64,000 bases of DNA from Escherichia phage naam, in sequence record MN850630.1; one strand, given 5' to 3'. The notes below the pieces were generated by a model, which worked only from the letters and a program-made list of their open reading frames with translations, had not been told where the DNA came from and searched no databases. Below are positions 1 to 64,000 of the stretch, piece by piece. The position numbers were made by a program, and so were the translations under genes. Each line of letters opens with the position of its first letter. Positions within the stretch are counted from its first letter, which is position 1.

Positions 1-2473
1 CGGTGTCCTTGAGCATGGATATAGGATCTACTCTGAGGTAAGAAACGACAATAAGGCTTGGTTGACAATCCACCTCCACAAAGGTGCAAAAGGATCTGAA
101 ACTCATAGATATTTGGGTTTCCGCGAAGACGGTGTATTAGACTGCCCTAAATACATGCAGGTTGGGGATCTTACTGGTCAGCTGACAAACTGGGGACTTG
201 GAGAGTGGATACGTAGTTCAGGAGCAGAAAGAGGCTTCTGGGGATCTAAGAAAGCCGCCAAGATGGTTATCTGGGATGGCGGGATGGACGAATCCGGTAA
301 CGGCGCTCTGGAATGGGGTGTTTATAACAACCGGAAGGCCAAGTGGGAACCTCTACCTCAAGCCGCAGGTGGCACCGGGGCTACAACTCTAGCAGATGCT
401 CAGAATCTGTTCAAAGTTCCTATAGCAGCAGGTGTGAAAGACTTCTTAACACTGCCAAGAACCGCAGGGATGGAAGATGGGAAATACTACCCGATCATCG
501 TTAGAACAGATCCGTACTATGCTCCAGCAACTGGTACTGATATTACCATAGTTACCAGATCGTCATCTGGAAATTACCCTATGAACTGTGCTACCTTACA
601 GTGTCACTATAGAACTGGTGGTTGGACAGACAGAGGAGACTCTTTCTACGGGGTAGTAAATTTCTACCAGAATGAAAAAGCACTTCTTGGGATGGTTGCT
701 CCAACAAGGGGTAAACAAGAATATGTTGCTTTCTATGCAGAGGCGCGTGCTTTCCCTGTCAGCATATACGCAAGTAGAAATGTTGTCGAGGTGTTTACCA
801 GGGAGCAAGATTACCAGGTTGGCTCTGTAACAGACAATCAGGACGGTGTTAAGTTCGTTGCACCTCTCCAGTCAGCAGATTTAAATCTGGCTGTTCTCGG
901 AGATAACAATACCAACACCAGACCTATTGTTGACTTCAAAGGTACCTCTGGGTTCTACACTGGCGGCGGCACACAGTGGCACTATATAGGCACTGCTGAA
1001 CGCTATGCGATAATGAGCAAAATGAACATGCCTAAAGTAGAGCTATGGGCTGACGGTTTTGACTATTTGTGCTACAGTGGTCCTAGAAAGGCGCTATTCT
1101 CTAACGCAGGATTCCAGTGTGCATCAGATGGAACAGAGGATCTAACTAACGGCACGTTTACCTCTAAATGCGGTAATGGTGCTGGCCTTAAAGGTCAAGC
1201 AGAGTTCAGGTCTACTCCAGAGGCTGGTCAAGTTATTGTTCGAGATGTTGTGGGCACAGCTCATAGATTCTACAACTTCAATAAGGATGGTACTTTTTCA
1301 GCCCCAGGTGGTTTTGTATGTCATACTGGTGGAGACTGGAACAACCAGTTCGGGCCTAATAACCCGTCAAAAATAATGGCTGGTAATGTTAACGGTCCAC
1401 AAGACACCATGGTTGTAGGAGGTTTATCTGTAGGATTCTCGGGAAACTACGCTTTCCAGATTGCTGGCAGACAAAGTAACTTATACACCAGGTCTATAGA
1501 AGGCGGTAATCACCACCCCTGGAATAAGGCTATGCAGCACAGGGGTCAGGGTCTCGGTACCTCAGACCTTGACACCTATAATGGGTTGTGGGAAGGCATT
1601 TACCATCAATCGGCAAATAATGATGCAACATATGATCGTCATTATCCGGTAAATGAAGCTGGAACACTTATTGTGTTGCAGAATAACGCCAATAACGGTA
1701 ATGGGTGTGTTCAAGAGTATATTACCTATCACGGCGATAGATTTATACGTTATGGTAATATGGTGAGACAAACCTTCACTTGGGGCCCGTGGACCCAAAC
1801 AGGTGGCAATGGTGTTAGCTTCAGATATGGAGGAACAACTCCCGAAGGGGAAATACCGACCTCAGAGTTAAAGGTATATATTTCTGGAAGCCATGTTACT
1901 AATAACGGTGGCAACATGCCTGCGAATAGCGCTCATATGCACTATTGGGGCAACGGCAGCACAGGGGATCGCCCAAACGTGTTAGAGTTTAAGGTTCTTG
2001 ACGAGTCTCAAGCAAATTGGGTATGGAATTGCGGTACCTTGCCGGATAAATCAAGATATCTTTCTGTAAACGGTGCTGTGAATTGCACATCTGTCAATCA
2101 GAGTTCTGACAGAGACCTGAAAGACAACATATCTGTTATTCCTGATGCGTTAGAAGCTATCCGGAAGATGAAGGGTTATACCTACACTTTAAAAGAGAAT
2201 GGTATGCCTTATGCAGGTGTTATAGCACAAGAAGTGCTTGAAGCACTGCCGGAAGCAGTTAGCTCTTTCGTGCAAAGAAAGGAAATCCCAAACCCTGATC
2301 AAGATGGAACTCCTTTGATAACAGAGGAAAGATTCTACAGCGTGGATTACGCAGCCGTAACAGGCTTGCTTGTCCAGGTTTGTAGAGAACAGGACGATAA
2401 AATAACCGCCCTTGAGGAGCAGGTTAAAAAATTGACAGAGGTTGTTACTGGGTTGCAAGAGAAACTGAAGTAA
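1..2473 (+). CDS. Tail fibre protein (L-shaped fibre-like), 5' partial, with C-terminal intramolecular chaperone / S74-type autoproteolytic domain
   Basis: Frame is open from nt 2 to the window edge, so the TTG at 62 is not the true start. C-terminus has SDRDLKDNI, then GVIAQEV and a terminal coiled coil, as in endosialidase / T5 pb1-type chaperone domains. Terminator follows. Confidence 0.8.
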   Translation, partial: GVLEHGYRIYSEVRNDNKAWLTIHLHKGAKGSETHRYLGFREDGVLDCPKYMQVGDLTGQLTNWGLGEWIRSSGAERGFWGSKKAAKMVIWDGGMDESGNGALEWGVYNNRKAKWEPLPQAAGGTGATTLADAQNLFKVPIAAGVKDFLTLPRTAGMEDGKYYPIIVRTDPYYAPATGTDITIVTRSSSGNYPMNCATLQCHYRTGGWTDRGDSFYGVVNFYQNEKALLGMVAPTRGKQEYVAFYAEARAFPVSIYASRNVVEVFTREQDYQVGSVTDNQDGVKFVAPLQSADLNLAVLGDNNTNTRPIVDFKGTSGFYTGGGTQWHYIGTAERYAIMSKMNMPKVELWADGFDYLCYSGPRKALFSNAGFQCASDGTEDLTNGTFTSKCGNGAGLKGQAEFRSTPEAGQVIVRDVVGTAHRFYNFNKDGTFSAPGGFVCHTGGDWNNQFGPNNPSKIMAGNVNGPQDTMVVGGLSVGFSGNYAFQIAGRQSNLYTRSIEGGNHHPWNKAMQHRGQGLGTSDLDTYNGLWEGIYHQSANNDATYDRHYPVNEAGTLIVLQNNANNGNGCVQEYITYHGDRFIRYGNMVRQTFTWGPWTQTGGNGVSFRYGGTTPEGEIPTSELKVYISGSHVTNNGGNMPANSAHMHYWGNGSTGDRPNVLEFKVLDESQANWVWNCGTLPDKSRYLSVNGAVNCTSVNQSSDRDLKDNISVIPDALEAIRKMKGYTYTLKENGMPYAGVIAQEVLEALPEAVSSFVQRKEIPNPDQDGTPLITEERFYSVDYAAVTGLLVQVCREQDDKITALEEQVKKLTEVVTGLQEKLK

Positions 2474-2480
2474 CTGTTTT

Positions 2481-2510
2481 GCCCTCGCTTCGGCGGGGGC
2501 TTTTTGTTTG
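2481..2510 (+). terminator. Rho-independent terminator, UUCG-tetraloop hairpin plus U-tract
   Basis: gccctcgc-ttcg-gcgggggc followed by tttttgtttg, directly after the fibre stop codon. Confidence 0.8.
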
Positions 2511-2512
2511 TA

Positions 2513-2541
2513 TTGCGTATTAACTCAAAATCTGGTAAAAT
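2513..2541 (+). promoter_or_regulatory. Sigma70-like promoter (TTGCGT-17-TAAAAT)
   Basis: -35 at 2513-2518, -10 at 2536-2541; spacer shares the motif aaaatctggtaaaata with the promoter at 8024. Confidence 0.5.
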
Positions 2542-2572
2542 AACTATCATGATTGTTTAACCTGGAGGCACA

Positions 2573-3163
2573 ATGTTTTTATGGGAAAGGCCTAGATACC
2601 TTCCAGATATTAGATTGGAGCTGCTGGCAGATATTGTTACGTTTAAAAGTCCGTTTACAGGTAAAACGCAAAAAGTAACCTATGCCACACCTAACTGGAA
2701 AGGCACTTTGACGGTTTCCAATATCAGCGAGTCACAGTTGCTAGAGCTTAAGAGCTTTGTTGATCAGGTGTATAAAGATGGAAACATCTTTCTTATTAAA
2801 ACTTACGGTCACTCAGTTACAGCTAATGAGCCAATCGCCCTTGGGCCTACTGGTAACGACGATTTTTTGAAGACGGTTGGGTGGGAGCCAAACAGAGACA
2901 TAGCCAGAGCTGGGGATAAAATATCTGTCAATGATGAATTGAAAGTGGTAACAGCTCCAGTGCGTAGCGATGGTGTTGGGTCTGCTGTTATAAGCATATC
3001 TCCAAGACTTAGAAAACCTATTGCCGCAGGGGACACTATGAAGATAATAACTCAATCCCCGAAGGGTAGGTTTCATATCAGAGATATTTATAAAATTAAG
3101 CAAAAAGTCGATGCTATGCAAAAAGGGGATAATATAGTTATCAACTTCTTTGAGGATTTCTAA
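2573..3163 (+). CDS. Minor tail / tail-tip protein (position as lambda gpM/gpL), function tentative
   Basis: ORF with RBS ggagg; first of three small genes immediately upstream of the J-like gene; TLTVSN motif. Confidence 0.5.
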   Translation: MFLWERPRYLPDIRLELLADIVTFKSPFTGKTQKVTYATPNWKGTLTVSNISESQLLELKSFVDQVYKDGNIFLIKTYGHSVTANEPIALGPTGNDDFLKTVGWEPNRDIARAGDKISVNDELKVVTAPVRSDGVGSAVISISPRLRKPIAAGDTMKIITQSPKGRFHIRDIYKIKQKVDAMQKGDNIVINFFEDF

Positions 3164-3164
3164 G

Positions 3165-3716
3165 ATGATCAGAGCGCCATTAGATAATTTATTTCTTGAA
3201 AAGCTGGAGCTTGATGGTGTTGAGATCTTAATTGCTGCAAAGCTGGAGCTACCGACAGGAACTGTCAGGGTGTGCTCAGGCACTGGTGTTGTAGTAATTG
3301 AGGGGCAACATTTTATAGGGATAGGGGGATCAGCAACATTAACTGCTGTGTCTGAGAAAGATGCCACCAACTTCGGATCTGTGGTAGCAACATTGAACGG
3401 GTTTGATCCTAAGTATGTGGGTGATCTGCTGAAGACGGAGTATTCTGGTTGTCGTGCCACGTTGTACATTACCGCTATGGAGAATGGTCTACCTGTCACA
3501 ACTAATGGCTTGTTTGACGGCCTTATAACAGATATGGCTATTCAGACAGGTGAGAATAGTGCTTTGTCCATATCCATCTCTTCCATCTTCAACAGTTGGT
3601 TAAGAGGTTTTCCTTATCGGTACACGGAGGAAAGCCACAGCTCAAGAAACGATAATGACAGATTTTTTAAATATGTGGATCAGGTGGCGAGCCGCCCGAT
3701 CATTTGGGAGGTTTAA
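3165..3716 (+). CDS. Minor tail protein (tentative)
   Basis: ORF track starts at TTG 3150; the ATG at 3165 has an RBS (gagga) 8 nt upstream and TAATG-type coupling to the next gene. Confidence 0.5.
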   Translation: MIRAPLDNLFLEKLELDGVEILIAAKLELPTGTVRVCSGTGVVVIEGQHFIGIGGSATLTAVSEKDATNFGSVVATLNGFDPKYVGDLLKTEYSGCRATLYITAMENGLPVTTNGLFDGLITDMAIQTGENSALSISISSIFNSWLRGFPYRYTEESHSSRNDNDRFFKYVDQVASRPIIWEV

Positions 3717-4141
3717 TGAGCACACACCCTCGTTTAGTGGATTGGCAAGAAAGATTGTGGAAAGTGTTTGACGAAGAGGCCACCATACCTTTTGAATGGG
3801 GATTCCACGATTGTTGCACCTTTGCGGCTAAGTGTGTTGATGCCCAATACGGAACAGATTTTCTTTCCAACTTCGAAGGAACGTATAAAACAGAGTTGGA
3901 AAGCAAAAGATGGTGCATGCTTCGTTTCAAAACTACACACCTGCCTACTATTTTTGATCTCTTTATGACTCGACTGGATACTCCTAAACAGGTTCAGCGT
4001 GGCGATATTGTTATTTTCGAAGGTCTGAACGGGCTCACCGCTGGTGTGTTCTGGAACAACCAGATTTGCGCGAAAGGTGATAAAGGGGTCTTTATGTTCG
4101 ACATGAAAGATTCTATCGTTGTTGATGTCTGGAGGTATTAA
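3716..4141 (+). CDS. Tail-tip assembly protein with NlpC/P60-like Cys motif (gpK-like, tentative)
   Basis: ATG at 3716 overlaps the upstream stop (TAATG); motif GFHDCCTF...RGDIVIF; sits directly upstream of the J-like gene. Confidence 0.5.
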   Translation: MSTHPRLVDWQERLWKVFDEEATIPFEWGFHDCCTFAAKCVDAQYGTDFLSNFEGTYKTELESKRWCMLRFKTTHLPTIFDLFMTRLDTPKQVQRGDIVIFEGLNGLTAGVFWNNQICAKGDKGVFMFDMKDSIVVDVWRY

Positions 4142-7100
4142 TGCCAATTGCAATGATTGATAACATCGTTGCTTCTGCAAGATCTTCAAGTTATGACTGG
4201 AACGCATCCAAGGCAGCTCTGGCTGACAGCCTGAACACTGTGACCACCAGAACTTTGGATAAGATTTTTGAGGGCAACAAATCTTACAGAAGTCAGCAAG
4301 ATAGACAAAAGCTTCTCAGATCTTCTGCTGCACCTTGCTCTGTAGTGTATGGAAAGACACGCACATCTGGATTGCTTGCGTTTTTGGAGCAGGATAGCGA
4401 CAGAACCCTCCATTGTGCTATTGTTCTTGCCAATCACCCTCTGGAAGGTATAGAAGATATACTTATCGACGGTAATCCTATTTCCTCGTATGGAGATCTG
4501 GTATCGTGGGAGCTACATAACGACAGAAAAACATCTGATCCTTTCATGGGTACACACTGCCCATCATGGTCACCTGACATGATAGGTAGAGGGATCAGTT
4601 GGCTACGTGCCAGCTTCAGGTTTGACCCTAACAAGTTTCCTTTTGGGTTGCCAAACGTTACACTCGTCAAGATTGGTAAAAAATGCTATGATCCTCGTAT
4701 CAGTAAAGAGGTGTACACCAATAACGCTGCCTTGGTGATCCTAGACTATTTAAGAACGTACCTTAAATGTCCTGACGAAACCATCAACTGGGAGTCCTTC
4801 AAGGAGGCTGCCAACATATGCGACGAGGCGGTAAAAAACGCAGACGGAACCAGTGAGCGCCGTTACACCATTAACGGTGAGTTTGACATGGATGAGGCCC
4901 CAGCAAGTATTATGGCAGAAATGCTGAAAGCTTGCGGTGCAGATCTTAGTTATGTTGCTGGTAAGTATGGTTTGCTGGTTGGTGCATACTATGGCCCAGC
5001 AACAATGACACTTAGTGAGGACTGTGTCTGTGGTGAGGTTAAGATCTATCCGGAAGCCTCATTTGACAAAAGATCCAACACAATAACTGGCAGATTCACT
5101 AGCCCGACCAAAGGGTATTCTGAAACAGATTTTCCATCAGTGTTTGTCCCAGAGTGGATAGAGAAGGATGGAGAAAGAAAGATAATCGATATAGATTATC
5201 GCTTTGTTACCAGTCCTTACCAAGCTCAGCGTGTTTCTGCAATCTTCCTAAGACGTGCTAGAGCTGGCAGGATTATTGAAGTCACCTGCAATATGCGAGG
5301 TTTTAAATTTAAGCCTGGCCGTTATGTTACAATGGACCTCCCAAGTATTGGTATTGTGGGCCAAGAAATGAGGGTTCTTGAATGGGAGTTCACCAAAAAG
5401 GGCGGTGTCAAGGTAAAACTTCGTCAAGATGCTAAAGAGTGGAATGATGCCACAGGGCAACTTCCGGATTCCGGCGATGTAGATATTCCGATATCCCCGT
5501 CCGGTGTAGCTCAGCCGCAAAACTTCAGATACTCCGTTCTCCAAGCTGGGGAAGTAACTCACGGTGTTTTGGCCTGGGACAACGTTGGGACTTACGCTCA
5601 AAATATTGTGCAGGTAAGAAAGAACGGAGAGATTGTTTGGACAGCACAGACAGTTGAGCAGTTTGTCCGTGTTGAAGGTCTGACTAAAGGTTCCTACACA
5701 GCCACTGTTGTTGCAACATCTTATAAAGGTGGTGTATCTCCAGAAGCGTATTGTGAGTTTAACATTCAGGCACCTGAAGCTCCGGTTTCTGTAGAGGTTA
5801 AGCAAGGATACTTTGCTATCACCTTGATTCCGCATAGTAGGGATTTAGCAAGTGTTAGCACCCAGTATGACTTTTGGACATCCGGTATGACAAGGTTGCC
5901 CGACACCAGTGATGCAACCGTTACTTCAAACGCCACCCGTATGGGTGTTGGTTCAACTTGGACATCTGAAGGTCTGCAGAACGATAAGGTTTATTATTGG
6001 TATATTCGAACCACAAACGCTTTTGGTAGTTCTCAGTTTGTAGAATGCGCTGCACGCTGCTACACCTCTATTGAGGATTTGATGCCTCAGATAGATGCTG
6101 AATTCAAAAAGACAGAAACTTATAAAGAGTTGATGAGCACTTTGGATTCCTCTATTGAAGAGGTTGAAAATCGTGTCACAGAACTTAACAGGTACATGGA
6201 TGGTAGGGTAGATGAGGCATTCCAGCAACTTGGAGACAGAATAGGTGCGGTAGTTACAGAGACAACTCAGAAGTTTGAGGATGTCAATGGCAATATCACA
6301 GCGCTGGATAGGAAACTTGTTGCTGCACAGAACAAGTTCACCAACGATCTGAACACTGAAAGTGGAAGATTGGCATCCCTGATTGAGACAACCAATAAAG
6401 CAACTACTGATCTTCTGAACAAAAAGACAGAGGCTTTAGATGAGAAATTGGTTGCCGCCAAAGGTGAGCTGGTAGAGCAGATAGAGGGAGTTGAGAGCGG
6501 GTATTTAGCCGGAGATAAAACTCTGGATGGTAAGATCAATACTCAGAGAACAGAACTTGACGCAAGCATCTTGAGCACTAACCAGGCCACTGTGGATCTT
6601 TTGAACAGGACATCTGAAACTCTGGATCAAAAGATTAGTCAGACAAACGCGACGGTATCTAAAAACTATACCACCCTTGACGGCAAGATAACTACCGCAA
6701 AAACTGACCTCAACACCTTGATTGCCAATACCAACAAGGCCACCACTGACTTGTTGAATCAGAAAACATCTGCACTGTCAGAGCAGATAACTTCTGCACG
6801 TGGGGAGATTTCTACCAACAAGCAAGCGATTGATGCTTTGGATGGAAAACTGACCTCCACAAAAACAGCGCTGGATGCTACAATTTCCGATACCAATAAA
6901 GCCACTGTGGACCTTATCAACGGCACAGCGTCAGCTATTCGTCAAGAACTTGCTGTTGCTAAGCAGGAGATCATTGATGATGTTGGGGATGTGTCTGAGA
7001 TCAGGGCTGCAGTAGCTACAACATCTAAGGCTGTAACCGACTTAGAGGGTAAAGTAAATGCTCAATGGGGCACAAAAATACAGGTAGACTCCGCAGGGAA

Positions 7101-7980
7101 TAAATATGTTGCAGGTATTCAGTTGGGGATGGAAGGGTCTGGAGGCCAAGTTCAATCCTACTTCATGGTTAGCGCAAACAATTTTGCGGTATACAACCCT
7201 GGCAATGGAACAGCAACCCTTGCTTTCGCAATCAAGAACAACCAAGCGTTCTTGAAAGACGCTTTTATAGAGAATGGCACGATCTCCTCTGCCAAGATTG
7301 CACAAGAAATTTCGTCAAACAACTACGATGGCAACGGGTACCATAAATACGGTTGGTATATTAACAAGAACGGGCACGCCCAATTTATGGATGTGTGGGT
7401 GAAAGGCAACATCAACGCCAGTTCTGGTAACTTCACAGGGGCAGTTAACGCCACTAGTGGTACCTTCCGTGGGGATGTTTATGCCAATAATGGTAGCTTT
7501 AGAGGCACCATAGATGCAACCGGAGGTACCTTCCGTGGTCGTGTAGAAGCTTCTGTTATCCGCGCTAACCAGTTCGAAGGTGCAATTGTTGCACACAGGA
7601 CTTACGGAGATTGTGCTCCAGTATATAACTCCCGGCAAAGGGTTTGCCGTTGGAGGTGGAGATACGTAGATAACGTTTCAGGTCAGGGTAAGAACGTAAC
7701 ATTCTTCTTTAAACTGAATGGTACTCTTGCCAGCTCCCAGCTTAACGTTTGGATAGCCAGACATCAAATCCTTGCAGGTAAGAAGTACGGAAACGACAAC
7801 AACGGCATGTGTGCGGTAGGGATAACGGGTCTTGGTGAACAAACCATAGATATTGTTGTTGAAATCTACACACCATGGTCAACGTCTTCTGTAACAGGGG
7901 TCGCAATATCCTGTCCTACTGTTGTGGTAAGCCGTTCTAACTCTAGTTTCCAAGGACCTTGGAACGAGTCTCACGACTAA
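4141..7980 (+). CDS. Tip attachment / central tail fibre protein, lambda J-like, with internal coiled-coil repeat insertion
   Basis: Segments APEAPVSVEVKQGYFAITLIPHS, YDFWTS and YYWYIRTTNAFGSSQFVE match my recollection of the lambda J FN3-like region; about 300 aa of TNKATTDLLN-type repeats in the middle. Confidence 0.8.
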   Translation: MPIAMIDNIVASARSSSYDWNASKAALADSLNTVTTRTLDKIFEGNKSYRSQQDRQKLLRSSAAPCSVVYGKTRTSGLLAFLEQDSDRTLHCAIVLANHPLEGIEDILIDGNPISSYGDLVSWELHNDRKTSDPFMGTHCPSWSPDMIGRGISWLRASFRFDPNKFPFGLPNVTLVKIGKKCYDPRISKEVYTNNAALVILDYLRTYLKCPDETINWESFKEAANICDEAVKNADGTSERRYTINGEFDMDEAPASIMAEMLKACGADLSYVAGKYGLLVGAYYGPATMTLSEDCVCGEVKIYPEASFDKRSNTITGRFTSPTKGYSETDFPSVFVPEWIEKDGERKIIDIDYRFVTSPYQAQRVSAIFLRRARAGRIIEVTCNMRGFKFKPGRYVTMDLPSIGIVGQEMRVLEWEFTKKGGVKVKLRQDAKEWNDATGQLPDSGDVDIPISPSGVAQPQNFRYSVLQAGEVTHGVLAWDNVGTYAQNIVQVRKNGEIVWTAQTVEQFVRVEGLTKGSYTATVVATSYKGGVSPEAYCEFNIQAPEAPVSVEVKQGYFAITLIPHSRDLASVSTQYDFWTSGMTRLPDTSDATVTSNATRMGVGSTWTSEGLQNDKVYYWYIRTTNAFGSSQFVECAARCYTSIEDLMPQIDAEFKKTETYKELMSTLDSSIEEVENRVTELNRYMDGRVDEAFQQLGDRIGAVVTETTQKFEDVNGNITALDRKLVAAQNKFTNDLNTESGRLASLIETTNKATTDLLNKKTEALDEKLVAAKGELVEQIEGVESGYLAGDKTLDGKINTQRTELDASILSTNQATVDLLNRTSETLDQKISQTNATVSKNYTTLDGKITTAKTDLNTLIANTNKATTDLLNQKTSALSEQITSARGEISTNKQAIDALDGKLTSTKTALDATISDTNKATVDLINGTASAIRQELAVAKQEIIDDVGDVSEIRAAVATTSKAVTDLEGKVNAQWGTKIQVDSAGNKYVAGIQLGMEGSGGQVQSYFMVSANNFAVYNPGNGTATLAFAIKNNQAFLKDAFIENGTISSAKIAQEISSNNYDGNGYHKYGWYINKNGHAQFMDVWVKGNINASSGNFTGAVNATSGTFRGDVYANNGSFRGTIDATGGTFRGRVEASVIRANQFEGAIVAHRTYGDCAPVYNSRQRVCRWRWRYVDNVSGQGKNVTFFFKLNGTLASSQLNVWIARHQILAGKKYGNDNNGMCAVGITGLGEQTIDIVVEIYTPWSTSSVTGVAISCPTVVVSRSNSSFQGPWNESHD

Positions 7981-7988
7981 CCTTTAAA

Positions 7989-8015
7989 GCCCCGCTTCGG
8001 CGGGGTTTATTTTTA
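7989..8015 (+). terminator. Rho-independent terminator, UUCG-tetraloop hairpin plus U-tract
   Basis: gccccgc-ttcg-gcgggg followed by tttatttttat; same hairpin family as 2481 and 34148. Confidence 0.8.
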
Positions 8016-8023
8016 TGCTCAGA

Positions 8024-8052
8024 TTGACTATTGTTACAAAATTTGGTAAAAT
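8024..8052 (+). promoter_or_regulatory. Sigma70-like promoter (TTGACT-17-TAAAAT)
   Basis: -35 at 8024-8029, -10 at 8047-8052; shares aaaatttggtaaaata with the promoter at 2513. Confidence 0.55.
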
Positions 8053-8085
8053 ACCTTGTAGAGATTTTCATACCGGAGGAGTGAC

Positions 8086-9576
8086 GTGGCTAAGTATGGA
8101 TTGACAGAGGCTGGTTTCGTTATACCAACCCTAAATGACCTAATCGTTGAAACTAAGCAAAGCCTGATCCGTGCTTTTGGCGAAAACTTCAACGTACAGA
8201 GTAACTCCGTTGCAGATAAGCTGACCACTATCTTCAACGAGCGAGAGTATCAACTTATTCTTATGGCAGCATCTGTATACGCATCACAGACGCTGTATGG
8301 GGCAGAAGGTATTTACCTGGATGAGCTTCTTGGAAGACAGGGTATTTACCGAAGAGGCCGTTCTAAATCATCAGGTACCTGCCAGTTGACAATCAACACA
8401 ACTGTGCCGTACAATATGATTTATGATTCCAAAACTTATACGCTGGACAGTGGCAACTTTGTTCTTAGCAACGATGTGCAAGTAGCAGGGAATCTTATTG
8501 CTCACAGAATAAATGCTCCAGACCTAAGGATTGGTAAATACAACTTTCAAATTACCAACCAGACAGATGGAAGTATCAAAACAAAAAGTCTGGTTTTAAC
8601 AGATAAGTCTCTGGACTCTTCTGATTTGCCAAGCTTTTACGGAGAGATTAAGCAATTCATTGTCGATAATACAACCCTGTTGAACGACGATTTGATTCAG
8701 GTCGATATGTTGACAGGAACGTTGTGGATAGGGTACAATTCGAATCTTGATCAAGTTGGACTTAATAGTAGAGTAGATTTCAGAGTATCCCCGATTGTAG
8801 GGGAAAGAACTATCACCCTGGATGTTATCGCTAACGAGGCTGGTGAGCTGTCAAGAGAGGCAGAAACCGTGACAACAATGTCACCTACTCCCAGTGGATT
8901 TATCAAGCTTACCAACCGAGAAAGATTCAATGAGGGCAGGGATGTTGAGAAAGACTCAGAGTATCGCTTAAGAGCTTCCAGCACAAAACAGTTAACATCT
9001 AAGGCTACCCGTCCTGCAATCCTTAGCGCTGTAAGCGAGGTGAAAGGTGTTGAGAAAGTGAGGGTGTTCTCCAACAACACCGATAAAACTGATGCTAAAG
9101 GTATACCTCCTTACAAGTTCCAAGTGGTTGTGTTTGGTGGTGCAACGGAGGACATTTGCCAAGCACTTTACCAAACTATAGCCTGTACTAACAGGACTTA
9201 TGGTAATATTTTCTACGATGTCACTACATCTGATGGTCAAACTGAAAGAATTTATTACTCCAAGGCAAATACCTACCGCCTAGATGTAAGAATTACCTAC
9301 TCCGGTGCCGCACTTTCCACAACCGAAAAAGATGCCATTGTAGAGGCTCTTTTGCAGGTTGTTAACGGACTGGATGTTGCAGATACGTTGTATAATATCC
9401 AATTGGTCGGCGCTGCATCTGCTGCTGTATCAATAGGCAGATTTAATAGACTGGTAATTCAAGTTAAACCAGTAGGAGCTTCTGATGAAGCTTACACTAC
9501 AAACGATATTGTTGCGAACATGACCGAGGTGTTTGACCTCGACGAAAGTAATATAACTTTCCAACAAACTATTTAA
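8086..9576 (+). CDS. Hypothetical virion structural protein (tail/baseplate region)
   Basis: GTG start with RBS ggagg; 496 aa; located in the tail module. Confidence 0.55.
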   Translation: MAKYGLTEAGFVIPTLNDLIVETKQSLIRAFGENFNVQSNSVADKLTTIFNEREYQLILMAASVYASQTLYGAEGIYLDELLGRQGIYRRGRSKSSGTCQLTINTTVPYNMIYDSKTYTLDSGNFVLSNDVQVAGNLIAHRINAPDLRIGKYNFQITNQTDGSIKTKSLVLTDKSLDSSDLPSFYGEIKQFIVDNTTLLNDDLIQVDMLTGTLWIGYNSNLDQVGLNSRVDFRVSPIVGERTITLDVIANEAGELSREAETVTTMSPTPSGFIKLTNRERFNEGRDVEKDSEYRLRASSTKQLTSKATRPAILSAVSEVKGVEKVRVFSNNTDKTDAKGIPPYKFQVVVFGGATEDICQALYQTIACTNRTYGNIFYDVTTSDGQTERIYYSKANTYRLDVRITYSGAALSTTEKDAIVEALLQVVNGLDVADTLYNIQLVGAASAAVSIGRFNRLVIQVKPVGASDEAYTTNDIVANMTEVFDLDESNITFQQTI

Positions 9577-9587
9577 GGCGGCGAGAT

Positions 9588-10274
9588 ATGGCAGAGATTA
9601 AGTCGGATGTTAACCACATCCACACTCTGCCAGATTTTGTTCAGGGAGGTCTTGACTACCTGCCTGGAGATTTTCTGGCTGAGAAGGTTAATTTGGTCAC
9701 ATTCTTAACCGTGTACCTTAAAAGGTTGGAGGATGTTGATAAGATGCTGGTAGGTTTGGCTGAAGGAAGATTGCTTAACAATGCCAGCGGAAGATACCTT
9801 GACGAAGTTGGTAATCAACTTGGTATTCTTAGGAATGGACTTTCAGATGCTGATTTTCGTGCCACACTAATTATTCAGCAGGCCGCAGCATCAAGGGGCG
9901 GGACTCGCGAAGATGTCATCTCCACCTTGCGACAATTGTTCGGAAGAAACAATTTCGATACGTGGAAAGGAGACAACTTCAGGTTTGACATAAATATTAG
10001 AAAAACTTGCTTTGACATATTGCAGTCTATCGATCAGATCTTAGATATGCTACCATTGCCTTGTCATTTGCGTCTTACAGAATCGCAAGGGCAAGCTTTT
10101 GGTTTTGAAGGGGACCATACAGCTCTTGGCTTCGGATCAGTGTGGGAAGAAAACCAATTCGGAGTTGGTGGGCTGGCTACTTTGCTGTATGTTCCTGACG
10201 TAAGACCTGATTGGGACACCACAACCATTTATTGTGAAAGTATTACAGTAAACGCAACTAGACAGGAGGGTTAA
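9588..10274 (+). CDS. Hypothetical structural protein
   Basis: ATG with RBS; 228 aa; translationally coupled to the next gene (ATG overlaps stop). Confidence 0.55.
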   Translation: MAEIKSDVNHIHTLPDFVQGGLDYLPGDFLAEKVNLVTFLTVYLKRLEDVDKMLVGLAEGRLLNNASGRYLDEVGNQLGILRNGLSDADFRATLIIQQAAASRGGTREDVISTLRQLFGRNNFDTWKGDNFRFDINIRKTCFDILQSIDQILDMLPLPCHLRLTESQGQAFGFEGDHTALGFGSVWEENQFGVGGLATLLYVPDVRPDWDTTTIYCESITVNATRQEG

Positions 10275-12346
10275 TGGCAACAGCTATTTTTAAACCTTAC
10301 CGTGATTACTCTACAATGGCTGCACGGTTTCATTACCGCACAGTTCAGGATACTGCCGTTCCTGGTAGGGATTATAATCATGTTGAGGGTGATGTAACTA
10401 TCCCAATTGGGGCAACCAGTATTGAGATCCCAGTGGAAATTGTTGACAAATTACCCAACAGGTTGCCAAGAAGCTTCTTTATGGAGTTTTCATCAAAATC
10501 TCAAGGGGTGATGATTGGAACACAAAGGGCGAAATGTACAATAGTTTCAGATGAGAATCTTGACAGGATATCTTGGGATACTGTCGAGGAGAGAATGTTT
10601 CACCCAAGATATTGGGTTACAACTACCCAGCAGACTGAAAGCACCTGTATTGTTGCAGATAATAACTGTTGTATTAACCGTTTAGTGTCAAGAACATATG
10701 GAGGTATGGCTGGGTGCATTTGGGAAACAGTTGACAAGTATGACCATTTCGGTATTGGGTTTGATGATCATTATGAGATGAGAAATACCAAGCTTTGGTT
10801 CAGAATGTCAATAACCAACGCCAGCAACTTCTCCACTCCTGAAAAGATGATTATGACTGTAGACCTTGTTGATGGCACAATCATCTATGTTCCTTTAGCT
10901 CAATATGCTGTCAGCATCTCAGAGGATAAGAATGTTGCAGAAATTCATATTGATTTCGAGGACTGCGTCGGGATGGACCAGAACAACAATATGATGGGTG
11001 TTGATCCTCGACAGGTGAGAAGGATTTTAATACCGCTTATGCCTAAAGATTGGGTAAGCAATAGCACAAACCCAAGAACGGAAAATGTAGAGTGTGAGTT
11101 GCGCCTAGATCTGCTTCAGCCAGACACAGGCTGGAAAATGATGCAACTTAACAATATTCAGGTGAAAGAACACGACGTTGGGATCTGCACAGCATATGAC
11201 GATATGTGGAACGTGTCTCCTTTAAGGGTGTTGAACAATATCAAGCGTCTGGGCTATACCGGAACCATAAACCATTATGTTGGTATGAGTCATTATTATG
11301 ACTACACATGGTCAGGAACTCAATGGTCTATAAACAGAACAGGAGCGCTAAACGCTGCAGCTTATAAATGGCATGATGATTTTATGTACAATGCCAAACG
11401 ACATAACTTCGACGTTATGCAATCTGTAAGTTTTGAGCTTTTCAGCGATGCCTGCCCGTTGGAATGGACCCAAAGAGACTGGAACGATAACTACGCTAAA
11501 ACAGGGTATACACCTTGTAGCTACCTCCTGTCTCCAACCATTGAAGAGGGTATGAATTTCCTTACTGCAGTATTTAAGAATTTTGCATCAGCCGCTATGA
11601 GAAACAACCTGCCAGTGATTATGCAGGTTGGTGAACCGTGGTGGTGGTACAATACCGATACTCGTAGACCTTGTATTTATGATTACCCTACAAAGCAGGC
11701 GTTTTATGATGAGACAGGTGAGTATGCATTAGATATTGGGACTATTGACGATCCTAAAACTGGCGGTGTTTACGACAAGTATGTAGCATTTTGTCGTGGT
11801 AAGCTTGGCGCTCGTATTGCGGCTATTTCAAAGGCAGTAAAGGCACACGCTGCATCAGCTCAGATGACAGCTTTGCTGTTTTTCCCAACCATTATGGAAA
11901 CCGAGCTTACGCAAAAGCTGAACCTTGCTGACCAATATAAAAAGGAAGCAGGTGCTCTTGATTTCTTCTGCACTGAGTGCTACGATTGGGTGATGCAGGG
12001 AGGTATTGAAAAGGCAAAAGAGTCTGTAAACATACCTATCGTTAAGTTAGGTTGGCAACCGTCTGAAATACAATACCTTGCAGGGTTCGTTCCTAGTAAA
12101 GAGCTTGCTCCGGTATATGGCTACGACCCAACTAGGAATTACCAAGAATTTTTATGGAGATGTATTTGCGGAAACATGGCAACTATAGAGTATAGATACC
12201 CTGAGGTAAAACAGTATGTATGGGCATATCCGCAAGTAATGTCTGACAGCATCACTGTTACCGCTAGAGATTCTACCGTGCTTCATATGGGGCAGGTTGC
12301 TCTGAAAGGGTATGTAGAAGATGTTGTCCCGCCAGACTTCTCATAA
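10274..12346 (+). CDS. Hypothetical large tail-associated protein (possible proximal fibre or tailspike component)
   Basis: 690 aa ORF with RBS aggagg; directly upstream of the side-fibre/Tfa cassette. Confidence 0.55.
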   Translation: MATAIFKPYRDYSTMAARFHYRTVQDTAVPGRDYNHVEGDVTIPIGATSIEIPVEIVDKLPNRLPRSFFMEFSSKSQGVMIGTQRAKCTIVSDENLDRISWDTVEERMFHPRYWVTTTQQTESTCIVADNNCCINRLVSRTYGGMAGCIWETVDKYDHFGIGFDDHYEMRNTKLWFRMSITNASNFSTPEKMIMTVDLVDGTIIYVPLAQYAVSISEDKNVAEIHIDFEDCVGMDQNNNMMGVDPRQVRRILIPLMPKDWVSNSTNPRTENVECELRLDLLQPDTGWKMMQLNNIQVKEHDVGICTAYDDMWNVSPLRVLNNIKRLGYTGTINHYVGMSHYYDYTWSGTQWSINRTGALNAAAYKWHDDFMYNAKRHNFDVMQSVSFELFSDACPLEWTQRDWNDNYAKTGYTPCSYLLSPTIEEGMNFLTAVFKNFASAAMRNNLPVIMQVGEPWWWYNTDTRRPCIYDYPTKQAFYDETGEYALDIGTIDDPKTGGVYDKYVAFCRGKLGARIAAISKAVKAHAASAQMTALLFFPTIMETELTQKLNLADQYKKEAGALDFFCTECYDWVMQGGIEKAKESVNIPIVKLGWQPSEIQYLAGFVPSKELAPVYGYDPTRNYQEFLWRCICGNMATIEYRYPEVKQYVWAYPQVMSDSITVTARDSTVLHMGQVALKGYVEDVVPPDFS

Positions 12347-12358
12347 TCAGGAGATAAA

Positions 12359-13399
12359 ATGTCAAAACCTAGTTTTCCATTAGAGATTTGGGCAGAGGAG
12401 GATCAGGTTCTGCCTAACACCCACAGACAGAACAGGCTACGCCCGATTGATGATTTGTGGAGAAAAGGTTGGGATCTTGGTCAAAAGCCCTCATGTGAAG
12501 AACTTAACTATATTTTCAATATGCTCGGAACTTGGGCAAAATACATTGCTGACGAGCAGATCCCCGCTCAAGAAGGCCGTTATCTGGTACGTGATAATAA
12601 CTTGAGTGATCTTTTGAACATTCCTGTTGCCCGTAGAAACCTTGGGATTATTACTAGGGAAGAGGCAGACGCCAGGTATGTAAAAGTTACAGGTGATACA
12701 ATGACAGGCCCATTGGGTTTGCAACGTATCAACTTTAAAGCTGCCGAGACAGATAAGGCTTGGATAGAGACAACTATTGGCCCAGATAAGACAACTCTCG
12801 ACTTTGGGTTAAGTGATAATACTGGGGCGTTTGATGATGGTGGCACATCTACAATAGATGCGTTTCGTTGGAGATTCCAGCCAACTCAGCCGGATATTAA
12901 TCCGGAGTTCACTTTGATGTACCTTAACGCGATCACGGCTAACCGTGCGCTGTTGAAAGTGGTAGGCAATGTTGAAGTTGTCGATAACATGAGGTGCAAT
13001 AACCTTACTATCAGCAATACCGCAACATTCACCAACTGTAATGTGGCCAGTCAGTTGACGGCTGGGTCAGTATATGTTAATGGTGGTGCAAGTTGTGACA
13101 GTATGGTTGTAAGAAGCCAGCACTGTGTTGTAGGTAACAGAAATGTGGTTCGCTCCGTGAATGGAGTGACGGCTAACGGTAACGGTGATGTAACGATCAC
13201 TATCCCGCAGACAGGTGTGCAAGACATCAGAATCGGTGCAAGACTTGTGGACGGCGTTTCTGAATCTCCAATCCGCAACGGATACGTTGTCACAGGCTGG
13301 CATTTCGGTGACAAAAAAGAGATGCGTGGTTCAACCTACTGGGCAGGACCTTTACAAAAACTTGTAAATGGTCAATGGATCACTGTTAATTATGCATAG
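12359..13399 (+). CDS. Side tail fibre protein (distal, receptor-binding part), copy 1
   Basis: Followed by a Tfa-family gene; paralog of 14414-15457 with conserved N-terminus and C-terminal YWAGPLQKLVNGQWITVNYA. Confidence 0.7.
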   Translation: MSKPSFPLEIWAEEDQVLPNTHRQNRLRPIDDLWRKGWDLGQKPSCEELNYIFNMLGTWAKYIADEQIPAQEGRYLVRDNNLSDLLNIPVARRNLGIITREEADARYVKVTGDTMTGPLGLQRINFKAAETDKAWIETTIGPDKTTLDFGLSDNTGAFDDGGTSTIDAFRWRFQPTQPDINPEFTLMYLNAITANRALLKVVGNVEVVDNMRCNNLTISNTATFTNCNVASQLTAGSVYVNGGASCDSMVVRSQHCVVGNRNVVRSVNGVTANGNGDVTITIPQTGVQDIRIGARLVDGVSESPIRNGYVVTGWHFGDKKEMRGSTYWAGPLQKLVNGQWITVNYA

Positions 13400-13413
13400 A
13401 TCGGAGGACTAGC

Positions 13414-13998
13414 ATGAAAATACTTCAAGAGTTTAAACTTTACCAACCGGGATCTGGCGAATACCACTCCAACAAGGAAACCAAGGAGCTGACCCCTCAA
13501 GAGGTCGAGGATTACACCGCATACACTGGGTATTTTTTACGTAATGATGATGGTGATTGGTATGTGCAGTCACGAACATTACGACAAGAAAATCCAGGGT
13601 GTATTTTCCTACTTGTTGACGAGAAGGGAATTCTTAAGACATCTACAGAAGAACCTGATGCCTTATGGCCTGCTCCAGGTCTTCGTGTGGTTATCGCCAA
13701 AAAAGAAGAGGTACCAGAAAACATTATGCTTCACCACGACGCTTTGCGTTTAGTTGGTGATAAATTTGTCACAGACAATGAATTCTTTGTTCAACAGGCA
13801 GAGGGTGTCATAGAGACAGAACTTGCTTGGGCTACTGCTAGAATTGGTGCCTATCAAGACATGATTGACCTTGAATATGATCTTACTGATGACCAGAAAC
13901 GTAACATCAGAGATTTGAAAATGTACAGGGTAAAACTTCTTGAAATAGATACATCTAAAGCCCCTGACATTTTCTTCCCGGAGCGACCTACCCTCTAA
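13414..13998 (+). CDS. Tail fibre assembly protein (lambda Tfa family)
   Basis: 194 aa; C-terminal YRVKLLEIDTSKAPDIFFP matches the conserved lambda Tfa C-terminus (YRVLLNRVDTSTAPDIEWP) as I recall it. Confidence 0.75.
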   Translation: MKILQEFKLYQPGSGEYHSNKETKELTPQEVEDYTAYTGYFLRNDDGDWYVQSRTLRQENPGCIFLLVDEKGILKTSTEEPDALWPAPGLRVVIAKKEEVPENIMLHHDALRLVGDKFVTDNEFFVQQAEGVIETELAWATARIGAYQDMIDLEYDLTDDQKRNIRDLKMYRVKLLEIDTSKAPDIFFPERPTL

Positions 13999-14009
13999 GA
14001 GGAGGTGTT

Positions 14010-14324
14010 GTGGAGTTGGATTTGGCGGCATTGTACGGTATCTGCATGGGTACCGTTGTCCCGATCTGTGTATGGGCTTTCAACCAGTGGCACACCAAAT
14101 GGAAAGGCATTTCCAAGAGGTTGGATGAGCTGGAGAAAGACCTCATCTTAGTGAAAAACAGTATGGTTACAAAAGATAAACTTGATTCCGTTATAGAGAC
14201 CCGGTTAAGCAAGCTAGAGGCCGATATTAACGACCTTAAGCAGGATGTCAGGACAGATGTCTCCGGCATCAGAGCCGATGTACAAAAGATTTTGCACATG
14301 CTCGTAGAGCATAGTAAAAGGTAA
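14010..14324 (+). CDS. Hypothetical membrane / coiled-coil protein
   Basis: GTG start with RBS aagaggagg; N-terminal hydrophobic segment then coiled coil. Confidence 0.5.
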   Translation: MELDLAALYGICMGTVVPICVWAFNQWHTKWKGISKRLDELEKDLILVKNSMVTKDKLDSVIETRLSKLEADINDLKQDVRTDVSGIRADVQKILHMLVEHSKR

Positions 14325-14333
14325 ACAAAGGTC

Positions 14334-14366
14334 AGAACGGAAAGGACTCCGTTCTTGCATTTTGTT
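14334..14366 (+). terminator. Candidate intrinsic terminator
   Basis: agaacgg-aaaggact-ccgttct hairpin followed by tgcattttgtt. Confidence 0.5.
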
Positions 14367-14413
14367 CCCTAAAGTGTTAAAATAGTCCTAAGGAATTTTC
14401 TCAGGAGAACGTG

Positions 14414-15457
14414 ATGACTAAACCAGTTATCCCTCTTGATATTTGGGCCAATCAGGATGTTGTGCTTGAAAATACGGGAGAGTTGAATAAGTCTCAACCA
14501 AAAAAGGAAGAGAGATTGAAAGGTTGGGATATGACACAAAGAGTGGCATGTGAAGTTGTTAACTTTGAACTTCACATGCTTTCTGCGTGGTTAAAGCATT
14601 TAACAGAAGATGTTGTCCCAGGATGGGATAATAGATTCTTAAGGGTCACTAATAATCTAGCAGACGTTCCAGACAAAGCTGCTGCACGTCAAGTTCTCAA
14701 TGTATACTCGCCTGAAGAAATGGACGATCTGTATGTTGACAAGTCTGGAGACATAATGACTCAGACTCAAACTTTAGGCCTTCAAAGAATCGAGTTTGCA
14801 TCTGCGTCAACAGACAATGCGGCAATATATACCACCATAACTCCAGACAAGACGACGATGGACTTCTGGATTATGGACAACATCGGTGGTGCTGACGGCA
14901 CAGACCTTGATGATCCTTCTCACCAAATAGACGGGTTCCGTTGGAGATTTCAACCTTCTGGTGGGCAGCCTGTGTTTTCGGCTATGAAGCTCAATGCTAT
15001 AACTGCCAACCGTGCAAGACTGGCTATCCAAGGAAATCTTGAATGCAACGATGCAAAAAGTTCCTCTGCAAATGCCAATGCGGTCACGATACCAAGAGCC
15101 ACTGTTAACGGACAACAATCCTGCGGAAGCGCTCAAATAGGTGGAAGAGTTGATTGTAACGATGAAACCGTTAGAGGCCAATATGCAACCGTTGGTGGAA
15201 GAAACGTGGTCCGCAGGGTAAACGGTAACAGCGCAGACGGTAGTGGTAACCTTACTGTCCCTATGCCCAGTAGAGGGGTTGACGATGTAAGGATAGCGAA
15301 CCGTTTCAAAACCACCTACAGAGAGTCAAGAGTCTACCCTGGACATGTGATGTGCTCTGGTAACTACGCTTATAAACACCCTTATCAAGGTGATTACTGG
15401 ACAGGTGCTATCCAAAAACTTGTAAACGGTCAATGGATCACTATATCTTATGCTTAA
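14414..15457 (+). CDS. Side tail fibre protein, copy 2 (paralog, no cognate Tfa immediately downstream)
   Basis: ATG at 14414 with RBS aggaga (track start GTG 14411); paralog of 12359-13399 with diverged central region. Confidence 0.7.
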   Translation: MTKPVIPLDIWANQDVVLENTGELNKSQPKKEERLKGWDMTQRVACEVVNFELHMLSAWLKHLTEDVVPGWDNRFLRVTNNLADVPDKAAARQVLNVYSPEEMDDLYVDKSGDIMTQTQTLGLQRIEFASASTDNAAIYTTITPDKTTMDFWIMDNIGGADGTDLDDPSHQIDGFRWRFQPSGGQPVFSAMKLNAITANRARLAIQGNLECNDAKSSSANANAVTIPRATVNGQQSCGSAQIGGRVDCNDETVRGQYATVGGRNVVRRVNGNSADGSGNLTVPMPSRGVDDVRIANRFKTTYRESRVYPGHVMCSGNYAYKHPYQGDYWTGAIQKLVNGQWITISYA

Positions 15458-15468
15458 AAAGAGGGTAA

Positions 15469-15735
15469 ATGAAACTAACTCAGTTTTTATGGGGACTGGT
15501 TGCGGCATCTGATGACCCTACGAAAGTATCCCAATCTAAGCTATGGTCGAACATAGGCATGGCGGTGATGACTGGGGTGTTTATTCATATGGGGTATAAT
15601 GATACGCTTCCTGAATGGTATGCGTGGATATACGCGCCTTCAGTAGCTTGCCCCCAGCTTATTAGCAAATTCATCTCGCTCCGGTGGGGTTGCCAGCACC
15701 CTGACCACGTTAAAAACGAAGAGCAAAAAGCTTAA
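15469..15735 (+). CDS. Hypothetical small membrane protein
   Basis: 88 aa with one hydrophobic segment; RBS agaggg. Confidence 0.45.
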   Translation: MKLTQFLWGLVAASDDPTKVSQSKLWSNIGMAVMTGVFIHMGYNDTLPEWYAWIYAPSVACPQLISKFISLRWGCQHPDHVKNEEQKA

Positions 15736-15744
15736 GGAGAAATC

Positions 15745-17490
15745 ATGGCGCAAGACATGACAAGCTTTGAGCAGGCGGTAGATCAAGTAATTGTTGATTC
15801 TGAACGTTTGCACCTGATTGTCAACGGTAACGCTGTGGATGAAGTTGTCGTAGAGGATGGGACCACCATCCCTACGGTACGAAAAGCCATGCTTGACACC
15901 CTTTATTTTAAAACGCCACCGATCCCTTGGGCGTATGGTGCATCCACAACAGTTTTTAACCAGCTGTACGAGTTTAAGGGGGACACAGGCCCTCAGTGGT
16001 GGTACGCTCCCGCAGCATCAAAATCTAACCCGGTTAGAATGCCAGCAGATCCTTCACAATCTCCAAACTGGAGATTATATACCGATTCTGCAGTAATGGC
16101 AAAATACTACGCAAAACTTAACAGTCCGAGGTTCGAAGGTGACCCGCGAGTACCTACGCCTCCAATGGACGACAAATCCGAGTCTATAGCAAACACAGAG
16201 TTTGTTGTTGACTATGTGGATAGCATATTTGAAGCCATGGAGGGAATGAAAGTTACTGTAGGGTCTTTGGTGGTAAAAGGTCTTACAGAACTTGCTAACA
16301 CTATAGTTGGTGGCACACTCACCTTACATGGGCCTGTTAATGGAGCAGATTCTACTGCACGCTTCAGGAACCTAATCCTCACGGCAAATACTTCTACACT
16401 TACTTTTGCGTGGAGCGATCCTAAGCATGCAGACTGGAGAAGTACAGAGCTGCAACCTCATGAAGTGTCCACCCACAGGGTTATAGCTGACACTATAACT
16501 TCTGGGAAACCAGTGGCTAATAATAACGATGTGCATTTTGATGGTCTAGGTAATAACTTTTTTGACTACGTGTACATTCGTGGTAATGCCATGAAGGCAG
16601 CAACCGAACCGACATTGCAGGTCGATGGGACCGCCAGGGTTAAGAACCTTGAGGTGACAGGCACCGTTACAGGGATAACCTACTCTGTCGATGGCACCAT
16701 GATCTACCCTAGCTATATTGAAAGCACTGGTGATGCATTAATAAATGGCGATTTAGAGGTTGGTGGGTCTGTAGTTATTCGAGGTACAGCCTCTATCCAA
16801 AACATAGCTCTGAATACCCTGAGAGTCAATGAGCGTGCAACTTTTGAAGGGGAAGGGCTTACAGCCAACAAAGGCATAATTACCGAGCTGACAACAACCA
16901 CTTTAACCGCAACAACTGCAAACTCTGAAAACTGCAACGTTACCAGAAACTTGCAGGTAAATGGGGATGTTAGTTTAAACGCAGCAGGGACTGGCACCAC
17001 CTACCTTCACAACCTTGAAATATCCGGCACAGTGACTGGGTGGCTGCCAGACTTCTCTAATGTCAACTTTGTTTGTAATGGCATTAACTCCAGTGGTAAG
17101 ATAACCACCTCTCAAGAAATTGAGGCGGGTAAAACCATTACTGCCCCTACTTTCCACGCAGGAAAGGTAGATTTTGATTTAGAGGAGGTTGACGCGTCCA
17201 GTGGGACATGGACACCTAACGGGCAGGCCAGCATGTATGTTGTCCACGCGAAAGGGGATTTTACAATAGGGCAATGGCCTGGTACATCAGCGGAAGATAA
17301 ACCTTATCCATTCACTGCAGTTATCTATGTCATTCAGGATGCTGTAGGTCACAACGTGACTTTGCACGATAAGTATGCTATCCTGTCGGCAACACCTGTT
17401 ATTAACAACAAGGCTAACAGTGTTACCTTGCTGCAATTAACGTATTGTGGTGTTGGTGATATTGTAGACGTAGTAATTGCACAACGTTAA
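15745..17490 (+). CDS. Tail fibre / tailspike-like protein
   Basis: 581 aa, Thr/Ser/Gly/Asn-rich repetitive beta-type composition typical of fibres; RBS aaggag. Confidence 0.6.
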   Translation: MAQDMTSFEQAVDQVIVDSERLHLIVNGNAVDEVVVEDGTTIPTVRKAMLDTLYFKTPPIPWAYGASTTVFNQLYEFKGDTGPQWWYAPAASKSNPVRMPADPSQSPNWRLYTDSAVMAKYYAKLNSPRFEGDPRVPTPPMDDKSESIANTEFVVDYVDSIFEAMEGMKVTVGSLVVKGLTELANTIVGGTLTLHGPVNGADSTARFRNLILTANTSTLTFAWSDPKHADWRSTELQPHEVSTHRVIADTITSGKPVANNNDVHFDGLGNNFFDYVYIRGNAMKAATEPTLQVDGTARVKNLEVTGTVTGITYSVDGTMIYPSYIESTGDALINGDLEVGGSVVIRGTASIQNIALNTLRVNERATFEGEGLTANKGIITELTTTTLTATTANSENCNVTRNLQVNGDVSLNAAGTGTTYLHNLEISGTVTGWLPDFSNVNFVCNGINSSGKITTSQEIEAGKTITAPTFHAGKVDFDLEEVDASSGTWTPNGQASMYVVHAKGDFTIGQWPGTSAEDKPYPFTAVIYVIQDAVGHNVTLHDKYAILSATPVINNKANSVTLLQLTYCGVGDIVDVVIAQR

Positions 17491-17499
17491 TATATCTAA

Positions 17500-17526
17500 C
17501 CGCTCCTGACGGGGCGGTTTTCTTAT
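17500..17526 (+). terminator. Rho-independent terminator
   Basis: ccgctcc-tgac-ggggcgg hairpin (one G-U pair) followed by ttttcttat. Confidence 0.65.
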
Positions 17527-17538
17527 CTGGAGAACACA

Positions 17539-20500
17539 ATGCTTCCAATCCCTTTGCTAAAACTTGGTCGTCATTTCCTCGATAAGAGGGGTGGAATTAA
17601 GGAACTTGCTGTTCTGTCATACCCAATAGACAACAGTGATGGTACAAGCAACACAGTATCCTATGTAAATAGCTTAGCTATACTTTTTGATGATGGTCAG
17701 CTTAATATTACTGGCTATAATAGGTTCGGAGAGTGTCGGACTGGAGATCTTGATACAATAAACTATCCTAATGAGGCAGCTTGGAACGTAGACCATGTTT
17801 GGAGAGCTGACCGTGCATTTGTAATCCGCACATTCGATAATAAATTTTTCTATATTGGTTGCACAGCTGGTCTTATCGGATCGGAGGCAGCAGGTGGAAA
17901 CGATGTTTGTGTCAGAGAGTGGACACCTTTGCCGGAACAGATCGTAACAGGGTTGCATTTGGACACCCATCCTGAGAGACTTGTTGAAGTAATGGGTGGC
18001 GTAAACAATACAGTGTGGGTAATTGCTGCACCAGAGGCTGATGGTATGCTTCACCTGTACGGCTCTGGCAATAATACTTACGGCTCTCTTCATGTTGACA
18101 AAAGTCAACACGCTACTCCAGTTAAGATCGGTGAAACATCTGAAAGTCCAGAGACAGGTCCTTGGAAAAATCCAAGAATTAATTGTGAAGTTCATGACAA
18201 CTCGGTTATTTTTGGTGGTCCTAACGGATTCTGGATTGCAGGTTACGATTTCTTAAGAAATAACAGCAAAAACACACTAGTTTATCCAGCCGAGCATGTG
18301 ACTCTTGACCAGTTTAAAGGCATCCCGGTGGGCGAGACATGGAAAGGGTTCATGTGTGGACCTAATGGTGCAATTATAGCCACAGAAAGGATGCACAAAC
18401 CTGATGACCAACAGCTTGTTAATGTGTTTTATGGTCAGGATGTTTGGGGTGACGACACGTGGAGAAGCCTTAACATCACCTATACCCATGAAGTAATTAT
18501 GGCTCGTGGATACGGCACAAGTGGCATTTTCTTCAATAATGGCACCAAACAGTATCGTGGCTTCTCTCGCAATCTGTGCAATGATATTGGTGCACAATCT
18601 GCAAACAACAGTCCTAGGGCTAATTTTATTCACTATCAGGCTCTGGCTACGGCTAAATACGTCGAGCAACGGATGCCAGTAAGCTGGACAGAAAGTGTTT
18701 ATTTCCAGGGTATCCACAGGGAAGGTTTCTTAGGCACATTCTGTGTGGTAAATGGAAAGCTTTGGTGGTCAGGAATACCACGTGGTAGTTTTTCAGGATC
18801 TAATAACCTCTTTGGCGGCAGACTTAACAGCCAAGGGTTCACAGAGATTCCGGAGAATTGGTATAAAAATGTCCCGGTAGATAGCTGGGGTATCGAAGAC
18901 ATCTTTGATGTCAATGGTGTGAGCAATGTTAGCAACATTTACATCGGAGATACTGTCAAGATGAAATTGAAACCTCAGCCGGAGGGTGCTACGTTCATTA
19001 TTGACAAGATTGAGTTGGTAAATGCTGCAGGCACTGTTGTTACAGATGCAAACTATCAGTTCTCCACTAACTGGAACCATGGTGGTGCTAACGAAGTTGT
19101 GGTCACCCAGTATAACCGTAACATCAACAGACGTGGTTTGTATTCTATCAAGATCACCTACCATGACAAGCATGGCACTGGAAGAACCTATACGACAAGG
19201 ACTTTGAACTGGAACACTATAGTTCCTGCGTATCCGTCCAACGGCAAGTGGCATACCGTTGGTAGAAACAAGCAGTTCCATGTTAACGATACTGTATACT
19301 TTGGGCTGAATGGGACCCAGCCTGCAGTAGAAGGGGATACATCGTATATGGTCAGACTCCACAGAATGGATGCTGGATCAGTCACTTATGATGTGACCCA
19401 AGAGATCTACGATCAAAGACGCGCCACGTATGACAATATTGTGAAAACACAAGCCTTGTGGGAGTTCAATCCTAATGGCAAGGGTGGTAAAATGTTGCAG
19501 GTTAATGAGCAGAACGGAACGTCGTTGACTGTTCACGAACACCCAGACCCTTGGCCTGATCCTGGAAAACCTCACCCGGGAGCTCGTACACTGAAAATTG
19601 TCAGCCATGATGCAGGATATTTCGGAATACGCTGGGAAGCTACAGTAAGATATGTCGACGGGACAACAAACAACATAGGGATTACACTTGGCGGCACTAG
19701 TGAAGATAACTCGCTGAAAATTGCCTACACGCCCAGAGGTATCTCTATTGATAATATGGATGTTGTTCGCAATGGTTACGGCGATGTGAATGTCAAAGTT
19801 ACTCTTGGCGAACATCTTGGTGGGGAAAGGATCATCATGTATGCCTTTGATCATGATCCACGCACCAATGGAACTTATGCAAATCAGGCATGGAGTTACC
19901 TGATAAATGCACCTGAGCCGAATACTAAAGAGTTCTACTATGGTATGAAGCGAGATGTGTGCAAGAAAACAGGAACACATGACTGGATTGCTATCTGCGT
20001 TAAAGATGAGCGCACAGCTTGGGATGAACCTGTTAACAGATGGTTCATAGGTATTCCTACCAGAAGTGATAAGTATGTCGCAGAATATATTGTATGCATG
20101 GGTGGTACCAACCTGAACATGTGTTGGAACGAGGATGCAAACAAATACTCTGATTATGACTATATGAGGGATTACTCTTGTAATTTGTGGTTTAACCAAA
20201 CTACAGGTTACCCTCCAAGACAGGCGAGAGTAAACCCTGCAATCTTCACAGACACGCAGGTTTTCTTGACAAAACAGGCCAACGAGGTTCAGACCTTCAA
20301 GAATAAATACGATCCTAACAAGTGGTTCTACAACTGTTACGGCGCATTTTTCTGGGGACCTGGTGAGTTACCTGGTGGGGGATCTTGCTTGAATGAGGCA
20401 ACTTACGCAAGTGACTACATCATGGGGCAGGTCAAGAAGTATAAGATAATCCCCGGTCCTGAGACTTTGGGCAATGCCGTTGACCCTTATATCATCATGA

Positions 20501-23175
20501 CTGCACTGAGATCAAACATGGATGGGACATCCATGTCCATGCAAATTCCGGTAACAAACGGATACAAACGTGTTGTGATGATCATTAAGTGCGACCTGAT
20601 AGGTAAACAAGTTCTTGCAGAAAACGGGACATCCACACATCCTTTTGAGATCGCTCTGCACTATCAGTTTGCTGACTCACCTTTTGCAGGGGATAAGAGA
20701 ATATCTGATACAGACGCACAGCGTTGTAAGAAAGTCTTGTTGGGTGCAGGTTGGTGGTGGTATGAGTTTGATTTAACAGACAAATTCACCGACACGTCTA
20801 AAGTTGTAACAGGACTTCGTCTAGACCTTGGCGAGAACATGCACAAAGCTGTTTGTGATGGCACCTATGGTGACCCTACAATATACCTAAAATATGTTTC
20901 TTTTGAGCATCCGGAAGATGTTGTCTACGGTCCAAAACTGAGATTGTTTGGCAGCTGGATTGCAAAAGATAGGGTAGGCATGGGTAAGAAGGTAAGAGGG
21001 TTCTTGGTTGATGCAGGAACAGAAGACATGCTGGTTAATGCAGTATGGCCTGAATTACCTGGGACTCAGTGGGACAACTCAGCCAAATCTATAAACTGGT
21101 TTAACATTCATAGGGCCATGTGGACCACTAACTGCTACTTGTGGAGAGAGCTTAACGATCAGGCCTTTGGATTCAGCGATGGTAGAAGGATGGCGATCAT
21201 TTGCTGGACAACACTGCAAAGATGTTATGACCATGACTATGAGATTGGGGGCAGGGCATGGAAAAATATCAGGGATAGAATCATAACCAATTTTGCAGAC
21301 GACAACGGTGGTGGAGCACATAACTTTGGCACAAGCCGACTCATCCATTTGAACGGATCCTCAGCCTACAAGAAAGAAGGTTACTCTGGGTCTATGATCG
21401 AGTGGGGTCTGGTGAAAGATGCTCGCGTATTGATGGGCCAGCAACTTGCTGCCGCAATAGGTCCCAGCGCAGTGCAGTCGGTTAAACCAGCGTGGTTCGA
21501 TATTCCATTGTGGTCACCCGGAACACCGGGAACTGCTGCAATCAACCCTACCACTGGGGATCTAGAAATCTCCTGGGAGGACTTGAAGCAGGTCGGCGGT
21601 TGGGACAAAACAGGGTACCAGGTTCAGTGGTGGAGAGCTGATGGATCTTTAGCTGCTGATGAGTTTGTTAAGGACAATTTCTACACTATGTCCTCTGCAA
21701 AAGCACAGCAATTATTTGGTCAGGCAACTCCGTCAACGATCACCATGTCTATGTGCTGTAAAGACAACAGGACTGGAGCTTTGGGGCCAAGGGTTGCTAA
21801 AGTTTTCTCAGGTATTAAATGGAATCTACCTGTCCAAAGTATTTCATGGAAGCAAATAGGTGATAACAAGCTGCTGGTTACCCCTGCCTGTCAGTTCAAC
21901 GCAACTCTTAACGTTGATCCTGCTGTTGCGGCAAACTCAGCTAAAGCTTCTGACTTCTCTGTGTCTAACACTGCTATGGCAGATGTGAGGAAGATTGACA
22001 CGCTGAACGCCAGAATTACCTGTAAAAACACTTATGGCACATTCCAGATCATCAACAACTTCACAGATGCTGATTCTAAGGTAGTGAGGACAGCAAGCCA
22101 GACTTTGAGTTTAGGAACTCTGGCCTATGCGGCCCTGATCACTGAACAGTCGGCAACACTCCAAGGAGGTGGTGTAGGCAAGTCCATTACAACACCTGTG
22201 TGGAAGCCAAATGAGTGGGTTGTGTTTGATTTGACTGTGGACTTCTCCAGCGATAATAACTGGACATGGGTAAGGAATTGTTTGTCACAGTTGATGGGCG
22301 GTCCAAGCTCCGTTAGTGATAGTCACGACTCTACTGACCCGAGTGTGTTCCAGGTAGGTAAAACTCACCCAGAGACTGGAGAAACGTTGCCTGACAGGAA
22401 GTATGCTTTGGTTTGCATCTCTTACGGGAAGGCAGATGTCACCTTCTCAGGGACACACACTTATAACGGAACCTACAACTTCTCAAGGAAGTATAGTCTC
22501 AAAGCAGGGAACATTATAGACGAGGTTGGTGTGCTGTATAATCCGGGCAACGGCATAGGGATTGTGGGTGGTAAACTGCAGATGCAGGAACCTTCTATTA
22601 CCCCTTCCAACGTATCCGGGATTAGAAAGACTTGGGAAAGTAGTAATACCAACATTGCAACAGTGGATGCCACCACAGGACTGGTAACATTTAAAGCTAT
22701 TGGGAATGTCACCATAAAGTTTGTAGTTACAGATGATGCAGGGCGCAAAACGTCTTCAACATCTTTTACTGTCAAACAGATGGCACCACAGTGGAGAATG
22801 TGGATAGGTACAGCAACAAACGGGGCATACCCTAATCCGGCAGGTACTTCTGGTATGAAGACTTTCTCTACAAGCAAACCGATGGAGTACGGCAGCGGTC
22901 CTAAGGTAGGGCAGATGGTGTACTTTGGTGCGTATATTCCTGAAATTATAGGGCTTCCTAGAAGTCAGCTTCAGTTGCTGTTTGGGGCTGGTGTTGACGA
23001 TCTTGCCACTTTCGGGTATAGCGACAACATCGAGGCTGCAAGGAGTTCAGGATGGGTAGGGTTCAGAATGGAGTCTGGAAAGGAAGGCAGGATTCTAGGG
23101 ACAGCCTCTATAGGTGTTATGTTCCCTGGTGACCAGCAGTATCGTCTAGAAGCCTACGCAACCTTTTCTCGTTAA
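17539..23175 (+). CDS. Giant (1878 aa) putative virion host-recognition protein with Big_2-like Ig domain near the C-terminus
   Basis: Single uninterrupted ORF; segment ITPSNVSGIRKTWESSNTNIATVDATTGLVTFKAIGNVTIKFVVTDDAGRKT resembles bacterial Ig-like group 2 domains; ends at a bidirectional terminator. Confidence 0.65.
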   Translation: MLPIPLLKLGRHFLDKRGGIKELAVLSYPIDNSDGTSNTVSYVNSLAILFDDGQLNITGYNRFGECRTGDLDTINYPNEAAWNVDHVWRADRAFVIRTFDNKFFYIGCTAGLIGSEAAGGNDVCVREWTPLPEQIVTGLHLDTHPERLVEVMGGVNNTVWVIAAPEADGMLHLYGSGNNTYGSLHVDKSQHATPVKIGETSESPETGPWKNPRINCEVHDNSVIFGGPNGFWIAGYDFLRNNSKNTLVYPAEHVTLDQFKGIPVGETWKGFMCGPNGAIIATERMHKPDDQQLVNVFYGQDVWGDDTWRSLNITYTHEVIMARGYGTSGIFFNNGTKQYRGFSRNLCNDIGAQSANNSPRANFIHYQALATAKYVEQRMPVSWTESVYFQGIHREGFLGTFCVVNGKLWWSGIPRGSFSGSNNLFGGRLNSQGFTEIPENWYKNVPVDSWGIEDIFDVNGVSNVSNIYIGDTVKMKLKPQPEGATFIIDKIELVNAAGTVVTDANYQFSTNWNHGGANEVVVTQYNRNINRRGLYSIKITYHDKHGTGRTYTTRTLNWNTIVPAYPSNGKWHTVGRNKQFHVNDTVYFGLNGTQPAVEGDTSYMVRLHRMDAGSVTYDVTQEIYDQRRATYDNIVKTQALWEFNPNGKGGKMLQVNEQNGTSLTVHEHPDPWPDPGKPHPGARTLKIVSHDAGYFGIRWEATVRYVDGTTNNIGITLGGTSEDNSLKIAYTPRGISIDNMDVVRNGYGDVNVKVTLGEHLGGERIIMYAFDHDPRTNGTYANQAWSYLINAPEPNTKEFYYGMKRDVCKKTGTHDWIAICVKDERTAWDEPVNRWFIGIPTRSDKYVAEYIVCMGGTNLNMCWNEDANKYSDYDYMRDYSCNLWFNQTTGYPPRQARVNPAIFTDTQVFLTKQANEVQTFKNKYDPNKWFYNCYGAFFWGPGELPGGGSCLNEATYASDYIMGQVKKYKIIPGPETLGNAVDPYIIMTALRSNMDGTSMSMQIPVTNGYKRVVMIIKCDLIGKQVLAENGTSTHPFEIALHYQFADSPFAGDKRISDTDAQRCKKVLLGAGWWWYEFDLTDKFTDTSKVVTGLRLDLGENMHKAVCDGTYGDPTIYLKYVSFEHPEDVVYGPKLRLFGSWIAKDRVGMGKKVRGFLVDAGTEDMLVNAVWPELPGTQWDNSAKSINWFNIHRAMWTTNCYLWRELNDQAFGFSDGRRMAIICWTTLQRCYDHDYEIGGRAWKNIRDRIITNFADDNGGGAHNFGTSRLIHLNGSSAYKKEGYSGSMIEWGLVKDARVLMGQQLAAAIGPSAVQSVKPAWFDIPLWSPGTPGTAAINPTTGDLEISWEDLKQVGGWDKTGYQVQWWRADGSLAADEFVKDNFYTMSSAKAQQLFGQATPSTITMSMCCKDNRTGALGPRVAKVFSGIKWNLPVQSISWKQIGDNKLLVTPACQFNATLNVDPAVAANSAKASDFSVSNTAMADVRKIDTLNARITCKNTYGTFQIINNFTDADSKVVRTASQTLSLGTLAYAALITEQSATLQGGGVGKSITTPVWKPNEWVVFDLTVDFSSDNNWTWVRNCLSQLMGGPSSVSDSHDSTDPSVFQVGKTHPETGETLPDRKYALVCISYGKADVTFSGTHTYNGTYNFSRKYSLKAGNIIDEVGVLYNPGNGIGIVGGKLQMQEPSITPSNVSGIRKTWESSNTNIATVDATTGLVTFKAIGNVTIKFVVTDDAGRKTSSTSFTVKQMAPQWRMWIGTATNGAYPNPAGTSGMKTFSTSKPMEYGSGPKVGQMVYFGAYIPEIIGLPRSQLQLLFGAGVDDLATFGYSDNIEAARSSGWVGFRMESGKEGRILGTASIGVMFPGDQQYRLEAYATFSR

Positions 23176-23184
23176 CAAGGGGGT

Positions 23185-23219
23185 AAATAAAAAAGGGGCC
23201 GTTTGGCCCCTTTCTTTTT
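23185..23219. terminator. Bidirectional intrinsic terminator between convergent gene blocks
   Basis: A-tract, ggggcc-gttt-ggcccc hairpin, T-tract; sits between the + strand giant gene and the first - strand gene. Confidence 0.85.
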
Positions 23220-23223
23220 ATAG

Positions 23224-23424
23224 TTAGTAATACTCCCAACATGCCCCATCTTCAGACGGCTTGACGCGCTTACCTTTATGGTCAACATAGGTATAGCCAC
23301 AACCTTCACAAATAACAGGTGCTGCATAGCCTTCCTTCCACTGATCCTCAGTGATCAGACCTTCCAAATCTTTGCAGTCAAAGCCAAACAACTCTTCAGA
23401 GCAATCTTTACAAAAATCAGCCAT
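23224..23424 (-). CDS. Small zinc-ribbon protein
   Basis: 66 aa with CxxC...CxGC cysteine pairs. Confidence 0.55.
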   Translation of the reverse strand: MADFCKDCSEELFGFDCKDLEGLITEDQWKEGYAAPVICEGCGYTYVDHKGKRVKPSEDGACWEYY

Positions 23425-23427
23425 TTC

Positions 23428-23835
23428 TCAGTCCTCGCATTTAACAAATTTTTCTACAGATCCACCAAGCACAGCTTGTTGTTTGATGGCACTTTCTTCA
23501 TCATAGTGGATAGACTTATGTTCCGTACCTCCAAACTTACCTGTGTGGAAGGTGTGCACCCAAATCTCTTTAGGAAGGGATTTATTCTCTTCTTCCACCA
23601 ACTCCCACATTCCCCATAAGTGATCTGTGATATCTCTGATGAAATATCCCTCGCCGAGGTTTGTATTCACACTATAAGCTGATTCGTGATCTCCACAAAT
23701 ATAACGGAAGGCGGTGTACTCTTTCCCTGGCGTGAAGTGGGTATCCATTAGTATGGCTGTTAAAGAATTAGGGTCTCGAAAGCCCAAGAACTTTAGTTTA
23801 ACAATTTCGACATTTACATCTGCAAGATTATCCAT
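23428..23835 (-). CDS. Hypothetical protein with weak metallophosphoesterase-like motifs (D-x-H, GDHE)
   Basis: Track start TTG 23892 lies inside the promoter; internal ATG at 23835 has RBS agaggag and is 20-30 nt downstream of the -10. Confidence 0.5.
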   Translation of the reverse strand: MDNLADVNVEIVKLKFLGFRDPNSLTAILMDTHFTPGKEYTAFRYICGDHESAYSVNTNLGEGYFIRDITDHLWGMWELVEEENKSLPKEIWVHTFHTGKFGGTEHKSIHYDEESAIKQQAVLGGSVEKFVKCED

Positions 23836-23863
23836 GACGATCTCCTCTGTTTGGTTGGTGAGA

Positions 23864-23892
23864 ATTATATATAGATCTGGTGGTGGTGTCAA
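23864..23892 (-). promoter_or_regulatory. Consensus sigma70 promoter on the minus strand (TTGACA-17-TATAAT)
   Basis: Minus-strand reading aagcTTGACAccaccaccagatctataTATAATtctc. Confidence 0.7.
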
Positions 23893-23996
23893 GCTTAATT
23901 TTAAGAGATCTGAGAGGGTATTTTATTCAGGAAGGCAATCGCACAGGGTGGAGAAATTTATGAAGGCACAGGCCTCGTTTGAGGCCTTAAATTCTA

Positions 23997-24377
23997 TTAT
24001 GACACTTTGACATAGCGCTCTGACAAAGCTGGGAAGCCAAAAGTAGTGCCTATACTACCATAGGCTATCCACCATTGGAGTTCATCGTGACACCATTTTC
24101 CGATCAGGAAGGTGCTGGGATAGCGGGTCAGTATTTTGGCATAAGCTTTAGGATCTGCATCTTCTGGGATAATGATGCTTGGAATATCTTTGTTATGACC
24201 ACAGCAGCAGTTTAGCGTTTTCAAACCTGCTGCCCACAAACTCATGATAGGCTTAGCCATACACTTATCAAGGCACACACGTTTTTTGCCGTCACGAAGA
24301 TTTTTAGGCACATCAACGATAACATTTGGATGCTTGGCACCTTTCACTTTCCAATTATAGGATTTACACTTGCACAT
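23997..24377 (-). CDS. Hypothetical Cys-rich protein
   Basis: 126 aa with CKCK, CLDKC, NCCCGHN and WCHDE clusters; putative metal binding. Confidence 0.5.
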   Translation of the reverse strand: MCKCKSYNWKVKGAKHPNVIVDVPKNLRDGKKRVCLDKCMAKPIMSLWAAGLKTLNCCCGHNKDIPSIIIPEDADPKAYAKILTRYPSTFLIGKWCHDELQWWIAYGSIGTTFGFPALSERYVKVS

Positions 24378-24427
24378 TTAATCAGTCTCCGTCTAGAAAG
24401 CCGCACTATACGTTTTTGAGGTATACT

Positions 24428-24598
24428 TTACTTAAAGTCTTTATCACCTGCCACGATTGCATGAATCCACTCATTGTGATGCTCAATAGCGGTGAGATGT
24501 AACATGATGTAGTGATCGTCATTGCCAAACATGATATGATAGGCTTTGGCAGCATTTTGATATAACTTCCACATCAGGTAATGATATCTTCGCCTCAT
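24428..24598 (-). CDS. Hypothetical small protein (56 aa)
   Basis: Not in the ORF track (under 60 aa); ATG with RBS ggag inside the end of the upstream gene; fills an otherwise empty gap. Confidence 0.3.
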   Translation of the reverse strand: MRRRYHYLMWKLYQNAAKAYHIMFGNDDHYIMLHLTAIEHHNEWIHAIVAGDKDFK

Positions 24599-24603
24599 GG
24601 CTC

Positions 24604-25074
24604 TTACTCCGGTTCAGGATCTGGGTAATCTTCAATAATAAAGGGCCATCCGTTCCGCTTAGCCTCAGACTTATACTCAATCTCCTTCATTGCAAACTCT
24701 AACTGATTCTTAGCCGGAATACATGCCGGAGAATCATCAATCCAGATATCTGGGTAGATATCAAACTGCGCCAGGTAGGCTGCCTTCTGAACACCACCTG
24801 TGTAGAACACACCAACATCGAGCTCCTTGCGCCAATACTCAATGTCTACATTGTCTTGAGTAATGAATCGGAAAGTCACAAGGTAGACTGTCCACCCCTC
24901 CTTCTTCAGATCCCTGATCAGGCTGGAGAAGATGAAAGGGCTCGCATTAAACGTTCCATCAAAGTCGATGGCAATGATGTGCGTGCCGTGGCGAGTCTCA
25001 TATGGATTGCTCGTGGTAAGATTGCTGTAATTAAAAGGGACTTCTTCCCCGCAGTAGCTGTAGTCCATATTCAC
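24604..25074 (-). CDS. HAD-superfamily phosphatase-like protein (possible nucleotidase)
   Basis: HAD motif I IAIDFDGTF near the N-terminus and a later WIDDSP motif. Confidence 0.6.
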   Translation of the reverse strand: MNMDYSYCGEEVPFNYSNLTTSNPYETRHGTHIIAIDFDGTFNASPFIFSSLIRDLKKEGWTVYLVTFRFITQDNVDIEYWRKELDVGVFYTGGVQKAAYLAQFDIYPDIWIDDSPACIPAKNQLEFAMKEIEYKSEAKRNGWPFIIEDYPDPEPE

Positions 25075-25346
25075 ACCTTCTCGTTGATAAATTTACGGGC
25101 GGTTTGGTGAGTTGTTTCTGCTGTCTTCAGAATGATATTAATTTTATCGTCAAGATCATTCATCTCGGCAGTTAATTCAGGAATCTCTCCGGCATGCATG
25201 GTGAAATCATACATAGACATGCCCAAGATCTCATTGATGCGGCGGTTGCATTCTGCAGCACGCTGGTTCATTTTCCAAGCTAACACCAAAGCCTCCTGCG
25301 TAGCCTCTAGTGCAAAATCTAATACGTCGGCCTCTTCTTTCGTCAT
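25071..25346 (-). CDS. Hypothetical protein
   Basis: 91 aa ORF, start overlaps the downstream gene (ATGA coupling). Confidence 0.5.
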   Translation of the reverse strand: MTKEEADVLDFALEATQEALVLAWKMNQRAAECNRRINEILGMSMYDFTMHAGEIPELTAEMNDLDDKINIILKTAETTHQTARKFINEKV

Positions 25347-25403
25347 CTCAGTCTCTCCTGTTGTATTGTTGGTAGGTGTATGAACACCTTATAACTCACC
25401 TTT

Positions 25404-25970
25404 TTATTCAAACTGCAACAGTAAGTCCACCACCGCGCTAGGTCTGTCAACAAATTCCCCAGGTCCACATGCCCACAGAGGGTATCCGTCTACATACCGC
25501 CAAATCCAACCTGCAGTGTGGAGTTCGAGCAGGGCAGTACCGTCCTTGCTGTCAACCACTCTTTCCCACAGTGTTGGGCAGCGAAGCTTGAGAATCGGAT
25601 CACCTCCCTTATACCCGTCCATGTAGATACCCATTGCAAAGTTCAGCATCATCTTTTTGTGCACTGATCTCTTACTGAGGGTGCTCATCACTTCCTCTTT
25701 GTGAATGTTTGTAAGCTTCTCTTTGGCTACCCGCAGATCGTTGCAACCATTGTTCAGCAGATCTTCCAAACACTTAATCCGAAGGTCGTGAATGTCTTTG
25801 TCGTGTACCGTTGGCACAGGGTCGTAGCGGTATAGCACTGTTGATACAAGGTTGCTCGGGTGCGGGTCTGACAGCAACCCATAGCCCCAATACTCTTCTG
25901 TATCTGAAAGGACAAGACACCCAATGTCTCTGTCAAGCTTTCCTGTGTTGTAAGCCACATTGACCGCCAT
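25404..25970 (-). CDS. Hypothetical protein
   Basis: 188 aa ORF in the minus-strand cassette. Confidence 0.55.
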   Translation of the reverse strand: MAVNVAYNTGKLDRDIGCLVLSDTEEYWGYGLLSDPHPSNLVSTVLYRYDPVPTVHDKDIHDLRIKCLEDLLNNGCNDLRVAKEKLTNIHKEEVMSTLSKRSVHKKMMLNFAMGIYMDGYKGGDPILKLRCPTLWERVVDSKDGTALLELHTAGWIWRYVDGYPLWACGPGEFVDRPSAVVDLLLQFE

Positions 25971-25972
25971 GA

Positions 25973-26218
25973 CTATAGCTCCACTAGCAAAGTGCTTTCA
26001 AAGTGCCGTTCATGCAGACCGTTGTAAGTGACCACCTCCACAACGCCATCACGGACATATGGAGCCATCATAGTGGTATAATCCCCAAACGGGTTGGTAT
26101 TGTCACTAACCACAACCACCTTCTGCCCTTCCTTGGCAGAGTGCCAAATAGATCTGCACTTCATCAGGTGTTCGAGGGCTCCAGGTAAAATTTTGTTACG
26201 TTCTTTACGGGTCTTCAT
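25973..26218 (-). CDS. Hypothetical protein
   Basis: 81 aa ORF, tightly packed. Confidence 0.5.
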   Translation of the reverse strand: MKTRKERNKILPGALEHLMKCRSIWHSAKEGQKVVVVSDNTNPFGDYTTMMAPYVRDGVVEVVTYNGLHERHFESTLLVEL

Positions 26219-26664
26219 AACAGGTATAGCTCCTTATGAAAGTGATCTTTTAATTTCTCACTGAGAAACTTCTTGATACCTTCCTCTAAAGTGTTTTCGA
26301 TGTAGTCCAGCTTAACTGCTTCGATGGACATATCATAGATCGCCAGCTCTAAGCTGTCAAGTCCCATCATAGCATGAACCATAAGATTTTCATCTTCAGA
26401 TACATTCAGGGGACTTCCTATAACATCTGGAGGCAGAATAGTTTCCCAATTATTCTGGGTGGTAGTTCTCCCTCCCTCTACTTTACGGCGCAGTTCGAAT
26501 GTGTTCTTAGTGTAGAACACTTCATAAGAAACGATACGACTGTCACTCTCGTAATAAACGAAGTTCAGGTAGGAGCCTAGCCGCAGTCGGCAAACTTCTA
26601 CCCCAAACCATTGTTTCTTATAAGAATTCAGGCTAATGCTGTCGCATTCACGTTTGCTCAACAC
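26215..26664 (-). CDS. Hypothetical protein
   Basis: 149 aa ORF, ATGA-type overlap with the downstream gene. Confidence 0.55.
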   Translation of the reverse strand: MLSKRECDSISLNSYKKQWFGVEVCRLRLGSYLNFVYYESDSRIVSYEVFYTKNTFELRRKVEGGRTTTQNNWETILPPDVIGSPLNVSEDENLMVHAMMGLDSLELAIYDMSIEAVKLDYIENTLEEGIKKFLSEKLKDHFHKELYLL

Positions 26665-26680
26665 GGCTCTCTCCTTTTTG

Positions 26681-26917
26681 TTAATCTTCGTAAATCAGGA
26701 TTTCTGCTTTAGGTTTTCGTGCTTTCATGTCCAGCTCTATCCAGTGCACCATAGCTGTTTCAAGAAAAACAGCCTGGATGCATCCGTCCTCAGCAGCGTG
26801 CCCTAGCAGCATGACAAGATCTTCTCCTTCGTCATCTGCATCACGAACATACAGAATCTCTCCAGGTTCAAAATCTTTCACAATCTGATTGTTGGATAAT
26901 TTACGAATTTTTGCCAT
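26681..26917 (-). CDS. Hypothetical protein
   Basis: 78 aa ORF. Confidence 0.5.
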   Translation of the reverse strand: MAKIRKLSNNQIVKDFEPGEILYVRDADDEGEDLVMLLGHAAEDGCIQAVFLETAMVHWIELDMKARKPKAEILIYED

Positions 26918-26918
26918 A

Positions 26919-27182
26919 TCAGAAACCCTCTAAAAAGCTCTTGTAGAAAACAATCTCAGTATCAACACCAGTCACAATCTTGTCGTTCCTGATTTCATCG
27001 GTAAGATAGGTATCAAAACGCAGAACCTGGGTCGTGTTGTCACACATCCACTCAGCTGTGACCATTGCGAAAATCTTAGCATCTTCATTATCTGGTGTGA
27101 ATGTTACCACCTCACCGCATTTAAACTTTTCAATAGGTTGCGTATTAGCTTTCGGTTCTGCAATAGTAATTTTCGTGGTCAT
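26919..27182 (-). CDS. Hypothetical protein
   Basis: 87 aa ORF. Confidence 0.5.
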   Translation of the reverse strand: MTTKITIAEPKANTQPIEKFKCGEVVTFTPDNEDAKIFAMVTAEWMCDNTTQVLRFDTYLTDEIRNDKIVTGVDTEIVFYKSFLEGF

Positions 27183-27448
27183 TACTCTTCCTCCATAGTT
27201 TCACCAAATACTTCGATACAGGCATCGAGCTCGGTTGCTTTCAGCTCCCCAACAAAATCTTTCAGTTCTTTCTCGTCCAGATCGTAAGCCCACACACAAG
27301 AAGAACATGCAGATTTCACAATCAGCAGCGTAGATACACGACCTGACTCTGTGATCATGCTCACAATGGTTCCTACAGGGAACGTGTTGATAGCTTTTTT
27401 AACTGGGCGTTCAGCTTTGATTACTACCTCTGTTGCCATAAATAACAT
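27182..27448 (-). CDS. Hypothetical protein
   Basis: 88 aa ORF, start overlaps the downstream stop. Confidence 0.5.
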   Translation of the reverse strand: MLFMATEVVIKAERPVKKAINTFPVGTIVSMITESGRVSTLLIVKSACSSCVWAYDLDEKELKDFVGELKATELDACIEVFGETMEEE

Positions 27449-27454
27449 CCTCTC

Positions 27455-28936
27455 TCACTTGGCGTACTCGATTAATTCTACAGTTTTCCCAAAGCTCGGG
27501 ATATAATTTTTATTATACCCCTCGGTGAGAACCCATAAAGTATCGTACTTTTTCCACTTGTTGTCAACAGCCTTTTGTTCAAAGTTATGCTCAAAGTATA
27601 GGTCGGTCAGGACGATGACATCTTTTGCATTCGGTATGTTGGCATCCAGATACTCAAACACACAAGCAGCTGTTGTGCCCCATGTTGAGTGGACCTCATA
27701 GTTGATCATCTCGTCTATGTTGCCGCGAGTGTATACTTTAACCTCTCCAACCTCAGTTGACCAACAGAACATTGTAACCTTAAACTCTTTATACAGATTG
27801 CACAATCCGGTGATTTCATTGAACATTTTCTTTAAAGTTCTTTGAGAGATCGAGCCAGAAACGTCTAAAGCCACCACAATATCTATGGTGTTTTCCGGAT
27901 TACGACCAGGAACAATAACGTGCTGGTTCTTGTTTATAGCCCCAACTTTTCGCATTGTGCTGGTCAAAGAACCAGATCGGCGACCAGGTTTTCTGTAGGT
28001 CAGTTCAGCCTTTCGTTTAGACAACATGCGTTGCTTAATAATGTCTATATAGTTGATTACAGGCTTGCCTCTGTTCTTGACGAACTCACGCACCGCCTCA
28101 GGGCAACGACCTCCGGAAGCTTGCATTGCTGCCTCCAGCATGTCACCAGAGTCCTGCATGGCCTGATCTTTATCAGATTGGCTGATTACAGGTTGTGGCT
28201 GATCATACCCCATAGCCTTTCCAAGATCATCACTGGTGCCACCGTTCCCACTCATGTGATCATCGGTTTGTCGCTTATCCCCTTGAGAGTTCTCACCTTT
28301 ACCGCTCTTACTTTTACCGTTATTCTGATCTCTTTGCTTATCAAGAACTGCATAGACGTTCTCAGCAATCCATCCATGAAACTTCATGTCGCAGTAGCAG
28401 CTGGCTAAGAAGCCAAAAGGCTTACCTTTTACGAACGTAGTGCTTTTCCCCTTCGGGAAGAAAACACAAGGGGGCTTACTAAAGTCAACCACAAGACCTG
28501 TGTTGATAACGTGATCACAAGCAATATTGAACAGTTCTGGCTCAAAACTTTTACCACGGACCAGGTGATCACAGATAATATGCCCCACCTCATGTGACAG
28601 AAGAAAGGCCACCTCCTTCACAGATTTGGGGGAATAGAAAACCTCAGCCATCCCAAACTGTTCGTCAGTTAGAGAAGCCTTAAGAATAGCCCTGCGTTCA
28701 TCAGCCAATCCCATAATGAACTCAGGACTGTAATAGATGCGTTTATGGTCGGTTGCCATGGTAGAGCACCATGTGTGGTTTTCTACGAACTGCAACCCTG
28801 ACAGTAGCGTGCCATAAAACGGCAGCTTTTCAAGGAGATACATACGTGCAGCCTGCAACATTCTCAGGGCATCATCTTTCTGTGAGGCAATGATTTCTGA
28901 ACTTCTGCTATCCATTAAAACTCCAGAAGGGGCCAT
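27455..28936 (-). CDS. vWA-domain protein with N-terminal HExxH metallopeptidase-like domain (partner type of MoxR-class AAA+ ATPases)
   Basis: HEVGHIICDH zinc-peptidase-like motif in the N-terminal third; MIDAS-like VVALDVSGSIS in the C-terminal third. Confidence 0.7.
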   Translation of the reverse strand: MAPSGVLMDSRSSEIIASQKDDALRMLQAARMYLLEKLPFYGTLLSGLQFVENHTWCSTMATDHKRIYYSPEFIMGLADERRAILKASLTDEQFGMAEVFYSPKSVKEVAFLLSHEVGHIICDHLVRGKSFEPELFNIACDHVINTGLVVDFSKPPCVFFPKGKSTTFVKGKPFGFLASCYCDMKFHGWIAENVYAVLDKQRDQNNGKSKSGKGENSQGDKRQTDDHMSGNGGTSDDLGKAMGYDQPQPVISQSDKDQAMQDSGDMLEAAMQASGGRCPEAVREFVKNRGKPVINYIDIIKQRMLSKRKAELTYRKPGRRSGSLTSTMRKVGAINKNQHVIVPGRNPENTIDIVVALDVSGSISQRTLKKMFNEITGLCNLYKEFKVTMFCWSTEVGEVKVYTRGNIDEMINYEVHSTWGTTAACVFEYLDANIPNAKDVIVLTDLYFEHNFEQKAVDNKWKKYDTLWVLTEGYNKNYIPSFGKTVELIEYAK

Positions 28937-28948
28937 TGGCCCCTGTCA

Positions 28949-29992
28949 TTATTTAACGTGTTTGAAAATACCTGCCAACTCGGTCATTGTCATGCGGGTG
29001 GTCTTCATAAGATCTGTCATAGCTTTCTCCATAATTGGAGATACTACCATAAAATTTCCTTTAGTGAAACCTTTATTCCAGTCGGTCACCAACAGTGGTT
29101 TAAGTCCAGCCCCGAGACGTTCACCTGTTAAAGCACAGCATTTGCGAATATACGAACTCTTAAATTGGCTGAACGACAGATCAACTTTCATACCTGCATC
29201 GTAGAACGTTTGACAATAGAAAGTATAAGCCTTAGCAATCTCAACATCATCAGGCAGTGCAGGAACCTCTTCTGCAATCTCCTCTTCGACCTTCTGAGGC
29301 TCTTTTTCCTCTTCAGGAGTCTGTTCTTCAATTTCTTCTGTCACAGTCTCGTTCACGATGTCTGAAATATGTTTGTTGGCTGCACGATCAGCCATGAAAT
29401 TTTTAAAATCCTGCATTGGTGACATATCTTCTTCCTCTTCGTCAAATAGTGCTAGTTTATCTTCTTCTGTCCCGTATTGCAAGATGAAATCTTCAAAAGT
29501 ATAATCACCTTTCAATTTCTCCATACGCTCTTCGCTCAGGTGGAGCATCATCTGCTGGACAATTTTTCGATCGGTTTTGTCTTTAATCAGGATTGCAGTC
29601 TTTTTATCTACCAGACAGTCTTTCAGAGCGTTGCACCTCAACCCTACCACACAACAATTGTCAATTGCGTAAGGACCTTCATCATCTATACGCTCTAAAG
29701 ATGGGTAGAAAGGATTTCCCAGTCCGTTTTCATCTGTGTGCATGTCGAAAGGTATAAGAGTGTAGTCGCATACCCCTTCTCCTAAAAGTTTTTTACCAAA
29801 TAGGAGGTATTCTTCCCACGACAGGTCGAACTCTATATCTCGTTTCCGTGCATTATTCTGTTTGCGTCTATATTTTTTGAGCAGGCGCTCTAACTCTTCT
29901 GGTGTATAATATTTTTCAAGATTCATGAGTTGTCTCTCGTGCTCTGTAAGTGAAGAAATCGTATCAATTGTCTCAACAGATGTCAACATCAA
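28949..29992 (-). CDS. Hypothetical protein with very acidic central linker and possible degenerate HNH-like motif
   Basis: 347 aa; TTG/ATG start at the divergent promoter hub; LERIDDEGPYAIDNCCVVGLRCN; long D/E-rich stretch. Confidence 0.55.
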   Translation of the reverse strand: MMLTSVETIDTISSLTEHERQLMNLEKYYTPEELERLLKKYRRKQNNARKRDIEFDLSWEEYLLFGKKLLGEGVCDYTLIPFDMHTDENGLGNPFYPSLERIDDEGPYAIDNCCVVGLRCNALKDCLVDKKTAILIKDKTDRKIVQQMMLHLSEERMEKLKGDYTFEDFILQYGTEEDKLALFDEEEEDMSPMQDFKNFMADRAANKHISDIVNETVTEEIEEQTPEEEKEPQKVEEEIAEEVPALPDDVEIAKAYTFYCQTFYDAGMKVDLSFSQFKSSYIRKCCALTGERLGAGLKPLLVTDWNKGFTKGNFMVVSPIMEKAMTDLMKTTRMTMTELAGIFKHVK

Positions 29993-29999
29993 AAACGTG

Positions 30000-30028
30000 T
30001 TGACTTTACTCTAAATCTCCGATATAGT
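30000..30028 (+). promoter_or_regulatory. Sigma70-like promoter (TTGACT-17-TATAGT) in the divergent hub
   Basis: -35 at 30000-30005, -10 at 30023-30028; drives the 30069 gene. Confidence 0.6.
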
Positions 30029-30068
30029 GCACCCATTCGAAAGAAAACTAACATAGGAGCACTTACTC

Positions 30069-30968
30069 ATGGCAAATCTTAACAGTTTTAGCACCAGGTG
30101 GCAACAGGATATAACAACCAATCTTTCAGCTGGGGATATCCTTTCTGCAATTTACGAGGCTTTGGATGATAAAGCTACTTCAAGATCGGTTTGTACTAAT
30201 CCGCTAATTCCTATGGTGATGAAGGTAATTGAGCGGAGGTTGGTATCCGGGTCTGATAAGTGGACATACCTTGATAATGGAGGGCATACTTACTCCAACG
30301 GATATGTTGATATAAAAGTAGAATACGCAGTATCATACCGCCGGAGCGGTTCTGTAACTTTCAACTTCTCTGGAGGTTTTCGATCTCTGGCTACTTCACC
30401 TTTTGTTTCCTCAGAGGAGAAGTATGAGCTGCCATTTCTTTGGATGATGGCTAACGCGACAGGAAAAACCCCCGTTAGCATCCGAGTAAAATACAACTAC
30501 AACGGATCTAGTAAGATCTATGCCGAAAGTGTTTCAGCAAGTTTTTATTTTGTGATGGGGGATGGAATCCTCAAACATATAAAGATGTGCGATATGCATG
30601 ATGTTATAAATGAAGTGACTGATAAGAATGTTCTAGTGAAAGACCTCAATAATTTTTATACACCTGGAGACTATTACGTCAACCGTCCACTGTGCATCTT
30701 TAATGCCGCACACCCTTTGGGTGAGTATTTGATCGCTAATAGCGATATTGCCAATAACCGCTTCGAGGTGGCAAGAGTACAGAATGGGGTATTGACATCT
30801 TGCAAGAGCGGTGATAAGTTTACCGAAGAAGAGATGGGTGTTTTAGAGATGATGGGATATAAGTGTAGCCTTTGGGTAGATGAGGTGTTTAATGACGGCA
30901 TCTATGGACAGGATATTTACCCACTAAAGAAGTATACTGATTCCAGTTTAATTTACGCGGAGATTTGA
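30069..30968 (+). CDS. Hypothetical protein
   Basis: 299 aa ORF with RBS aggag; first gene of the long + strand block. Confidence 0.6.
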   Translation: MANLNSFSTRWQQDITTNLSAGDILSAIYEALDDKATSRSVCTNPLIPMVMKVIERRLVSGSDKWTYLDNGGHTYSNGYVDIKVEYAVSYRRSGSVTFNFSGGFRSLATSPFVSSEEKYELPFLWMMANATGKTPVSIRVKYNYNGSSKIYAESVSASFYFVMGDGILKHIKMCDMHDVINEVTDKNVLVKDLNNFYTPGDYYVNRPLCIFNAAHPLGEYLIANSDIANNRFEVARVQNGVLTSCKSGDKFTEEEMGVLEMMGYKCSLWVDEVFNDGIYGQDIYPLKKYTDSSLIYAEI

Positions 30969-31243
30969 CTATGATGAAGGCATGTGGTAGTGTATATTAT
31001 GTGGGTGAAAATATACAGGCAGACAGTGTGTGGAAATCCATTAAATCCACCACCGACGATGCCTTCTTGAGTGGGCTATGTTTCCCCAGTCCAGGTGACA
31101 TTCTCCCTTACCCTGGAGATTTTGTTGTCAATAAGATGGACGGTTACACCGTGTGCCTGATGGTTGAAAAAATCTTTTTAGACACTAGACACAATCACCG
31201 TCTTGTGCTAAAATTCAAAGAATGTAAAATGACAGTTGCCTAA
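30965..31243 (+). CDS. Hypothetical protein
   Basis: 92 aa ORF, start overlaps the upstream stop. Confidence 0.5.
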   Translation: MTMMKACGSVYYVGENIQADSVWKSIKSTTDDAFLSGLCFPSPGDILPYPGDFVVNKMDGYTVCLMVEKIFLDTRHNHRLVLKFKECKMTVA

Positions 31244-31255
31244 GGAGGCCTATCA

Positions 31256-31612
31256 ATGTCTAAAGTTACTTATCGTGCAGCTATTTACTGCAATGAGCAC
31301 CCAATCAATAATGATGGTCACTGCTTTTTTAAAGAAAATCAGTTGGGCTGTATTGCCCTCCCTGATGAAGGGGAAGGTTATATGATTGCATTGACAGGGT
31401 TTGAGCCTGAAGCCTTGGAAGCCAATCTGGACTACCTGGTAGAGAAGGGTGCTGCAGACTTGGTTGCCAATGGCCTCTCCATAAGCCTTGAAGAAGTGGA
31501 GCGCTTCATGGGCAATTACCGTGTAGTGCGTGAGTTTACTATCGAGGTGGAAACTCCAGAGTGGGGTAGCACTGAAACTAATGCTGAAGAAAAAGAAGAG
31601 GGGGTAGAATAA
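31256..31612 (+). CDS. Hypothetical protein
   Basis: 118 aa ORF with RBS aaggagg. Confidence 0.5.
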   Translation: MSKVTYRAAIYCNEHPINNDGHCFFKENQLGCIALPDEGEGYMIALTGFEPEALEANLDYLVEKGAADLVANGLSISLEEVERFMGNYRVVREFTIEVETPEWGSTETNAEEKEEGVE

Positions 31613-31869
31613 TGAAAGTGCAGATCTTGACTAATGCCGAAAAGATGTTTATTGAAGATACACCTTTTGAAGCTGGTGAACTACAGTTCGTTTATTTTGT
31701 TGACTTAGATAAGGTGTTTCCTGCACTGAATATGGGGCTGGATGAAGTTCCTCATAAAGTTTTGCGCCAAGTTGTTCGCGCCTTGGCTGCTGACGGGGAG
31801 TTTCACACCCTTGAAGATATCCAGACCTATGGGTATCTTGAGCTGCAACGGGAAGAAGAGGTAGACTGA
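31612..31869 (+). CDS. Hypothetical protein
   Basis: 85 aa ORF, translationally coupled. Confidence 0.5.
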   Translation: MKVQILTNAEKMFIEDTPFEAGELQFVYFVDLDKVFPALNMGLDEVPHKVLRQVVRALAADGEFHTLEDIQTYGYLELQREEEVD

Positions 31870-31871
31870 TA

Positions 31872-32252
31872 ATGGCACAGTGGAAGACAACAGTTGATCT
31901 CCATGAACAGTGGCTAGGACGCATCGATGAAGACGGGAAACTGGTAGATTGGGACAACAAGCATGTTAGCGAGCTGGCAAGTATCGTAGCTGACAAGTTA
32001 CGTGCCAAGTTTTCTGAGCGGCTGGATCCTGATAATTTAAAGTTCGACCCTGAATTGGAGGATGTTGTATACTACTTCGACACTGTGGATGACTACGATT
32101 CGTGGTTTGCAGCAATGAATCATTTCCCTCAAGGTTCTGGTATGCGCCGAATGGAAGAAGATTATCCTCCGTGTGAGCAATTCAATAGCGCAATGACTTG
32201 CCTCTATGATTGGGCAGATAAGAACCTTGTCTGGATTCGAACTGCATTCTAG
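31872..32252 (+). CDS. Hypothetical protein
   Basis: 126 aa ORF. Confidence 0.5.
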   Translation: MAQWKTTVDLHEQWLGRIDEDGKLVDWDNKHVSELASIVADKLRAKFSERLDPDNLKFDPELEDVVYYFDTVDDYDSWFAAMNHFPQGSGMRRMEEDYPPCEQFNSAMTCLYDWADKNLVWIRTAF

Positions 32253-32255
32253 CAG

Positions 32256-32561
32256 GTGGGGGCAGGGATGCCGCTTAGAAGAGTAATAAACATGTTATAC
32301 CAGAAACACGAACTTTGTGCAGAAAAAGAGTTAAATTTTGACAAAGTTATCCACAAATATTGTTACGGGAAAACCGGAAGATACCTAAAAAGGTGCACTC
32401 CAGCATTCTTTCACCCCAGCAGGCGACTAAGCCCTGAAGAAGCAACAGCAGAAAGGGTTGCATACAACTGGGAAGTTGTGTACGATATTGACAGATCCGA
32501 TGTGACATCTGTTTTGGAAAACTTTGAAAACACTTACACACAAGTAGAGGACTTTTACTAA
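32256..32561 (+). CDS. Hypothetical protein
   Basis: 101 aa ORF. Confidence 0.5.
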   Translation: MGAGMPLRRVINMLYQKHELCAEKELNFDKVIHKYCYGKTGRYLKRCTPAFFHPSRRLSPEEATAERVAYNWEVVYDIDRSDVTSVLENFENTYTQVEDFY

Positions 32562-33745
32562 TGTCAAGAAACGTATTTGAAAGTGGTCAAATCACTGTCC
32601 GTGAGTTGCCAGCCATCATTCAGTTTGCCCAGCGTCATAACCGATCTGTCCTGATTTTAGGACCAATGGGCGTGGGGAAGAGCCAGGTGATGAAGCAGAT
32701 CGCTAATAATATGTTCGGTGAGCGAGATGACAACCTGGTTGACGTGCGGCTGTCAGATAAAGATCCTGCCGACTTATCTGGGCTACCTATCCCTGTAGAA
32801 GCGGATGGAACTACACGTACAGTGTTTGCAATTCCAGAATTTTGGCCTGCAGATCCGGACTGGAGCGGAATTATCTTTCTGGATGAGCTCACTCATGCAG
32901 ATAATTACCTGCAAAAGGTTGCAATGCAAATTATGCTCGACCACAAGTGCGGCACCTATGCATTCCCCAAGGGCTCTGTTTTTGTAGCTGCAGGTAACCG
33001 TTCTACAGATGGTGCGGTTCTCTCGGCGCTCGAAGCTCCTCTGGCTAACCGCTTTATCATTGTAGAGGTTACAAGCAATGCAGAGGTGTTTATTGAGGAC
33101 TACGCATTCCTCAACGGGGTGCACTCATCTGTAATTGGGTATCTGAAAAGAGTTCCATCAGCTATCGATAATTATGAGGCTATGGCTGAGATTAATTGTC
33201 CATCTTTTGCCACACCGCGATCTTGGGTTGCTGCATCTGACATCTTGCACGATTTTGACAGCGGTATTATTTCTGACGCTATGGCCCGTGTTCTTCTGCA
33301 AGGTGCTATTGGTCACACTGCAGCGGTAGAGATCTGGACTTACCACACTAAGAAACGCAACTTACCGGAAATCGGTCGGATTATGGCAGGGGGTTGCAAA
33401 GAATACGTAGGTCCTAAACAGCCAGACATCTTGTGGATTCTTGGGTCTGAAGGTTGTATCGCTATTCGTAATATGATGGAAAATGCAAGTATCTCTGACG
33501 AAGATCTTGTTAGCTGTGTGGCAAACTTCCTCGATTTCCTTTGGGAAAATTTCAAGGACGAGAACCGAGATTTTGTATTCTCAGTCTTTATGGCAATGAT
33601 GAAGCCTAATGCCTTAGGAAATGCCTTACTTATCGGTAAAGGGCGTGACAAGATTGTTGCTCAGCTGATCAAAGCATACCCAAACCTGATGAAGATTGTA
33701 AAAGAGTTTGGTGAAGAGTTTAGCGCCATTTTAGCTAAAGCTTGA
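32561..33745 (+). CDS. AAA+ ATPase, MoxR/CobS-like (AAA_5 type)
   Basis: Walker A GPMGVGKS, Walker B IIFLDEL, sensor-1-like AAGNR. Confidence 0.7.
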   Translation: MSRNVFESGQITVRELPAIIQFAQRHNRSVLILGPMGVGKSQVMKQIANNMFGERDDNLVDVRLSDKDPADLSGLPIPVEADGTTRTVFAIPEFWPADPDWSGIIFLDELTHADNYLQKVAMQIMLDHKCGTYAFPKGSVFVAAGNRSTDGAVLSALEAPLANRFIIVEVTSNAEVFIEDYAFLNGVHSSVIGYLKRVPSAIDNYEAMAEINCPSFATPRSWVAASDILHDFDSGIISDAMARVLLQGAIGHTAAVEIWTYHTKKRNLPEIGRIMAGGCKEYVGPKQPDILWILGSEGCIAIRNMMENASISDEDLVSCVANFLDFLWENFKDENRDFVFSVFMAMMKPNALGNALLIGKGRDKIVAQLIKAYPNLMKIVKEFGEEFSAILAKA

Positions 33746-33754
33746 GGAGGTTGT

Positions 33755-34135
33755 ATGGCTAAAGTAGGTAAGCGGGGAAACTACCTAGTGGTATTGACCG
33801 AGGAGCCGGAGAAGGAGTACGAATGCAGCTCCACTTGCGTGATCGATATCCGAGAAAAAGATGTAGATGAAATCTGGTTTGAAATACTAGACGCTTGCGA
33901 CAGCAGTGATTATTTCTTCATCTATGTCAACGATAAGGCTGGGTTCTTCCATGACGACGGAGAGTTGCCGTATGAAATCTATGAACTTGTAGAGGCTTGC
34001 CATCGTGGAGATGCGGAGTTGTTTGGCCTACGGCTGAAAAGCGGTAAATTCTTCTATCAAGATGAGTGCATGAATCTTCATAACTTTGTAGAGGGAACTT
34101 GCAACGATGGAGAGATTTTGGCACACTACGATTAA
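33755..34135 (+). CDS. Hypothetical protein
   Basis: 126 aa ORF with RBS gaggagg, followed by a terminator. Confidence 0.5.
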   Translation: MAKVGKRGNYLVVLTEEPEKEYECSSTCVIDIREKDVDEIWFEILDACDSSDYFFIYVNDKAGFFHDDGELPYEIYELVEACHRGDAELFGLRLKSGKFFYQDECMNLHNFVEGTCNDGEILAHYD

Positions 34136-34147
34136 TTTCTAAGACCT

Positions 34148-34175
34148 CCCCCGCTTCGGCGGGGATTTTCTATTT
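34148..34175 (+). terminator. Rho-independent terminator, UUCG-tetraloop family
   Basis: cccccgc-ttcg-gcgggg followed by attttctattt. Confidence 0.75.
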
Positions 34176-34184
34176 GGAGTCATT

Positions 34185-34685
34185 GTGAAAATTAAGATCT
34201 TTGCTATTATTTTGAGCGCACTTTTATCGCTGCCTGTTGTTGCAGCACCAAAACAAAAAGTATATCATACTTGCAAGCCATCAGATACTAAGGAAAACAT
34301 TCTGGCATGCAATATCTACAGGGAAGCTAGAGGAGATGGCACGATGGGTATGCTGGCATCTGGGTTTGCCACACTAAACAGGAAATCCCACCCTAAATAC
34401 CCAGACACTATAAGAAAGATTGTCTACCAACCTAACCAGTTTTCGTGGACAAACCACGGCAAAACTTTTAAGGTGACAGAAAAAGATTCATGGGATCACG
34501 CTAAAAGTCTTGCAAAGATGCTTCTAAAGGTCTATAATAACAACCATGTTGCATACATGGCTATGGACATAACAGGTGGAGCAACACACTACCATACAAC
34601 CAAAGTACGACCGAAATGGGCAAAAAAGATGCAGAGGACAGCTCAATTCGGGAGCCATATCTACTACAAGGAGCGCAATAAATGA
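34185..34685 (+). CDS. Secreted cell-wall hydrolase, SleB/CwlJ-like (candidate endolysin)
   Basis: GTG start; N-terminal signal-peptide-like segment KIKIFAIILSALLSLPVVAAP; motifs NIYREARGDG, LNRKSHPKYPDTI and QPNQFSW typical of the SleB family. Confidence 0.65.
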   Translation: MKIKIFAIILSALLSLPVVAAPKQKVYHTCKPSDTKENILACNIYREARGDGTMGMLASGFATLNRKSHPKYPDTIRKIVYQPNQFSWTNHGKTFKVTEKDSWDHAKSLAKMLLKVYNNNHVAYMAMDITGGATHYHTTKVRPKWAKKMQRTAQFGSHIYYKERNK

Positions 34686-36664
34686 TCGTAAACAGTAATG
34701 AAACTAAAGCGGTACTAACCGGTAATATGGAGGTCACCAGGGGCTCAATTTCTCTGAACAAAGAGACTTTTGGGCTAATCATTAAAGGGATTTACGAAGA
34801 TAAGGTGCTGGCAAGCTGCCGTGAACCAATCTTCAATGCCGTGGACTCCCATGTTGAGTCTGGACGGGGTGATGTACCGATCATTATTCACTCTCCTACA
34901 GACCTTGAACCATACTTCTTTGTGCAGGACGTCGGATTGGGCATGTCAGAAGAGATGGTCCGCAACACTTTCATGAACCTCGGGGAGTCAACCAAGCGCA
35001 ACAGCAACGCTCTGGTAGGTAATAAAGGTGTTGGTTCAAAGGCTCCGTTCAGCATGGTGGACACTTTCGATGTTATCAGTGTGCACAATGGTGTTGAAAG
35101 CACATATCTATTGTTCTTGGATCAGGGTATCCCAAACGTTACCAAGATCCGTGAGCGGAAGACTGAAGAGCACAACGGGGTAAAAGTTCAGTTCCATGTT
35201 AAGAAAGAGCATGTCCTGAAATATCGCACTGCTATTGCATCGTGCTTACGCTATGCGAAGTTTCCGTTCATCGTCACCGATCCTATGACCAGTAAGATGT
35301 TAGAAGGTGACAAGGTTGAGGCACAGTATCATTACGAGAAGGATGGCTGGAAAATGACCATCCTGAAAGGTTATACCAGTTCTGATGAGAGCCGTGTTGT
35401 GATGGGTCACCAACCTTACCGCTCTAAGTTTCTGGAAACATTGACAGACTACCCTGCAATCTGCGTGGAAATTCCTATTGGGGATTGCAATATTAACCCT
35501 GGGCGTGAATGGACCATAGAGGGCCATGACGACGGTGGATTCCAGGATCGCCTGGAGGCATTTGTTAAAGAAGGTATACGTCTTCGCGGGGCAGAAGTTG
35601 TTGCAGAACTGGAGACGGCAAAAACCTCCGCAGAAGCACGTGAAATGATGAAGAATAGTGGAGTGTTCGGACACATCTTCGGCAAGAACTTTATGTGGAA
35701 CCGTTGGGAAGAAACAGGGCTTGGCGACTTAGGCGATTGTGAAATTTTCGCTGGCGGCTTAAATAAAGGCCGCATAGGCTATGCTCGTTACGGAAAGTCG
35801 GAGTTCTTACGAGGTGTATACCTTGTATTTAACGACGGAGACGGCAAATATAACCGGAATAAGTGTAACTACTTAAGCGAGATCACCGGACGCAACGTTT
35901 TCTATTGCCGGAACACGGATCTGGTGAAAGAGTTTAAAGAGGCGGCACACCATCCGTTCTTTGCAGATACGGTCAAATTGTTATCGGAGCTTCCACGCCG
36001 ACCTGCGAAGAAAGGTGAAACCAAAACTCGTTACGAGCCAGGCTACTGGGTTAAGAAGCTTAGAGAGGATGGCTACTTCCATCGTGAGCGCCTCACGAAG
36101 GCAGAGTTCAAGAAGATTAAGCATTGCATCCCTTATGAGGGGGATATCCAACGGGGAAGCTGCTGGCTGGGCCAGATGAGTAACATCTACCAGCAAAATT
36201 ATGACCGTGTGCGTGCTGCACTCCAGATTCCTGAAGGTGAAGATCTGTACCTGGTATCAGAATCTCGTCTGCTTTGGACTGATCCTGATTGCCAGTATGT
36301 TACAGAGAAGAATGTGGAACATTTGTTGAAAGAGGATGCTTGGAAATTCTTACTGACTCGCGCAGCAAATGAAACTTCATATGACAGCCTATATAGACAA
36401 TTAGGGAAAATTATCCCCATGCAGGATTTTGGAAATTATCGGCCACATTTCCACAAGTGGGAAGGTAACACCGCGTGGAAGCACAGTGAGCTAAATCATC
36501 GTGCCAAAATCTTAATCGCCAACCGGGTTAAGTGCGGGAAGGCCTATATTGCAAGATTGGAAAAGAAATATCCACTTTTGAAGCATGTGGGCTTGAAATA
36601 TTGGGACACTCCTGCTATGATTGAATACCGTGAACTGATCGATACAAAGAATAACATCAAATAA
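34682..36664 (+). CDS. GHKL/HATPase_c-type ATPase domain protein (rIIA-like, tentative)
   Basis: Bergerat-fold-like motifs VQDVGLGM and GNKGVGSKAPF in the N-terminal region; 660 aa. Confidence 0.45.
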   Translation: MIVNSNETKAVLTGNMEVTRGSISLNKETFGLIIKGIYEDKVLASCREPIFNAVDSHVESGRGDVPIIIHSPTDLEPYFFVQDVGLGMSEEMVRNTFMNLGESTKRNSNALVGNKGVGSKAPFSMVDTFDVISVHNGVESTYLLFLDQGIPNVTKIRERKTEEHNGVKVQFHVKKEHVLKYRTAIASCLRYAKFPFIVTDPMTSKMLEGDKVEAQYHYEKDGWKMTILKGYTSSDESRVVMGHQPYRSKFLETLTDYPAICVEIPIGDCNINPGREWTIEGHDDGGFQDRLEAFVKEGIRLRGAEVVAELETAKTSAEAREMMKNSGVFGHIFGKNFMWNRWEETGLGDLGDCEIFAGGLNKGRIGYARYGKSEFLRGVYLVFNDGDGKYNRNKCNYLSEITGRNVFYCRNTDLVKEFKEAAHHPFFADTVKLLSELPRRPAKKGETKTRYEPGYWVKKLREDGYFHRERLTKAEFKKIKHCIPYEGDIQRGSCWLGQMSNIYQQNYDRVRAALQIPEGEDLYLVSESRLLWTDPDCQYVTEKNVEHLLKEDAWKFLLTRAANETSYDSLYRQLGKIIPMQDFGNYRPHFHKWEGNTAWKHSELNHRAKILIANRVKCGKAYIARLEKKYPLLKHVGLKYWDTPAMIEYRELIDTKNNIK

Positions 36665-36674
36665 GGAGACCAAG

Positions 36675-37880
36675 ATGATTTTCATCTACGAACATTTCAA
36701 AACCCGTAAAGAAGCACGAGACCGCCGTGCAGAACTTGAGAAGAAGGGTTTCACATGTGCCATTGAGAAAGGCGACACAACCTGGACACTGGCAGTTGGT
36801 GCCCCAGAGTTGTTCGATCCTGACCGTGACAGCGTCTGCTACACCCGTGAGGATTTTGAAACCCGCGAAGAGGCCCGTTTATTTCGATACGGTCTGGAAG
36901 ATAACGGTAAGTACGCTATGATCTTAGATTTAGGCGAAGGTTCCGTTAAACGTTGGGGCGTGGTATACCCACTGTGTGTTGTTCACGGTGTGGGGTTCAC
37001 TGGGGTAGCAATCAAGTCAGAAGAACCTTTAGTAGAAGTCAAAGATCCGGTGCTGGAGGTGGTGAGCAGTGTGTCTCAGCAACAGACTCGAAGCATCGAG
37101 CCTTTGGTAGTTATTTGTGGGGAACTCCTCCAGATCACCTGCAACGAAGGCATTTTTGAAATTCGCCGCAGCGAAAGTGAGGAAGTTTACCAGAAAGTCT
37201 TCGACCATATCTCTGTTCAGGAATATGATGAGGCAATTGGTGAAATCCTTGTCTGGCTGGAACGCAAGAATGAGTTCACCACACTTGCAGACAACCTGAT
37301 CATGAAAGATGGTAAGCTCTACTACTACGGTGTAGAGATGCGATCCACCATTGCAAAGAAAATTGAGAAAGATTATGCAGACGGAACGCTGGATGACCGC
37401 TATGTGAAATTCCTCGTTCGCCTGCTACGCAATCCTTCTGCAAAATCTGTAAACATGCTCTACGATTTTATGCAGGCCAACGATATCCAGATTGCCGAAG
37501 ATGGTCGAATCATTTGCTACAAAGGGGTTCAGTTTAACGGCAGCAAGTGGGTGGATTGGCACAGTGGTAAAGTTCCACAATACCAGGGTGCTTTTGTATC
37601 CATGCCTCGTAACTTTGTAGAGGATGATCCGGAAGCTGCGTGCTCCTATGGCTTACACTGCGCCAGCAAAGAGTATGCAAAGAGCTACGGCACTGTAATG
37701 ACTGTTATGGTTGATCCTGCAGATGTGGTTAGTGTGCCATACCAACACAATAGCGCTAAGTGCCGTGCATGCCGCTATGAGATTGTGGTAGCTCCGGAAG
37801 CACGCAAAGATGGAGACCCTATTGAATATGTAGTTGATCGTGACGGTAACACTATCGACATTCTTTACGAGGAGGCGTAA
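36675..37880 (+). CDS. Hypothetical protein with tandem N-terminal repeat (possible rIIB-like partner)
   Basis: 401 aa; segments HFKTRKEARDRRAELEKKGFTCAI and DFETREEARLFRYGLEDNGKYAMI form an internal duplication. Confidence 0.45.
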   Translation: MIFIYEHFKTRKEARDRRAELEKKGFTCAIEKGDTTWTLAVGAPELFDPDRDSVCYTREDFETREEARLFRYGLEDNGKYAMILDLGEGSVKRWGVVYPLCVVHGVGFTGVAIKSEEPLVEVKDPVLEVVSSVSQQQTRSIEPLVVICGELLQITCNEGIFEIRRSESEEVYQKVFDHISVQEYDEAIGEILVWLERKNEFTTLADNLIMKDGKLYYYGVEMRSTIAKKIEKDYADGTLDDRYVKFLVRLLRNPSAKSVNMLYDFMQANDIQIAEDGRIICYKGVQFNGSKWVDWHSGKVPQYQGAFVSMPRNFVEDDPEAACSYGLHCASKEYAKSYGTVMTVMVDPADVVSVPYQHNSAKCRACRYEIVVAPEARKDGDPIEYVVDRDGNTIDILYEEA

Positions 37881-39250
37881 TGGAAAAAGGGCAGTATGAT
37901 GTAGGCACAGATGCTGCCCTCGTTGCAATCATGAGCGGTGAGAATGTCTTCGTTTCAGGACCCGCAGGTTGTGGGAAGACGTACCTCATCAACATGATCC
38001 AGTCAATGTATGGAGACTCTTGCATAACGGTTGCCCCGACAGGGGTAGCCGCTTTAAACGTTAATGGAGCAACAGCACACCGAACCTTCGATCTTGCAGC
38101 AGGTGTGAGCATGGAGTCGGACTGGACCGCAATAAGGGCAAAAACAGCAAAGCCTTTGAAAAGCAAGGCATTTACCATCCTAATTATCGATGAAATCTCT
38201 ATGATCCGTGCTGATAAGTTTATAGAGATGGATAGGAAACTCCGCTTCCTTCGAAAAAATGACAAACCTTTCGGGGGCATACAGGTCATATTGTTTGGCG
38301 ATTTTTACCAGGCACCTCCTGTTGTCTCTTCTATGGAGAAGGAAGCCTACTTCAACTTCTACCATACGGACCTGTGTTGCTATACCGAATCTTGGAAAGA
38401 GCTTGACCTCCACAACATAGCCCTAATAGATCAGTTCCGACAGGAGTCTATTCGATTTGCTACAATGCTCAACTGTGTTCGTGAGGGTCGTCGCATAAAA
38501 GAGGTTGTAGCAGAACTTAATGCTCGCTGTTACAAAGGAGGTGTACCAACAGACGCTCTCACAATTTGCGCCACCAACAAACAAGCAGAGGAAGTGAACA
38601 GAAGGTTCTATGATGCCATCAACGCCCCAGAGAAGGTATACACTGGTGAAATGAAGGGTAAGTTTCCCTCCACCCTGCCAGTTGAGCAGGAGATGAAGTT
38701 GAAAATTGGCATGAAAGTTATGATAACCGCCAACGATGTTGACCCGACGCACAAAGTACCTTATTATGTTAACGGAACACGTGCCACAATTGTTAAATTT
38801 AAGAACAAGGCGGTGGTGGTAGAGCTTGAAGATGGAACACAGGTTGACATAGAGCAGAGGTTGTGGGAGAATAACGAGTATAAGCCATCTCAGAGATACA
38901 ACATTGCAGAAAGGAAGATGGAGAAGTTTATAGAGAGGGTAGTGATTGGGTCATACAAGCAACTTCCTCTGAAATCTGGGTACGCCGTAACATCTCATAA
39001 AAGTCAAGGACTTACACTAGATTGTTACAACCTAGACCTTGGAAAGAACGGAGCTTTCTCTCCTGGGATGACGTATGTCGCTTTGAGTAGAGTTAAGACA
39101 ATACAAGGGATAAACTTGTTGCGTCCACTAAGAGAAGTTGACATTATTGTTGACCCGCGAGTCGTAGAGTTTTACAATACAACATTCCCTGACTTAGACA
39201 AAATTGTCAGGAAAGATTTTGAAACCAGAGCCGAAGAGGGGGACGTATGA
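37880..39250 (+). CDS. SF1 DNA helicase (Pif1/RecD/Dda-like)
   Basis: Walker A GPAGCGKT followed by VAPTGVAALNVNGATAH; Walker B-like ILIIDEISM; start overlaps the upstream stop. Confidence 0.8.
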   Translation: MEKGQYDVGTDAALVAIMSGENVFVSGPAGCGKTYLINMIQSMYGDSCITVAPTGVAALNVNGATAHRTFDLAAGVSMESDWTAIRAKTAKPLKSKAFTILIIDEISMIRADKFIEMDRKLRFLRKNDKPFGGIQVILFGDFYQAPPVVSSMEKEAYFNFYHTDLCCYTESWKELDLHNIALIDQFRQESIRFATMLNCVREGRRIKEVVAELNARCYKGGVPTDALTICATNKQAEEVNRRFYDAINAPEKVYTGEMKGKFPSTLPVEQEMKLKIGMKVMITANDVDPTHKVPYYVNGTRATIVKFKNKAVVVELEDGTQVDIEQRLWENNEYKPSQRYNIAERKMEKFIERVVIGSYKQLPLKSGYAVTSHKSQGLTLDCYNLDLGKNGAFSPGMTYVALSRVKTIQGINLLRPLREVDIIVDPRVVEFYNTTFPDLDKIVRKDFETRAEEGDV

Positions 39251-39588
39251 GTTTGTGGAGAAATATAGTTAACTACGTGTGTGGCAATCCAACTCCTGAA
39301 GAGAAGGATGTTTTGATTCACGATTTTACTAAAAGATCCCGTGAAAAAGATCTACTGTTAACAAAGGTGACTGATAAAGACCCTGCAGTAGGGGACTGGG
39401 CAGGTTTTGCGTTTACATCGGACAAATACACCTTTAACAAAGGTGACTACCTTGTTGTGGATTTTAACGAAGACATCGAGGGTGCTGAACCTTACTATCA
39501 GACCCTTATTGTTGCAGGGTGTGTTAATCTATCTTCAGGCATGCACAGTTTGATTCTTTTTGAGCTTGACTCTGAAGACCTTGAGTAG
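39247..39588 (+). CDS. Hypothetical protein
   Basis: 113 aa ORF overlapping the helicase stop. Confidence 0.5.
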   Translation: MSLWRNIVNYVCGNPTPEEKDVLIHDFTKRSREKDLLLTKVTDKDPAVGDWAGFAFTSDKYTFNKGDYLVVDFNEDIEGAEPYYQTLIVAGCVNLSSGMHSLILFELDSEDLE

Positions 39589-39649
39589 TAAGATGTGAGT
39601 ATAAAGGGGAGGCCTCCTCCCCACAAAAAACTAAGGAGAGCACCAAACG

Positions 39650-40975
39650 ATGAGCAAAACCAAATTAGAACTTACCTGGATAGGTAAAAACGAGCGCAAA
39701 AAGTTAGAGCCGCACATTTTATTAGAAGATTCTAGCAAGTCTTACCGCAGCCAGAAAGTGACCGAAAACGATATTTTTGATAATAAACTGATTTTTGGAG
39801 ATAACTTATTAGCATTGAAGGCGCTAGAGCAAGAGTATGCAGGCAAAGTGAAGTGTGTTTACATAGACCCGCCATTCAATACCGGGAGGGCTTTTGAGCA
39901 CTACGATGATAGCCTGGAGCATTCCATTTGGCTGGGCTTAATGAGGGATAGGTTAGAAATAATTCGTAATCTTCTAAGTGATGATGGGGTAATATTCGTT
40001 CACTTAGATGATTGCGAAATGGCGTATTTAAAAGTTTTGATGGACGAGATTTTTGGTCGTGCAAATCAGTTAAATACCATATCGATGACCACAAATTCCC
40101 CTTCGGGATTTAAGGCAACAGGAGCCACAGTTTTCTCCACAGCAAACTTTTTGCTTGTATATGCAAAAGATCGCACCCAGAAACCGCTTAACAAAATCTA
40201 TATACCTAAAGGGTACGATACAGGATATAACAAATACCTATTAAACCCGGATGACCATTATAAAAATTGGACGTGGTGCAGTATTGCCGATGCGTTTGCA
40301 AAGGCCAATGGCTATAAGGATGCAAAAGAAGCCAAGAAAAAACTACCTGACACATTCGATGATGAATTAGCACAATTCGCAATTGATAATGCAGAACGTG
40401 TATTTCAATCTGTTGCAATTGGTGGTGGTGCTAAAATAAAGAGAAAAGAAACTATCGAGAAGTCAAAGAAAGATAGGGATAAGGTTTATGTACATCCAAA
40501 TGAGGATGTTGAAGGATTTTATATCGCAAATGGTAGGCAAATGGTCTTTTACTCCAATAGACTTTTGGAAATTGACGGTGAGATGCAACCTGCGGAACTA
40601 ATAACTGATGTTTGGACTGATATTAGTTGGAATGGAATAGCAAATGAAGGCGGCGTCAGTTTCAAAAATGGGAAAAAACCAGAAGCGCTTTTGAAGCGGA
40701 TTTTAGAAATGTGTACGCGAGAAGGCGATTTGGTATTGGATTCATTCGGTGGTTCGGGAACTACTGCTGCTGTAGCTCACAAGATGAAAAGACGTTGGAT
40801 CTCAATCGAGCTAGGTGATCATTGTCATACCCATATTATTCCGCGCTTGGAAAAAGTGATCGATGGCGAAGATCAAGGCGGTATTTCTAAGTCTGTAAAC
40901 TGGAAAGGTGGTGGTGGCTTCCGTTATTACAAACTTACCCCGACCTTAATTGCGAAAGATAAGTCTGATCAATAA
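39650..40975 (+). CDS. DNA methyltransferase (N6-adenine or N4-cytosine, beta-class)
   Basis: Catalytic motif IV VYIDPPFNTG precedes SAM-binding motif I SFGGSGTT, the order of beta-class amino-MTases. Confidence 0.8.
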   Translation: MSKTKLELTWIGKNERKKLEPHILLEDSSKSYRSQKVTENDIFDNKLIFGDNLLALKALEQEYAGKVKCVYIDPPFNTGRAFEHYDDSLEHSIWLGLMRDRLEIIRNLLSDDGVIFVHLDDCEMAYLKVLMDEIFGRANQLNTISMTTNSPSGFKATGATVFSTANFLLVYAKDRTQKPLNKIYIPKGYDTGYNKYLLNPDDHYKNWTWCSIADAFAKANGYKDAKEAKKKLPDTFDDELAQFAIDNAERVFQSVAIGGGAKIKRKETIEKSKKDRDKVYVHPNEDVEGFYIANGRQMVFYSNRLLEIDGEMQPAELITDVWTDISWNGIANEGGVSFKNGKKPEALLKRILEMCTREGDLVLDSFGGSGTTAAVAHKMKRRWISIELGDHCHTHIIPRLEKVIDGEDQGGISKSVNWKGGGGFRYYKLTPTLIAKDKSDQ

Positions 40976-40988
40976 AGAGTACAATCAA

Positions 40989-41294
40989 ATGATGAAACGT
41001 TATAAACCATACACTTTTGAAATCGATTTCGAACTTGACGATATGTTCACTGTGGAAGCTCAGGCAGTTGTCCAGTTGCCAGACCCAGCGTGCCGTGATT
41101 CTGATGTTGACTATTATGGATTTAGACAAATTACCGATGTGCATGTTTACCACAACGGTGAAGAGGTGGACTTCCACAAACTGCCAAACGATATGCGCCA
41201 CTCAATTTACAAACGTGCAGCCCGTGAACTAGAGTCCTATCTTGATGCAGCGACGACAGCAGCTGCATTTGCCGAAGAAGTGGGAGGTTTCTGA
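40989..41294 (+). CDS. Hypothetical protein
   Basis: Track start 40950 lies inside the MTase gene; first ATG after the MTase stop is 40989. Confidence 0.45.
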   Translation: MMKRYKPYTFEIDFELDDMFTVEAQAVVQLPDPACRDSDVDYYGFRQITDVHVYHNGEEVDFHKLPNDMRHSIYKRAARELESYLDAATTAAAFAEEVGGF

Positions 41295-41689
41295 TGATTA
41301 CAGGTGTGAAGATTATCCAATACCACTTAACCAAGTTGGAAGATGCTGAGAAAGAGCTTGCAGAAGTTCTGAACAGTGGATATACTTTGCTATCATGCGC
41401 CTGTTCAGACACCTACGCTGTGTGGACACTTATCCGGAAGGAAGAGCCTGCAGGGATCTTGGTGCCAAACCCTAAGATTATTAGTGAGGTGGATGACTAC
41501 CCCCAAGACGGCCTGCCAGAAGGCTGGGAAGTATGGGAAGGTGGTGAAAACCCTGCACCAGGTAAGTGGGTAAAATACAAACTACGTAGTGGTGCACAGT
41601 ACGCTGACTACTCTGATGACCTAGACTGGAGTCATTCTTCACCAGGATCGTCTGCAAGTTCATATGATATCGTTGCTTTTCAGGAATAA
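41294..41689 (+). CDS. Hypothetical protein
   Basis: 131 aa ORF with RBS ggagg. Confidence 0.5.
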   Translation: MITGVKIIQYHLTKLEDAEKELAEVLNSGYTLLSCACSDTYAVWTLIRKEEPAGILVPNPKIISEVDDYPQDGLPEGWEVWEGGENPAPGKWVKYKLRSGAQYADYSDDLDWSHSSPGSSASSYDIVAFQE

Positions 41690-41701
41690 GGAGAGAGTAC
41701 T

Positions 41702-42184
41702 ATGTCAGATTTTATGTGGAAAGTAGGCTATGCCACTCCTGAAATGTGCGAGGCTTGCTTTGTGAAAATAGGCCGCGAGGATATCGACAAAGTGATCCTT
41801 AAGTTTCGTGATGTGGCTGTGATCGGCAACCGGGTGCTTAAGCACTTAAAGAATCTGAAGCTCACTAAAAAGAAGTTCTTCGGACTTTTCGAAGAGAAAG
41901 TTGATGCTTGGACCCATTGCATTCAGGAAGCTAAATCTCACTACAGTGCTATCGTTACTCCAGAACGGGTAGCTAAGATGGAAGGATTCATCAACAGCAC
42001 AGAATTTGAGTGTCTGAAAGCTGCACTTGATAGTTATCCGAAATGCCTCAAGCACTTGGACAAGTATGCAGAAAAGGATGGGGAAATGTATCTAACCCTG
42101 GACGCATATTATGAGATGCAAGAAATTTTAAATTTAGATTTGACATTGGTATCCACCGAGTACACAATAGGTATCCGGGTTTAA
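41702..42184 (+). CDS. Hypothetical protein
   Basis: 160 aa ORF with RBS ggagag, followed by a terminator. Confidence 0.5.
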   Translation: MSDFMWKVGYATPEMCEACFVKIGREDIDKVILKFRDVAVIGNRVLKHLKNLKLTKKKFFGLFEEKVDAWTHCIQEAKSHYSAIVTPERVAKMEGFINSTEFECLKAALDSYPKCLKHLDKYAEKDGEMYLTLDAYYEMQEILNLDLTLVSTEYTIGIRV

Positions 42185-42190
42185 CACTAG

Positions 42191-42218
42191 GCCCTGCCCG
42201 AAAGGGTGGGGCTTTTTG
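42191..42218 (+). terminator. Rho-independent terminator, GAAA-tetraloop hairpin
   Basis: gccctgccc-gaaa-gggtggggc followed by tttttg; identical hairpin recurs at 52325. Confidence 0.8.
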
Positions 42219-42235
42219 CATTAGGAGACAGCAAA

Positions 42236-43000
42236 TTGAAATTTATCTACAAAGAACACTACCATAAAGGTGTTGTGTGGAGTCTATTTGACGGGTCTGG
42301 TGGTGCAGTCATTGACTGGGCAAAAGCTGGGTACCTGTGCCTGTGCTTTAATGCAGAAGGCGCTGATCACGGCAGTTATGCAGAGGTGATCACCGATCAT
42401 CCCAACATTCACTATGTGGACTATTGGATTGACCCGTGGTTCCCTCAGGAAACTTTTTGCATGTATCCGGCTCCAGACTTTATTCTTGCATTTCCTCCGT
42501 GCACGCATTTAGCGGTATCAGGTGCTGCACATTTTAAGAAAAAGCTGGCTAAGGACCCCATGATCCAAATTAATGCTGTAAAGGATGCTCGGGTTGCGGA
42601 AGAGCTGGGAGAGATTTACGATTGCCCGTGGCATGTAGAGAATCCTGTGGGTGTTATGTCCACACTGTGGCGCAAACCTGATTACCGTTTTCACCCTTCG
42701 GATTATGGCGGGTATTTACCGGAAGATGATGTAAACCCATGGTTTCCTGAATTTATAGCTCCACGTGATGCCTATCCAAAAATAACTTGCGGCTGGATAG
42801 GTAATGGATTTATAATCCCAGCCACAAAACCTGTCCCGCAAATAGTTGACGCGGTTAGCGGGTATTCCATGCAACACGCCAAGCTGGGTGGAAAGAGTGC
42901 AAGAACGAAGATGATTCGAAGCCTCACACCACGTGGCTGGGCAAAAGCCGTATTCCTAGCAAACGAGCCTGTAGTAAGGAGCAGAATTAATGGGAAGTAA
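42236..43000 (+). CDS. C5-cytosine methyltransferase-like protein with non-canonical motifs and no obvious target-recognition domain
   Basis: Track GTG start 42206 is inside the terminator stem; TTG at 42236 has RBS aggaga. Motif I-like SLFDGSGG, PC-like FPPCTH, ENV-like VENPVG. Confidence 0.45.
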   Translation: MKFIYKEHYHKGVVWSLFDGSGGAVIDWAKAGYLCLCFNAEGADHGSYAEVITDHPNIHYVDYWIDPWFPQETFCMYPAPDFILAFPPCTHLAVSGAAHFKKKLAKDPMIQINAVKDARVAEELGEIYDCPWHVENPVGVMSTLWRKPDYRFHPSDYGGYLPEDDVNPWFPEFIAPRDAYPKITCGWIGNGFIIPATKPVPQIVDAVSGYSMQHAKLGGKSARTKMIRSLTPRGWAKAVFLANEPVVRSRINGK

Positions 43001-45068
43001 ATTTATGGCATCTGCATACAACCGTTTCGGTGAGCCAAACCCGAAAGCAACTAAGTATAAAAGTGGGGGAAGTGTGAAACGAGACTATCGTGATGAAAAA
43101 GAAGTTGAAACTGTAGAGACTGTTTTAGAAAATACTAAAATTGTCCCTGTCCCACAACAAAATATCGGTCTGATGGCTGCACAATATTTTGGTGTGCGAT
43201 CAGCATTGTCACAAGAAGACGGTGTGACAGTCACTGCAACATATTTCCCATATTACGACCGCTACGGAAATCTGTCCGGTTTCAAAAAGCGTGACTGGAC
43301 TATTCCTAAAGAACAAAGGGGCCACTTCTCCGTTGTTGGCATCGTAAAGGCCAACTCCCAGATGTTTGGTCAAAAGCTGTGTGCATCTTCCAACAACCGT
43401 AAGCAGATTAACGTTTGTGAGGGAGAAGGTGATGTTATTGCAGCATGGCAGGCTGCATATCAGATACAAGTAAAAGGGATTCTCACCAACGCTAAAGCCC
43501 CGGCAAAGGTGAAGCAGTGGGCTAAAGAGGTCCAGGACGGGATCGACGCAGTTATCAACGGTGGTGATCTGGCAGGAAAACCCTGCCTGCCTTTTGTTGG
43601 AATTAACTGTGGATGTGCAAACGCAGTAGATACTTTTGCAAACAATGAGAAGTTTATCCGTAGCTATGGAACAGTTGTGCTGGCAATGGATAACGATGCA
43701 GCTAACGAGGTAGAGAAGCAAAAACACGTCATTAAAGGTGTCGAGGCCACGCACAATATCGCAGCATTTTTGATGGCTGATAACGTTTACCACGTAGAAT
43801 ACCCTGGTGAAGTAAACGACCCTGACGGTGTAAAAGATATCCGAGACATGCTGAAGGCTAAAAAGCTGGAAGATATTGTCAACATGTTCCGGCATCCTGT
43901 TAAATATGTGCCTGATGCTGTGTCGGATTTAGAAGACTTCTCTATCGAGTCTTTGCGGAAAAAGACTTCCAACGGGGTAGATATCAGCGCAGAGTTCCCA
44001 AAACTGCAAAAAATGCTAAAAGGCTTGCACAAAGGTACACTCGTAATGCTTACAGGCCCATCAGGTGGCGGTAAAACAACCGTAGCTAAAAAACTGGAAC
44101 ACTGTATTGCAAGATACCTAATGGACCCGACATGCCCGAAGGCTGATGACTATGAAGAGGATGATCGTCTATGTATGATCCATCTTGAGGAGGACCCAGA
44201 GGAAGCAATTAACTCCTTGTATGCAAACCAGTTAGGGTTTGATGTTAAAGAGTTTGTTGAAGATCCTAGCCAGTTTTTAACTGATCAAGAACACGCAGAG
44301 ATTCATCAGTCATGGGCAAAAGCTGGAAAAATCAAAGTGTTCAAACATTTCGGGTCTATTCCGGTGGATGAGTTGATTACCAAGCTTAAGCAAATGGTTT
44401 GCCTGTACCATTGCCGTTATATTGTGCTGGATCACCTGTCCATGGTAATTTCAGGGCTTAATGTTAAGGATGAGCGAAAAGAACTGGACATGGCTATGAC
44501 CCAACTGGCTGCGTTTTGTAAGCAGTTTAATGTGTTTATCTTGGTGATCGCTCACCTCAAACGTACAGAGATTGTGCCTCCTAAGGACAAGGATGGTAAC
44601 CCGTTACCTTTCTGGTATCCTGTGCGAAAAGAGAATTTGCGAGGATCGGCGGGGCTTGAACAGTTGAGTTGGGTAGTCATAGGTGTCGAGGCCGAAGAAA
44701 TGGTGGATCGTTCTCGTGGGCGTGTCCGTCTGGTAGGTCTTAAAAACCGTCCAGCAAAAACTTTAGGTATTGCTGACACTTTAGTTATGGACCCGCACAC
44801 AGGTAAGTTCCATGATGCCAGTAACTGGTACTGGGACAAAGAAATGCAAATGTTTACAGACGGAGAAGGTGGGGAGGTTGTTTGGAGACCTCAGGCTATG
44901 TTTGAGGATCAGGAGCATGCAGTTGTAGAAACACCTATGGGCAAGGTTGTGGCTGATAAGGTTGTAACTCCTACTGTTAAGCCTGTTGACACGCAGGAAG
45001 ACCTCCAGTACGATGATCCGTCCTCTGACCATGTTCCTGGTTTTGAGGATGATGAAACACCTTTTTAA
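42990..45068 (+). CDS. Replicative helicase with N-terminal TOPRIM (primase-like) domain, T7 gp4-like architecture
   Basis: TOPRIM-like CEGEGDV and VVLAMDNDAANE; Walker A LTGPSGGGKTT; DnaB-type FILVIAHLKR; acidic C-terminus ending FEDDETPF. Confidence 0.75.
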   Translation: MGSKFMASAYNRFGEPNPKATKYKSGGSVKRDYRDEKEVETVETVLENTKIVPVPQQNIGLMAAQYFGVRSALSQEDGVTVTATYFPYYDRYGNLSGFKKRDWTIPKEQRGHFSVVGIVKANSQMFGQKLCASSNNRKQINVCEGEGDVIAAWQAAYQIQVKGILTNAKAPAKVKQWAKEVQDGIDAVINGGDLAGKPCLPFVGINCGCANAVDTFANNEKFIRSYGTVVLAMDNDAANEVEKQKHVIKGVEATHNIAAFLMADNVYHVEYPGEVNDPDGVKDIRDMLKAKKLEDIVNMFRHPVKYVPDAVSDLEDFSIESLRKKTSNGVDISAEFPKLQKMLKGLHKGTLVMLTGPSGGGKTTVAKKLEHCIARYLMDPTCPKADDYEEDDRLCMIHLEEDPEEAINSLYANQLGFDVKEFVEDPSQFLTDQEHAEIHQSWAKAGKIKVFKHFGSIPVDELITKLKQMVCLYHCRYIVLDHLSMVISGLNVKDERKELDMAMTQLAAFCKQFNVFILVIAHLKRTEIVPPKDKDGNPLPFWYPVRKENLRGSAGLEQLSWVVIGVEAEEMVDRSRGRVRLVGLKNRPAKTLGIADTLVMDPHTGKFHDASNWYWDKEMQMFTDGEGGEVVWRPQAMFEDQEHAVVETPMGKVVADKVVTPTVKPVDTQEDLQYDDPSSDHVPGFEDDETPF

Positions 45069-45126
45069 TGTTTAACAAAGAGTGGGAGGGGTAGTACAAC
45101 CGCCTCCCCTTTAAGGAGAACTGTAT

Positions 45127-47904
45127 ATGAGCATGTGGTCGTTCGATTTTGAGTCATCCGGTTTGCTGGAAGACCCAGATCTTTATTATCACTGCGGCCT
45201 GTTTAAAGAGCTGAATAAGAACCGTTTTATGCTGTTCCTTCCTCTGAATGACCGCACACACTACTCCGAGGAGGATATAGAGAAGGCCAAGAACTTTATT
45301 CTGGCAAAGAAAACTCTTTATAAGGATTTTGAAGTTCGCATAGCAGATTTTTCGGAGTTGGAAGGTTGGCTTACAGGAAATTCCGACTGGTCACCAACAG
45401 CTTTGAACTGCCATAACTGCTACAGTTATGACTTTATGCTGATGGAGAGATTATCCGGTATTCATTTTGATATGTTCCGTGATCCTAAATGTATGGGGAC
45501 TATCAACGACCACCAGGTTAACCTGTTTGATACGTTGGCGATGAGCCGAATCTTGTGGCCTGATCGCCCTTTACCAAAAGGTTGTCCGGACTCCGTATTC
45601 AACCCGGTTACTAAGAAAATGCAGCCTGTTGGTCCTCACGGCCTTATGGCATGGGGCTACGCCCTTGGTAACCAGAAAGTTCAAATTGATGACTGGCGCG
45701 ATCTTCCGTTGTGGAAGTATGTGGATCGTGTATTCGAGGACGTTATCATCCAGGAGCTACTCTGGAAAGAGCTGGTAGCGGAATCAAAAGGTGTATTCTA
45801 CGGCAAATCTGACATGCAGAACTTTATGTACGATCCTGCCAAAGAGAAGCCGAAAGGGTTCAAGAAGATCACCTGGAAGAACGCATTGCGCCGGGGTATG
45901 CTGCAACACTTCCTGATGGAGCTGCAGGCCCGTCAGGGTGTGTATTTTGACATAGATGGGGCTATTGCTTTACGTGACCGTTGCGATGCTTGGATGAAAG
46001 AAATCGCTGATCGTGTTGAACCACAACTACCTTTAAAAGAGCTGTCAATGTCTCAGCGGCCCAAGTTCCCTGAAAAGCCGTTTAACCAAGATGGGACAAT
46101 CTCCAATAATGGTTGGAAATGGTTAAAAGATAAGCTTGGCTATCCTGTGGACATGAGTGCTTTAGAGTTCAAGGCCCCGCCTAAGCGAGCATTTACCTCT
46201 ACAGGAGATGTCAGTAAGATGGGGATAAAATGGTGTGAAGAGATGGGCTGCAAAGACCCAGATAAGATGGCTGATTTCTTGAGAGGCTATATTAAGGGCA
46301 CCTCCACACCACAACCTTTGCCTAAAGAGCTAATGGATCAGGCAATAAGTGATCTACAGCAGAAGCGAATGCCGGACTGCAAGATACCTATGAAAATCAG
46401 CAACCAGGACGACATTAAGCGATACCTGATCAGTGCTGGTTGGCTTCCGACAATGTGGAGAACTAAGGATGTAACTAAAGACAGCAAGAAGAAAGCTCTA
46501 CCTGATGCAGATGTTGATGCACGAGTATATGCATATATGGACGAGCTTTTAGAGTCAGAGTATTGTGACCTGATTATCAACTTCTGGAACAAAACTGATG
46601 CTAAGTTCCAGACAACCGTGCACAAGTTCCGAAGCTTTCCTAACTCCGAAAGGATTAAAAAGGAAGTATTCGGGAAAATACGTAGAAAAGCTAGGGCACT
46701 TATTACTTCTCCGCAACTGAAAGATACTTTTGGACACCTATGTCCAAATCTTGAAAAATTGAACGGAGAGATGGCTAAAGATATCGTCTTGTGGTTATCA
46801 TTGCGAAACCGCAGATCGGTCCTTGATCCAATCAAGGAGGATAAGGTTGATACTGGTCTTCTTAATCACCCACGTTTGAAGATTGACCATAAGCTTCCTG
46901 CTAAAAGCTCTGGATTAACAAACACTTCCCGACAGAAACACAGTATTTGTGCAAACATGCCTAAACCATCTCCTAAAGTGGTTATGGGTAAAGAGATGCG
47001 TAGTCTGTGGGGTGTTCCTCCAGGATACTTTGAGATCGGTATTGACGGGTCCAACTTAGAGCAGCTTATCGGGGCTTGGGGTGCCTTTGAGTTCGACAAC
47101 GGCTTGTATTATGATGTTGTAAGTAACGGAGACGCACACCAAAACAACGCCGAGGCATATACAAAAGTAGCAGGCAGAGAGGTATCTCGTAACGACGGTA
47201 AACCTATCACGTATGGGGTTATGTACGGGGCACAAAAAGACAAAGTTGCAGACATGCTGGATATCTCCCCAGAGTTGGGACAAAGGGTAATTGATGCACT
47301 TTGGGATGCCAACCCTGGTCTTAAGGGGCGTAAAGAAGATCTGGAGAAATTCTGGGAAGCAACGGGTAAGAAGTTTATCTACTCTTTTGATGGTCATGCT
47401 ATCTGGACCCGATCTAAACACTCTTTACTTAATGCATACCAACAGAATGGTGGTGCATCGTTGTGTGACTTAGTTGGGATACTCATGCACCACCAAATGG
47501 TGAAGCGTGGGTGGTACGATGAAGGTGTTCGTCGTATTATTTATTACCATGACGAATATCAGCTTCAAGTCCCTGACACACCTAAGTATAAGACTGTGTA
47601 CACCTTCGACACAATTGAAGAACTGGAAGCATTTAAGGCAGAGCAGGAGTCCAAACTTCATGTGTTCGACGGTCATAAGTACAAAAAGGCACGCAAGGAT
47701 GAGGACGGAAACGAAGTGGTTGACAGAGACGGAAACACGGTGTACGATCCTATCCTGAACGATGACGGAAAGCTTGAACTTATCTGGAGCCCTGTGGGTG
47801 AAATGGTGGTGCATTGCTTCTGGCAAGCTTCTAAAATGATGGGCGTCCCGTTTCAGATCACAGGTGAATACCTGTGTGGTCGTAATTGGGGTGATTGTCA
47901 CTAA
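45127..47904 (+). CDS. DNA polymerase, family A (Pol I-like) with N-terminal exonuclease region
   Basis: Motif B-like RNDGKPITYGVMYGAQ, motif C YYHDEYQLQV, N-terminal FDFESSGL exo-like motif; 925 aa. Confidence 0.85.
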   Translation: MSMWSFDFESSGLLEDPDLYYHCGLFKELNKNRFMLFLPLNDRTHYSEEDIEKAKNFILAKKTLYKDFEVRIADFSELEGWLTGNSDWSPTALNCHNCYSYDFMLMERLSGIHFDMFRDPKCMGTINDHQVNLFDTLAMSRILWPDRPLPKGCPDSVFNPVTKKMQPVGPHGLMAWGYALGNQKVQIDDWRDLPLWKYVDRVFEDVIIQELLWKELVAESKGVFYGKSDMQNFMYDPAKEKPKGFKKITWKNALRRGMLQHFLMELQARQGVYFDIDGAIALRDRCDAWMKEIADRVEPQLPLKELSMSQRPKFPEKPFNQDGTISNNGWKWLKDKLGYPVDMSALEFKAPPKRAFTSTGDVSKMGIKWCEEMGCKDPDKMADFLRGYIKGTSTPQPLPKELMDQAISDLQQKRMPDCKIPMKISNQDDIKRYLISAGWLPTMWRTKDVTKDSKKKALPDADVDARVYAYMDELLESEYCDLIINFWNKTDAKFQTTVHKFRSFPNSERIKKEVFGKIRRKARALITSPQLKDTFGHLCPNLEKLNGEMAKDIVLWLSLRNRRSVLDPIKEDKVDTGLLNHPRLKIDHKLPAKSSGLTNTSRQKHSICANMPKPSPKVVMGKEMRSLWGVPPGYFEIGIDGSNLEQLIGAWGAFEFDNGLYYDVVSNGDAHQNNAEAYTKVAGREVSRNDGKPITYGVMYGAQKDKVADMLDISPELGQRVIDALWDANPGLKGRKEDLEKFWEATGKKFIYSFDGHAIWTRSKHSLLNAYQQNGGASLCDLVGILMHHQMVKRGWYDEGVRRIIYYHDEYQLQVPDTPKYKTVYTFDTIEELEAFKAEQESKLHVFDGHKYKKARKDEDGNEVVDRDGNTVYDPILNDDGKLELIWSPVGEMVVHCFWQASKMMGVPFQITGEYLCGRNWGDCH

Positions 47905-47953
47905 TGTAAACTATCAACACATGGAAGTGTTGTTGAGCAAAGAGGAGACTTTT

Positions 47954-48238
47954 ATGGTAGTAGAACCAACAAAAACATTTACATCCATGACTATCCCTGT
48001 TATTATGCAGGTGGAGTGTGTTCAGGTATCTCAAGTGTGGCCAGGCACTAAAATCCCAACAGGGCCTGATTTCTTTCAGGTTGGGAAAGTGTACAATGTC
48101 TGGAAGGCACCAGATTGTCACCCTTTCATCAAAGATGACCGTGGAATGCTGTGGTATCTTGGAAATGATTTGACACTGCACCTTGGGAATGCTATTATTG
48201 CAGTATTCAGACTTAACAAGAAGGAGACTGATCAATGA
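47954..48238 (+). CDS. Small hypothetical protein, member of a tandem paralog family
   Basis: Track start 47864 overlaps the polymerase; ATG at 47954 has RBS agaggag; motif KVYNVWKA...IKDDRGMLWYL. Confidence 0.45.
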   Translation: MVVEPTKTFTSMTIPVIMQVECVQVSQVWPGTKIPTGPDFFQVGKVYNVWKAPDCHPFIKDDRGMLWYLGNDLTLHLGNAIIAVFRLNKKETDQ

Positions 48239-48462
48239 CGACTTTGGTTAAAGCTACCTTTGTAGAAGAAAAGATGACAGACCTGTCATTCTTTAAAGAA
48301 GGAAAGACCTACGAGGTTTATTACGATAAAGCTCGTGCAAACAAGATGATTAAAGACGAGGAAGGGATTGCCTGGTTTATCTCCCATCTGGCAAACGGTG
48401 AGTATCATATCTACGGAACCACCCTGCTTGCCAAGTTTGTAGCTGTTGAAGAGGACCTATGA
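48235..48462 (+). CDS. Small hypothetical protein, tandem paralog
   Basis: Motif GKTYEVYYD...IKDEEGIAWFI. Confidence 0.5.
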   Translation: MTTLVKATFVEEKMTDLSFFKEGKTYEVYYDKARANKMIKDEEGIAWFISHLANGEYHIYGTTLLAKFVAVEEDL

Positions 48463-48653
48463 AAGTAAAGTATCTGGCTGAGGGTATGAGTAGGTATTTC
48501 ACCCTTGGTGAAGAATATTGGCCCTTTACAAGCAACGGCGATGTCTACGTGAAAGATAATTTCGGCACGCCGTGGTTTCTGCACCCTAATGGGCTGGGAT
48601 ACTCCATTTACTGCGGTGCAGTGAACAACACAACACTTGCAGAGTTTGTATAG
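48459..48653 (+). CDS. Small hypothetical protein, tandem paralog
   Basis: Motif GEEYWPF...VKDNFGTPWFL. Confidence 0.5.
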   Translation: MKVKYLAEGMSRYFTLGEEYWPFTSNGDVYVKDNFGTPWFLHPNGLGYSIYCGAVNNTTLAEFV

Positions 48654-48663
48654 AGGAGGTAGA

Positions 48664-49035
48664 ATGTTAGTAAAAGGTACCCACACAGTCAAACAACGTA
48701 TTGAAGTTGAGATTGATGACTGCGAGCTGAAGCATATTTTACGGTCATGCTCCAACGTTTTGCTCCTTAGCATTCTTCAGGAGCGAGCAGAGAACGAGTT
48801 CTTAAATGCACTGGCAGGCCGTCCTGGTGACTTCTGTGTGCGTAAGCGTGGTGACAACAAGTCATGGCTGTGGGAGATAGACGCAGAATGGGATTACCAC
48901 AAAAATGAGGGTATAGATGAGCCTATTCGTGAATTGACAGACAAAGAGGTTCAGATGTACAATGAAGTTTGTCATTGGGCAACACGCCAACAAATTTACC
49001 TCGACCCCGTGTGGCTGATTGAAAATAGTCATTGA
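48664..49035 (+). CDS. Hypothetical protein
   Basis: ATG at 48664 with RBS agaggagg (track start 48637). Confidence 0.5.
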   Translation: MLVKGTHTVKQRIEVEIDDCELKHILRSCSNVLLLSILQERAENEFLNALAGRPGDFCVRKRGDNKSWLWEIDAEWDYHKNEGIDEPIRELTDKEVQMYNEVCHWATRQQIYLDPVWLIENSH

Positions 49036-49060
49036 CAAGAAGTAAGATTAGATATAAGAT
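49032..49060 (+). promoter_or_regulatory. Sigma70-like promoter (TTGACA-17-TAAGAT)
   Basis: -35 at 49032-49037 overlaps the upstream stop codon; drives the 49112 gene. Confidence 0.55.
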
Positions 49061-49111
49061 GCTTCACACAAACAGAGCGTTGATTTTTAAATAACTAAGG
49101 AGACTGCTAAG

Positions 49112-49366
49112 ATGAAAATTACTTTGAAGTCAGAATGCGTTGCAAATGACCGAGCTTTTAAAGATTGCACAGTCGGTGCAATTTATGAAGCAGAGTTTTG
49201 TGAGAACCCTCTGGTAAAAGCCCTCCTGGAAGAAGGGGCCCCTTTATCACAAGAAGAGATCGATGAGCTGGAAAACTCAGCACAGTGCCTTACCTTTAAA
49301 GATGATGAAGGAGACTCTGTCTGGTGCACTGTTAATGAAGTAGTTTTTGTAAAACCTGAACATTAA
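49112..49366 (+). CDS. Small hypothetical protein, paralog of 49430-49690
   Basis: Shared motifs AFKDCTVGAIY and DEGDSVWCTVNEV; RBS aaggag. Confidence 0.5.
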   Translation: MKITLKSECVANDRAFKDCTVGAIYEAEFCENPLVKALLEEGAPLSQEEIDELENSAQCLTFKDDEGDSVWCTVNEVVFVKPEH

Positions 49367-49369
49367 TAC

Positions 49370-49398
49370 TTGACAACAGTGATGGGGCCTAATATAAT
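49370..49398 (+). promoter_or_regulatory. Consensus sigma70 promoter (TTGACA-17-TATAAT) with gggcc/ggccc inverted repeat around the -10
   Basis: -35 at 49370-49375, -10 at 49393-49398. Confidence 0.7.
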
Positions 49399-49429
49399 GG
49401 CCCTATCAAAACGAAAGGGGACCACAGCA

Positions 49430-49690
49430 ATGACCAAACAATATCAACGAATTAAAGCCAAGGTTAAGCCAGACTATCTGGAGAAAGACTCTGCTTTTCG
49501 GGACTGCACAGCCGACAAAGTTTACACAGGGGCTGTCCTGTTGAACGATAAGCTTGAAGTAGATGTGCTGGGTAAAGAGGCCGTTATCGAGGATGACAAC
49601 GGTGACTGTGTTTTCTGCACCACACGGGAGCTAGAAGTCTTAGAATACTTCGGTGAAATCTTCAACTCCTTAGACGACGAGGAAGCGTGA
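49430..49690 (+). CDS. Small hypothetical protein, paralog of 49112-49366
   Basis: Track start TTG 49370 is the promoter -35; ATG at 49430 is the first start downstream of the -10; motifs AFRDCTADKVY and DNGDCVFCTTREL. Confidence 0.5.
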   Translation: MTKQYQRIKAKVKPDYLEKDSAFRDCTADKVYTGAVLLNDKLEVDVLGKEAVIEDDNGDCVFCTTRELEVLEYFGEIFNSLDDEEA

Positions 49691-50079
49691 TGAAAAATAT
49701 TTGGGATATTGATATCTTTGAAGCCTCTAAGCTTGACGGTGCTGATGGAGTTATTATGGTGTCTGATGGCAAGGCAACACTAACTTCCGGAGATATCATC
49801 TATGCCTTGGACGAGCTGGCGCTTCTGAAATCTACCGGTAACACTTTAGAGGAGCGTCTTCAAGGCTTCGCCTTCAAAGAAGGCACAAATACCGCCATGA
49901 TGTGCACCACACGGACAGTTCAGGTTGGTAACGGTGTCTATATGATCATTGCTGTGTGTCCTAAATTCAGCAACGTCAACAAAGATGATGCTGACGCTGT
50001 CAACGATGTGGTTGTTCTCTTCGTGGGTGACGCTATGGCAGACCTGATGAATGCAGGAGAAGCGGCAAATGAAGACTGA
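49687..50079 (+). CDS. Hypothetical protein
   Basis: 130 aa ORF, ATGA coupling. Confidence 0.5.
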   Translation: MMKNIWDIDIFEASKLDGADGVIMVSDGKATLTSGDIIYALDELALLKSTGNTLEERLQGFAFKEGTNTAMMCTTRTVQVGNGVYMIIAVCPKFSNVNKDDADAVNDVVVLFVGDAMADLMNAGEAANED

Positions 50080-50371
50080 AAACATTACCCCAGCAGGGTT
50101 CTTAAAAGTATACCGTGAACTGCTATATACTACAGAGGACAGTGTTCTAGAGTATCCAGAATATCTTTTGCTGTATAAGTATCTACAGGAAGCTGGTGAA
50201 AATCTGCCAGTTAGTGCAGAAGGCGGTCCGAACTGGGTATACAGCGCATGGAGAAAGGTTGACATTCTCCCAGATCCAGGTAAAGATATGGTAGTTTGGC
50301 AGCTTATCAACAACATCGGGATTCCAATCTTTGATGAAGCTGTTAAAATCTATTTTGAACTTGACGATTAA
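50069..50371 (+). CDS. Hypothetical protein
   Basis: ATG at 50069 with RBS aggaga (track start 50051). Confidence 0.5.
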   Translation: MKTENITPAGFLKVYRELLYTTEDSVLEYPEYLLLYKYLQEAGENLPVSAEGGPNWVYSAWRKVDILPDPGKDMVVWQLINNIGIPIFDEAVKIYFELDD

Positions 50372-50388
50372 TATCAGGAGACCTTAAG

Positions 50389-50634
50389 ATGACTGAAGTA
50401 GTTGCTCGCGCAGGACAGAAAGTACGTTGTGTTGAAGTAGGTTTTGGTGGCAAAGGGTGTCAAAACTTGACTCAAGGTAAGGAATACGCTGTTATTTCTG
50501 GTGGTGGCGACGAAAGTATTGTGTTCGAGGGCCACATCCTGGATGCTGAAAACTTTGAAATCTTTGACGACGATGGGGATCCGATCACCTGCCTGCTGGA
50601 CGGGAATTGGGGAACTTTTGAAGTGATTGGCTAA
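50389..50634 (+). CDS. Hypothetical small acidic protein
   Basis: 81 aa ORF with RBS aggaga. Confidence 0.5.
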   Translation: MTEVVARAGQKVRCVEVGFGGKGCQNLTQGKEYAVISGGGDESIVFEGHILDAENFEIFDDDGDPITCLLDGNWGTFEVIG

Positions 50635-50644
50635 CAAATATCTA

Positions 50645-50673
50645 TTGTAATTTACAGAAGGGGATGCTAAAAT
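50645..50673 (+). promoter_or_regulatory. Sigma70-like promoter (TTGTAA-17-TAAAAT)
   Basis: Upstream of the 50718 gene; followed by a near-palindrome agaagggga...tctccttct. Confidence 0.5.
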
Positions 50674-50717
50674 AGTGTCTCCTTCTATGTTGTTCAAATA
50701 AAATCGGAGATTCCATA

Positions 50718-51083
50718 ATGGAACAAATGAACGATCAAGCGTCGGTTGCGATGAACGAGCAAGAACAACCTCAAGAATTTTTCTTAGGGTTAAGTAAAGA
50801 TCAAGTGTCTCTTCTGCTAGTGCTTTCTTCTTTCATGGGAAGACTTCAGGAGCTTACACAACAGCCAGAGGCTGAACAATTATTCCAGGCTCTGCGTGAA
50901 GAAGAAAAATATCGTCGTTTGGACTATGCCTTAGGTTGGGTAGCTCAACAACGGGATATGCTGATGGCCCTCTCTGGGACCACAAGTTTTGCAATGGGCC
51001 TGCTGGCTCAAGTTCAGGACAAATTAATTCAAGCAGGGTTTGCACACACGGCAAACACTAACGAAGAACAAGGAGACAAATAA
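50718..51083 (+). CDS. Hypothetical protein
   Basis: 121 aa ORF with RBS ggag; coupled to the SSB-like gene. Confidence 0.5.
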   Translation: MEQMNDQASVAMNEQEQPQEFFLGLSKDQVSLLLVLSSFMGRLQELTQQPEAEQLFQALREEEKYRRLDYALGWVAQQRDMLMALSGTTSFAMGLLAQVQDKLIQAGFAHTANTNEEQGDK

Positions 51084-52309
51084 TGAGCGTTATCCAACAA
51101 TTCGCTAACCCGATGAATCCGCGTGAAACTGTTTTACTGGCTCACGGCATGATTAAACGTGTCAGCATCAAGCCTATCAAAGGTGCTGATCCTACAACAG
51201 GTATTAAAACCACTGTGTGGCAAGGTAAGAAAATTGAATCCAGCCACACCATCTCTTTACTGATTTCTGAACTGGATTCCTCTGATAACCTGCTTCAAGG
51301 TGGTGAAGAAGTCTGGATCAGCATGGGTGATAAACTGCTTAAACCGGGTCATCAAGACTCTGTCTCTGTTAAGATTGATGACAAGTGGGAAACCGTAACG
51401 CCAGGATGGATCGTAAATATCCCTTTGAAGGCAAACGAGCATAACGGTAAGACCTATTACAAAGGCTCACTGGCTAAGATGGTTAAGCTGGGTGCAGGAG
51501 AGGCTCCAGCAGCGGCTCAGCAGCAAAAACAGCAACAAGGTGCACAATCACAAGGCCAGAAGCAGAAACCTCAGCAGAATGCCAATCAGGACGTTTTACG
51601 CATCTATGGTGATGTGACTCAGATTGTTGGCAACGTGGTTACTGTTAATGACCACAAGATTGGCGAAGGTGCTATGGTTGTCACTGATGAGCAGCTTAAA
51701 GACCTGGTGGTAGGTGGTCGTGTTGCAGCCATTGTTGACAAAGACACCGGAAACATTATCAGTGGTTTCAAGGCCTATCCTCCTAAGGCAGAGAACGGCA
51801 CTCAAGGCTCTGGTGGCAAGCGTAAATCCTCTTACGACCCTATCGGTGTGGAGACGGGACATAGCATCAATGCGTTGCAGATCATCCTGGATCGCGGGTT
51901 TAAGGTGGACGACCCACTAGGCGTGGCTAAAACACTGCACGTAGTCACCATTGAGCTTAAGAAAGAGTATGCTCAAGCCACCAACCGAACTGAAGATGAA
52001 GTAGGTGCCAGTGTCGGCAATGCGGTGTTGAACGCTTGTCGCCGTATTGACAAGAAAACGAAAGTTGATGATTTTGCAGCGGCAATTACTGCAGAAGCAA
52101 AAGATGTCTTGACTAATCTGGCTGAGCCGTTGTACGATTGGATCAAGAACGGTGCTGGGTCCACTGACCATCAAGAACCTCAAGCTGCCAAACAGGAAGC
52201 AGCTCCACAGCAAAACACTGTAGACGCTCCTCCTGTAAATGACGAGGAAGATGACCCGATGGATCAGAATCCAGCACAGTACGCCTTTGATGATGACATC
52301 CCATTCTAA
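51083..52309 (+). CDS. ssDNA-binding protein-like, with Q-rich linker and E. coli SSB-type acidic tip
   Basis: Ends PMDQNPAQYAFDDDIPF; E. coli SSB ends MDFDDDIPF; internal QQQKQQQGAQSQGQKQKPQQ low-complexity linker. Confidence 0.55.
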   Translation: MSVIQQFANPMNPRETVLLAHGMIKRVSIKPIKGADPTTGIKTTVWQGKKIESSHTISLLISELDSSDNLLQGGEEVWISMGDKLLKPGHQDSVSVKIDDKWETVTPGWIVNIPLKANEHNGKTYYKGSLAKMVKLGAGEAPAAAQQQKQQQGAQSQGQKQKPQQNANQDVLRIYGDVTQIVGNVVTVNDHKIGEGAMVVTDEQLKDLVVGGRVAAIVDKDTGNIISGFKAYPPKAENGTQGSGGKRKSSYDPIGVETGHSINALQIILDRGFKVDDPLGVAKTLHVVTIELKKEYAQATNRTEDEVGASVGNAVLNACRRIDKKTKVDDFAAAITAEAKDVLTNLAEPLYDWIKNGAGSTDHQEPQAAKQEAAPQQNTVDAPPVNDEEDDPMDQNPAQYAFDDDIPF

Positions 52310-52324
52310 CATCTAGTTAACATA

Positions 52325-52353
52325 GCCCTGCCCGAAAGGGTGGGGCATTTTTG
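52325..52353 (+). terminator. Rho-independent terminator, GAAA-tetraloop hairpin (same 22-nt hairpin as at 42191)
   Basis: gccctgcccgaaagggtggggc followed by atttttg. Confidence 0.8.
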
Positions 52354-52371
52354 TATAAGGAGATCTGAAAA

Positions 52372-52788
52372 ATGACATTAGAAGATATCATTGTTAAACC
52401 TGAGAACTATGACCAATACAACCTGTCAACTCAATCTGTAGACCTTGGATGCGCCACGGTCAGTGCGTGGATGGTTAACGGAAAAGAGCTGGATAAATGC
52501 TTAGAAGCTCACATGTCTATTAACAAGTTTCTGGATGAAAATACTCACTGGCTTGAGGGTGCAGGTGTGTATGCTTCATGGTTGGAGAGTATGGGATTCG
52601 ACTACCAATCTGAAGAGGGGTGGTGGAGCTATTTAGCTATCTGCCCAGAGACGCTGCAATGCTTCATGAAATATTCTGAAGATTTGGAGTACCGGGCGGT
52701 GGTTGATAGTGCTATTGCCCGTTATAGCCGTAAACCTTTTTCCCACGACATTAAAACTGTGGAAGAATTTGTTGAAGTTTTCTGTTGA
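52372..52788 (+). CDS. Hypothetical protein
   Basis: 138 aa ORF with RBS aaggaga. Confidence 0.5.
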   Translation: MTLEDIIVKPENYDQYNLSTQSVDLGCATVSAWMVNGKELDKCLEAHMSINKFLDENTHWLEGAGVYASWLESMGFDYQSEEGWWSYLAICPETLQCFMKYSEDLEYRAVVDSAIARYSRKPFSHDIKTVEEFVEVFC

Positions 52789-52813
52789 CACAAGTTGAAA
52801 GGTGTGCAATTAT
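52785..52813 (+). promoter_or_regulatory. Candidate sigma70-like promoter (TTGACA-17-AATTAT)
   Basis: -35 overlaps the stop codon of the 52372 gene; -10 is weaker. Confidence 0.4.
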
Positions 52814-52884
52814 AACTTCATAGAACGGGAGGACGTGATGAACGAAGAAAACTGGGATGTATAACTAACAGGAGGCCACTGCCC

Positions 52885-53082
52885 ATGATTTATCGAATCC
52901 GTGTAAGAGAAGATGCACCAGGCTGTTACTTTGACTGGCGTGGGTGGTGGTTTCTCCACCCGATGGATGGACTCACAGATAGAATGCTGGATGCTGCCCT
53001 TTATACAGATACCGATATAGAATATAATCTCTATCTGAAGGATGGTATAGATAACGGTCTATTTGAAGCAATTCCTGTGTAA
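52885..53082 (+). CDS. Hypothetical small protein
   Basis: 65 aa ORF with RBS aggagg. Confidence 0.45.
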   Translation: MIYRIRVREDAPGCYFDWRGWWFLHPMDGLTDRMLDAALYTDTDIEYNLYLKDGIDNGLFEAIPV

Positions 53083-53150
53083 GAAACTGTGATAGCCATG
53101 TTTTATGATCTTCCTGTAGCACCACCACCTGTTGAACCCGGAGAACTAAG

Positions 53151-53576
53151 ATGATCTATGAAATGCCAAAACTGATTCGTGACGATGCCCAAAACGCTCA
53201 CACCATTATTATGGGCAAACGAATGGATATTATTTGTCATAAAGATTTCTGGGAAGGAAGTTACTTCACAGAGTATTTTGGTAAACTGGACAATGGTCTG
53301 CTGATCCAGTTCTACACCGATGCGGAAAACAACATTCACTGGGAGTTCGAAACTGAAGATATCCATAAACTTTTCACCTTCCTCGATATTAAGGTTGAGG
53401 CCAAGTTTGAAGAAGGTGAGTGCGACGATTGTGGATTCTATGAGGTAACAGATTTCTATCTCCCGAGTGGTGAGAACCTTTACTATGAAAGCCACTTCGG
53501 TAACTCCAATATGCCACAGTGCTGGACTGAGTTTTTTGAAATTGCGGAAGAGGAGCTGGCATACCGTGATTATTGA
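53151..53576 (+). CDS. Hypothetical protein
   Basis: 141 aa ORF. Confidence 0.5.
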   Translation: MIYEMPKLIRDDAQNAHTIIMGKRMDIICHKDFWEGSYFTEYFGKLDNGLLIQFYTDAENNIHWEFETEDIHKLFTFLDIKVEAKFEEGECDDCGFYEVTDFYLPSGENLYYESHFGNSNMPQCWTEFFEIAEEELAYRDY

Positions 53577-54024
53577 TACTGTAGAGGGAGATCTAATCTC
53601 CATTTTCAAGAAAGGGTCAGGCCACATGATCCACGGTTGTAACTGCTTTCACACAATGGGTGCAGGTATAGCGAAAGATATTGCCCGTGAGTTCCCTCAA
53701 GCACTGGCAGCCGACAAAGAGACTGCTTATGGTAATCTAGACAAGTTGGGTATGTTTTCTTGTTGGGAGCATTTTGCCAAGAACAGGGTCGTATATGGAA
53801 TCAACCTGTATACCCAGTTCTACCCAGGGCCCAATGCTGAATACTTCTCAATCATGAAAGGTTTTGAGCGAGTCAACGAGGTATTCAAAGGTGTGTCATT
53901 GCCGTTCTACATTCCTAAAATCGGATGCGGTATTGGCGGTCTAAAGTGGGAACATGTAGAAGATGTAATTAATCTTGCAACCACAGATATTGATGTGGTT
54001 GTGGTAGAGTACAAAAAGTGTTGA
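53566..54024 (+). CDS. Macro-domain protein (ADP-ribose binding / de-ADP-ribosylating), candidate anti-defence factor
   Basis: Track start 53467 overlaps the upstream gene by 110 nt; GTG at 53566 is just before the fold begins. EGDLISIF...HMIHGCNCFHTMGAGIAKDI resembles the GDIT...NAAN...GGGV macro motif. Confidence 0.5.
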   Translation: MIIDTVEGDLISIFKKGSGHMIHGCNCFHTMGAGIAKDIAREFPQALAADKETAYGNLDKLGMFSCWEHFAKNRVVYGINLYTQFYPGPNAEYFSIMKGFERVNEVFKGVSLPFYIPKIGCGIGGLKWEHVEDVINLATTDIDVVVVEYKKC

Positions 54025-54049
54025 CGACCATCTTCTGAGGTGATATAGT
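54021..54049 (+). promoter_or_regulatory. Sigma70-like promoter (TTGACG-17-TATAGT)
   Basis: -35 overlaps the macro-domain gene stop codon. Confidence 0.55.
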
Positions 54050-54078
54050 TCCCACAACAGCTAAGAGAGGAGAGCACT

Positions 54079-54249
54079 GTGGAGACTAAAATCTTAATTC
54101 TTGCTGTGGTAGATACAACCGAAGGAGCTATATTCGAATCTGCAGGAGGGTATTTCTACCTACCATACGGAAAAAGAACTTCCGAGCCAAGTAAAGATTC
54201 AATCCTCAAAGTGTTCCCGTGTGCTTTCTGGCTGGAGATTTTGGTATAA
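54079..54249 (+). CDS. Hypothetical small protein (56 aa)
   Basis: Not in the ORF track; GTG start after RBS agagaggagag, just downstream of the 54021 promoter. Confidence 0.3.
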   Translation: METKILILAVVDTTEGAIFESAGGYFYLPYGKRTSEPSKDSILKVFPCAFWLEILV

Positions 54250-54275
54250 GATTGCAGAGGATTTGGGAGAGAATT

Positions 54276-54470
54276 ATGAGAAACAAGAAAGAGCTTTACT
54301 CTGGTGAGTGGATCAACGATCAACAGGTGGGAGAGGTAACCTGCTTCAGATGTTTTACCAGGTACAATCTTAAAACTGCACCAAAAAGTGTTCCAAAGAC
54401 TGATGGTTATTACATAAAAGAACCTCATTGCCCAAAATGTAAATGCCGATTGTGCTGGAGCAATCTGTAA
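54276..54470 (+). CDS. Small zinc-ribbon protein
   Basis: ATG at 54276 with RBS gggagag (track start 54219); CFRC...CPKCKC cysteine pairs. Confidence 0.5.
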   Translation: MRNKKELYSGEWINDQQVGEVTCFRCFTRYNLKTAPKSVPKTDGYYIKEPHCPKCKCRLCWSNL

Positions 54471-54474
54471 GAGG

Positions 54475-54502
54475 TTGACATCTGAAAACTGCAGTGTATA
54501 AT
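54475..54502 (+). promoter_or_regulatory. Consensus sigma70 promoter (TTGACA-16-TATAAT)
   Basis: -35 at 54475-54480, -10 at 54497-54502. Confidence 0.7.
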
Positions 54503-54533
54503 ATACGCATAAACTAACAGAGAGCGATGCATT

Positions 54534-54725
54534 ATGGTAATTTTTAACCGGGATGGTATCATAGTTAGACAGCACCCGTTCCTTGAATACTATCAAATTG
54601 AGCAATGGTGCTACGGGGATTGCAGTCACTCCTATGGGCAAAGTTGGGGATATCGTACAGTTTTTGAATCAACAGATCTTGACAAAGTAAGACAGAAAGT
54701 TTTAGAACTTATTAACAACAAGTGA
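54534..54725 (+). CDS. Hypothetical small protein
   Basis: 63 aa ORF. Confidence 0.45.
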   Translation: MVIFNRDGIIVRQHPFLEYYQIEQWCYGDCSHSYGQSWGYRTVFESTDLDKVRQKVLELINNK

Positions 54726-54732
54726 GTATGAT

Positions 54733-55068
54733 ATGGTAACATTAGAAAGACGTAAAGCTATCGCCGCCACACTGGCAGACATCTTTTGGGAGTGCAATTT
54801 AAAAGATACCCGATATTGTGGCGCATCTGTAGATGCATTATTCCCACGGCCCACTATTGTTGCAATGGGAAACCTGTCAAACGTGGTGTATGGAGCATGG
54901 GACAAAGAAGGTGGATTTTATATCTGGCAACCTGACTACGGGACCTGGAAAGAGGTAAGGGGTGCGGATGACTTTGGGCCTGCAGTTGCCAAAACGATGG
55001 ATGGCTGGCAAATTTATGTTGGAAATGACATGAAGCTGAAAGGCGAGATTGTTTACTGGTTACCTTAA
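54733..55068 (+). CDS. Hypothetical protein
   Basis: 111 aa ORF. Confidence 0.5.
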   Translation: MVTLERRKAIAATLADIFWECNLKDTRYCGASVDALFPRPTIVAMGNLSNVVYGAWDKEGGFYIWQPDYGTWKEVRGADDFGPAVAKTMDGWQIYVGNDMKLKGEIVYWLP

Positions 55069-55088
55069 GAAAGTGCAGGAGATAAAGT

Positions 55089-55334
55089 ATGAACAAAGGG
55101 TGGACATTTGTAGACGGCGTTGAAAACATGCCTCTAGGAAAGTATATTGTAGCCATGGCAGATGAGAATGGCAAGGTTGATTTCGGAGCTTGCGAGATTG
55201 TTCTTGCAGGATCTGGTGACCATGTGCACAAAACTGGGATAATTAACGGTCATTTCTACTTTGATTACAACCCTGTTGTGGCGTATATGGCTATGCCAGA
55301 GTTAGAGCTCCCAAAGGAGGGTGCAGATGTTTAA
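55089..55334 (+). CDS. Hypothetical protein
   Basis: 81 aa ORF with RBS aggaga. Confidence 0.5.
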   Translation: MNKGWTFVDGVENMPLGKYIVAMADENGKVDFGACEIVLAGSGDHVHKTGIINGHFYFDYNPVVAYMAMPELELPKEGADV

Positions 55335-55524
55335 GCTTAAATCTGCATGGAACATCGCTGTGGGGGACGAGATCCGCATCCCAGGTGGAAAGACCATTAT
55401 GAAGATATCACGTATCGAGTATGAAGGTGATCGTGTATTTCATATCTTTGCAGAAGATGGTCGAGAAATTTATATACAGGCAGGCTCTCATATCTATATC
55501 CATAAGAAAGGGGACGACAAATGA
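55327..55524 (+). CDS. Hypothetical small protein
   Basis: ATG at 55327 with RBS aaaggagg (track GTG start 55321). Confidence 0.45.
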   Translation: MFKLKSAWNIAVGDEIRIPGGKTIMKISRIEYEGDRVFHIFAEDGREIYIQAGSHIYIHKKGDDK

Positions 55525-55853
55525 CAGAGATCATCGTTTCAACTGCAGGGTATGTATTCCTGACAATCATTGCGTTGGCTATTCTGGTGGCGGTGTATGG
55601 ATTTGTTATCCTGCCTATTCTTGAGACATTTAGCTTGTGTCGGTGTTGGAGAAAAGCTTACGGACCACAACCGTGGAAAGACTGGTTTCATTTGGTGCGT
55701 ATAGCGTTCTCTTATGCCTATGATCACTCCAGCAGTGCATGCGTAACCGGGTACCATGCCTACAACTGGAACTGGGAAGGGCTGGGGAGATGGACTGTTA
55801 CAAAAACTATACCCTTACGGTTGTATAAAGGAAAGAACACACTGGGAGCCTGA
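55521..55853 (+). CDS. Hypothetical membrane protein
   Basis: 110 aa with N-terminal hydrophobic helix IVSTAGYVFLTIIALAILVAVYGFVILPIL; last gene before the repeat region. Confidence 0.5.
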   Translation: MTEIIVSTAGYVFLTIIALAILVAVYGFVILPILETFSLCRCWRKAYGPQPWKDWFHLVRIAFSYAYDHSSSACVTGYHAYNWNWEGLGRWTVTKTIPLRLYKGKNTLGA

Positions 55854-56159
55854 TATTTTAAGTTATCAGGTTGCCAGAGATCAGGAGGATTTCTAAAATG
55901 GATTTCCTCCTTTTGATATTTTACCTACCAGGATATTTTAAAATCCTTAGAAAATCAGAAAATGGATCGAAAACTAAAATGGATTTTTCAGAGCAGGCAC
56001 GACGAGATGAACCACTCATCCTATCGTCTGCACCATATTCCAGACCACCATTACAGATTTCCCGCACATGCTCACACCCTTCTACTAGAACTTCCCCCAC
56101 TTACCCTTGACCTTTTATAGTAATAATCCAACCACTACCTTGAAGTTGTGGCGCAGCTT

Positions 56160-56345
56160 TCCAAGTACTCGATCTGTTTTTCGTTTCAAAGATTGAATTT
56201 TCTGAAAATTTTTCTCGATAAATTTCTCAGTACTCGATCTGTTTTTCGTTTTCTGAATCGGATTTTCTGGAAATCGTTCCGGCTCTCGACCTGAAATTTT
56301 TGGGGACGAAATCGATTTTTCGTTTTCAGAAATGGATTTTTAAAA
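56160..56345. repeat. Tandem direct repeats (about 65-bp period; two near-identical copies plus one degenerate), iteron-like
   Basis: agtactcgatctgtttttcgttt at 56164 and 56229; third diverged copy around 56307-56340; AT-rich, with recurring aaaatggat words nearby. Confidence 0.7.
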
Positions 56346-56401
56346 TTTCTATATGGGAATATTTTAGTGGATACTATTTTATAGGAAATTGTTACGGAGG
56401 G

Positions 56402-56419
56402 TAATTAGCGTGCTAATTA
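56402..56419. repeat. Palindrome taattag-cgtg-ctaatta (candidate protein-binding site)
   Basis: 7-bp inverted arms around a 4-bp centre in an AT-rich stretch. Confidence 0.5.
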
Positions 56420-56457
56420 AATTTATTAAATGCGAGGAGTTCTCATTTAGAATTTTG

Positions 56458-56700
56458 AATGATAATCATTCTCGTTTGCAGAATAACGGGCAGGCCCGGT
56501 GATTGTCTCCCGGCCCCTGTTGCCCCGGCTTGTTATTATAGTATCACACAGGACAAAGAAGGCAAGGATTTTTTGCATAAATTTTTAAATGATAATGATA
56601 ACCGTTCTCATTTTATGCAGCGCCCATCCCCGGTGGTTGTCTCCCCCGTCACCGGTGCCTGCCGTCCTTTCGATAGGTATATTGTGCCACCTGGCGGGGC
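56458..56700. repeat. Two diverged copies of a roughly 100-bp element (aatgataat...ccggtg.ttgtctccc...)
   Basis: Copy A about 56458-56545, copy B about 56588-56700; the ORF-track 95-aa ORF here is probably not coding. Confidence 0.55.
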
Positions 56701-56866
56701 CGCTGTCAACACCTTTTCAAAAAATTTTTCTAACCTGATGCGCTAACCGTTGCAACCTGGCGGGGCCAGCCTGGCAGGACCTAACTGACCAGGTGGGAGA
56801 GGGTGAAATCTTGCAAACCTGGTAGGCCCATGCTGTAGGGTAAACAATTGAAGAGGAGGTACAAAA

Positions 56867-57109
56867 ATGAAAGGTAATGCTACTCACCTGGGAAATGTAG
56901 CGATTAATGACGCTGAGGCTATCACCCTGGTTGAAAAGGCTATGGCGGGAGCGTTGGAACATAAAGAAGAGTACGAAAAAATGATGGTTAACCTGGCAGG
57001 GGCGGCGGCTGGAGAATTCTGCCCAAAAAATAATTCTAACCAATGGTTGACAGCTCGGATAGTTCTGTTATTCTTATCCTCGCAAGGTGAACAACACCAC
57101 ACTAATTAA
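56867..57109 (+). CDS. Early small protein, hypothetical
   Basis: 80 aa ORF with strong RBS gaagaggagg; first gene after the repeat region. Confidence 0.55.
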   Translation: MKGNATHLGNVAINDAEAITLVEKAMAGALEHKEEYEKMMVNLAGAAAGEFCPKNNSNQWLTARIVLLFLSSQGEQHHTN

Positions 57110-57126
57110 CAGAGAGGATAAAAATC

Positions 57127-57324
57127 ATGAACGCCTACGGAATTAAAGTACGTCGCAACACTCGCCAGGCCGTCACCGATCAAATGGTTTGCCAGGTGGA
57201 CGTAACCATCAACAACGGGCAAGGCCTTTATAAATTCCGTCGCGGTCAGAGCTATACCCGGCAACAGCTTAATCGTTGCGCCCTGACAAAAGGCCAGATC
57301 AACCACTGGTTTAATAAAAAATAA
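57127..57324 (+). CDS. Early small basic protein, hypothetical
   Basis: 65 aa; RBS context agaggataaaaatcATG recurs at other early genes. Confidence 0.5.
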   Translation: MNAYGIKVRRNTRQAVTDQMVCQVDVTINNGQGLYKFRRGQSYTRQQLNRCALTKGQINHWFNKK

Positions 57325-57327
57325 GTA

Positions 57328-57356
57328 TTGACATATAGTCCGACACCAAATACACT
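57328..57356 (+). promoter_or_regulatory. Sigma70-like promoter (TTGACA-17-TACACT)
   Basis: Begins 4 nt after the upstream stop codon; A-rich upstream. Confidence 0.6.
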
Positions 57357-57388
57357 AAAAGCACAAAAGACACTAAGAGGATAAAATC

Positions 57389-57787
57389 ATGAAAACCACT
57401 ACCTTTAATTTTGATAATGCGGACTTTTCTTTTTCTGATGTCAAGAACTGCCGCCGTGATCGTGGATTCTACAAGGCTTATAATCTGGTTGGCCTGGACG
57501 ATGACAATAATTTGCACGAAGTAGCTGAGATCCGGTATTATGCCGCCGCCAGCGGGAACACTCACTACTGCGTGTTTTGGATTCACGACAACAAGAACAA
57601 TAAGTACGGTTATACTGGCGGCAAGGCGAGCGGTCACGGTTACGATAAAGCTAACGCAGCACTTGAGAGCGCATTAAATGCTATGGGGATCACTGCCGAC
57701 GGCTGGATCTACGAAGAAGAGTTTTTGTCGGCACTTGCTGACCACCTGGGCTATAAAAAACACATTGTAACATGCGCCCACGAATAA
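57389..57787 (+). CDS. Early protein, hypothetical
   Basis: 132 aa ORF with RBS aagagga. Confidence 0.55.
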   Translation: MKTTTFNFDNADFSFSDVKNCRRDRGFYKAYNLVGLDDDNNLHEVAEIRYYAAASGNTHYCVFWIHDNKNNKYGYTGGKASGHGYDKANAALESALNAMGITADGWIYEEEFLSALADHLGYKKHIVTCAHE

Positions 57788-57793
57788 AAATCA

Positions 57794-57821
57794 TTGACAC
57801 GCTGCAAAATTTAAGTAAACT
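57794..57821 (+). promoter_or_regulatory. Sigma70-like promoter (TTGACA-16-TAAACT) followed by 5'-UTR hairpin
   Basis: Hairpin ggcggga-atgtt-tcccgcc at 57832-57850 between the -10 and the RBS. Confidence 0.6.
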
Positions 57822-57869
57822 AGACACAAAAGGCGGGAATGTTTCCCGCCAGCACAAAGGAAAAAGATC

Positions 57870-58265
57870 ATGAATAAGAACGTACGCCGCATCATGAACG
57901 AACTGGCAAACGATGAAAAAATTATTGATATGCATTTGGTCAACATTTGCCGCCGTTGTGTAACATATAACAACCGCGCCGCAAAAGCGCGTGAGATGAA
58001 CGCAAAAGGCACCTTAAAGCCCTTTCAGGTGGTTGTAAAATCTATAACTAGCGCAGCAGGCCAGGCGCAGGACCACAACAACGAGAGCGCTAATATTGAT
58101 CCGTCTTACGTAATGAAACGGATCCGGACTTGCAAGAATAAAGAGCAGGTATATAACGTCATAGATTGGCTGGACTCCCTGGGCGATGTGGTTTACAATA
58201 GGTTTTCTGCAGCTATCGAGATCCAGCTTGACAGATTGGACGGGAAAGTACTAAAAACTTATTGA
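57870..58265 (+). CDS. Early protein, hypothetical
   Basis: 131 aa ORF with RBS aaggaaaaag. Confidence 0.55.
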   Translation: MNKNVRRIMNELANDEKIIDMHLVNICRRCVTYNNRAAKAREMNAKGTLKPFQVVVKSITSAAGQAQDHNNESANIDPSYVMKRIRTCKNKEQVYNVIDWLDSLGDVVYNRFSAAIEIQLDRLDGKVLKTY

Positions 58266-58313
58266 GTTTATTTTTAGATGGCCTTGACACCAGGGCCATC
58301 AATAAAGTAAACT
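58266..58313 (+). promoter_or_regulatory. Repeated 47-bp element, copy 1: palindrome GATGGCC-N10-GGCCATC around TTGACA, then TAAACT
   Basis: Starts right after the upstream stop; palindrome arms at 58277-58283 and 58294-58300; -35 at 58284-58289; -10-like at 58308-58313. Confidence 0.6.
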
Positions 58314-58345
58314 AACCACAGTTGAGCGGAAAAGGAGGCTTAAAG

Positions 58346-58465
58346 ATGAGCACTACACGCCAGCACACAAAGGTAACCATCATCGTTTGCATCATTGGGT
58401 ACATCCTGGCGCAAATGTTGATGGGTAGCGCCAACGGTGTCGCAAAATTTTTCTTAAACTTTTAA
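58346..58465 (+). CDS. Small hydrophobic peptide (39 aa), hypothetical
   Basis: Not in the ORF track; ATG after RBS aaaaggagg; product MSTTRQHTKVTIIVCIIGYILAQMLMGSANGVAKFFLNF has one predicted TM helix. Confidence 0.4.
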   Translation: MSTTRQHTKVTIIVCIIGYILAQMLMGSANGVAKFFLNF

Positions 58466-58493
58466 TTGACAAGCTAACTTAAATCGATATAAT
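58466..58493 (+). promoter_or_regulatory. Consensus sigma70 promoter (TTGACA-16-TATAAT)
   Basis: Followed by a small 5'-UTR hairpin (gggaa...ttccc) and the strong RBS of the acidic protein gene. Confidence 0.75.
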
Positions 58494-58544
58494 AAGCACA
58501 TAAACGGGAAAACTTCCCAGAACACACAAAAGGAGAAAAACACC

Positions 58545-58886
58545 ATGACTACTATGACCGCCTCAGAAAAAGCTATGCAGATCGCTGAACTGAAAAAACA
58601 GATCGCAGACCTTGAGAATAAGATCGATAACTTTGAAATCGACGAGGACAAGTACGACGAAAACTATGATGAATGGTTAGACGAGATCTACGGCGAAATT
58701 ATGATCGGAAACATTTCTTTTCTTCCGTCGCGTATCCTCAAGGAGCTAGATCCTATCGCTTACCGCTGCGGATTTAGCGACTACATCGACAGCCTGGATA
58801 TTGAGGACGATGAAGAATACCAGGAATTACAGACAGAGTTAGAAGAAGCAAAAGAAGAGCTTGCGGAGCTGGAAGAAAACGAGTAA
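58545..58886 (+). CDS. Highly acidic 113-aa protein, candidate DNA mimic / anti-restriction (Ocr-like in concept)
   Basis: About one third D+E by hand count, very few K/R, coiled-coil-like segments; behind a perfect consensus promoter. Confidence 0.5.
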   Translation: MTTMTASEKAMQIAELKKQIADLENKIDNFEIDEDKYDENYDEWLDEIYGEIMIGNISFLPSRILKELDPIAYRCGFSDYIDSLDIEDDEEYQELQTELEEAKEELAELEENE

Positions 58887-58934
58887 GCTTATTTTTAGAT
58901 GGCCTTGACACCAGGGCCATCAATAAAGTAAACT
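58887..58934 (+). promoter_or_regulatory. Repeated 47-bp element, copy 2
   Basis: Identical core ttatttttagatggccttgacaccagggccatcaataaagtaaac immediately after the stop codon. Confidence 0.6.
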
Positions 58935-58975
58935 TTATACTGTTAACACTGAACTAATGCATAGGAGTTAAAACC

Positions 58976-59221
58976 ATGGCAGCACTAATCACCAAATATT
59001 ATGCCCCTACCAACACCAAAAGCGCCCGTATCATGGTAAAAGGCTTCGGACGTAAAAAGGTGTACACCTGGGATTATGCCTTAGACACGGAAGACAACTA
59101 CACCAACGCGATGACCGATTTTATTAATGATCTGAACACGCGGATCTTGACAAATTATAAAATTACCGATATTGCCTATATAGGGGAAGGCGGGATCTGT
59201 TTTGTCGGTATCGTCAAATAA
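58976..59221 (+). CDS. Early protein, hypothetical
   Basis: 81 aa ORF with RBS aggag. Confidence 0.55.
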   Translation: MAALITKYYAPTNTKSARIMVKGFGRKKVYTWDYALDTEDNYTNAMTDFINDLNTRILTNYKITDIAYIGEGGICFVGIVK

Positions 59222-59296
59222 GCTGTTTTTTCGGTGGTCCTGGTAGCAGGGCCATCTATAAAGATAGTTTATCAATACAATGAAAGGAGAAAGTAC

Positions 59297-59650
59297 ATGA
59301 TCAGCGGGGCAAGTTTTATTATTGGCGCTATTGCTACGGCTTTAATTGTAAACAAGATCCAATCTAAAAACGAAAAAGATAGCAACGCCCTTACAGAATA
59401 CCCGTTTTGGGTATTCAACGACAATGAAGACTATATTATCAAGTACAAGAATGAGAAGGGCGACCAGGTAACACCGCGACCGATCCCGGCTTACAAGATG
59501 CAAGAAACACTATACCGCCTAAAGGCTGGAGGCGCAAAAATCGTAGACTTTTGGGGATACGATCACACAGATCAGGAAGTTATAAAGCGCCGTATCCGGG
59601 CTATTCAGGCCAATATTGAAGTTAGCAAGGGGGGAATATATGAAGATTAA
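59297..59650 (+). CDS. Early protein with N-terminal transmembrane helix, hypothetical
   Basis: ATG at 59297 with RBS aaaggagaaag (track start 59234 lies in the degenerate repeat copy); MISGASFIIGAIATALIV. Confidence 0.5.
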   Translation: MISGASFIIGAIATALIVNKIQSKNEKDSNALTEYPFWVFNDNEDYIIKYKNEKGDQVTPRPIPAYKMQETLYRLKAGGAKIVDFWGYDHTDQEVIKRRIRAIQANIEVSKGGIYED

Positions 59651-59837
59651 TTTTGAGAAGATTGTAAAGCGATCTCATGATTCCGAAGAGCTGCCGGAAC
59701 GCCGCCAGCGCAACAATAAACTGAATAAGCCAAAAAGATTTGGGAAGATCTGGCGGAATCATTATGATCGCAAATTACCGGGCCTGCTTTTGGAACGTGA
59801 ACGACAGGCGGAACGATACCGCCACAAAGGCAAATAA
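59640..59837 (+). CDS. Small highly basic protein, hypothetical
   Basis: ATG at 59640 with RBS aagggggga (track start 59616); Arg/Lys-rich. Confidence 0.45.
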   Translation: MKINFEKIVKRSHDSEELPERRQRNNKLNKPKRFGKIWRNHYDRKLPGLLLERERQAERYRHKGK

Positions 59838-59845
59838 CAACCAAC

Positions 59846-59874
59846 GCCCCGCCATTGTGCGGGGCTTTTTATTT
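59846..59874 (+). terminator. Rho-independent terminator
   Basis: gccccgc-cattgt-gcggggc followed by tttttattt. Confidence 0.8.
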
Positions 59875-60018
59875 CTATCCTACGAATAGCGCCCCTGGTT
59901 GGCCCTGTAAGCGCCAAAAAGGCCCCACCTATACAATCGCCCCCCTTTAACCTGAAAACATCGCTTAGGGCCGTTTTATGGCGTTAAAAATATCATTGAC
60001 AGTGATTTTATTTAAAGC

Positions 60019-60046
60019 TTGACATCTTAAACAGGTTAGCTATACT
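60019..60046 (+). promoter_or_regulatory. Sigma70-like promoter (TTGACA-16-TATACT)
   Basis: A second TTGACA lies 23 nt upstream (59996). Confidence 0.65.
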
Positions 60047-60078
60047 AACCACATCAAAGAGAGAAAGGAGTAAACGCC

Positions 60079-60339
60079 ATGCGTAAATTAAAAAATTTTG
60101 ATAAAGTTGATGTTGTCCTGAATAATTTTTACTACTGCAACAACAAGGCCATTTGGTGGCGTGATAGTTCCACCGATAAAGTTAAAGCTCGCTTTCTCCA
60201 AGGGCACTGGCAAGGCCGTCCAGTGATTAAAATACTGGGGCAACTGGTAGCGTTTAAAAATTGCCGCCGTGTTGATGACGTTGAAGAGATCTTGAACATT
60301 TTACGCCACAATAATTTAAAAAATAGTGTTGACAAGTAA
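60079..60339 (+). CDS. Early protein, hypothetical
   Basis: 86 aa ORF with RBS aaaggag. Confidence 0.55.
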   Translation: MRKLKNFDKVDVVLNNFYYCNNKAIWWRDSSTDKVKARFLQGHWQGRPVIKILGQLVAFKNCRRVDDVEEILNILRHNNLKNSVDK

Positions 60340-60356
60340 ATCTCGATAAGTATACT
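60329..60356 (+). promoter_or_regulatory. Sigma70-like promoter (TTGACA-16-TATACT) followed by 5'-UTR hairpin
   Basis: -35 overlaps the upstream gene's 3' end; hairpin ggcgggaaaacttcccgcc at 60367-60385. Confidence 0.65.
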
Positions 60357-60413
60357 TAAACACACAGGCGGGAAAACTTCCCGCCACTAACAAAGAAAAT
60401 AGGAGAAAATATC

Positions 60414-61037
60414 ATGACCACCGTTAACATTACCACAGGTTACAATTTATCTTTCGACGTGCTGACCGACGAACAAAAAGAAAAAGCTATTGAAATGGTC
60501 CGCGAAAGAGAAGAACACAGCGGGGATAATTTTTTTGCAGAAAGTGTAATTGAACACTATAAAGAATATGTCTTTCCAGAGTACGGCCTTGAAGATACCG
60601 AAGTACGTTGGTCCGGCTTTTGGTGTCAAGGCGATGGCGCGTCAATCAGTGCTGAAAACGTGGATTTAGAAAAATTCTTGCGTAAAGTAAAGGCCCTGAC
60701 CAAGTTCCGATCAATTCGTCACTTGTTCGGCACAATGCACGATGGCGAGTTATCAGCCAGTGTTGAACGTATCCCGTTTAGCCATTATCATCACGAAAAC
60801 ACAATAGGAGGGTGCATCGATACTAATTGGCTAGACCTGACCACCAAGCAAGAGGACAAAGTTGAAGAGCTGGAAGAGCTGATCACCGAGACGGTACGGG
60901 AGCTATCACGCAAGGTTTACGTAGACCTGGAGGAGGCCTATCTTGAACAGTTTACTACCGAAAACCTGATCGGCCTTATTGAAGCCAATGATTGGCGGTT
61001 TGATGTGGATGAATATGGGGAGATGAGTTTTTCATAA
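60414..61037 (+). CDS. Acidic early protein (207 aa), hypothetical
   Basis: ORF with RBS aggagaaaa; D/E-rich. Confidence 0.55.
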   Translation: MTTVNITTGYNLSFDVLTDEQKEKAIEMVREREEHSGDNFFAESVIEHYKEYVFPEYGLEDTEVRWSGFWCQGDGASISAENVDLEKFLRKVKALTKFRSIRHLFGTMHDGELSASVERIPFSHYHHENTIGGCIDTNWLDLTTKQEDKVEELEELITETVRELSRKVYVDLEEAYLEQFTTENLIGLIEANDWRFDVDEYGEMSFS

Positions 61038-61045
61038 ATAAAGTG

Positions 61046-61073
61046 TTGCAATAATCTAAAAACCTGCTATATT
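61046..61073 (+). promoter_or_regulatory. Sigma70-like promoter (TTGCAA-16-TATATT) followed by 5'-UTR hairpin
   Basis: Hairpin at 61084-61103 whose loop contains the ATG wrongly used by the ORF track. Confidence 0.6.
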
Positions 61074-61127
61074 AAAAACTCAAGGGGCGAGATGACTTGC
61101 CCCCCACAAAACAAAGAGGAAAACATC

Positions 61128-61508
61128 ATGAAAAACACTACTAAAGCTATTGACACCGTTATGTTTAACCTGGTTACATTCCGTGAAGATATGAAAGATC
61201 TTCCACGTGAAACAGTGTGCGACCATATCGAAAACTATCGCAAACTAATCAAAGAGTTGCCTTTAAAACGTGACCAGTACGCGGCTAACGCTATGCTTAA
61301 CGCCATGATCAAAAAGATGATCCAGTGTGATTTAACTCTGGCCTATGATTATGCAGGCGGTCGTTTTGCAGTATACAATCAGCCCGTGCCCGGTATGAGC
61401 ACCACCGAAGAATTGCACGCGTTAAATCTGAAACAAGATGTATGGGATAACATGCCCCGCGTGGTGGTGTGGGCAGAAAGCGGAAAGATTTACGGCGATA
61501 ATTTTTAA
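61128..61508 (+). CDS. Early protein, hypothetical
   Basis: ATG at 61128 with RBS aagagga (track start 61092 is in the UTR hairpin loop). Confidence 0.5.
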   Translation: MKNTTKAIDTVMFNLVTFREDMKDLPRETVCDHIENYRKLIKELPLKRDQYAANAMLNAMIKKMIQCDLTLAYDYAGGRFAVYNQPVPGMSTTEELHALNLKQDVWDNMPRVVVWAESGKIYGDNF

Positions 61509-61572
61509 TCAGGTAACAGGCGGCATATTTGCCGCCTTATTGTTAAACAGAACTGCAAAAGAGGTACATAGA

Positions 61573-61944
61573 ATGGAATTTATTATTTTGGCTGTAGTAG
61601 TTGCCTTGTTCAACGCCTGGATCGCTGGCAAGATGGGTAGATCCGCCTTTTTATGGTTTATTATATCTATTTTCCTGGGGGTGGTTGCAACTATTGTACT
61701 TGTTATCCTTGCAATTGTTGACAAGGGGAATAATAGAAAGGGTAAAGTATTTTCAGACCTGTACGACGCTCAAACATTTGTCAACGCCTACTACAGCGAT
61801 CTTCCAGTCTCCCTACGTTGCAGCCTTGCACAACAGGTTTTCGATGAAGCTAAAACCAGAGATCACGCCCATGAGATTTGTTTAACTGAGGCGGATCGCC
61901 TATTTGAGAGGAATAGAAAATATGTGGACCAGCCGTTTAAATAA
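61573..61944 (+). CDS. Small membrane protein (two predicted TM helices), hypothetical
   Basis: ATG at 61573 with RBS aaaagagg (track start 61438 overlaps the upstream gene); MEFIILAVVVALFNAWIAG and LWFIISIFLGVVATIVLVILAIV. Confidence 0.5.
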   Translation: MEFIILAVVVALFNAWIAGKMGRSAFLWFIISIFLGVVATIVLVILAIVDKGNNRKGKVFSDLYDAQTFVNAYYSDLPVSLRCSLAQQVFDEAKTRDHAHEICLTEADRLFERNRKYVDQPFK

Positions 61945-62143
61945 TGCCACGTTAATTAACCCCTTTAGTGAAGATTTGAAGCCAGCCGCCTGGCGGGATG
62001 GATTCAATAACGAAAGCTTTATTTTCAGGCCTGATCTTAAGGAATTTTATAACAATGGATCGAACAACGACAGAGATAATTTTTCTTGTAATGTGCGTGG
62101 TGATAATACTCCTGGGGGCCATTGCAAACCACGTCACTGCTAA
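61922..62143 (+). CDS. Hypothetical small protein (frame uncertain)
   Basis: ATG at 61922 after gagagg; an alternative overlapping frame (61998-62180) encodes a TM peptide, so the assignment is ambiguous. Confidence 0.3.
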   Translation: MWTSRLNNATLINPFSEDLKPAAWRDGFNNESFIFRPDLKEFYNNGSNNDRDNFSCNVRGDNTPGGHCKPRHC

Positions 62144-62163
62144 CAGGAGGAAAGGGGGAGACG

Positions 62164-62283
62164 ATGACACCCAAGGATAAGCCCCGCACCGATAAGGCGC
62201 GCCGTGTTATGGTATGGCTTGAGATCATCGCCCTTGAAATATTGTTAGGCGTAGGGATGTATTTTATCGCTGTAAGTAACTGA
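62164..62283 (+). CDS. Small membrane peptide (39 aa), hypothetical
   Basis: Not in the ORF track; ATG after strong RBS aggaggaaagggggag; hydrophobic WLEIIALEILLGVGMYFIAV; terminator follows. Confidence 0.4.
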   Translation: MTPKDKPRTDKARRVMVWLEIIALEILLGVGMYFIAVSN

Positions 62284-62287
62284 TAAC

Positions 62288-62325
62288 GGCCCCGATCCCT
62301 GGGGCCTAACTTTTCAAATTTTTTT
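62288..62325 (+). terminator. Rho-independent terminator
   Basis: ggcccc-gatccct-ggggcc followed by taacttttcaaattttttt. Confidence 0.75.
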
Positions 62326-62336
62326 CTCCCTGAGTG

Positions 62337-62365
62337 TTGCAATCCGATCCAGAATATGGATAATA
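62337..62365 (+). promoter_or_regulatory. Sigma70-like promoter (TTGCAA-17-ATAATA) followed by 5'-UTR hairpin
   Basis: Shares aatatggataata with the promoter at 63155; hairpin gggga-gacac-tcccc at 62375-62389. Confidence 0.55.
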
Positions 62366-62423
62366 ACAATCAACGGGGAGACACTCCCCACCGCATAGAC
62401 AAAGTTCCAAAAGGAGAAACAAA

Positions 62424-62624
62424 ATGAGCAACAATATCCGCGTTATTAACTTCAAAAAAGAAGAAAAAATTGCCGTGCTGATTGACGGTCAAGAAATCTT
62501 TAAAGGTGATTATGAAGATCATCAAACGGCGATTAGTATCACTCGCGTGATTGGTTACCATAATTTTTACCCTCAAGGCGCTGAGGCAGCAGTAAAACGA
62601 ATTAAAGAGATTGTAGGCCTGTAA
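62424..62624 (+). CDS. Early small protein, hypothetical
   Basis: 66 aa ORF with RBS aaaggagaaa. Confidence 0.5.
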   Translation: MSNNIRVINFKKEEKIAVLIDGQEIFKGDYEDHQTAISITRVIGYHNFYPQGAEAAVKRIKEIVGL

Positions 62625-62673
62625 AATTTATTTTTAGATGGCCTTGACTCCAGGGCCATCAATAAAGTAAATT
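62625..62673 (+). promoter_or_regulatory. Repeated 47-bp element, copy 3 (TTGACT variant)
   Basis: Palindrome arms at 62637-62643 and 62654-62660; immediately after the upstream stop. Confidence 0.6.
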
Positions 62674-62715
62674 TAAACCCTGTTAAAATAATCAGTGCAA
62701 AAAGGAGTAATGATC

Positions 62716-63015
62716 ATGTTTATCCAGGCTAATAATCTTTATTTCTTTGATGGTCAGATCGTAGACGGCGTGGAGGTGGAAATAACCGGGTGCCCTGGCG
62801 GTCAGGTTATGACTTTTCGGAATAATGCCTTTGATGATTCTCATATCGTTATGAGAATGGAAGTTAGTAAGCTGGATGACAAGAAAACACTTATCGACTA
62901 TTCCGTCAAAGATCATCCAGACTACCACATGATCTATGGTGATTTGTGCATTGTTGACCGTGACAAGGTGAACGGCATTGTTATAGCCATTGTGAACGAT
63001 GTTTTCTCTGAATAA
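62716..63015 (+). CDS. Early protein, hypothetical
   Basis: ATG at 62716 is 8 nt after RBS aaaggag (track GTG start 62695). Confidence 0.5.
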   Translation: MFIQANNLYFFDGQIVDGVEVEITGCPGGQVMTFRNNAFDDSHIVMRMEVSKLDDKKTLIDYSVKDHPDYHMIYGDLCIVDRDKVNGIVIAIVNDVFSE

Positions 63016-63154
63016 TTCCGGCAAATGATGCAAAATAAGGCCCCTAGCAGGGCCTGCAGCGATATAATCACATAAAGGCTATGCGGTTGCATGGCCTTTA
63101 TTATTTTAGCGTTACAGCGGCCCCAAGGCGCTTAAAAAATTTTTAAAGAAGTAC

Positions 63155-63183
63155 TTGCATCAAGTCCTACAATATGGATAATA
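63155..63183 (+). promoter_or_regulatory. Sigma70-like promoter (TTGCAT-17-ATAATA) followed by 5'-UTR hairpin
   Basis: Hairpin ggggg-cgg-ccccc at 63195-63207. Confidence 0.55.
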
Positions 63184-63239
63184 GGACGTGTCAGGGGGGC
63201 GGCCCCCAATCATTAACCGGATAGATAGGAGTTAAAATC

Positions 63240-63524
63240 ATGGCTATTGTCACCGTTGGCGATGTAGTGGAAATGGAAGCAAAATACTTAAAAGCGGGTA
63301 TGCATATCCTACGGAATGATCAAGAATTGTTATTAACGATGGTAGACTATAATCCCGGCCAGGATTATCCAAGCATCGACTACTTTTTTGAGTATGTTGA
63401 TGAAGAATTGAAAGAGGATGAGACTTATCAGGGTGAATTCTGCAATTTCTTTTGCCCTGATGAGGTTGTAAAAGTTATCTATCAACCTGGCGTACCTTTC
63501 CCGCTGCACGCTATCAATAAATAA
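63240..63524 (+). CDS. Early protein, hypothetical
   Basis: 94 aa ORF with RBS aggag. Confidence 0.55.
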   Translation: MAIVTVGDVVEMEAKYLKAGMHILRNDQELLLTMVDYNPGQDYPSIDYFFEYVDEELKEDETYQGEFCNFFCPDEVVKVIYQPGVPFPLHAINK

Positions 63525-63555
63525 ACCTGGCGGGGCCGAAAAGGCCCCCGCCTGA
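63525..63555 (+). other. Strong GC hairpin without U-tract (ggcggggcc-gaaaa-ggcccccgcc), contains third copy of 13-mer ACCTGGCGGGGCC
   Basis: Immediately after the stop of the 63240 gene; possible RNA stability or processing element or weak terminator. Confidence 0.45.
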
Positions 63556-63586
63556 AATTATGAAAAATAAAAAGAGGCAAACTATC

Positions 63587-63817
63587 ATGATGGAACAAAT
63601 TAAACGCGCTGAGGCTATTAATGGCAATGTGATCTATTTTGTCAGCAATAACGAAAAAGGCGTACCATATGCGGCGGTAATAGTACAGCCTGACGGCAAT
63701 TATTGGTTTACTGTATACGGATCTTATTCTTTCGGGCGTCCGGTGCATGATAGAATTTTAAAAGTAGCGAACCCAACCGGGAAGAATATCACAGCAGAAA
63801 AATTTTTTGAAAAATAG
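63587..63817 (+). CDS. Early protein, hypothetical
   Basis: ATG at 63587 with RBS aagagg (track start 63560). Confidence 0.5.
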   Translation: MMEQIKRAEAINGNVIYFVSNNEKGVPYAAVIVQPDGNYWFTVYGSYSFGRPVHDRILKVANPTGKNITAEKFFEK

Positions 63818-63845
63818 TTGACATGGCCTTATAAGACTGTAGAAT
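63818..63845 (+). promoter_or_regulatory. Sigma70-like promoter (TTGACA-16-TAGAAT) followed by 5'-UTR hairpin
   Basis: Starts right after the upstream stop; hairpin ggggc-aa-gcccc at 63856-63867. Confidence 0.6.
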
Positions 63846-63892
63846 ATAAATCAAAGGGGCAAGCCCCATCAACGGCAAAGAGGATAAAAATC

Positions 63893-64000
63893 ATGGCTAT
63901 TATTGCAAAGACTGAGATCGTAGGCTTAGATTCTATTCTCCTCGCATATGAGGAAGCTATAGAAATGTATGTGGTTTCCTATGGTGAGTATATCCGTGAA
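63893..64000 (+). CDS. Early protein, 3' partial (runs off the window)
   Basis: ATG with RBS agaggataaaaatc; no stop before the window end. Confidence 0.45.
   Translation, partial: MAIIAKTEIVGLDSILLAYEEAIEMYVVSYGEYIRE

What the first reader, a model, noticed from the sequence alone, without database searches (positions are those of the whole stretch)
55854..56866. Repeat-dense non-coding kilobase between the replication module and the early promoter array: candidate origin, genome terminus or packaging signal
About 1 kb has no convincing ORF but holds: (a) tandem direct repeats with a 65-bp period (agtactcgatctgtttttcgttt at 56164 and 56229, degenerate third copy near 56307); (b) recurring aaaatggat words; (c) a palindrome taattag-cgtg-ctaatta at 56402; (d) two diverged copies of a roughly 100-bp element at 56458-56700; (e) the 13-mer ACCTGGCGGGGCC at 56689 and 56755, with a third copy at 63525. 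Iteron-like repeats next to an AT-rich stretch are the usual signature of replication origins. The position, just before an array of strong host-type promoters, is also where physical genome ends sit in T7-like and T5-like layouts. I cannot tell origin from terminus from sequence alone.
Basis: partly seen in the sequence, partly recalled or inferred. Interest (0 to 1): 0.7.

Follow-up and report, generated by a model that had tools for sequence, protein, structure and literature searches.

The report
Phage control region with host iron-sensor sites
This 1-kb gene-free stretch of an rV5-like coliphage is not a genome end but a strongly conserved DNA control region carrying three binding sites for the host iron regulator Fur beside origin-like repeats, which suggests that this virulent phage ties an early step such as DNA replication to the iron status of the cell.

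Summary
The window is a Vequintavirus (rV5-like myovirus). No ORF in the region behaves like a gene, and 56170-56770 is 90-100% identical among relatives whose flanking DNA is 45-76% identical.

The terminus reading is refuted. The experimentally defined 459-bp terminal repeat lies about 11 kb further right, outside the window.

There are three (56429, 56458, 56594), as good as textbook E. coli sites. In a complete genome this operator occurs only here and in the terminal repeat. The same word sits upstream of iron-uptake genes in more than 120 bacterial species, and next to DnaA-box/iteron clusters in unrelated phage contigs.

The layout is conserved across genera: terminator, C-rich spacer, three A-tract-rich 65-74-bp units, the least stable DNA of the window, Fur boxes, and leftward promoters firing into the non-coding DNA.

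Best reading, at about 0.4: a transcription-activated, Fur-gated, origin-like assembly site. Main rival: a purely transcriptional Fur switch. A T5-like DNA-entry stop signal at 8-9% of the genome is not excluded.

The parts
55883..55920 (+). Terminator-like hairpin (GGAGGA / TCCTCC, with AAAATGGAT in the loop) followed by TTTTGATATTTT; it closes the upstream rightward operon.
   Evidence: Sequence. Phage SYGMH1 keeps the hairpin with a different stem, GGGAAAA/TTTTCCC, which is a compensatory change.
55895..55985 (+). Three exact AAAATGGAT words (55895, 55959, 55976) in a block that is 97% conserved. A fourth, variant copy lies at 56329.
   Evidence: These are the only copies in the window and in the whole Gotham genome. 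Conservation. GAP31 carries the word in inverted orientation.
55990..56160 (+). C-rich, G-poor spacer whose sequence varies while its composition is kept. It is rut-like for rightward RNA and would give a G-rich RNA if transcribed leftward.
   Evidence: GC skew is -0.43 over 55941-56140, the most negative value in 30001-64000, where the median is +0.11. Pairwise identity is only 0.69-0.76.
56155..56340 (.). Three tandem iteron-like units spaced 65 and 74 bp, each with TCGATC, TTTTTCG and AAATsGnATTTT words and dense A/T tracts.
   Evidence: Three TCGAYC units at 65-75 bp spacing are conserved in most of the 17 Vequintavirinae-like loci examined, including Seuna- and Mydovirus-like ones. This segment has the highest A/T-tract density of the whole genome. 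Helical phasing is above the 99th percentile.
56311..56430 (.). AT-rich segment that holds the least stable duplex DNA of the 64-kb window; a candidate unwinding element.
   Evidence: Nearest-neighbour stability profile: rank 1 in the window and rank 4 in the whole Gotham genome.
56402..56419 (.). 18-bp palindrome TAATTAGC(G/A)TGCTAATTA. It is specific to the genus and its binding partner is unknown.
   Evidence: It is absent from GAP31 and phAPEC8.
56429..56447 (.). Fur box A: AATGCGAGGAGTTCTCATT, with 2 mismatches to the palindrome AATGAGAA-N3-TTCTCATT.
   Evidence: A second box 28-29 bp upstream of the core box is conserved in most genera.
56455..56476 (.). Fur box B, the core box: TTGAATGATAATCATTCTCGTT. 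It matches the E. coli Fur 19-mer at 15 of 19 positions and is invariant among Vequintaviruses.
   Evidence: It is conserved at 77-88% identity in six other genera.
56591..56612 (.). Fur box C: GATAATGATAACCGTTCTCATT. It matches the consensus at 16 of 19 positions here and at 17 of 19 in most relatives.
   Evidence: (0.02 expected per 64 kb).
56445..56690 (.). Two copies of a module about 100 bp long. Read on the minus strand, each consists of a sigma70-type promoter, a G-rich leader of about 55 nt containing GGGAGACAAyCACCGG, and a Fur box.
   Evidence: families D6, D7; GGTGnTTGTCTC occurs only here in the window. A third, inverted copy lies at Gotham 2504-2523.
56681..56709 (-). Leftward promoter-like site: TTGACA, 17 nt, TGnCACAAT. 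It is the only strong sigma70-type match inside the region and points against all neighbouring genes.
   Evidence: The TTGACA and the TG are invariant in 8 Vequintaviruses; two of them have CAAAAT in place of CACAAT. Equivalent leftward sites occur in GAP31, phAPEC8 and Mydo.
56531..56543 (-). Second leftward -10 hexamer, TATAAT at 56543-56538, with TTGCCT 19 nt upstream. The same bases read rightward as an extended -10, TGtTATTAT, so the direction is ambiguous.
   Evidence: Sequence. A TGnGATAAT-like or TATTAT motif is conserved at this position across genera. Minus-strand matches at the same relative position were found.
56689..56832 (+). GC-rich repeats AACCTGG(C/T)(G/A)GG(G/C)CC at 56688, 56754 and 56816, giving five CCWGG (Dcm) sites within about 130 bp.
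   Evidence: A CCWGG cluster 170-470 bp downstream of the core box is conserved in most relatives. WM and SYGMH1 carry a 48-bp deletion between two of the CCTGG repeats.
56848..56869 (+). Ribosome-binding site GAAGAGGAGG and the start codon of the first downstream early gene (56867-57109).
   Evidence: The gene belongs to phrog_21957, of unknown function.

Best explanation
The kilobase is a conserved, gene-free site where proteins assemble on the DNA. It lies inside the early-gene arm of a Vequintavirus genome, 11-12 kb (8-9% of the genome) from the left physical end. What is shown: (1) It contains three operators for the host iron regulator Fur, and in a complete related genome the same operator otherwise occurs only in the 459-bp terminal repeat. 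(2) To the left of these boxes lie the most easily melted DNA of the window and three A-tract-rich iteron-like units of 65-74 bp. (3) A terminator plus a C-rich spacer separates the block from the upstream rightward operon. (4) The only strong promoter-type sites inside the block point leftward, into the non-coding DNA. What is inferred: the region is a transcription-activated replication origin, or an origin-like control hub. In this model host RNA polymerase starts at the leftward promoters and makes G-rich, non-coding RNA that runs through the Fur boxes towards the AT-rich segment and the iterons, where it helps to open or prime the DNA. Iron-loaded Fur bound to the boxes gates that transcription or shapes the complex. 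Phage DNA synthesis would then follow the iron supply that the phage's iron-dependent ribonucleotide reductases need.
For: Fur boxes. The sites match the E. coli consensus with 3 and 4 mismatches (2 in most relatives), against 3-4 for the classical fepD-entS and fepB-entC promoters scored the same way. With up to 2 mismatches the palindrome occurs 5 times in the unique Gotham genome against 0.075 expected, and every copy is in the DTR or in this region. EdH4 shows the same pattern. The perfect palindrome occurs in at least 120 bacterial species, against about 2 expected by my own arithmetic from the collection size. There it sits directly upstream of TonB-dependent receptors, FTR1, FeoB, an iron-type binding protein, PepSY_TM, a Lys/Orn-oxygenase-like enzyme and a Fur gene. 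Origin-like features. The region is non-coding and more conserved than its flanks. The architecture (three units, paired boxes, CCWGG cluster) is kept in most of the 17 related loci examined. phAPEC8 keeps the Fur boxes but has different AT-rich repeats, as expected if iterons co-evolve with a phage initiator. The region has the least stable duplex of the window and the highest A/T-tract density of the genome. Leftward promoter-like sites occupy matching positions in four genera. The template strand is C-rich, and the only G4-like motif of the window lies on the leftward strand. In five unrelated phage contigs the same Fur box lies 30-250 bp from clusters of perfect DnaA boxes and iterons.
Against: The region has no DnaA box. 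No initiator gene was identified, and all neighbouring genes are of unknown function. There is no replication-type skew inflection: the rV5 authors found none here (PMC3606486), and the local skew change fits a rut-like spacer equally well. Promoter calls are consensus matches only. The Fur boxes lie at about +55 to +100 from the putative leftward starts, which is not the classical repressor position. The leader RNAs are not unusually stable. A/T-tract phasing is not unique to the region. Another non-coding stretch, Gotham 96.4-97.0 kb, is even less stable. Phages with a T7-type primase-helicase usually do not use iterons. Fur binding was not measured.
Confidence: 0.4

Rival explanations
1. 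The region is a purely transcriptional switch. The Fur boxes are operators that make one or more promoters iron-responsive. Those promoters either drive rightward transcription into the early gene at 56867 and the roughly 10-kb block behind it, or produce short leftward non-coding RNAs. The A-tract repeats are upstream bent DNA or sites for nucleoid proteins. Replication is not involved.
For: Every characterised Fur box is a transcriptional operator (established knowledge). In other phage contigs the same box lies immediately after a consensus -10 (L022, L025, L045, L061, L083) or just upstream of a perfect promoter (L035, L037). The region sits directly upstream of the first gene of an early block. 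TTGAAT-18-CAGAAT overlaps box B, and an extended -10 follows it. Phased A-tracts also occur at other early promoters.
Against: The hexamer after box B does not keep the critical second-position A across genera: it reads CAGAAT, CTGAAT, CGGAAT, CCAAAT or GCGAAC. No rightward promoter in 55900-57046 reaches the scan threshold. About 600 bp of near-invariant DNA, three conserved 70-bp units and a terminator/rut-type insulator are more than a promoter needs. This reading does not explain the Fur boxes 10 nt from the physical end, nor their association with DnaA-box clusters elsewhere.
Confidence: 0.3
2. The region acts as a DNA-entry pause or as a partner site for the genome end, analogous to the phage T5 injection stop signal. 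The left 8-9% of the genome, about 10 kb of small early genes each with its own sigma70 promoter, would enter and be expressed first. Entry would halt at this repeat block through binding of a host protein (Fur here, DnaA proposed for T5). Alternatively, Fur would bridge this site and the terminal repeat.
For: The region spans 8.0-8.7% of the genome in Gotham and 8.2-9.0% in EdH4, measured from the left end. The T5 iss lies at 7.9%, in a 1.2-1.7-kb untranslated, repeat-dense block that is more conserved than the neighbouring ORFs, carries host-factor boxes, and is partly duplicated nearer the end (bioRxiv 10.1101/866236). Here the Fur boxes are shared only with the terminal repeat. The block between the region and the end consists of small genes of unknown function with many sigma70 promoters.
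Against: The terminal repeat is 459 bp, not about 10 kb. No T5 A1/A2/dmp-like genes were recognised. Sigma70 promoters and small early genes continue on the far side of the region. Two-step entry has been shown only in T5-like siphoviruses, and the end of this myovirus that enters first is unknown. The similar percentage could be coincidence.
Confidence: 0.1
3. The region is a Fur decoy. The boxes have no cis role. As the phage DNA multiplies they titrate Fur, de-repress host iron uptake and so feed the phage's iron-dependent enzymes.
For: Multicopy Fur boxes de-repress the Fur regulon, which is the principle of the Fur titration assay (established knowledge). The phage encodes class Ia and class III ribonucleotide reductases. 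Some unrelated phages carry tandem arrays of 3 to about 10 near-perfect boxes (L035, L029/L044, L031).
Against: Six boxes per genome unit is a small number. A decoy does not explain the fixed spacing to the tandem units, promoters and GC-rich elements, nor the conservation of the whole 600 bp.
Confidence: 0.07
4. The region hides a small protein gene or a structured RNA gene.
For: Several records annotate ORFs here. ORF 56459-56746 is open in all 8 aligned phages. The distant genera have a GC-rich block of about 90 nt with a terminator-like hairpin and one compensatory pair.
Against: There is no codon-position bias, no ribosome-binding site, and the C-terminus frameshifts in 3 of the 8 phages. 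Rfam finds nothing. Folding z-scores range from -1.6 to +0.3 on both strands. The consensus structure in the distant genera is weak, at -9.8 kcal/mol.
Confidence: 0.05
5. The region is the physical genome terminus or the packaging start.
For: It also shares Fur boxes with the real terminal repeat.
Against: The ends were determined experimentally in Gotham, EdH4 and HdK5, and they lie about 11 kb away (PMC7471380, PMC6563267). The DTR sequence is absent from the window.
Confidence: 0.02

Closest known systems
Fur operators (iron boxes) of bacterial iron-uptake promoters, such as E. coli fepB-entC and fepD-entS
   Same: They share the 19-bp / 7-1-7 palindromic word. The window boxes score as well as the classical sites on the same ruler. 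The perfect phage palindrome is the operator upstream of TonB-dependent receptors, FeoB, FTR1 and Fur genes in many bacteria. Boxes occur in pairs or arrays spaced 18-30 bp.
   Different: These boxes lie in a virulent phage, in non-coding DNA with no iron gene nearby. They do not clearly overlap a -35/-10 pair, and copies also sit 10 nt from the physical genome end. Both arms carry a symmetric G/C variant, GAGAAT/ATTCTC. From memory, that variant is also present in the aerobactin iucA operator; I did not check this here.
Phage T5 injection stop signal (iss) region
   Same: Both are untranslated, repeat- and palindrome-dense blocks of 1-1.7 kb at about 8% of the genome from the left end. Both are more conserved than the neighbouring ORFs, carry boxes for an abundant host DNA-binding protein, share repeats with a second site nearer the end, and lie inboard of a block of small early genes (compared).
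   Different: The host boxes are for Fur, not DnaA. The terminal repeat is 459 bp, not 10 kb. No A1/A2/dmp genes are recognisable. The virion is a myovirus, and two-step entry has never been tested in this group.
Iteron-plus-unwinding-element origins (lambda ori, P1 oriR, plasmid oriV) and transcription-activated origins (T7 primary origin, T4 oriF/oriG, ColE1)
   Same: Shared features are tandem direct repeats on bent A-tract DNA, an adjacent easily melted AT-rich segment, host-factor sites, and a promoter firing into non-coding DNA with a G-rich transcript. In unrelated phages the same Fur box is embedded in DnaA-box/iteron clusters.
   Different: The units are long (65-74 bp) and there are only three. 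There are no DnaA boxes, no initiator gene overlaps or adjoins the site, and no replication data exist.
Fur-repressed stx1 promoter of Shiga-toxin prophages (from my own knowledge, not checked here)
   Same: It is a phage-borne promoter placed under host Fur control.
   Different: That case concerns a cargo toxin gene in a temperate prophage. Here the boxes lie in core cis-acting DNA of a virulent phage and in its terminal repeat.

Membership tests
Fur box (operator of the ferric uptake regulator) | Match to the 19-bp consensus GATAATGATAATCATTATC or the 7-1-7 inverted repeat, at the level of known sites | tested here: met
   Box C has 3 mismatches (2 in most relatives) and box B has 4. The E. 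coli fepD-entS and fepB-entC sites score 3-4 on the same scan. About 0.02 sites with 3 or fewer mismatches are expected per 64 kb.
Fur box (operator of the ferric uptake regulator) | The same word is used as the operator of iron-acquisition genes in bacteria | tested here: met
   The perfect palindrome occurs in at least 120 species. The adjacent genes include TonB-dependent receptors (3), FTR1, FeoB, an iron-type binding protein, PepSY_TM, a Lys/Orn-oxygenase-like enzyme and a Fur gene: about 10 of the 18 ORFs scanned. I chose the first 8 by eye; the second 10 were taken without selection.
Fur box (operator of the ferric uptake regulator) | The box overlaps the -35/-10 or the start site of the regulated promoter | tested here: inconclusive
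   TTGAAT-18-CAGAAT overlaps box B, but its -10 is weak and not conserved. Relative to the leftward promoters the boxes lie at about +55 to +100. In other phage contigs the box does abut a consensus -10.
Fur box (operator of the ferric uptake regulator) | Metal-dependent binding by Fur protein | not testable with these tools
   This requires EMSA, footprinting or ChIP.
Iteron-type replication origin | An array of direct repeats next to an AT-rich, easily unwound segment | tested here: met
   Three units lie at 56155-56340. The least stable DNA of the window lies at 56311-56430, and the region has the highest A/T-tract density of the genome.
Iteron-type replication origin | A cognate initiator gene containing or adjoining the repeats | tested here: inconclusive
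   The flanking genes match only PHROG families of unknown function. The replication genes are more than 10 kb away.
Iteron-type replication origin | DnaA boxes or other replication host-factor sites | tested here: not met
   There is no TTWTNCACA and no 1-mismatch TTATCCACA in the region. Fur boxes are present instead.
Iteron-type replication origin | Replication starts here | not testable with these tools
   No marker-frequency or 2-D gel data were found in the literature.
Transcription-activated origin (T7 / T4 / ColE1 type) | A promoter directed into non-coding, AT-rich DNA, giving a transcript prone to stay paired with the template | tested here: inconclusive
   Leftward TTGACA-17-TGnCACAAT is conserved, with equivalents in three other genera. 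The template strand is C-rich and the single G4-like motif lies on the leftward strand. No transcript data exist.
Physical genome end / direct terminal repeat | Identity with, or adjacency to, the experimentally determined terminal repeat | tested here: not met
   The DTR of Gotham, EdH4 and HdK5 is absent from the window and maps about 11 kb away.
T5-type injection stop signal | An untranslated repeat-dense block at about 8% from the left end that is more conserved than the neighbouring ORFs | tested here: met
   The region spans 8.0-9.0% of the genome. Its identity among relatives is 0.9-1.0, against 0.45-0.76 in the flanks.
T5-type injection stop signal | It lies within a long (about 10 kb) terminal repeat and carries paired DnaA boxes | tested here: not met
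   The terminal repeat is 459 bp and the region has no DnaA boxes.
T5-type injection stop signal | Pre-early genes A1, A2 and dmp lie in the first-entering segment | tested here: not met
   The nine proteins scanned from the part of the block inside the window (56867-63012) match only PHROG families of unknown function. The last 3.8 kb of the block lies outside the window and was not scanned.
T5-type injection stop signal | Two-step DNA transfer | not testable with these tools
   This requires shearing or entry-kinetics experiments.
Known RNA families (Rfam 15) | A covariance-model match at the gathering score | tested here: not met
   The best hit scores 22 bits against a threshold of 126. 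Six related loci gave no hit at all.

The most novel reading that the evidence does not exclude
Host Fur would be a structural or licensing factor for core cis-acting DNA of virulent phages. In rV5-like phages it would bind both the terminal repeat, 10 nt from the physical end, and an origin-like hub at 8-9% of the genome. Binding would couple replication start, or a T5-like staged DNA entry or end-to-hub bridging, to the cell's iron status. More broadly, Fur-box arrays would be a widespread and so far undescribed feature of phage origin-type regions, found in at least 12 unrelated contexts and often beside DnaA boxes. That would make iron sensing a general input to lytic phage development.
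Probability: 0.2. Interest if true: 0.85.

Novelty: new variant of a known kind. Interest (0 to 1): 0.62.

Why it matters
The replication origin of the rV5-like phages is unknown, and these phages are widely used in typing and therapy cocktails against E. coli O157. This region is now a concrete candidate with defined parts that can be mutated. The Fur boxes would also be a clear case of a strictly virulent phage placing core cis-acting DNA, including its terminal repeat, under a host nutrient sensor, which is usually associated with temperate phages and cargo genes. If Fur binding matters, phage yield should depend on iron availability and on the host fur genotype. That bears on phage therapy in the iron-limited gut and bloodstream. 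The same box occurs in many unrelated phage contigs, often beside DnaA boxes, so the link may be general and could be tested across phage genome collections.

Tried and rejected
1. Structured small RNAs downstream of each Fur box: rejected for lack of support. Rfam finds nothing. Folding z-scores are -1.6 to +0.3 on both strands. The GG-to-CC change at 56484 has no compensating partner.
2. Protein-coding ORFs inside the region: rejected.
3. A phage-encoded Fur homologue: tblastn of E. coli Fur against the whole Gotham genome gave only noise.
4. A near-copy of the box B region in E. coli chromosomes, which would indicate capture of a host promoter: none found in 5,426 genomes.
5. Paralogy between the region and the terminal repeat: only the 18-19-nt operator is shared.
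6. The 13-mer ACCTGGCGGGGCC as a promoter or terminator class: there are too few copies and their contexts differ. The copy at 63525 is a hairpin arm and the others are not. Its function is unexplained.
7. GATC (Dam site) enrichment: none.
8. L029 and L044 as two terminal copies of a Fur-box array: they are overlapping pieces of one locus.
9. A rightward promoter TTGCCA-17-TAAAAT at 55871: its -35 is not conserved and its -10 lies in the terminator loop.
10. Whether Fur boxes in metagenomic contigs lie near contig ends: I compared the match positions in the table by eye only. About 8 of 26 whole contigs had the box within 500 bp of an end, against about 4 expected. This is too weak to use.
11. 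Other operators with a similar shape (ARG box, KdgR, TyrR, Zur): I compared them by eye from memory and set them aside. The bacterial neighbour genes point to Fur.
Full report
IDENTITY AND OBSERVATION. The window belongs to a Vequintavirus, an rV5-like myovirus of E. coli. In a megablast search, 123 phage records match 55400-57300 at 80-97% identity.

- The three tandem units lie at 56155, 56220 and 56294, spaced 65 and 74 bp.
- AAAATGGAT has three exact copies in the window. A complete related genome also has three, and all lie in this region.
- The palindrome is at 56402.
- The duplicated element of about 100 bp is confirmed (families D6 and D7).
- The 13-mer lies at 56689, 56755 and 63525, and no shuffle in 100 reaches 4 copies. 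The copy at 63525 is simply one arm of a terminator-like hairpin after a stop codon.

The region is non-coding. Candidate ORFs are broken in relatives or lack starts. The 95-aa ORF that several records annotate shows no codon-position bias (6/6/8 variable columns), and its end shifts with the length of a poly-A tract. Rfam finds nothing.

THE REGION IS UNDER STRONG SELECTION. In an alignment of eight Vequintaviruses, 56170-56770 has a pairwise identity of 0.9-1.0. The C-rich spacer at 56011-56169 has 0.69-0.76, and the end of the upstream gene has 0.45-0.62. A sensitive search shows that a core of about 90 bp around 56422-56513 is kept at 77-88% identity in other genera. These are Seunavirus (PVP-SE1, GAP31), Mydovirus, Henunavirus and Certrevirus, plus Phapecoctavirus in a different subfamily. 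Most of those records annotate nothing there.

IT IS NOT THE GENOME END. Vequintaviruses have 458-459-bp direct terminal repeats and a fixed packaging start (PMC6563267; PMC7471380). The repeat of phage Gotham is absent from the window. In JeffSchatz, rV5_ev168, Gotham and EdH4 it lies about 11 kb to the right of the region. Window base 64000 corresponds to Gotham base 3811, so the physical end would fall near window coordinate 67.8k, outside the window. The 'non-coding' box in the rV5 paper (104013-106618) is that terminus region, not this one. Consensus sigma70 promoters lie on both sides (49370 and 54475 upstream; 57047 onward downstream). The primase/helicase gene is more than 10 kb upstream.

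THE KEY CONTENT IS HOST FUR BOXES. Each 'diverged 100-bp element' begins with a word that matches the enterobacterial Fur consensus. At 56591 the sequence is GATAATGATAACCGTTCTC, with 3 mismatches here and 2 in most relatives. At 56455 it is TTGAATGATAATCATTCTC, with 4 mismatches. About 0.02 sites with 3 or fewer mismatches are expected per 64 kb. Across genera the word resolves into the palindrome AATGAGAA-N3-TTCTCATT, an extended Fur 7-1-7 repeat, and it is perfect in PVP-SE1 and Hena1. The window has three such sites (56429, 56458, 56594) and none elsewhere.

In the complete, end-defined genome of Gotham, the palindrome with up to 3 mismatches occurs in only two places. Three sites lie in the homologue of this region. 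Three lie in the terminal repeat, the first of them 10 nt from the physical end. With up to 2 mismatches there are 5 sites against 0.075 expected, and the maximum in 200 shuffles is 1. EdH4 shows the same pattern.

To find out whose site this is, I searched bacterial genomes for the perfect 19-mer. My own arithmetic from the collection size gives about 2 expected by chance. Genes that start just after it include TonB-dependent receptors, an FTR1 iron permease, FeoB, an iron-type periplasmic binding protein, PepSY_TM, a Lys/Orn-oxygenase-like enzyme, an esterase and a Fur-family gene. That is about 10 of the 18 ORFs scanned. The first eight were picked by eye and the other ten were not.

On the same ruler, the classical fepD-entS and fepB-entC operators of E. 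coli score 3-4 mismatches. No paper in the searchable library links Fur to these phages or describes Fur boxes in phage genomes.

THE BOX IS USED BY MANY PHAGES. The exact 22-mer core occurs in 67 viral contigs. I estimate about 0.1 by chance, but this is rough because I had to guess the size of the collection. About 20 of the contigs are relatives. The rest fall into at least 12 unrelated contexts. In some the box directly follows a consensus -10 (L022, L025, L045, L061, L083). In others it precedes a perfect promoter (L035 with three tandem perfect boxes, and L037). In five unrelated contigs it lies 30-250 bp from clusters of three or four perfect DnaA boxes plus local iterons, which is clearly origin-type DNA (L028, L033, L047, L056, L029/L044). 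DnaA-box density is 0.59 per kb within 400 bp of the box, against 0.16 per kb elsewhere in the same loci.

ANATOMY OF THE WINDOW REGION, LEFT TO RIGHT.

1. A terminator-like hairpin lies at 55883-55920. Phage SYGMH1 keeps it through compensatory stem changes.
2. The AAAATGGAT words follow.
3. A C-rich, G-poor spacer comes next, with a GC skew of -0.43, the most extreme value in 34 kb of co-oriented genes. It is rut-like for rightward RNA.
4. Three A-tract-rich units follow. This segment has the highest A/T-tract density of the whole genome, 15 per 300 bp against at most 10 elsewhere. Helical phasing is above the 99th percentile but is not unique.
5. The least stable DNA of the window lies at 56311-56430, together with a genus-specific 18-bp palindrome.
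6. Fur boxes A and B, a GC-rich element, Fur box C and a second GC-rich element follow.
7. GC-rich ACCTGGC repeats with five CCWGG sites come next.
8. The ribosome-binding site of the next early gene closes the region.

The layout of three TCGAYC units 110-290 bp upstream of paired boxes, with a CCWGG cluster downstream, recurs in most of the 17 related metagenomic loci examined. phAPEC8 keeps four boxes but has different AT-rich repeats in place of the units.

The only strong sigma70-type site in the region points leftward, against all neighbouring genes: TTGACA-17-TGnCACAAT at 56709 to 56681. Its TTGACA and TG are invariant among the eight aligned Vequintaviruses, two of which have CAAAAT in place of CACAAT. 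A second leftward TATAAT lies at 56543-56538. GAP31, phAPEC8 and Mydo have leftward sites at matching positions. Read leftward, each duplicated element is a promoter, a G-rich leader of about 55 nt and a Fur box. The only G4-like motif of the window lies on that strand.

INTERPRETATION. Three things are shown. The region is a conserved cis-acting block and not a gene. It is not the terminus. It carries genuine Fur-type operators that it shares only with the terminal repeat.

The function is inferred. The combination of insulation from upstream transcription, iteron-like bent repeats, an unwinding-prone segment and promoters that fire into non-coding DNA fits a transcription-activated origin gated by Fur. 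So do host-factor boxes that are conserved while the repeats are lineage-specific, and the company the same box keeps in other phages. I put this reading at about 0.4.

Several points count against it. There are no DnaA boxes, no recognisable initiator and no skew signal (PMC3606486). All promoter calls are consensus matches. The boxes sit at about +55 to +100 from the putative starts. Another non-coding stretch of the genome is even less stable.

The main rival, at 0.3, is a purely transcriptional iron switch for early genes or short RNAs. A T5-like DNA-entry stop or an end-to-hub bridging site gets 0.1. It is suggested by the position at 8-9% of the genome, by conservation above that of the ORFs, and by host-factor boxes shared with a site near the end. 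It fails the defining tests of a long terminal repeat, DnaA boxes and A1/A2 genes. A Fur decoy (0.07), a hidden gene or RNA (0.05) and the terminus (0.02) are less likely.

LIMITS. Nothing here measures binding, transcription, replication or entry. The chance estimate for the viral collection rests on an assumed size. Part of the neighbour-gene check was selected by eye. The Fur protein query and some comparisons with named operators (iucA, stx1) rest on my memory and are marked as such.

Noticed in passing
Outside the window: Gotham MT682716 1-170 (L008/L016) and EdH4 MK327930 1-170 (L208): The 459-bp terminal repeat carries three Fur-type boxes at positions 10, 126 and 144. The first lies only 10 nt from the physical DNA end and is directly followed by TATAAT.
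   Followed up: partly
L028, L033, L047, L056, L029/L044, L035 (IMG/VR contigs): Unrelated phage contigs carry perfect Fur boxes beside clusters of 3-4 perfect DnaA boxes and their own iterons. L035 has three perfect boxes at a 30-bp period upstream of a consensus promoter. L029/L044 has about 10 Fur half-sites or whole sites between five GTCGGATTTGCACA repeats and DnaA-like boxes.
   Followed up: partly
L002-L007 and relatives, about +190 to +290 from the core Fur box (for example L004:1674-1778): A GC-rich block of about 90 nt (CTACCGGCGATCCACC...GCCCCGCC...GGGGTGGCG plus a T-rich tail) is conserved across Seuna-, Mydo-, Certre- and Phapecoctavirus. It contains a terminator-like hairpin. Only one compensatory pair (CG to AU) was found and the consensus energy is weak.
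   Followed up: partly
Outside the window: Gotham 2504-2545 (L016), equivalent to window coordinate about 65.3k: A third, inverted copy of the element core (GGGAGACAATCACCGG with CACCTGGCG beside it) sits inside a CAGGCACC/GGTGCCTG stem, between a terminator and a sigma70 promoter of the early block.
   Followed up: partly
window 63525-63553: The third ACCTGGCGGGGCC copy forms the left arm of the hairpin GGCGGGGCC-gaaaa-GGCCCCCGCC, directly after the stop codon of ORF 63240-63524. It has no clear T-run.
   Followed up: partly
window 56768-56817: Phages WM and SYGMH1 have a 48-bp deletion whose ends lie in two CCTGG repeats, which suggests slippage or recombination between the GC-rich repeats. 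The poly-A tract at about 56716-56725 also varies in length between phages.
   Followed up: no
Outside the window: Gotham 96355-97016: This non-coding stretch of about 660 bp contains the least stable duplex DNA of the whole genome. It is an alternative origin candidate that should be examined together with this region.
   Followed up: no
window 49370-49398 and 54475-54502: Perfect 12/12 sigma70 consensus promoters lie upstream of the region, so strong host-type early promoters are not confined to its downstream side.
   Followed up: yes
L003:1794-1976, L004:1817-2008, L005:1826-2011 (minus strand): Seunavirus and Mydovirus relatives have a small conserved gene of about 60 aa, transcribed leftward towards the Fur boxes, that Vequintavirus lacks. 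Its function is unknown and it could be a regulator of this region.
   Followed up: no
window 56480-56526, minus strand: The only G-quadruplex-like motif in the 64-kb window (four G3+ runs, loops of 12 nt or less) lies here, in the antisense of duplicated element 1.
   Followed up: no

Follow-up and report, generated by a model that had tools for sequence, protein, structure and literature searches.

The distal part of the window, which is the whole 64,000 nt stretch of Escherichia phage naam DNA analyzed here (MN850630.1), is probably an array of promoter and stem-loop cassettes, the Vequintavirus counterpart of the 'PeSL' cassettes known from T4-like phages. The window is 94-97% identical to published Vequintavirus genomes, and the region in all likelihood belongs to an rV5-like myophage of this genus, as the distal stretch of its variable small-gene ('ORFan') region. 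Helicase, primase and DNA polymerase genes lie upstream on the same strand. Positions 56867-64000 contain a run of 20 small genes of unassigned function (A to T) on the + strand, only 22% of the interval is non-coding, and four intrinsic terminators divide it into five blocks. The array extends past both ends of this interval, and in relatives it goes on for about 2-3 kb past the window end. An earlier note on this DNA mentioned neither this extension nor the four terminators and conserved hairpins. The rV5 genome paper had already predicted seven of the promoters (Kropinski 2013, Table S4), which means that the core finding was known; the hairpins at about +5, the 49 nt repeated cassette and the gene gain and loss at its copies go beyond those predictions. 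The genes are as follows.

56867-57109, + strand: gene A, 80 aa, pI 5.7, phrog_21957 (function unassigned)
57127-57324, + strand: gene B, 65 aa, pI 10.7
57389-57787, + strand: gene C, 132 aa
57870-58265, + strand: gene D, 131 aa, pI 9.3
58346-58465, + strand: gene E, 39 aa, membrane peptide
58545-58886, + strand: gene F, 113 aa, pI 4.1
58976-59221, + strand: gene G, 81 aa
59297-59650, + strand: gene H, 117 aa, N-terminal hydrophobic segment, overlaps I
59640-59837, + strand: gene I, 65 aa, pI 10.8, Pfam Phage_1_1 / T7 gp1.1 (E = 1e-10)
60079-60339, + strand: gene J, 86 aa, pI 9.9
60414-61037, + strand: gene K, 207 aa, pI 4.5
61128-61508, + strand: gene L, 126 aa
61573-61944, + strand: gene M, membrane protein
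61922-62143, + strand: gene N, no promoter of its own
62164-62283, + strand: gene O, membrane peptide
62424-62624, + strand: gene P, 66 aa
62716-63015, + strand: gene Q, 99 aa, pI 4.5
63240-63524, + strand: gene R, 94 aa, pI 4.2
63587-63817, + strand: gene S, 76 aa, pI 9.0
63893-64000, + strand: start of gene T, which runs past the window end

The products range from 39 to 207 aa and, as the earlier note had described them, are small, unrecognizable and in many cases acidic, basic or membrane-associated. Pfam returned nothing significant for the array proteins except Phage_1_1 in gene I, and the PHROG matches are all of unknown function. The pI is 4.1-4.5 for the acidic products F, K, Q and R and at least 9.3 for the basic ones, B, D, E, I, J and O; a hydrophobic segment occurs in E, H, M and O as well as in the alternative ORF N2. 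Gene C has no PDB relative. The AlphaFold model of gene K is confident, yet it matched no PDB fold; DNA homologues of this gene are present in jumbo phages.

Ten sigma70-like sites scoring at least 10/12 are located on the + strand of 56867-64000, and none on the minus strand. In 500 dinucleotide-preserving shuffles of the same interval, the mean was 1.32 sites (sd 1.10, maximum 7) and no shuffle reached 10, which bears out the dense near-consensus promoters proposed in the earlier note. A start codon lies 60-85 nt downstream of nine of the ten sites, TTGACA occurs 14 times on the + strand versus 3 times on the minus strand, and the -35 hexamers are invariant across 13 related genomes while the spacers vary. 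These sequence comparisons support the view that the promoters are real, strand-specific and placed upstream of genes. Promoters outside the repeated cassette are listed below with their -35 and -10 hexamers and spacer lengths.

57047-57074, + strand: promoter of B, TTGACA-16-TATTCT, rV5 P195A, -35 invariant in relatives
57328-57356, + strand: promoter of C, TTGACA-17-TACACT, rV5 P195, -35 invariant
57794-57821, + strand: promoter of D, TTGACA-16-TAAACT, rV5 P194
58466-58493, + strand: promoter of F, TTGACA-16-TATAAT, 12/12, rV5 P192
60019-60046, + strand: promoter of J, TTGACA-16-TATACT, 11/12, rV5 P186
60329-60356, + strand: promoter of K, TTGACA-16-TATACT, 11/12, rV5 P185
61046-61073, + strand: promoter of L, TTGCAA-16-TATATT, 9/12
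62337-62364, + strand: promoter of P, TTGCAA-16-GATAAT, 9/12
63155-63182, + strand: promoter of R, TTGCAT-16-GATAAT, 9/12
63818-63845, + strand: promoter of T, TTGACA-16-TAGAAT, 11/12, rV5 P174

The perfect site at 58466 and the one-off sites at 60019, 60329 and 63818 had been correctly singled out in the earlier note, and so had the proximity of promoters to upstream stop codons: the distance is 0 nt after E and S (58466 and 63818), 3 nt after B (57328) and 6 nt at 57794, and the promoters at 57047 and 60329 lie inside the 3' end of gene A and over the last codons of J, respectively. Its statement that nearly every gene has a promoter was too broad, since 13 of the 20 genes (B, C, D, E, F, G, J, K, L, P, Q, R and T) have a promoter-like site of their own and A, H, I, M, N, O and S do not have a full one. 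Gene A is preceded by a weak TTGCAA-type site only, H by a degenerate cassette, and S by a hairpin with no recognizable promoter; M, N and O have none, M coming after a terminator, and I, N and O are translationally coupled or overlapping. Most promoters have a 16 bp spacer, which is sub-optimal in length, and those of L, P and R, whose -35 box is TTGCAA or TTGCAT, reach no more than 9/12. A/T-rich tracts sit upstream of the -35 boxes, a feature shared with strong early phage promoters.

The 49 nt repeated cassette, in which the -35 box is located inside a 10 bp hairpin, is present in three copies and one degenerate copy.

58265-58313, + strand: cassette copy 1, with a T-run, 10 bp hairpin at 58277-58300, -35 TTGACA at 58284-58289 and -10 TAAACT at 58308-58313; drives E
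58886-58934, + strand: cassette copy 2, 98% identical to copy 1; drives G
59221-59269, + strand: degenerate copy 3, 69% identical, -35 lost (CTGGTA), upstream of H
62625-62673, + strand: cassette copy 4, 94% identical to copy 1, -35 TTGACT, -10 TAAATT; drives Q

Copy 1 folds at -17.8 kcal/mol (z = -5.1). The degenerate copy keeps the 10 bp hairpin (59233-59256, -17.8 kcal/mol) through two G-U pairs, which would count as mismatches in the DNA duplex and on the minus strand alike, so its fold is kept only as + strand RNA. The cassette occurs about three times per genome in 120 records, all rV5-like, a few of which were deposited as Campylobacter or Shigella phages. Genes E and F are missing exactly between copies 1 and 2 in phiWec189, ECP26, ECP32 and ime, and G is missing exactly between copy 2 and the degenerate copy in 241Ecol014PP, which carries a hybrid cassette at the junction. 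Because these absences fall exactly between copies, comparison with relatives shows that the cassettes are recombination points, the short homologies through which one- or two-gene modules are added or removed. Only these two kinds of cassette-bounded indel were seen, and one further indel, a 351 bp gene after Q, is without bounding cassettes. The modular duplication suggested in the earlier note therefore holds for the 49 nt cassette but not for the ribosome-binding context on which it was based. That context does recur before the genes at 57127, 57389 and 63893, and similarly at 61111 (CAGAGAGGATAAAAATCATG at 57110, CAAAGAGGATAAAAATCATG at 63876, ACTAAGAGGATAAAATCATG at 57372 and ACAAAGAGGAAAACATCATG at 61111; repeat families D5 and D8), but it is a shared strong Shine-Dalgarno sequence with an A-rich spacer and not a duplicated module.

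Downstream of seven other promoters (D, F, K, L, P, R and T) lies a GC-rich hairpin, beginning 10, 12, 10, 10, 10, 11 and 10 nt beyond the -10 box, respectively, i.e. at about +5 of the predicted transcript.

57832-57850, + strand: hairpin D, GGCGGGAA-TGT-TTCCCGCC, -14.6 kcal/mol, z = -3.4
58506-58518, + strand: hairpin F, GGGAA-AAC-TTCCC, weaker, -5.5 kcal/mol
60367-60385, + strand: hairpin K, GGCGGGAA-AAC-TTCCCGCC, -14.6 kcal/mol, z = -4.5
61084-61103, + strand: hairpin L, GGGGCGAG-ATGA-CTTGCCCC, -14.6 kcal/mol, z = -3.4
62375-62389, + strand: hairpin P, GGGGAG-ACA-CTCCCC, about -10.5 kcal/mol alone
63194-63207, + strand: hairpin R, GGGGG-GCGG-CCCCC
63529-63552, + strand: GC-rich hairpin upstream of S, without recognizable promoter or T-run
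63856-63867, + strand: hairpin T, GGGG-CAAG-CCCC

Folding of D, K, L and P lies 3.1-4.5 sd below shuffles; for P this refers to the 56 nt leader (-13.0 kcal/mol, z = -3.1), which includes a second small helix besides the hairpin. The F and T hairpins are weak (z = -1.7 and -1.2), and the R leader is indistinct from shuffles (z = -0.2). Across relatives the loops change or flip and the stems persist, with a stem-disrupting change in two single genomes. At the third pair of the R hairpin, the window has G-C, relatives L001 and L014 have G-U, and L007, whose K hairpin also carries a G-U pair, has A-U; the L stem changes in a compensatory manner from GGGG/CCCC to GGCGGGC/GCCCGCC in L016. The T loop is 4 nt longer in most relatives. 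Since G-U and compensatory substitutions keep the pairing, the comparison supports a function of the stem-loops as + strand RNA.

We propose that most transcription units start with a composite regulatory cassette. It combines an A/T-rich tract that runs over the stop codon of the preceding gene, -35 and -10 boxes close to the sigma70 consensus, a GC-rich stem-loop, and a leader, A-rich and unstructured, that carries a strong Shine-Dalgarno sequence and the ATG. The stem-loop either wraps the -35 box, as in the 49 nt cassette before E, G and Q and its degenerate form before H, or stands at about +5 of the predicted RNA, as before D, F, K, L, P, R and T. Transcription from these promoters most likely starts immediately upon infection, through the unmodified sigma70 RNA polymerase of the host. 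The stem-loops may protect the 5' terminus of the new transcript from 5'-end-dependent decay, a stabilizer role suggested by general knowledge of E. coli mRNA decay rather than by phage data, or attenuate read-through from upstream promoters, and the repeated cassettes double as short recombination homologies for module gain and loss, as the comparison with relatives shows. Early timing and a host-takeover or anti-defence role, both claimed in the earlier note, are what we infer at most: sigma70-like promoters occur throughout the whole rV5 genome (Kropinski 2013), so promoter type alone does not fix timing, and our literature search turned up no transcription start site, transcriptomic, timing or mRNA half-life study for any rV5-like phage.

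The stem-loops could instead be ordinary terminators or attenuators of the upstream gene, brought close to the promoters by genome compactness alone, a reading that we consider possible but unlikely. In the annotation of phage EdH4, several of the hairpins, those of D and T among them, are labelled putative terminators, and the hairpin has survived in the degenerate cassette where the promoter has not, suggesting a function in transcripts that arrive from upstream. However, neither the +5 hairpins (D included) nor the cassette hairpins are followed by a U-tract on the + strand, which makes termination by the +5 hairpins under E. coli rules doubtful, whereas true U-tract terminators are found elsewhere, at 59846, 61518, 62288 and 63072:

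59846-59874, + strand: terminator after I, GCCCCGC...GCGGGGC then TTTTTATTT
61518-61545, + strand: terminator after L, rV5 t184
62288-62320, + strand: terminator after O, rV5 t181
63038-63110, + strand: two stem-loops after Q, a terminator at 63072-63101 (rV5 t177) and a stem-loop at 63038-63055 with a terminator-like score on the minus strand only

Moreover, the +5 hairpins keep a nearly fixed spacing to the -10 box (10-12 nt), whereas their distance from the preceding stop codon ranges from 28 to 179 nt (calculated from the coordinates), as would befit an element that belongs to the new transcript.

It is rather improbable that the palindromes are DNA operators, at which a dimeric phage or host protein would bind ATGGCC...GGCCAT over the -35 box, and perhaps the +5 palindromes, for shut-off at the switch to later transcription. 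In every copy and every relative the arms and TTGAC are unchanged, whereas three loop bases differ, a palindrome over the -35 box is in the typical repressor position, and early shut-off is expected because rV5 encodes an Srd-like putative anti-sigma protein (Kropinski 2013). Yet this invariance may come from recombination homogenizing the copies, and one sequence-specific protein could not read all the +5 hairpins, which differ in sequence (GGCGGGAA.., GGGGCGAG.., GGGGAG.., GGGGG..). Relatives keep the pairing and not the sequence, and the two G-U pairs of the degenerate cassette would mismatch in duplex DNA. That the promoter-like sites are a compositional coincidence in A/T-rich intergenic DNA, with a few long operons read from distant promoters, is barely credible. 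Consensus scans do over-call in such DNA (shuffles of 54-64 kb give 21.6 sites at 9/12), and H, I, M, N, O and S are clearly without their own promoter, but 10 sites versus 1.3 ± 1.1 in shuffles, with none on the other strand, refute coincidence statistically for practical purposes. The TTGACA strand bias, the fixed position upstream of start codons, the invariant hexamers between mutating spacers and the fixed hairpin geometry relative to the -10 box also argue against it.

Promoter and stem-loop layouts of this kind are also known outside the rV5-like lineage. We found no report of PeSL-type cassettes in rV5-like phages. In AV123, a phi92-like phage of a different subfamily, the same promoter-plus-hairpin unit is repeated, with GGCGGGAAATGGTTTCCCGCC at offset 8-11. 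A PeSL stem-loop lowered lacZ expression in a reporter about as much as rrnB T1 did, and its authors read these stem-loops as terminators or attenuators for the upstream gene, a view that favors the terminator interpretation. The PeSL cassettes described in T4-like phages have the same layout and agree feature for feature with those of the array, which would make the rV5-like array their equivalent in architecture and behavior in a different phage lineage.

The consensus scan recovered the four near-consensus sigma70 promoters singled out in the earlier note (58466, 60019, 60329 and 63818) precisely where they had been placed. Sites matching the consensus at 10 or more of 12 positions numbered ten on the plus strand of 56867-64000 and none on the minus strand; 500 dinucleotide-preserving shuffles gave a mean of 1.32 sites (sd 1.10), and ten was reached in none of them. 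Plus-strand copies of the hexamer TTGACA number 14 in the region, against three on the minus strand. With 78% of the region coding, nine of the ten sites nevertheless fall 60-85 nt ahead of a start codon, and three sites matching at 9 of 12 positions, with TTGCAA or TTGCAT as the -35 hexamer (61046, 62337 and 63155), occupy the equivalent position ahead of L, P and R (the 20 small genes are lettered A to T, and promoters and hairpins take the letter of the downstream gene). A/T-rich tracts precede nearly all -35 boxes. Extended -10 elements were considered at the P and R promoters and rejected, the TG being out of register. The closeness of the promoters to stop codons, the sizes of the genes, the charge and membrane character of their products, and the common RBS context were all borne out. 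The statement that nearly every gene has its own promoter proved too strong: 13 of the 20 genes possess a site of their own, and the rest are coupled, overlapping or located after a terminator. The shared RBS context had also been taken as a sign of modular duplication, a reading we reject because it amounts to a generic strong SD sequence followed by an A-rich spacer.

The phage belongs to the genus Vequintavirus (rV5-like E. coli myophages), of which more than 100 published genomes are 94-97% identical over the 7.1-kb stretch, the closest match being rV5_ev156 (96.9%). In the annotated relative WalterGehring (Bas51), the equivalent region follows the helicase, primase/helicase and DNA polymerase genes, all on one strand, and falls within a run of about 10 kb of small hypothetical genes that extends up to a gap; a convergent small-gene block lies past the gap, and the window ends inside a run of the Bas51 type. 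About 20 MG0656xx records titled 'Campylobacter phage' (host C. jejuni) match the present E. coli rV5-like sequence at 94% identity over the entire region, and their host labels are probably wrong. Relatives were gathered individually from GenBank phage records because an IMG/VR search with protein K gave only two close ones. Each intergenic region was then aligned with 13 related genomes, in which the -35 hexamers are unchanged and the -10 boxes seldom changed, substitutions falling in the spacers and leaders. At 59993-60024, immediately before the J promoter, there is a 23-nt segment that contains another TTGACA (59997); five relatives (L001, L002, L015, L016 and L017; L numbers denote comparison sequences) lack it, and the difference represents either a small tandem duplication or a deletion.

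The rV5 genome paper (Kropinski et al., 2013, PMC3606486) predicted 33 sigma70-type promoters and 20 terminators. In its Table S4, P195A, P195, P194 and P192 correspond to window positions 57047, 57328, 57794 and 58466, P186, P185 and P174 to 60019, 60329 and 63818, and the terminators t184, t181 and t177 to 61518, 62288 and 63072. As seven promoters are already in that table, the core finding was known, though only as a prediction. The table describes the same locus in a close relative, and its list includes neither the promoters of the 49-nt repeat described below (58284, 58905 and 62644) nor the TTGCAA-type promoters (61046, 62337 and 63155). The cited passages and table of the paper make no mention of post-promoter hairpins, of the 49-nt repeat or of a link to gene gain and loss. 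Its authors reported sigma70-type promoters scattered genome-wide in rV5 and, because of this spread, doubted a T4-like reprogramming of the polymerase. Our literature search yielded no transcriptomic or 5'-end mapping work on any rV5-like phage. The promoter array is typical of large lytic phages and published for rV5; what is new here is modest and consists of cassette behaviour like that of the promoter-early stem-loops (PeSLs) of T4-like phages, together with a fixed-position 5' hairpin in the rV5-like lineage.

GC-rich stem-loops follow seven of the promoters at a nearly constant distance. They start 10 nt after the -10 hexamer at D, K, L, P and T, 11 nt after it at R and 12 nt after it at F, which corresponds to about +5 of the RNA on the prediction that transcription starts 7 nt past the -10 box. 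The upstream stop codon lies anywhere from 28 to 179 nt before the hairpin, which is therefore tied to the promoter and not to the gene in front of it. For the D, K, L and P hairpins, folding energies are -13 to -14.6 kcal/mol, 3.1-4.5 sd under shuffled sequences; the hairpins of F and T are weak, that of R is indistinguishable from shuffles, and the remainder of every leader is unstructured. There is no hairpin at the B, C and J promoters, nor at good promoters elsewhere in the window (48170, 49370 and 54475). In the relatives, the promoter-plus-hairpin pattern runs on beyond the position of the window end. An Rfam search of 55000-64000 returned one match, at chance level (E = 0.21).

Several of these post-promoter hairpins are labelled as terminators in the EdH4 record. 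Intrinsic terminators consist of a GC hairpin and then a U-tract, and no U-tract follows any +5 hairpin on the transcribed strand, where the next sequences are AGCACAAAGG, ACTAACAAAG, CCACAAAACA and similar. The terminator scan picked out D, F, K and P as terminator-like, in each case solely on the minus strand, and left L, R and T unscored on either strand. U-tract intrinsic terminators are present at 59846, 61518, 62288 and 63072 and split the region into five blocks. The EdH4 labels on the post-promoter hairpins are probably wrong, and hairpins called terminators in public records such as this one are more likely 5'-leader structures. Minus-strand terminators, as flagged by the scan for four of the +5 hairpins, were rejected because no genes or promoters run in that direction. 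RNase III sites were rejected as well, the stems being just 5-10 bp. A role of the +5 hairpins as DNA-binding operators is unlikely because their sequences differ; for the 49-nt repeat, such a role is weakly possible.

The relatives provide evidence that these hairpins count at the RNA level: stems are kept and loops are altered, 4 nt longer or flipped. The loop of the D hairpin (57840-57842) is TGT in the window and ACA in L007, L014 and L016; in L007, the D hairpin is overall the exact reverse complement, with the centre of the palindrome flipped and the stem the same. At the third pair of the R stem, the window and five relatives have G-C, four relatives have G-U and L007 has A-U. In L016, GGGG/CCCC of the L hairpin is replaced by GGCGGGC/GCCCGCC, and the K hairpin of L007 contains one G-U pair. 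Disrupting changes occur in two single genomes. On the opposite strand, a G-U pair would become a C-A mismatch, and the constraint therefore lies on the plus-strand transcript. The MAFFT alignment of the R hairpin put the 5' arms out of register; the evidence for pairing consists of individual folds of each sequence. Judged from these folded sequences, the plus-strand hairpins are under selection.

Another form of hairpin covers the -35 box and is carried by a 49-nt element, AGYTTATTTTTAGATGGCCTTGACNNNAGGGCCATCAATAAAGTAAAYT, whose copies at 58265, 58886 and 62625 show 94-98% identity to the first copy and which has a further, 69% copy at 59221:

58265, plus strand: cassette copy 1, upstream of gene E
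58886, plus strand: cassette copy 2, upstream of gene G
59221, plus strand: degenerate cassette copy 3, upstream of gene H
62625, plus strand: cassette copy 4, upstream of gene Q

Copies 1, 3 and 4 were folded, copy 2 having a hairpin sequence identical to that of copy 1. The cassette forms a 10-bp hairpin of -17.8 kcal/mol (43-nt stretch; z about -5), with two T's of TTGACA in the stem, the remainder in or beside the loop, and the -10 box TAAACT 18 nt further on. The degenerate copy at 59221 has lost the -35 box and forms the same 10-bp hairpin with equal energy by means of two G-U pairs. Among the 13 relatives, the cassette arms and TTGAC are invariant and the three bases after TTGAC vary. 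The cassette is carried by 120 phage records, each genome having about three copies. Every one of these records is rV5-like, a few having been deposited under Campylobacter, Shigella or unnamed-phage labels.

Gene losses in the relatives coincide with these repeats. In phiWec189 and ECP26, which are devoid of E and F, the end of D leads through one cassette into the leader of G, and ECP32 and ime have the same junction. In 241Ecol014PP, which is devoid of G, the end of F leads through a hybrid cassette into the leader of H. Modules of one or two genes are therefore gained and lost through exchange between cassette copies. Cassettes do not bound a third indel, a 351-bp gene located directly after Q in many relatives (L001 9120-9490); this gene is absent at 63015-63035 of the window and from L014, L015, L016 and L018, and the junction has microhomology of just a few bases.

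The products of the 20 genes were searched against Pfam and PHROGs, which assigned them to PHROG families of unknown function or to none; the sole Pfam family was Phage_1_1, found for gene I. The genes discussed individually are as follows:

59640-59837, plus strand: gene I, 65 aa, pI 10.8, Pfam Phage_1_1 (T7 gp1.1) with 42.3 bits against a cut-off of 21 (E = 1.1e-10)
60414-61037, plus strand: gene K, 207 aa, the largest product, acidic, with an invariant SGFW.QGDGA motif
61922-62143, plus strand: gene N, 73 aa, with PHROG support
62055-62180, plus strand: N2, 41 aa, hydrophobic, preceded by an SD-like AAGGAA, no family match

Gene I overlaps the end of H by 11 nt. Between 61922 and 62180, candidate ORFs overlap in different frames, and public annotations disagree. 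The AlphaFold model of K is confident (pLDDT 87.5); in a Foldseek search of PDB with this model, no match fell below E = 0.49, a sequence search of PDB with the K and C proteins was negative, and a large-database homology search with K returned unnamed phage proteins only. At the DNA level, K has homologues in the jumbo coliphages 121Q and UB and distant ones in unrelated IMG/VR contigs, and it has the look of a horizontally mobile ORFan. Homologues of K carry the public labels 'YeeU-like antitoxin' and 'LTXXQ motif protein', which neither the PDB search nor the fold search supported, and the labels 'acetyltransferase' for C and 'phosphonoacetaldehyde hydrolase' for F are without Pfam support. 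From position and analogy, host-takeover or anti-defence roles are a reasonable guess, and the twenty ORFans would be reasonable candidates for host-interaction functions.

Directly upstream of the region, about 1 kb (55860-56860) contains no convincing ORF. This stretch has imperfect 65-74-nt tandem repeats at 56155-56340 and many AAATGGATTTT-like words; several ACCTGGCGGGGCC and CCTGGCAGG words occur at 56690-56830 and again at 63525. Rfam gave no match in 55860-56860, and the legend to Figure 2 of the rV5 paper refers to a 'non-coding' box without ORFs (PMC3606486). The stretch may represent an iteron-containing origin or a locus for a non-coding RNA.

The observation made in the earlier note is confirmed, and its interpretation as an early host-takeover module is partly supported. 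The anatomy, its conservation, the selection on the plus-strand hairpins and the cassette-bounded indels are established from sequence. The host sigma70 polymerase would fire the array promoters early, and the +5 hairpins would form the 5' ends of the messages and may slow 5'-end-dependent decay. The hairpins may also attenuate read-through from upstream, as the PeSL authors hold. A further-reaching idea, which we entertain but regard as rather improbable, is that the hairpin at 10-12 nt, which in Vequintavirus is maintained by compensatory as well as G-U changes, is a dedicated 5'-terminal RNA element of early messages and not the by-product of a compact terminator, and that the unit of promoter, 5' hairpin and SD sequence is the currency of gene exchange in large virulent coliphages. 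If the hairpin were such a dedicated element, early transcripts could escape RppH/RNase E decay while host messages are lost; alternatively, it could be what a phage factor recognises in later silencing or antiterminating the set as a whole. rV5-like phages are common candidates for therapy and biocontrol. Since the cassettes mark natural sites of gene gain and loss, they should be safe points for insertion or deletion, and they are predicted to offer compact strong expression units.

The placement of the +5 hairpins recalls the 5' stem-loops of ompA and papA, in which a stable hairpin lies a few unpaired nucleotides from the 5' end (Emory, Bouvet and Belasco, 1992, as described in the review PMC3997798); the comparison is an analogy only, as the start sites here are predicted. 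According to the same review, RNase E cleavage is much slower when the 5' end is base-paired. A repeated promoter motif was described in 2015 in PAK_P1-like phages (PMC4309531), which are distantly related to rV5-like phages: a near-identical, clade-specific 41-nt repeat containing TTGACA-N17-TAgAAT is present in several copies in a short putative early region. That motif differs from the cassette in sequence and host, and the passages describing it mention neither a stem-loop component nor a link to indels.

In phage AV123 (L021; phi92-like, Justusliebigvirus, Stephanstirmvirinae), positions 5892-13040 contain at least ten TTGACA-16/17-TAnnnT promoters, and after each, at an offset of 8-11 nt, come a hairpin of the GGCGGGAAATGGTTTCCCGCC type, an SD sequence and a small gene. 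The arrangement is as here, denser and in another subfamily, and the hairpin recurs in nearly the same sequence (GGCGGGAA...TTCCCGCC) in phi92-like phages. A pattern scan of viral contigs for the promoter plus the fixed word GGCGGGAA, and hence biased by that word, gave mostly single matches among those listed; these are probably due to chance, and the multi-copy contigs alone are informative. Among the matches listed, the multi-copy contigs were phi92-like or, in several cases, of high GC content with a GGCGGG..CCCGCC hairpin. One high-GC contig (L036) is identical to Mycobacterium phage Thonko 65229-69471; the right arm of Thonko carries at least four copies of TTGACA-N16/17-TAnnnT, 8-12 nt, GGCGGG-loop-CCCGCC, SD and ATG upstream of small genes. 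Similar single or double matches were seen in L069, L115 and further high-GC viral contigs among the matches listed. The high-GC unit may be a convergent early-gene layout.

The best match is to the PeSLs of T4-like myophages (Arbiol et al., 2010, PMC2839356; Comeau et al., 2014, PMC4122927), which our literature search found connected with rV5-like phages in no paper. Both systems run from a stop codon in an A/T-rich tract through a sigma70 promoter and a G-run/C-run stem-loop to the SD sequence and start of a small ORFan. At the 13 sites here, a stop codon lies 0-6 nt upstream of the -35 box or overlaps the promoter, and GGAG/GAGG-type SD sequences precede all genes. PeSL stem-loops vary in position, and both the 'overlapping -35' and the 'downstream of -10' subclasses are represented, by the four hairpins over the -35 box and the seven starting 10-12 nt after the -10 box. 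Like PeSLs, the cassettes cluster in a variable (hyperplastic) small-gene region whose gene content differs among relatives, and indels between close relatives, namely those of the E+F and G modules, are bounded by cassette copies. Unlike in PeSLs, the downstream hairpins are strikingly fixed at 10-12 nt past the -10 hexamer, within the transcript as predicted, and there is one true sequence-repeat type in three to four copies per genome, compared with about 50 motifs per genome in phi1 and RB49. PeSLs have been linked with promoter and terminator activity and with mini-circles, whereas the cassettes are known from sequence alone. The lineages, Vequintavirinae and T4-like, also differ, and nothing suggests a shared ancestry of the cassette sequences. 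If the cassettes act like T4 PeSLs, unrelated large lytic lineages would express and shuffle their accessory genes with one device, a self-contained promoter, hairpin and ribosome-binding site. Because the phage is a Vequintavirus and not a T4-like myovirus, its array is best described as an equivalent of the PeSLs in function and architecture, and not as a member of that group by descent.
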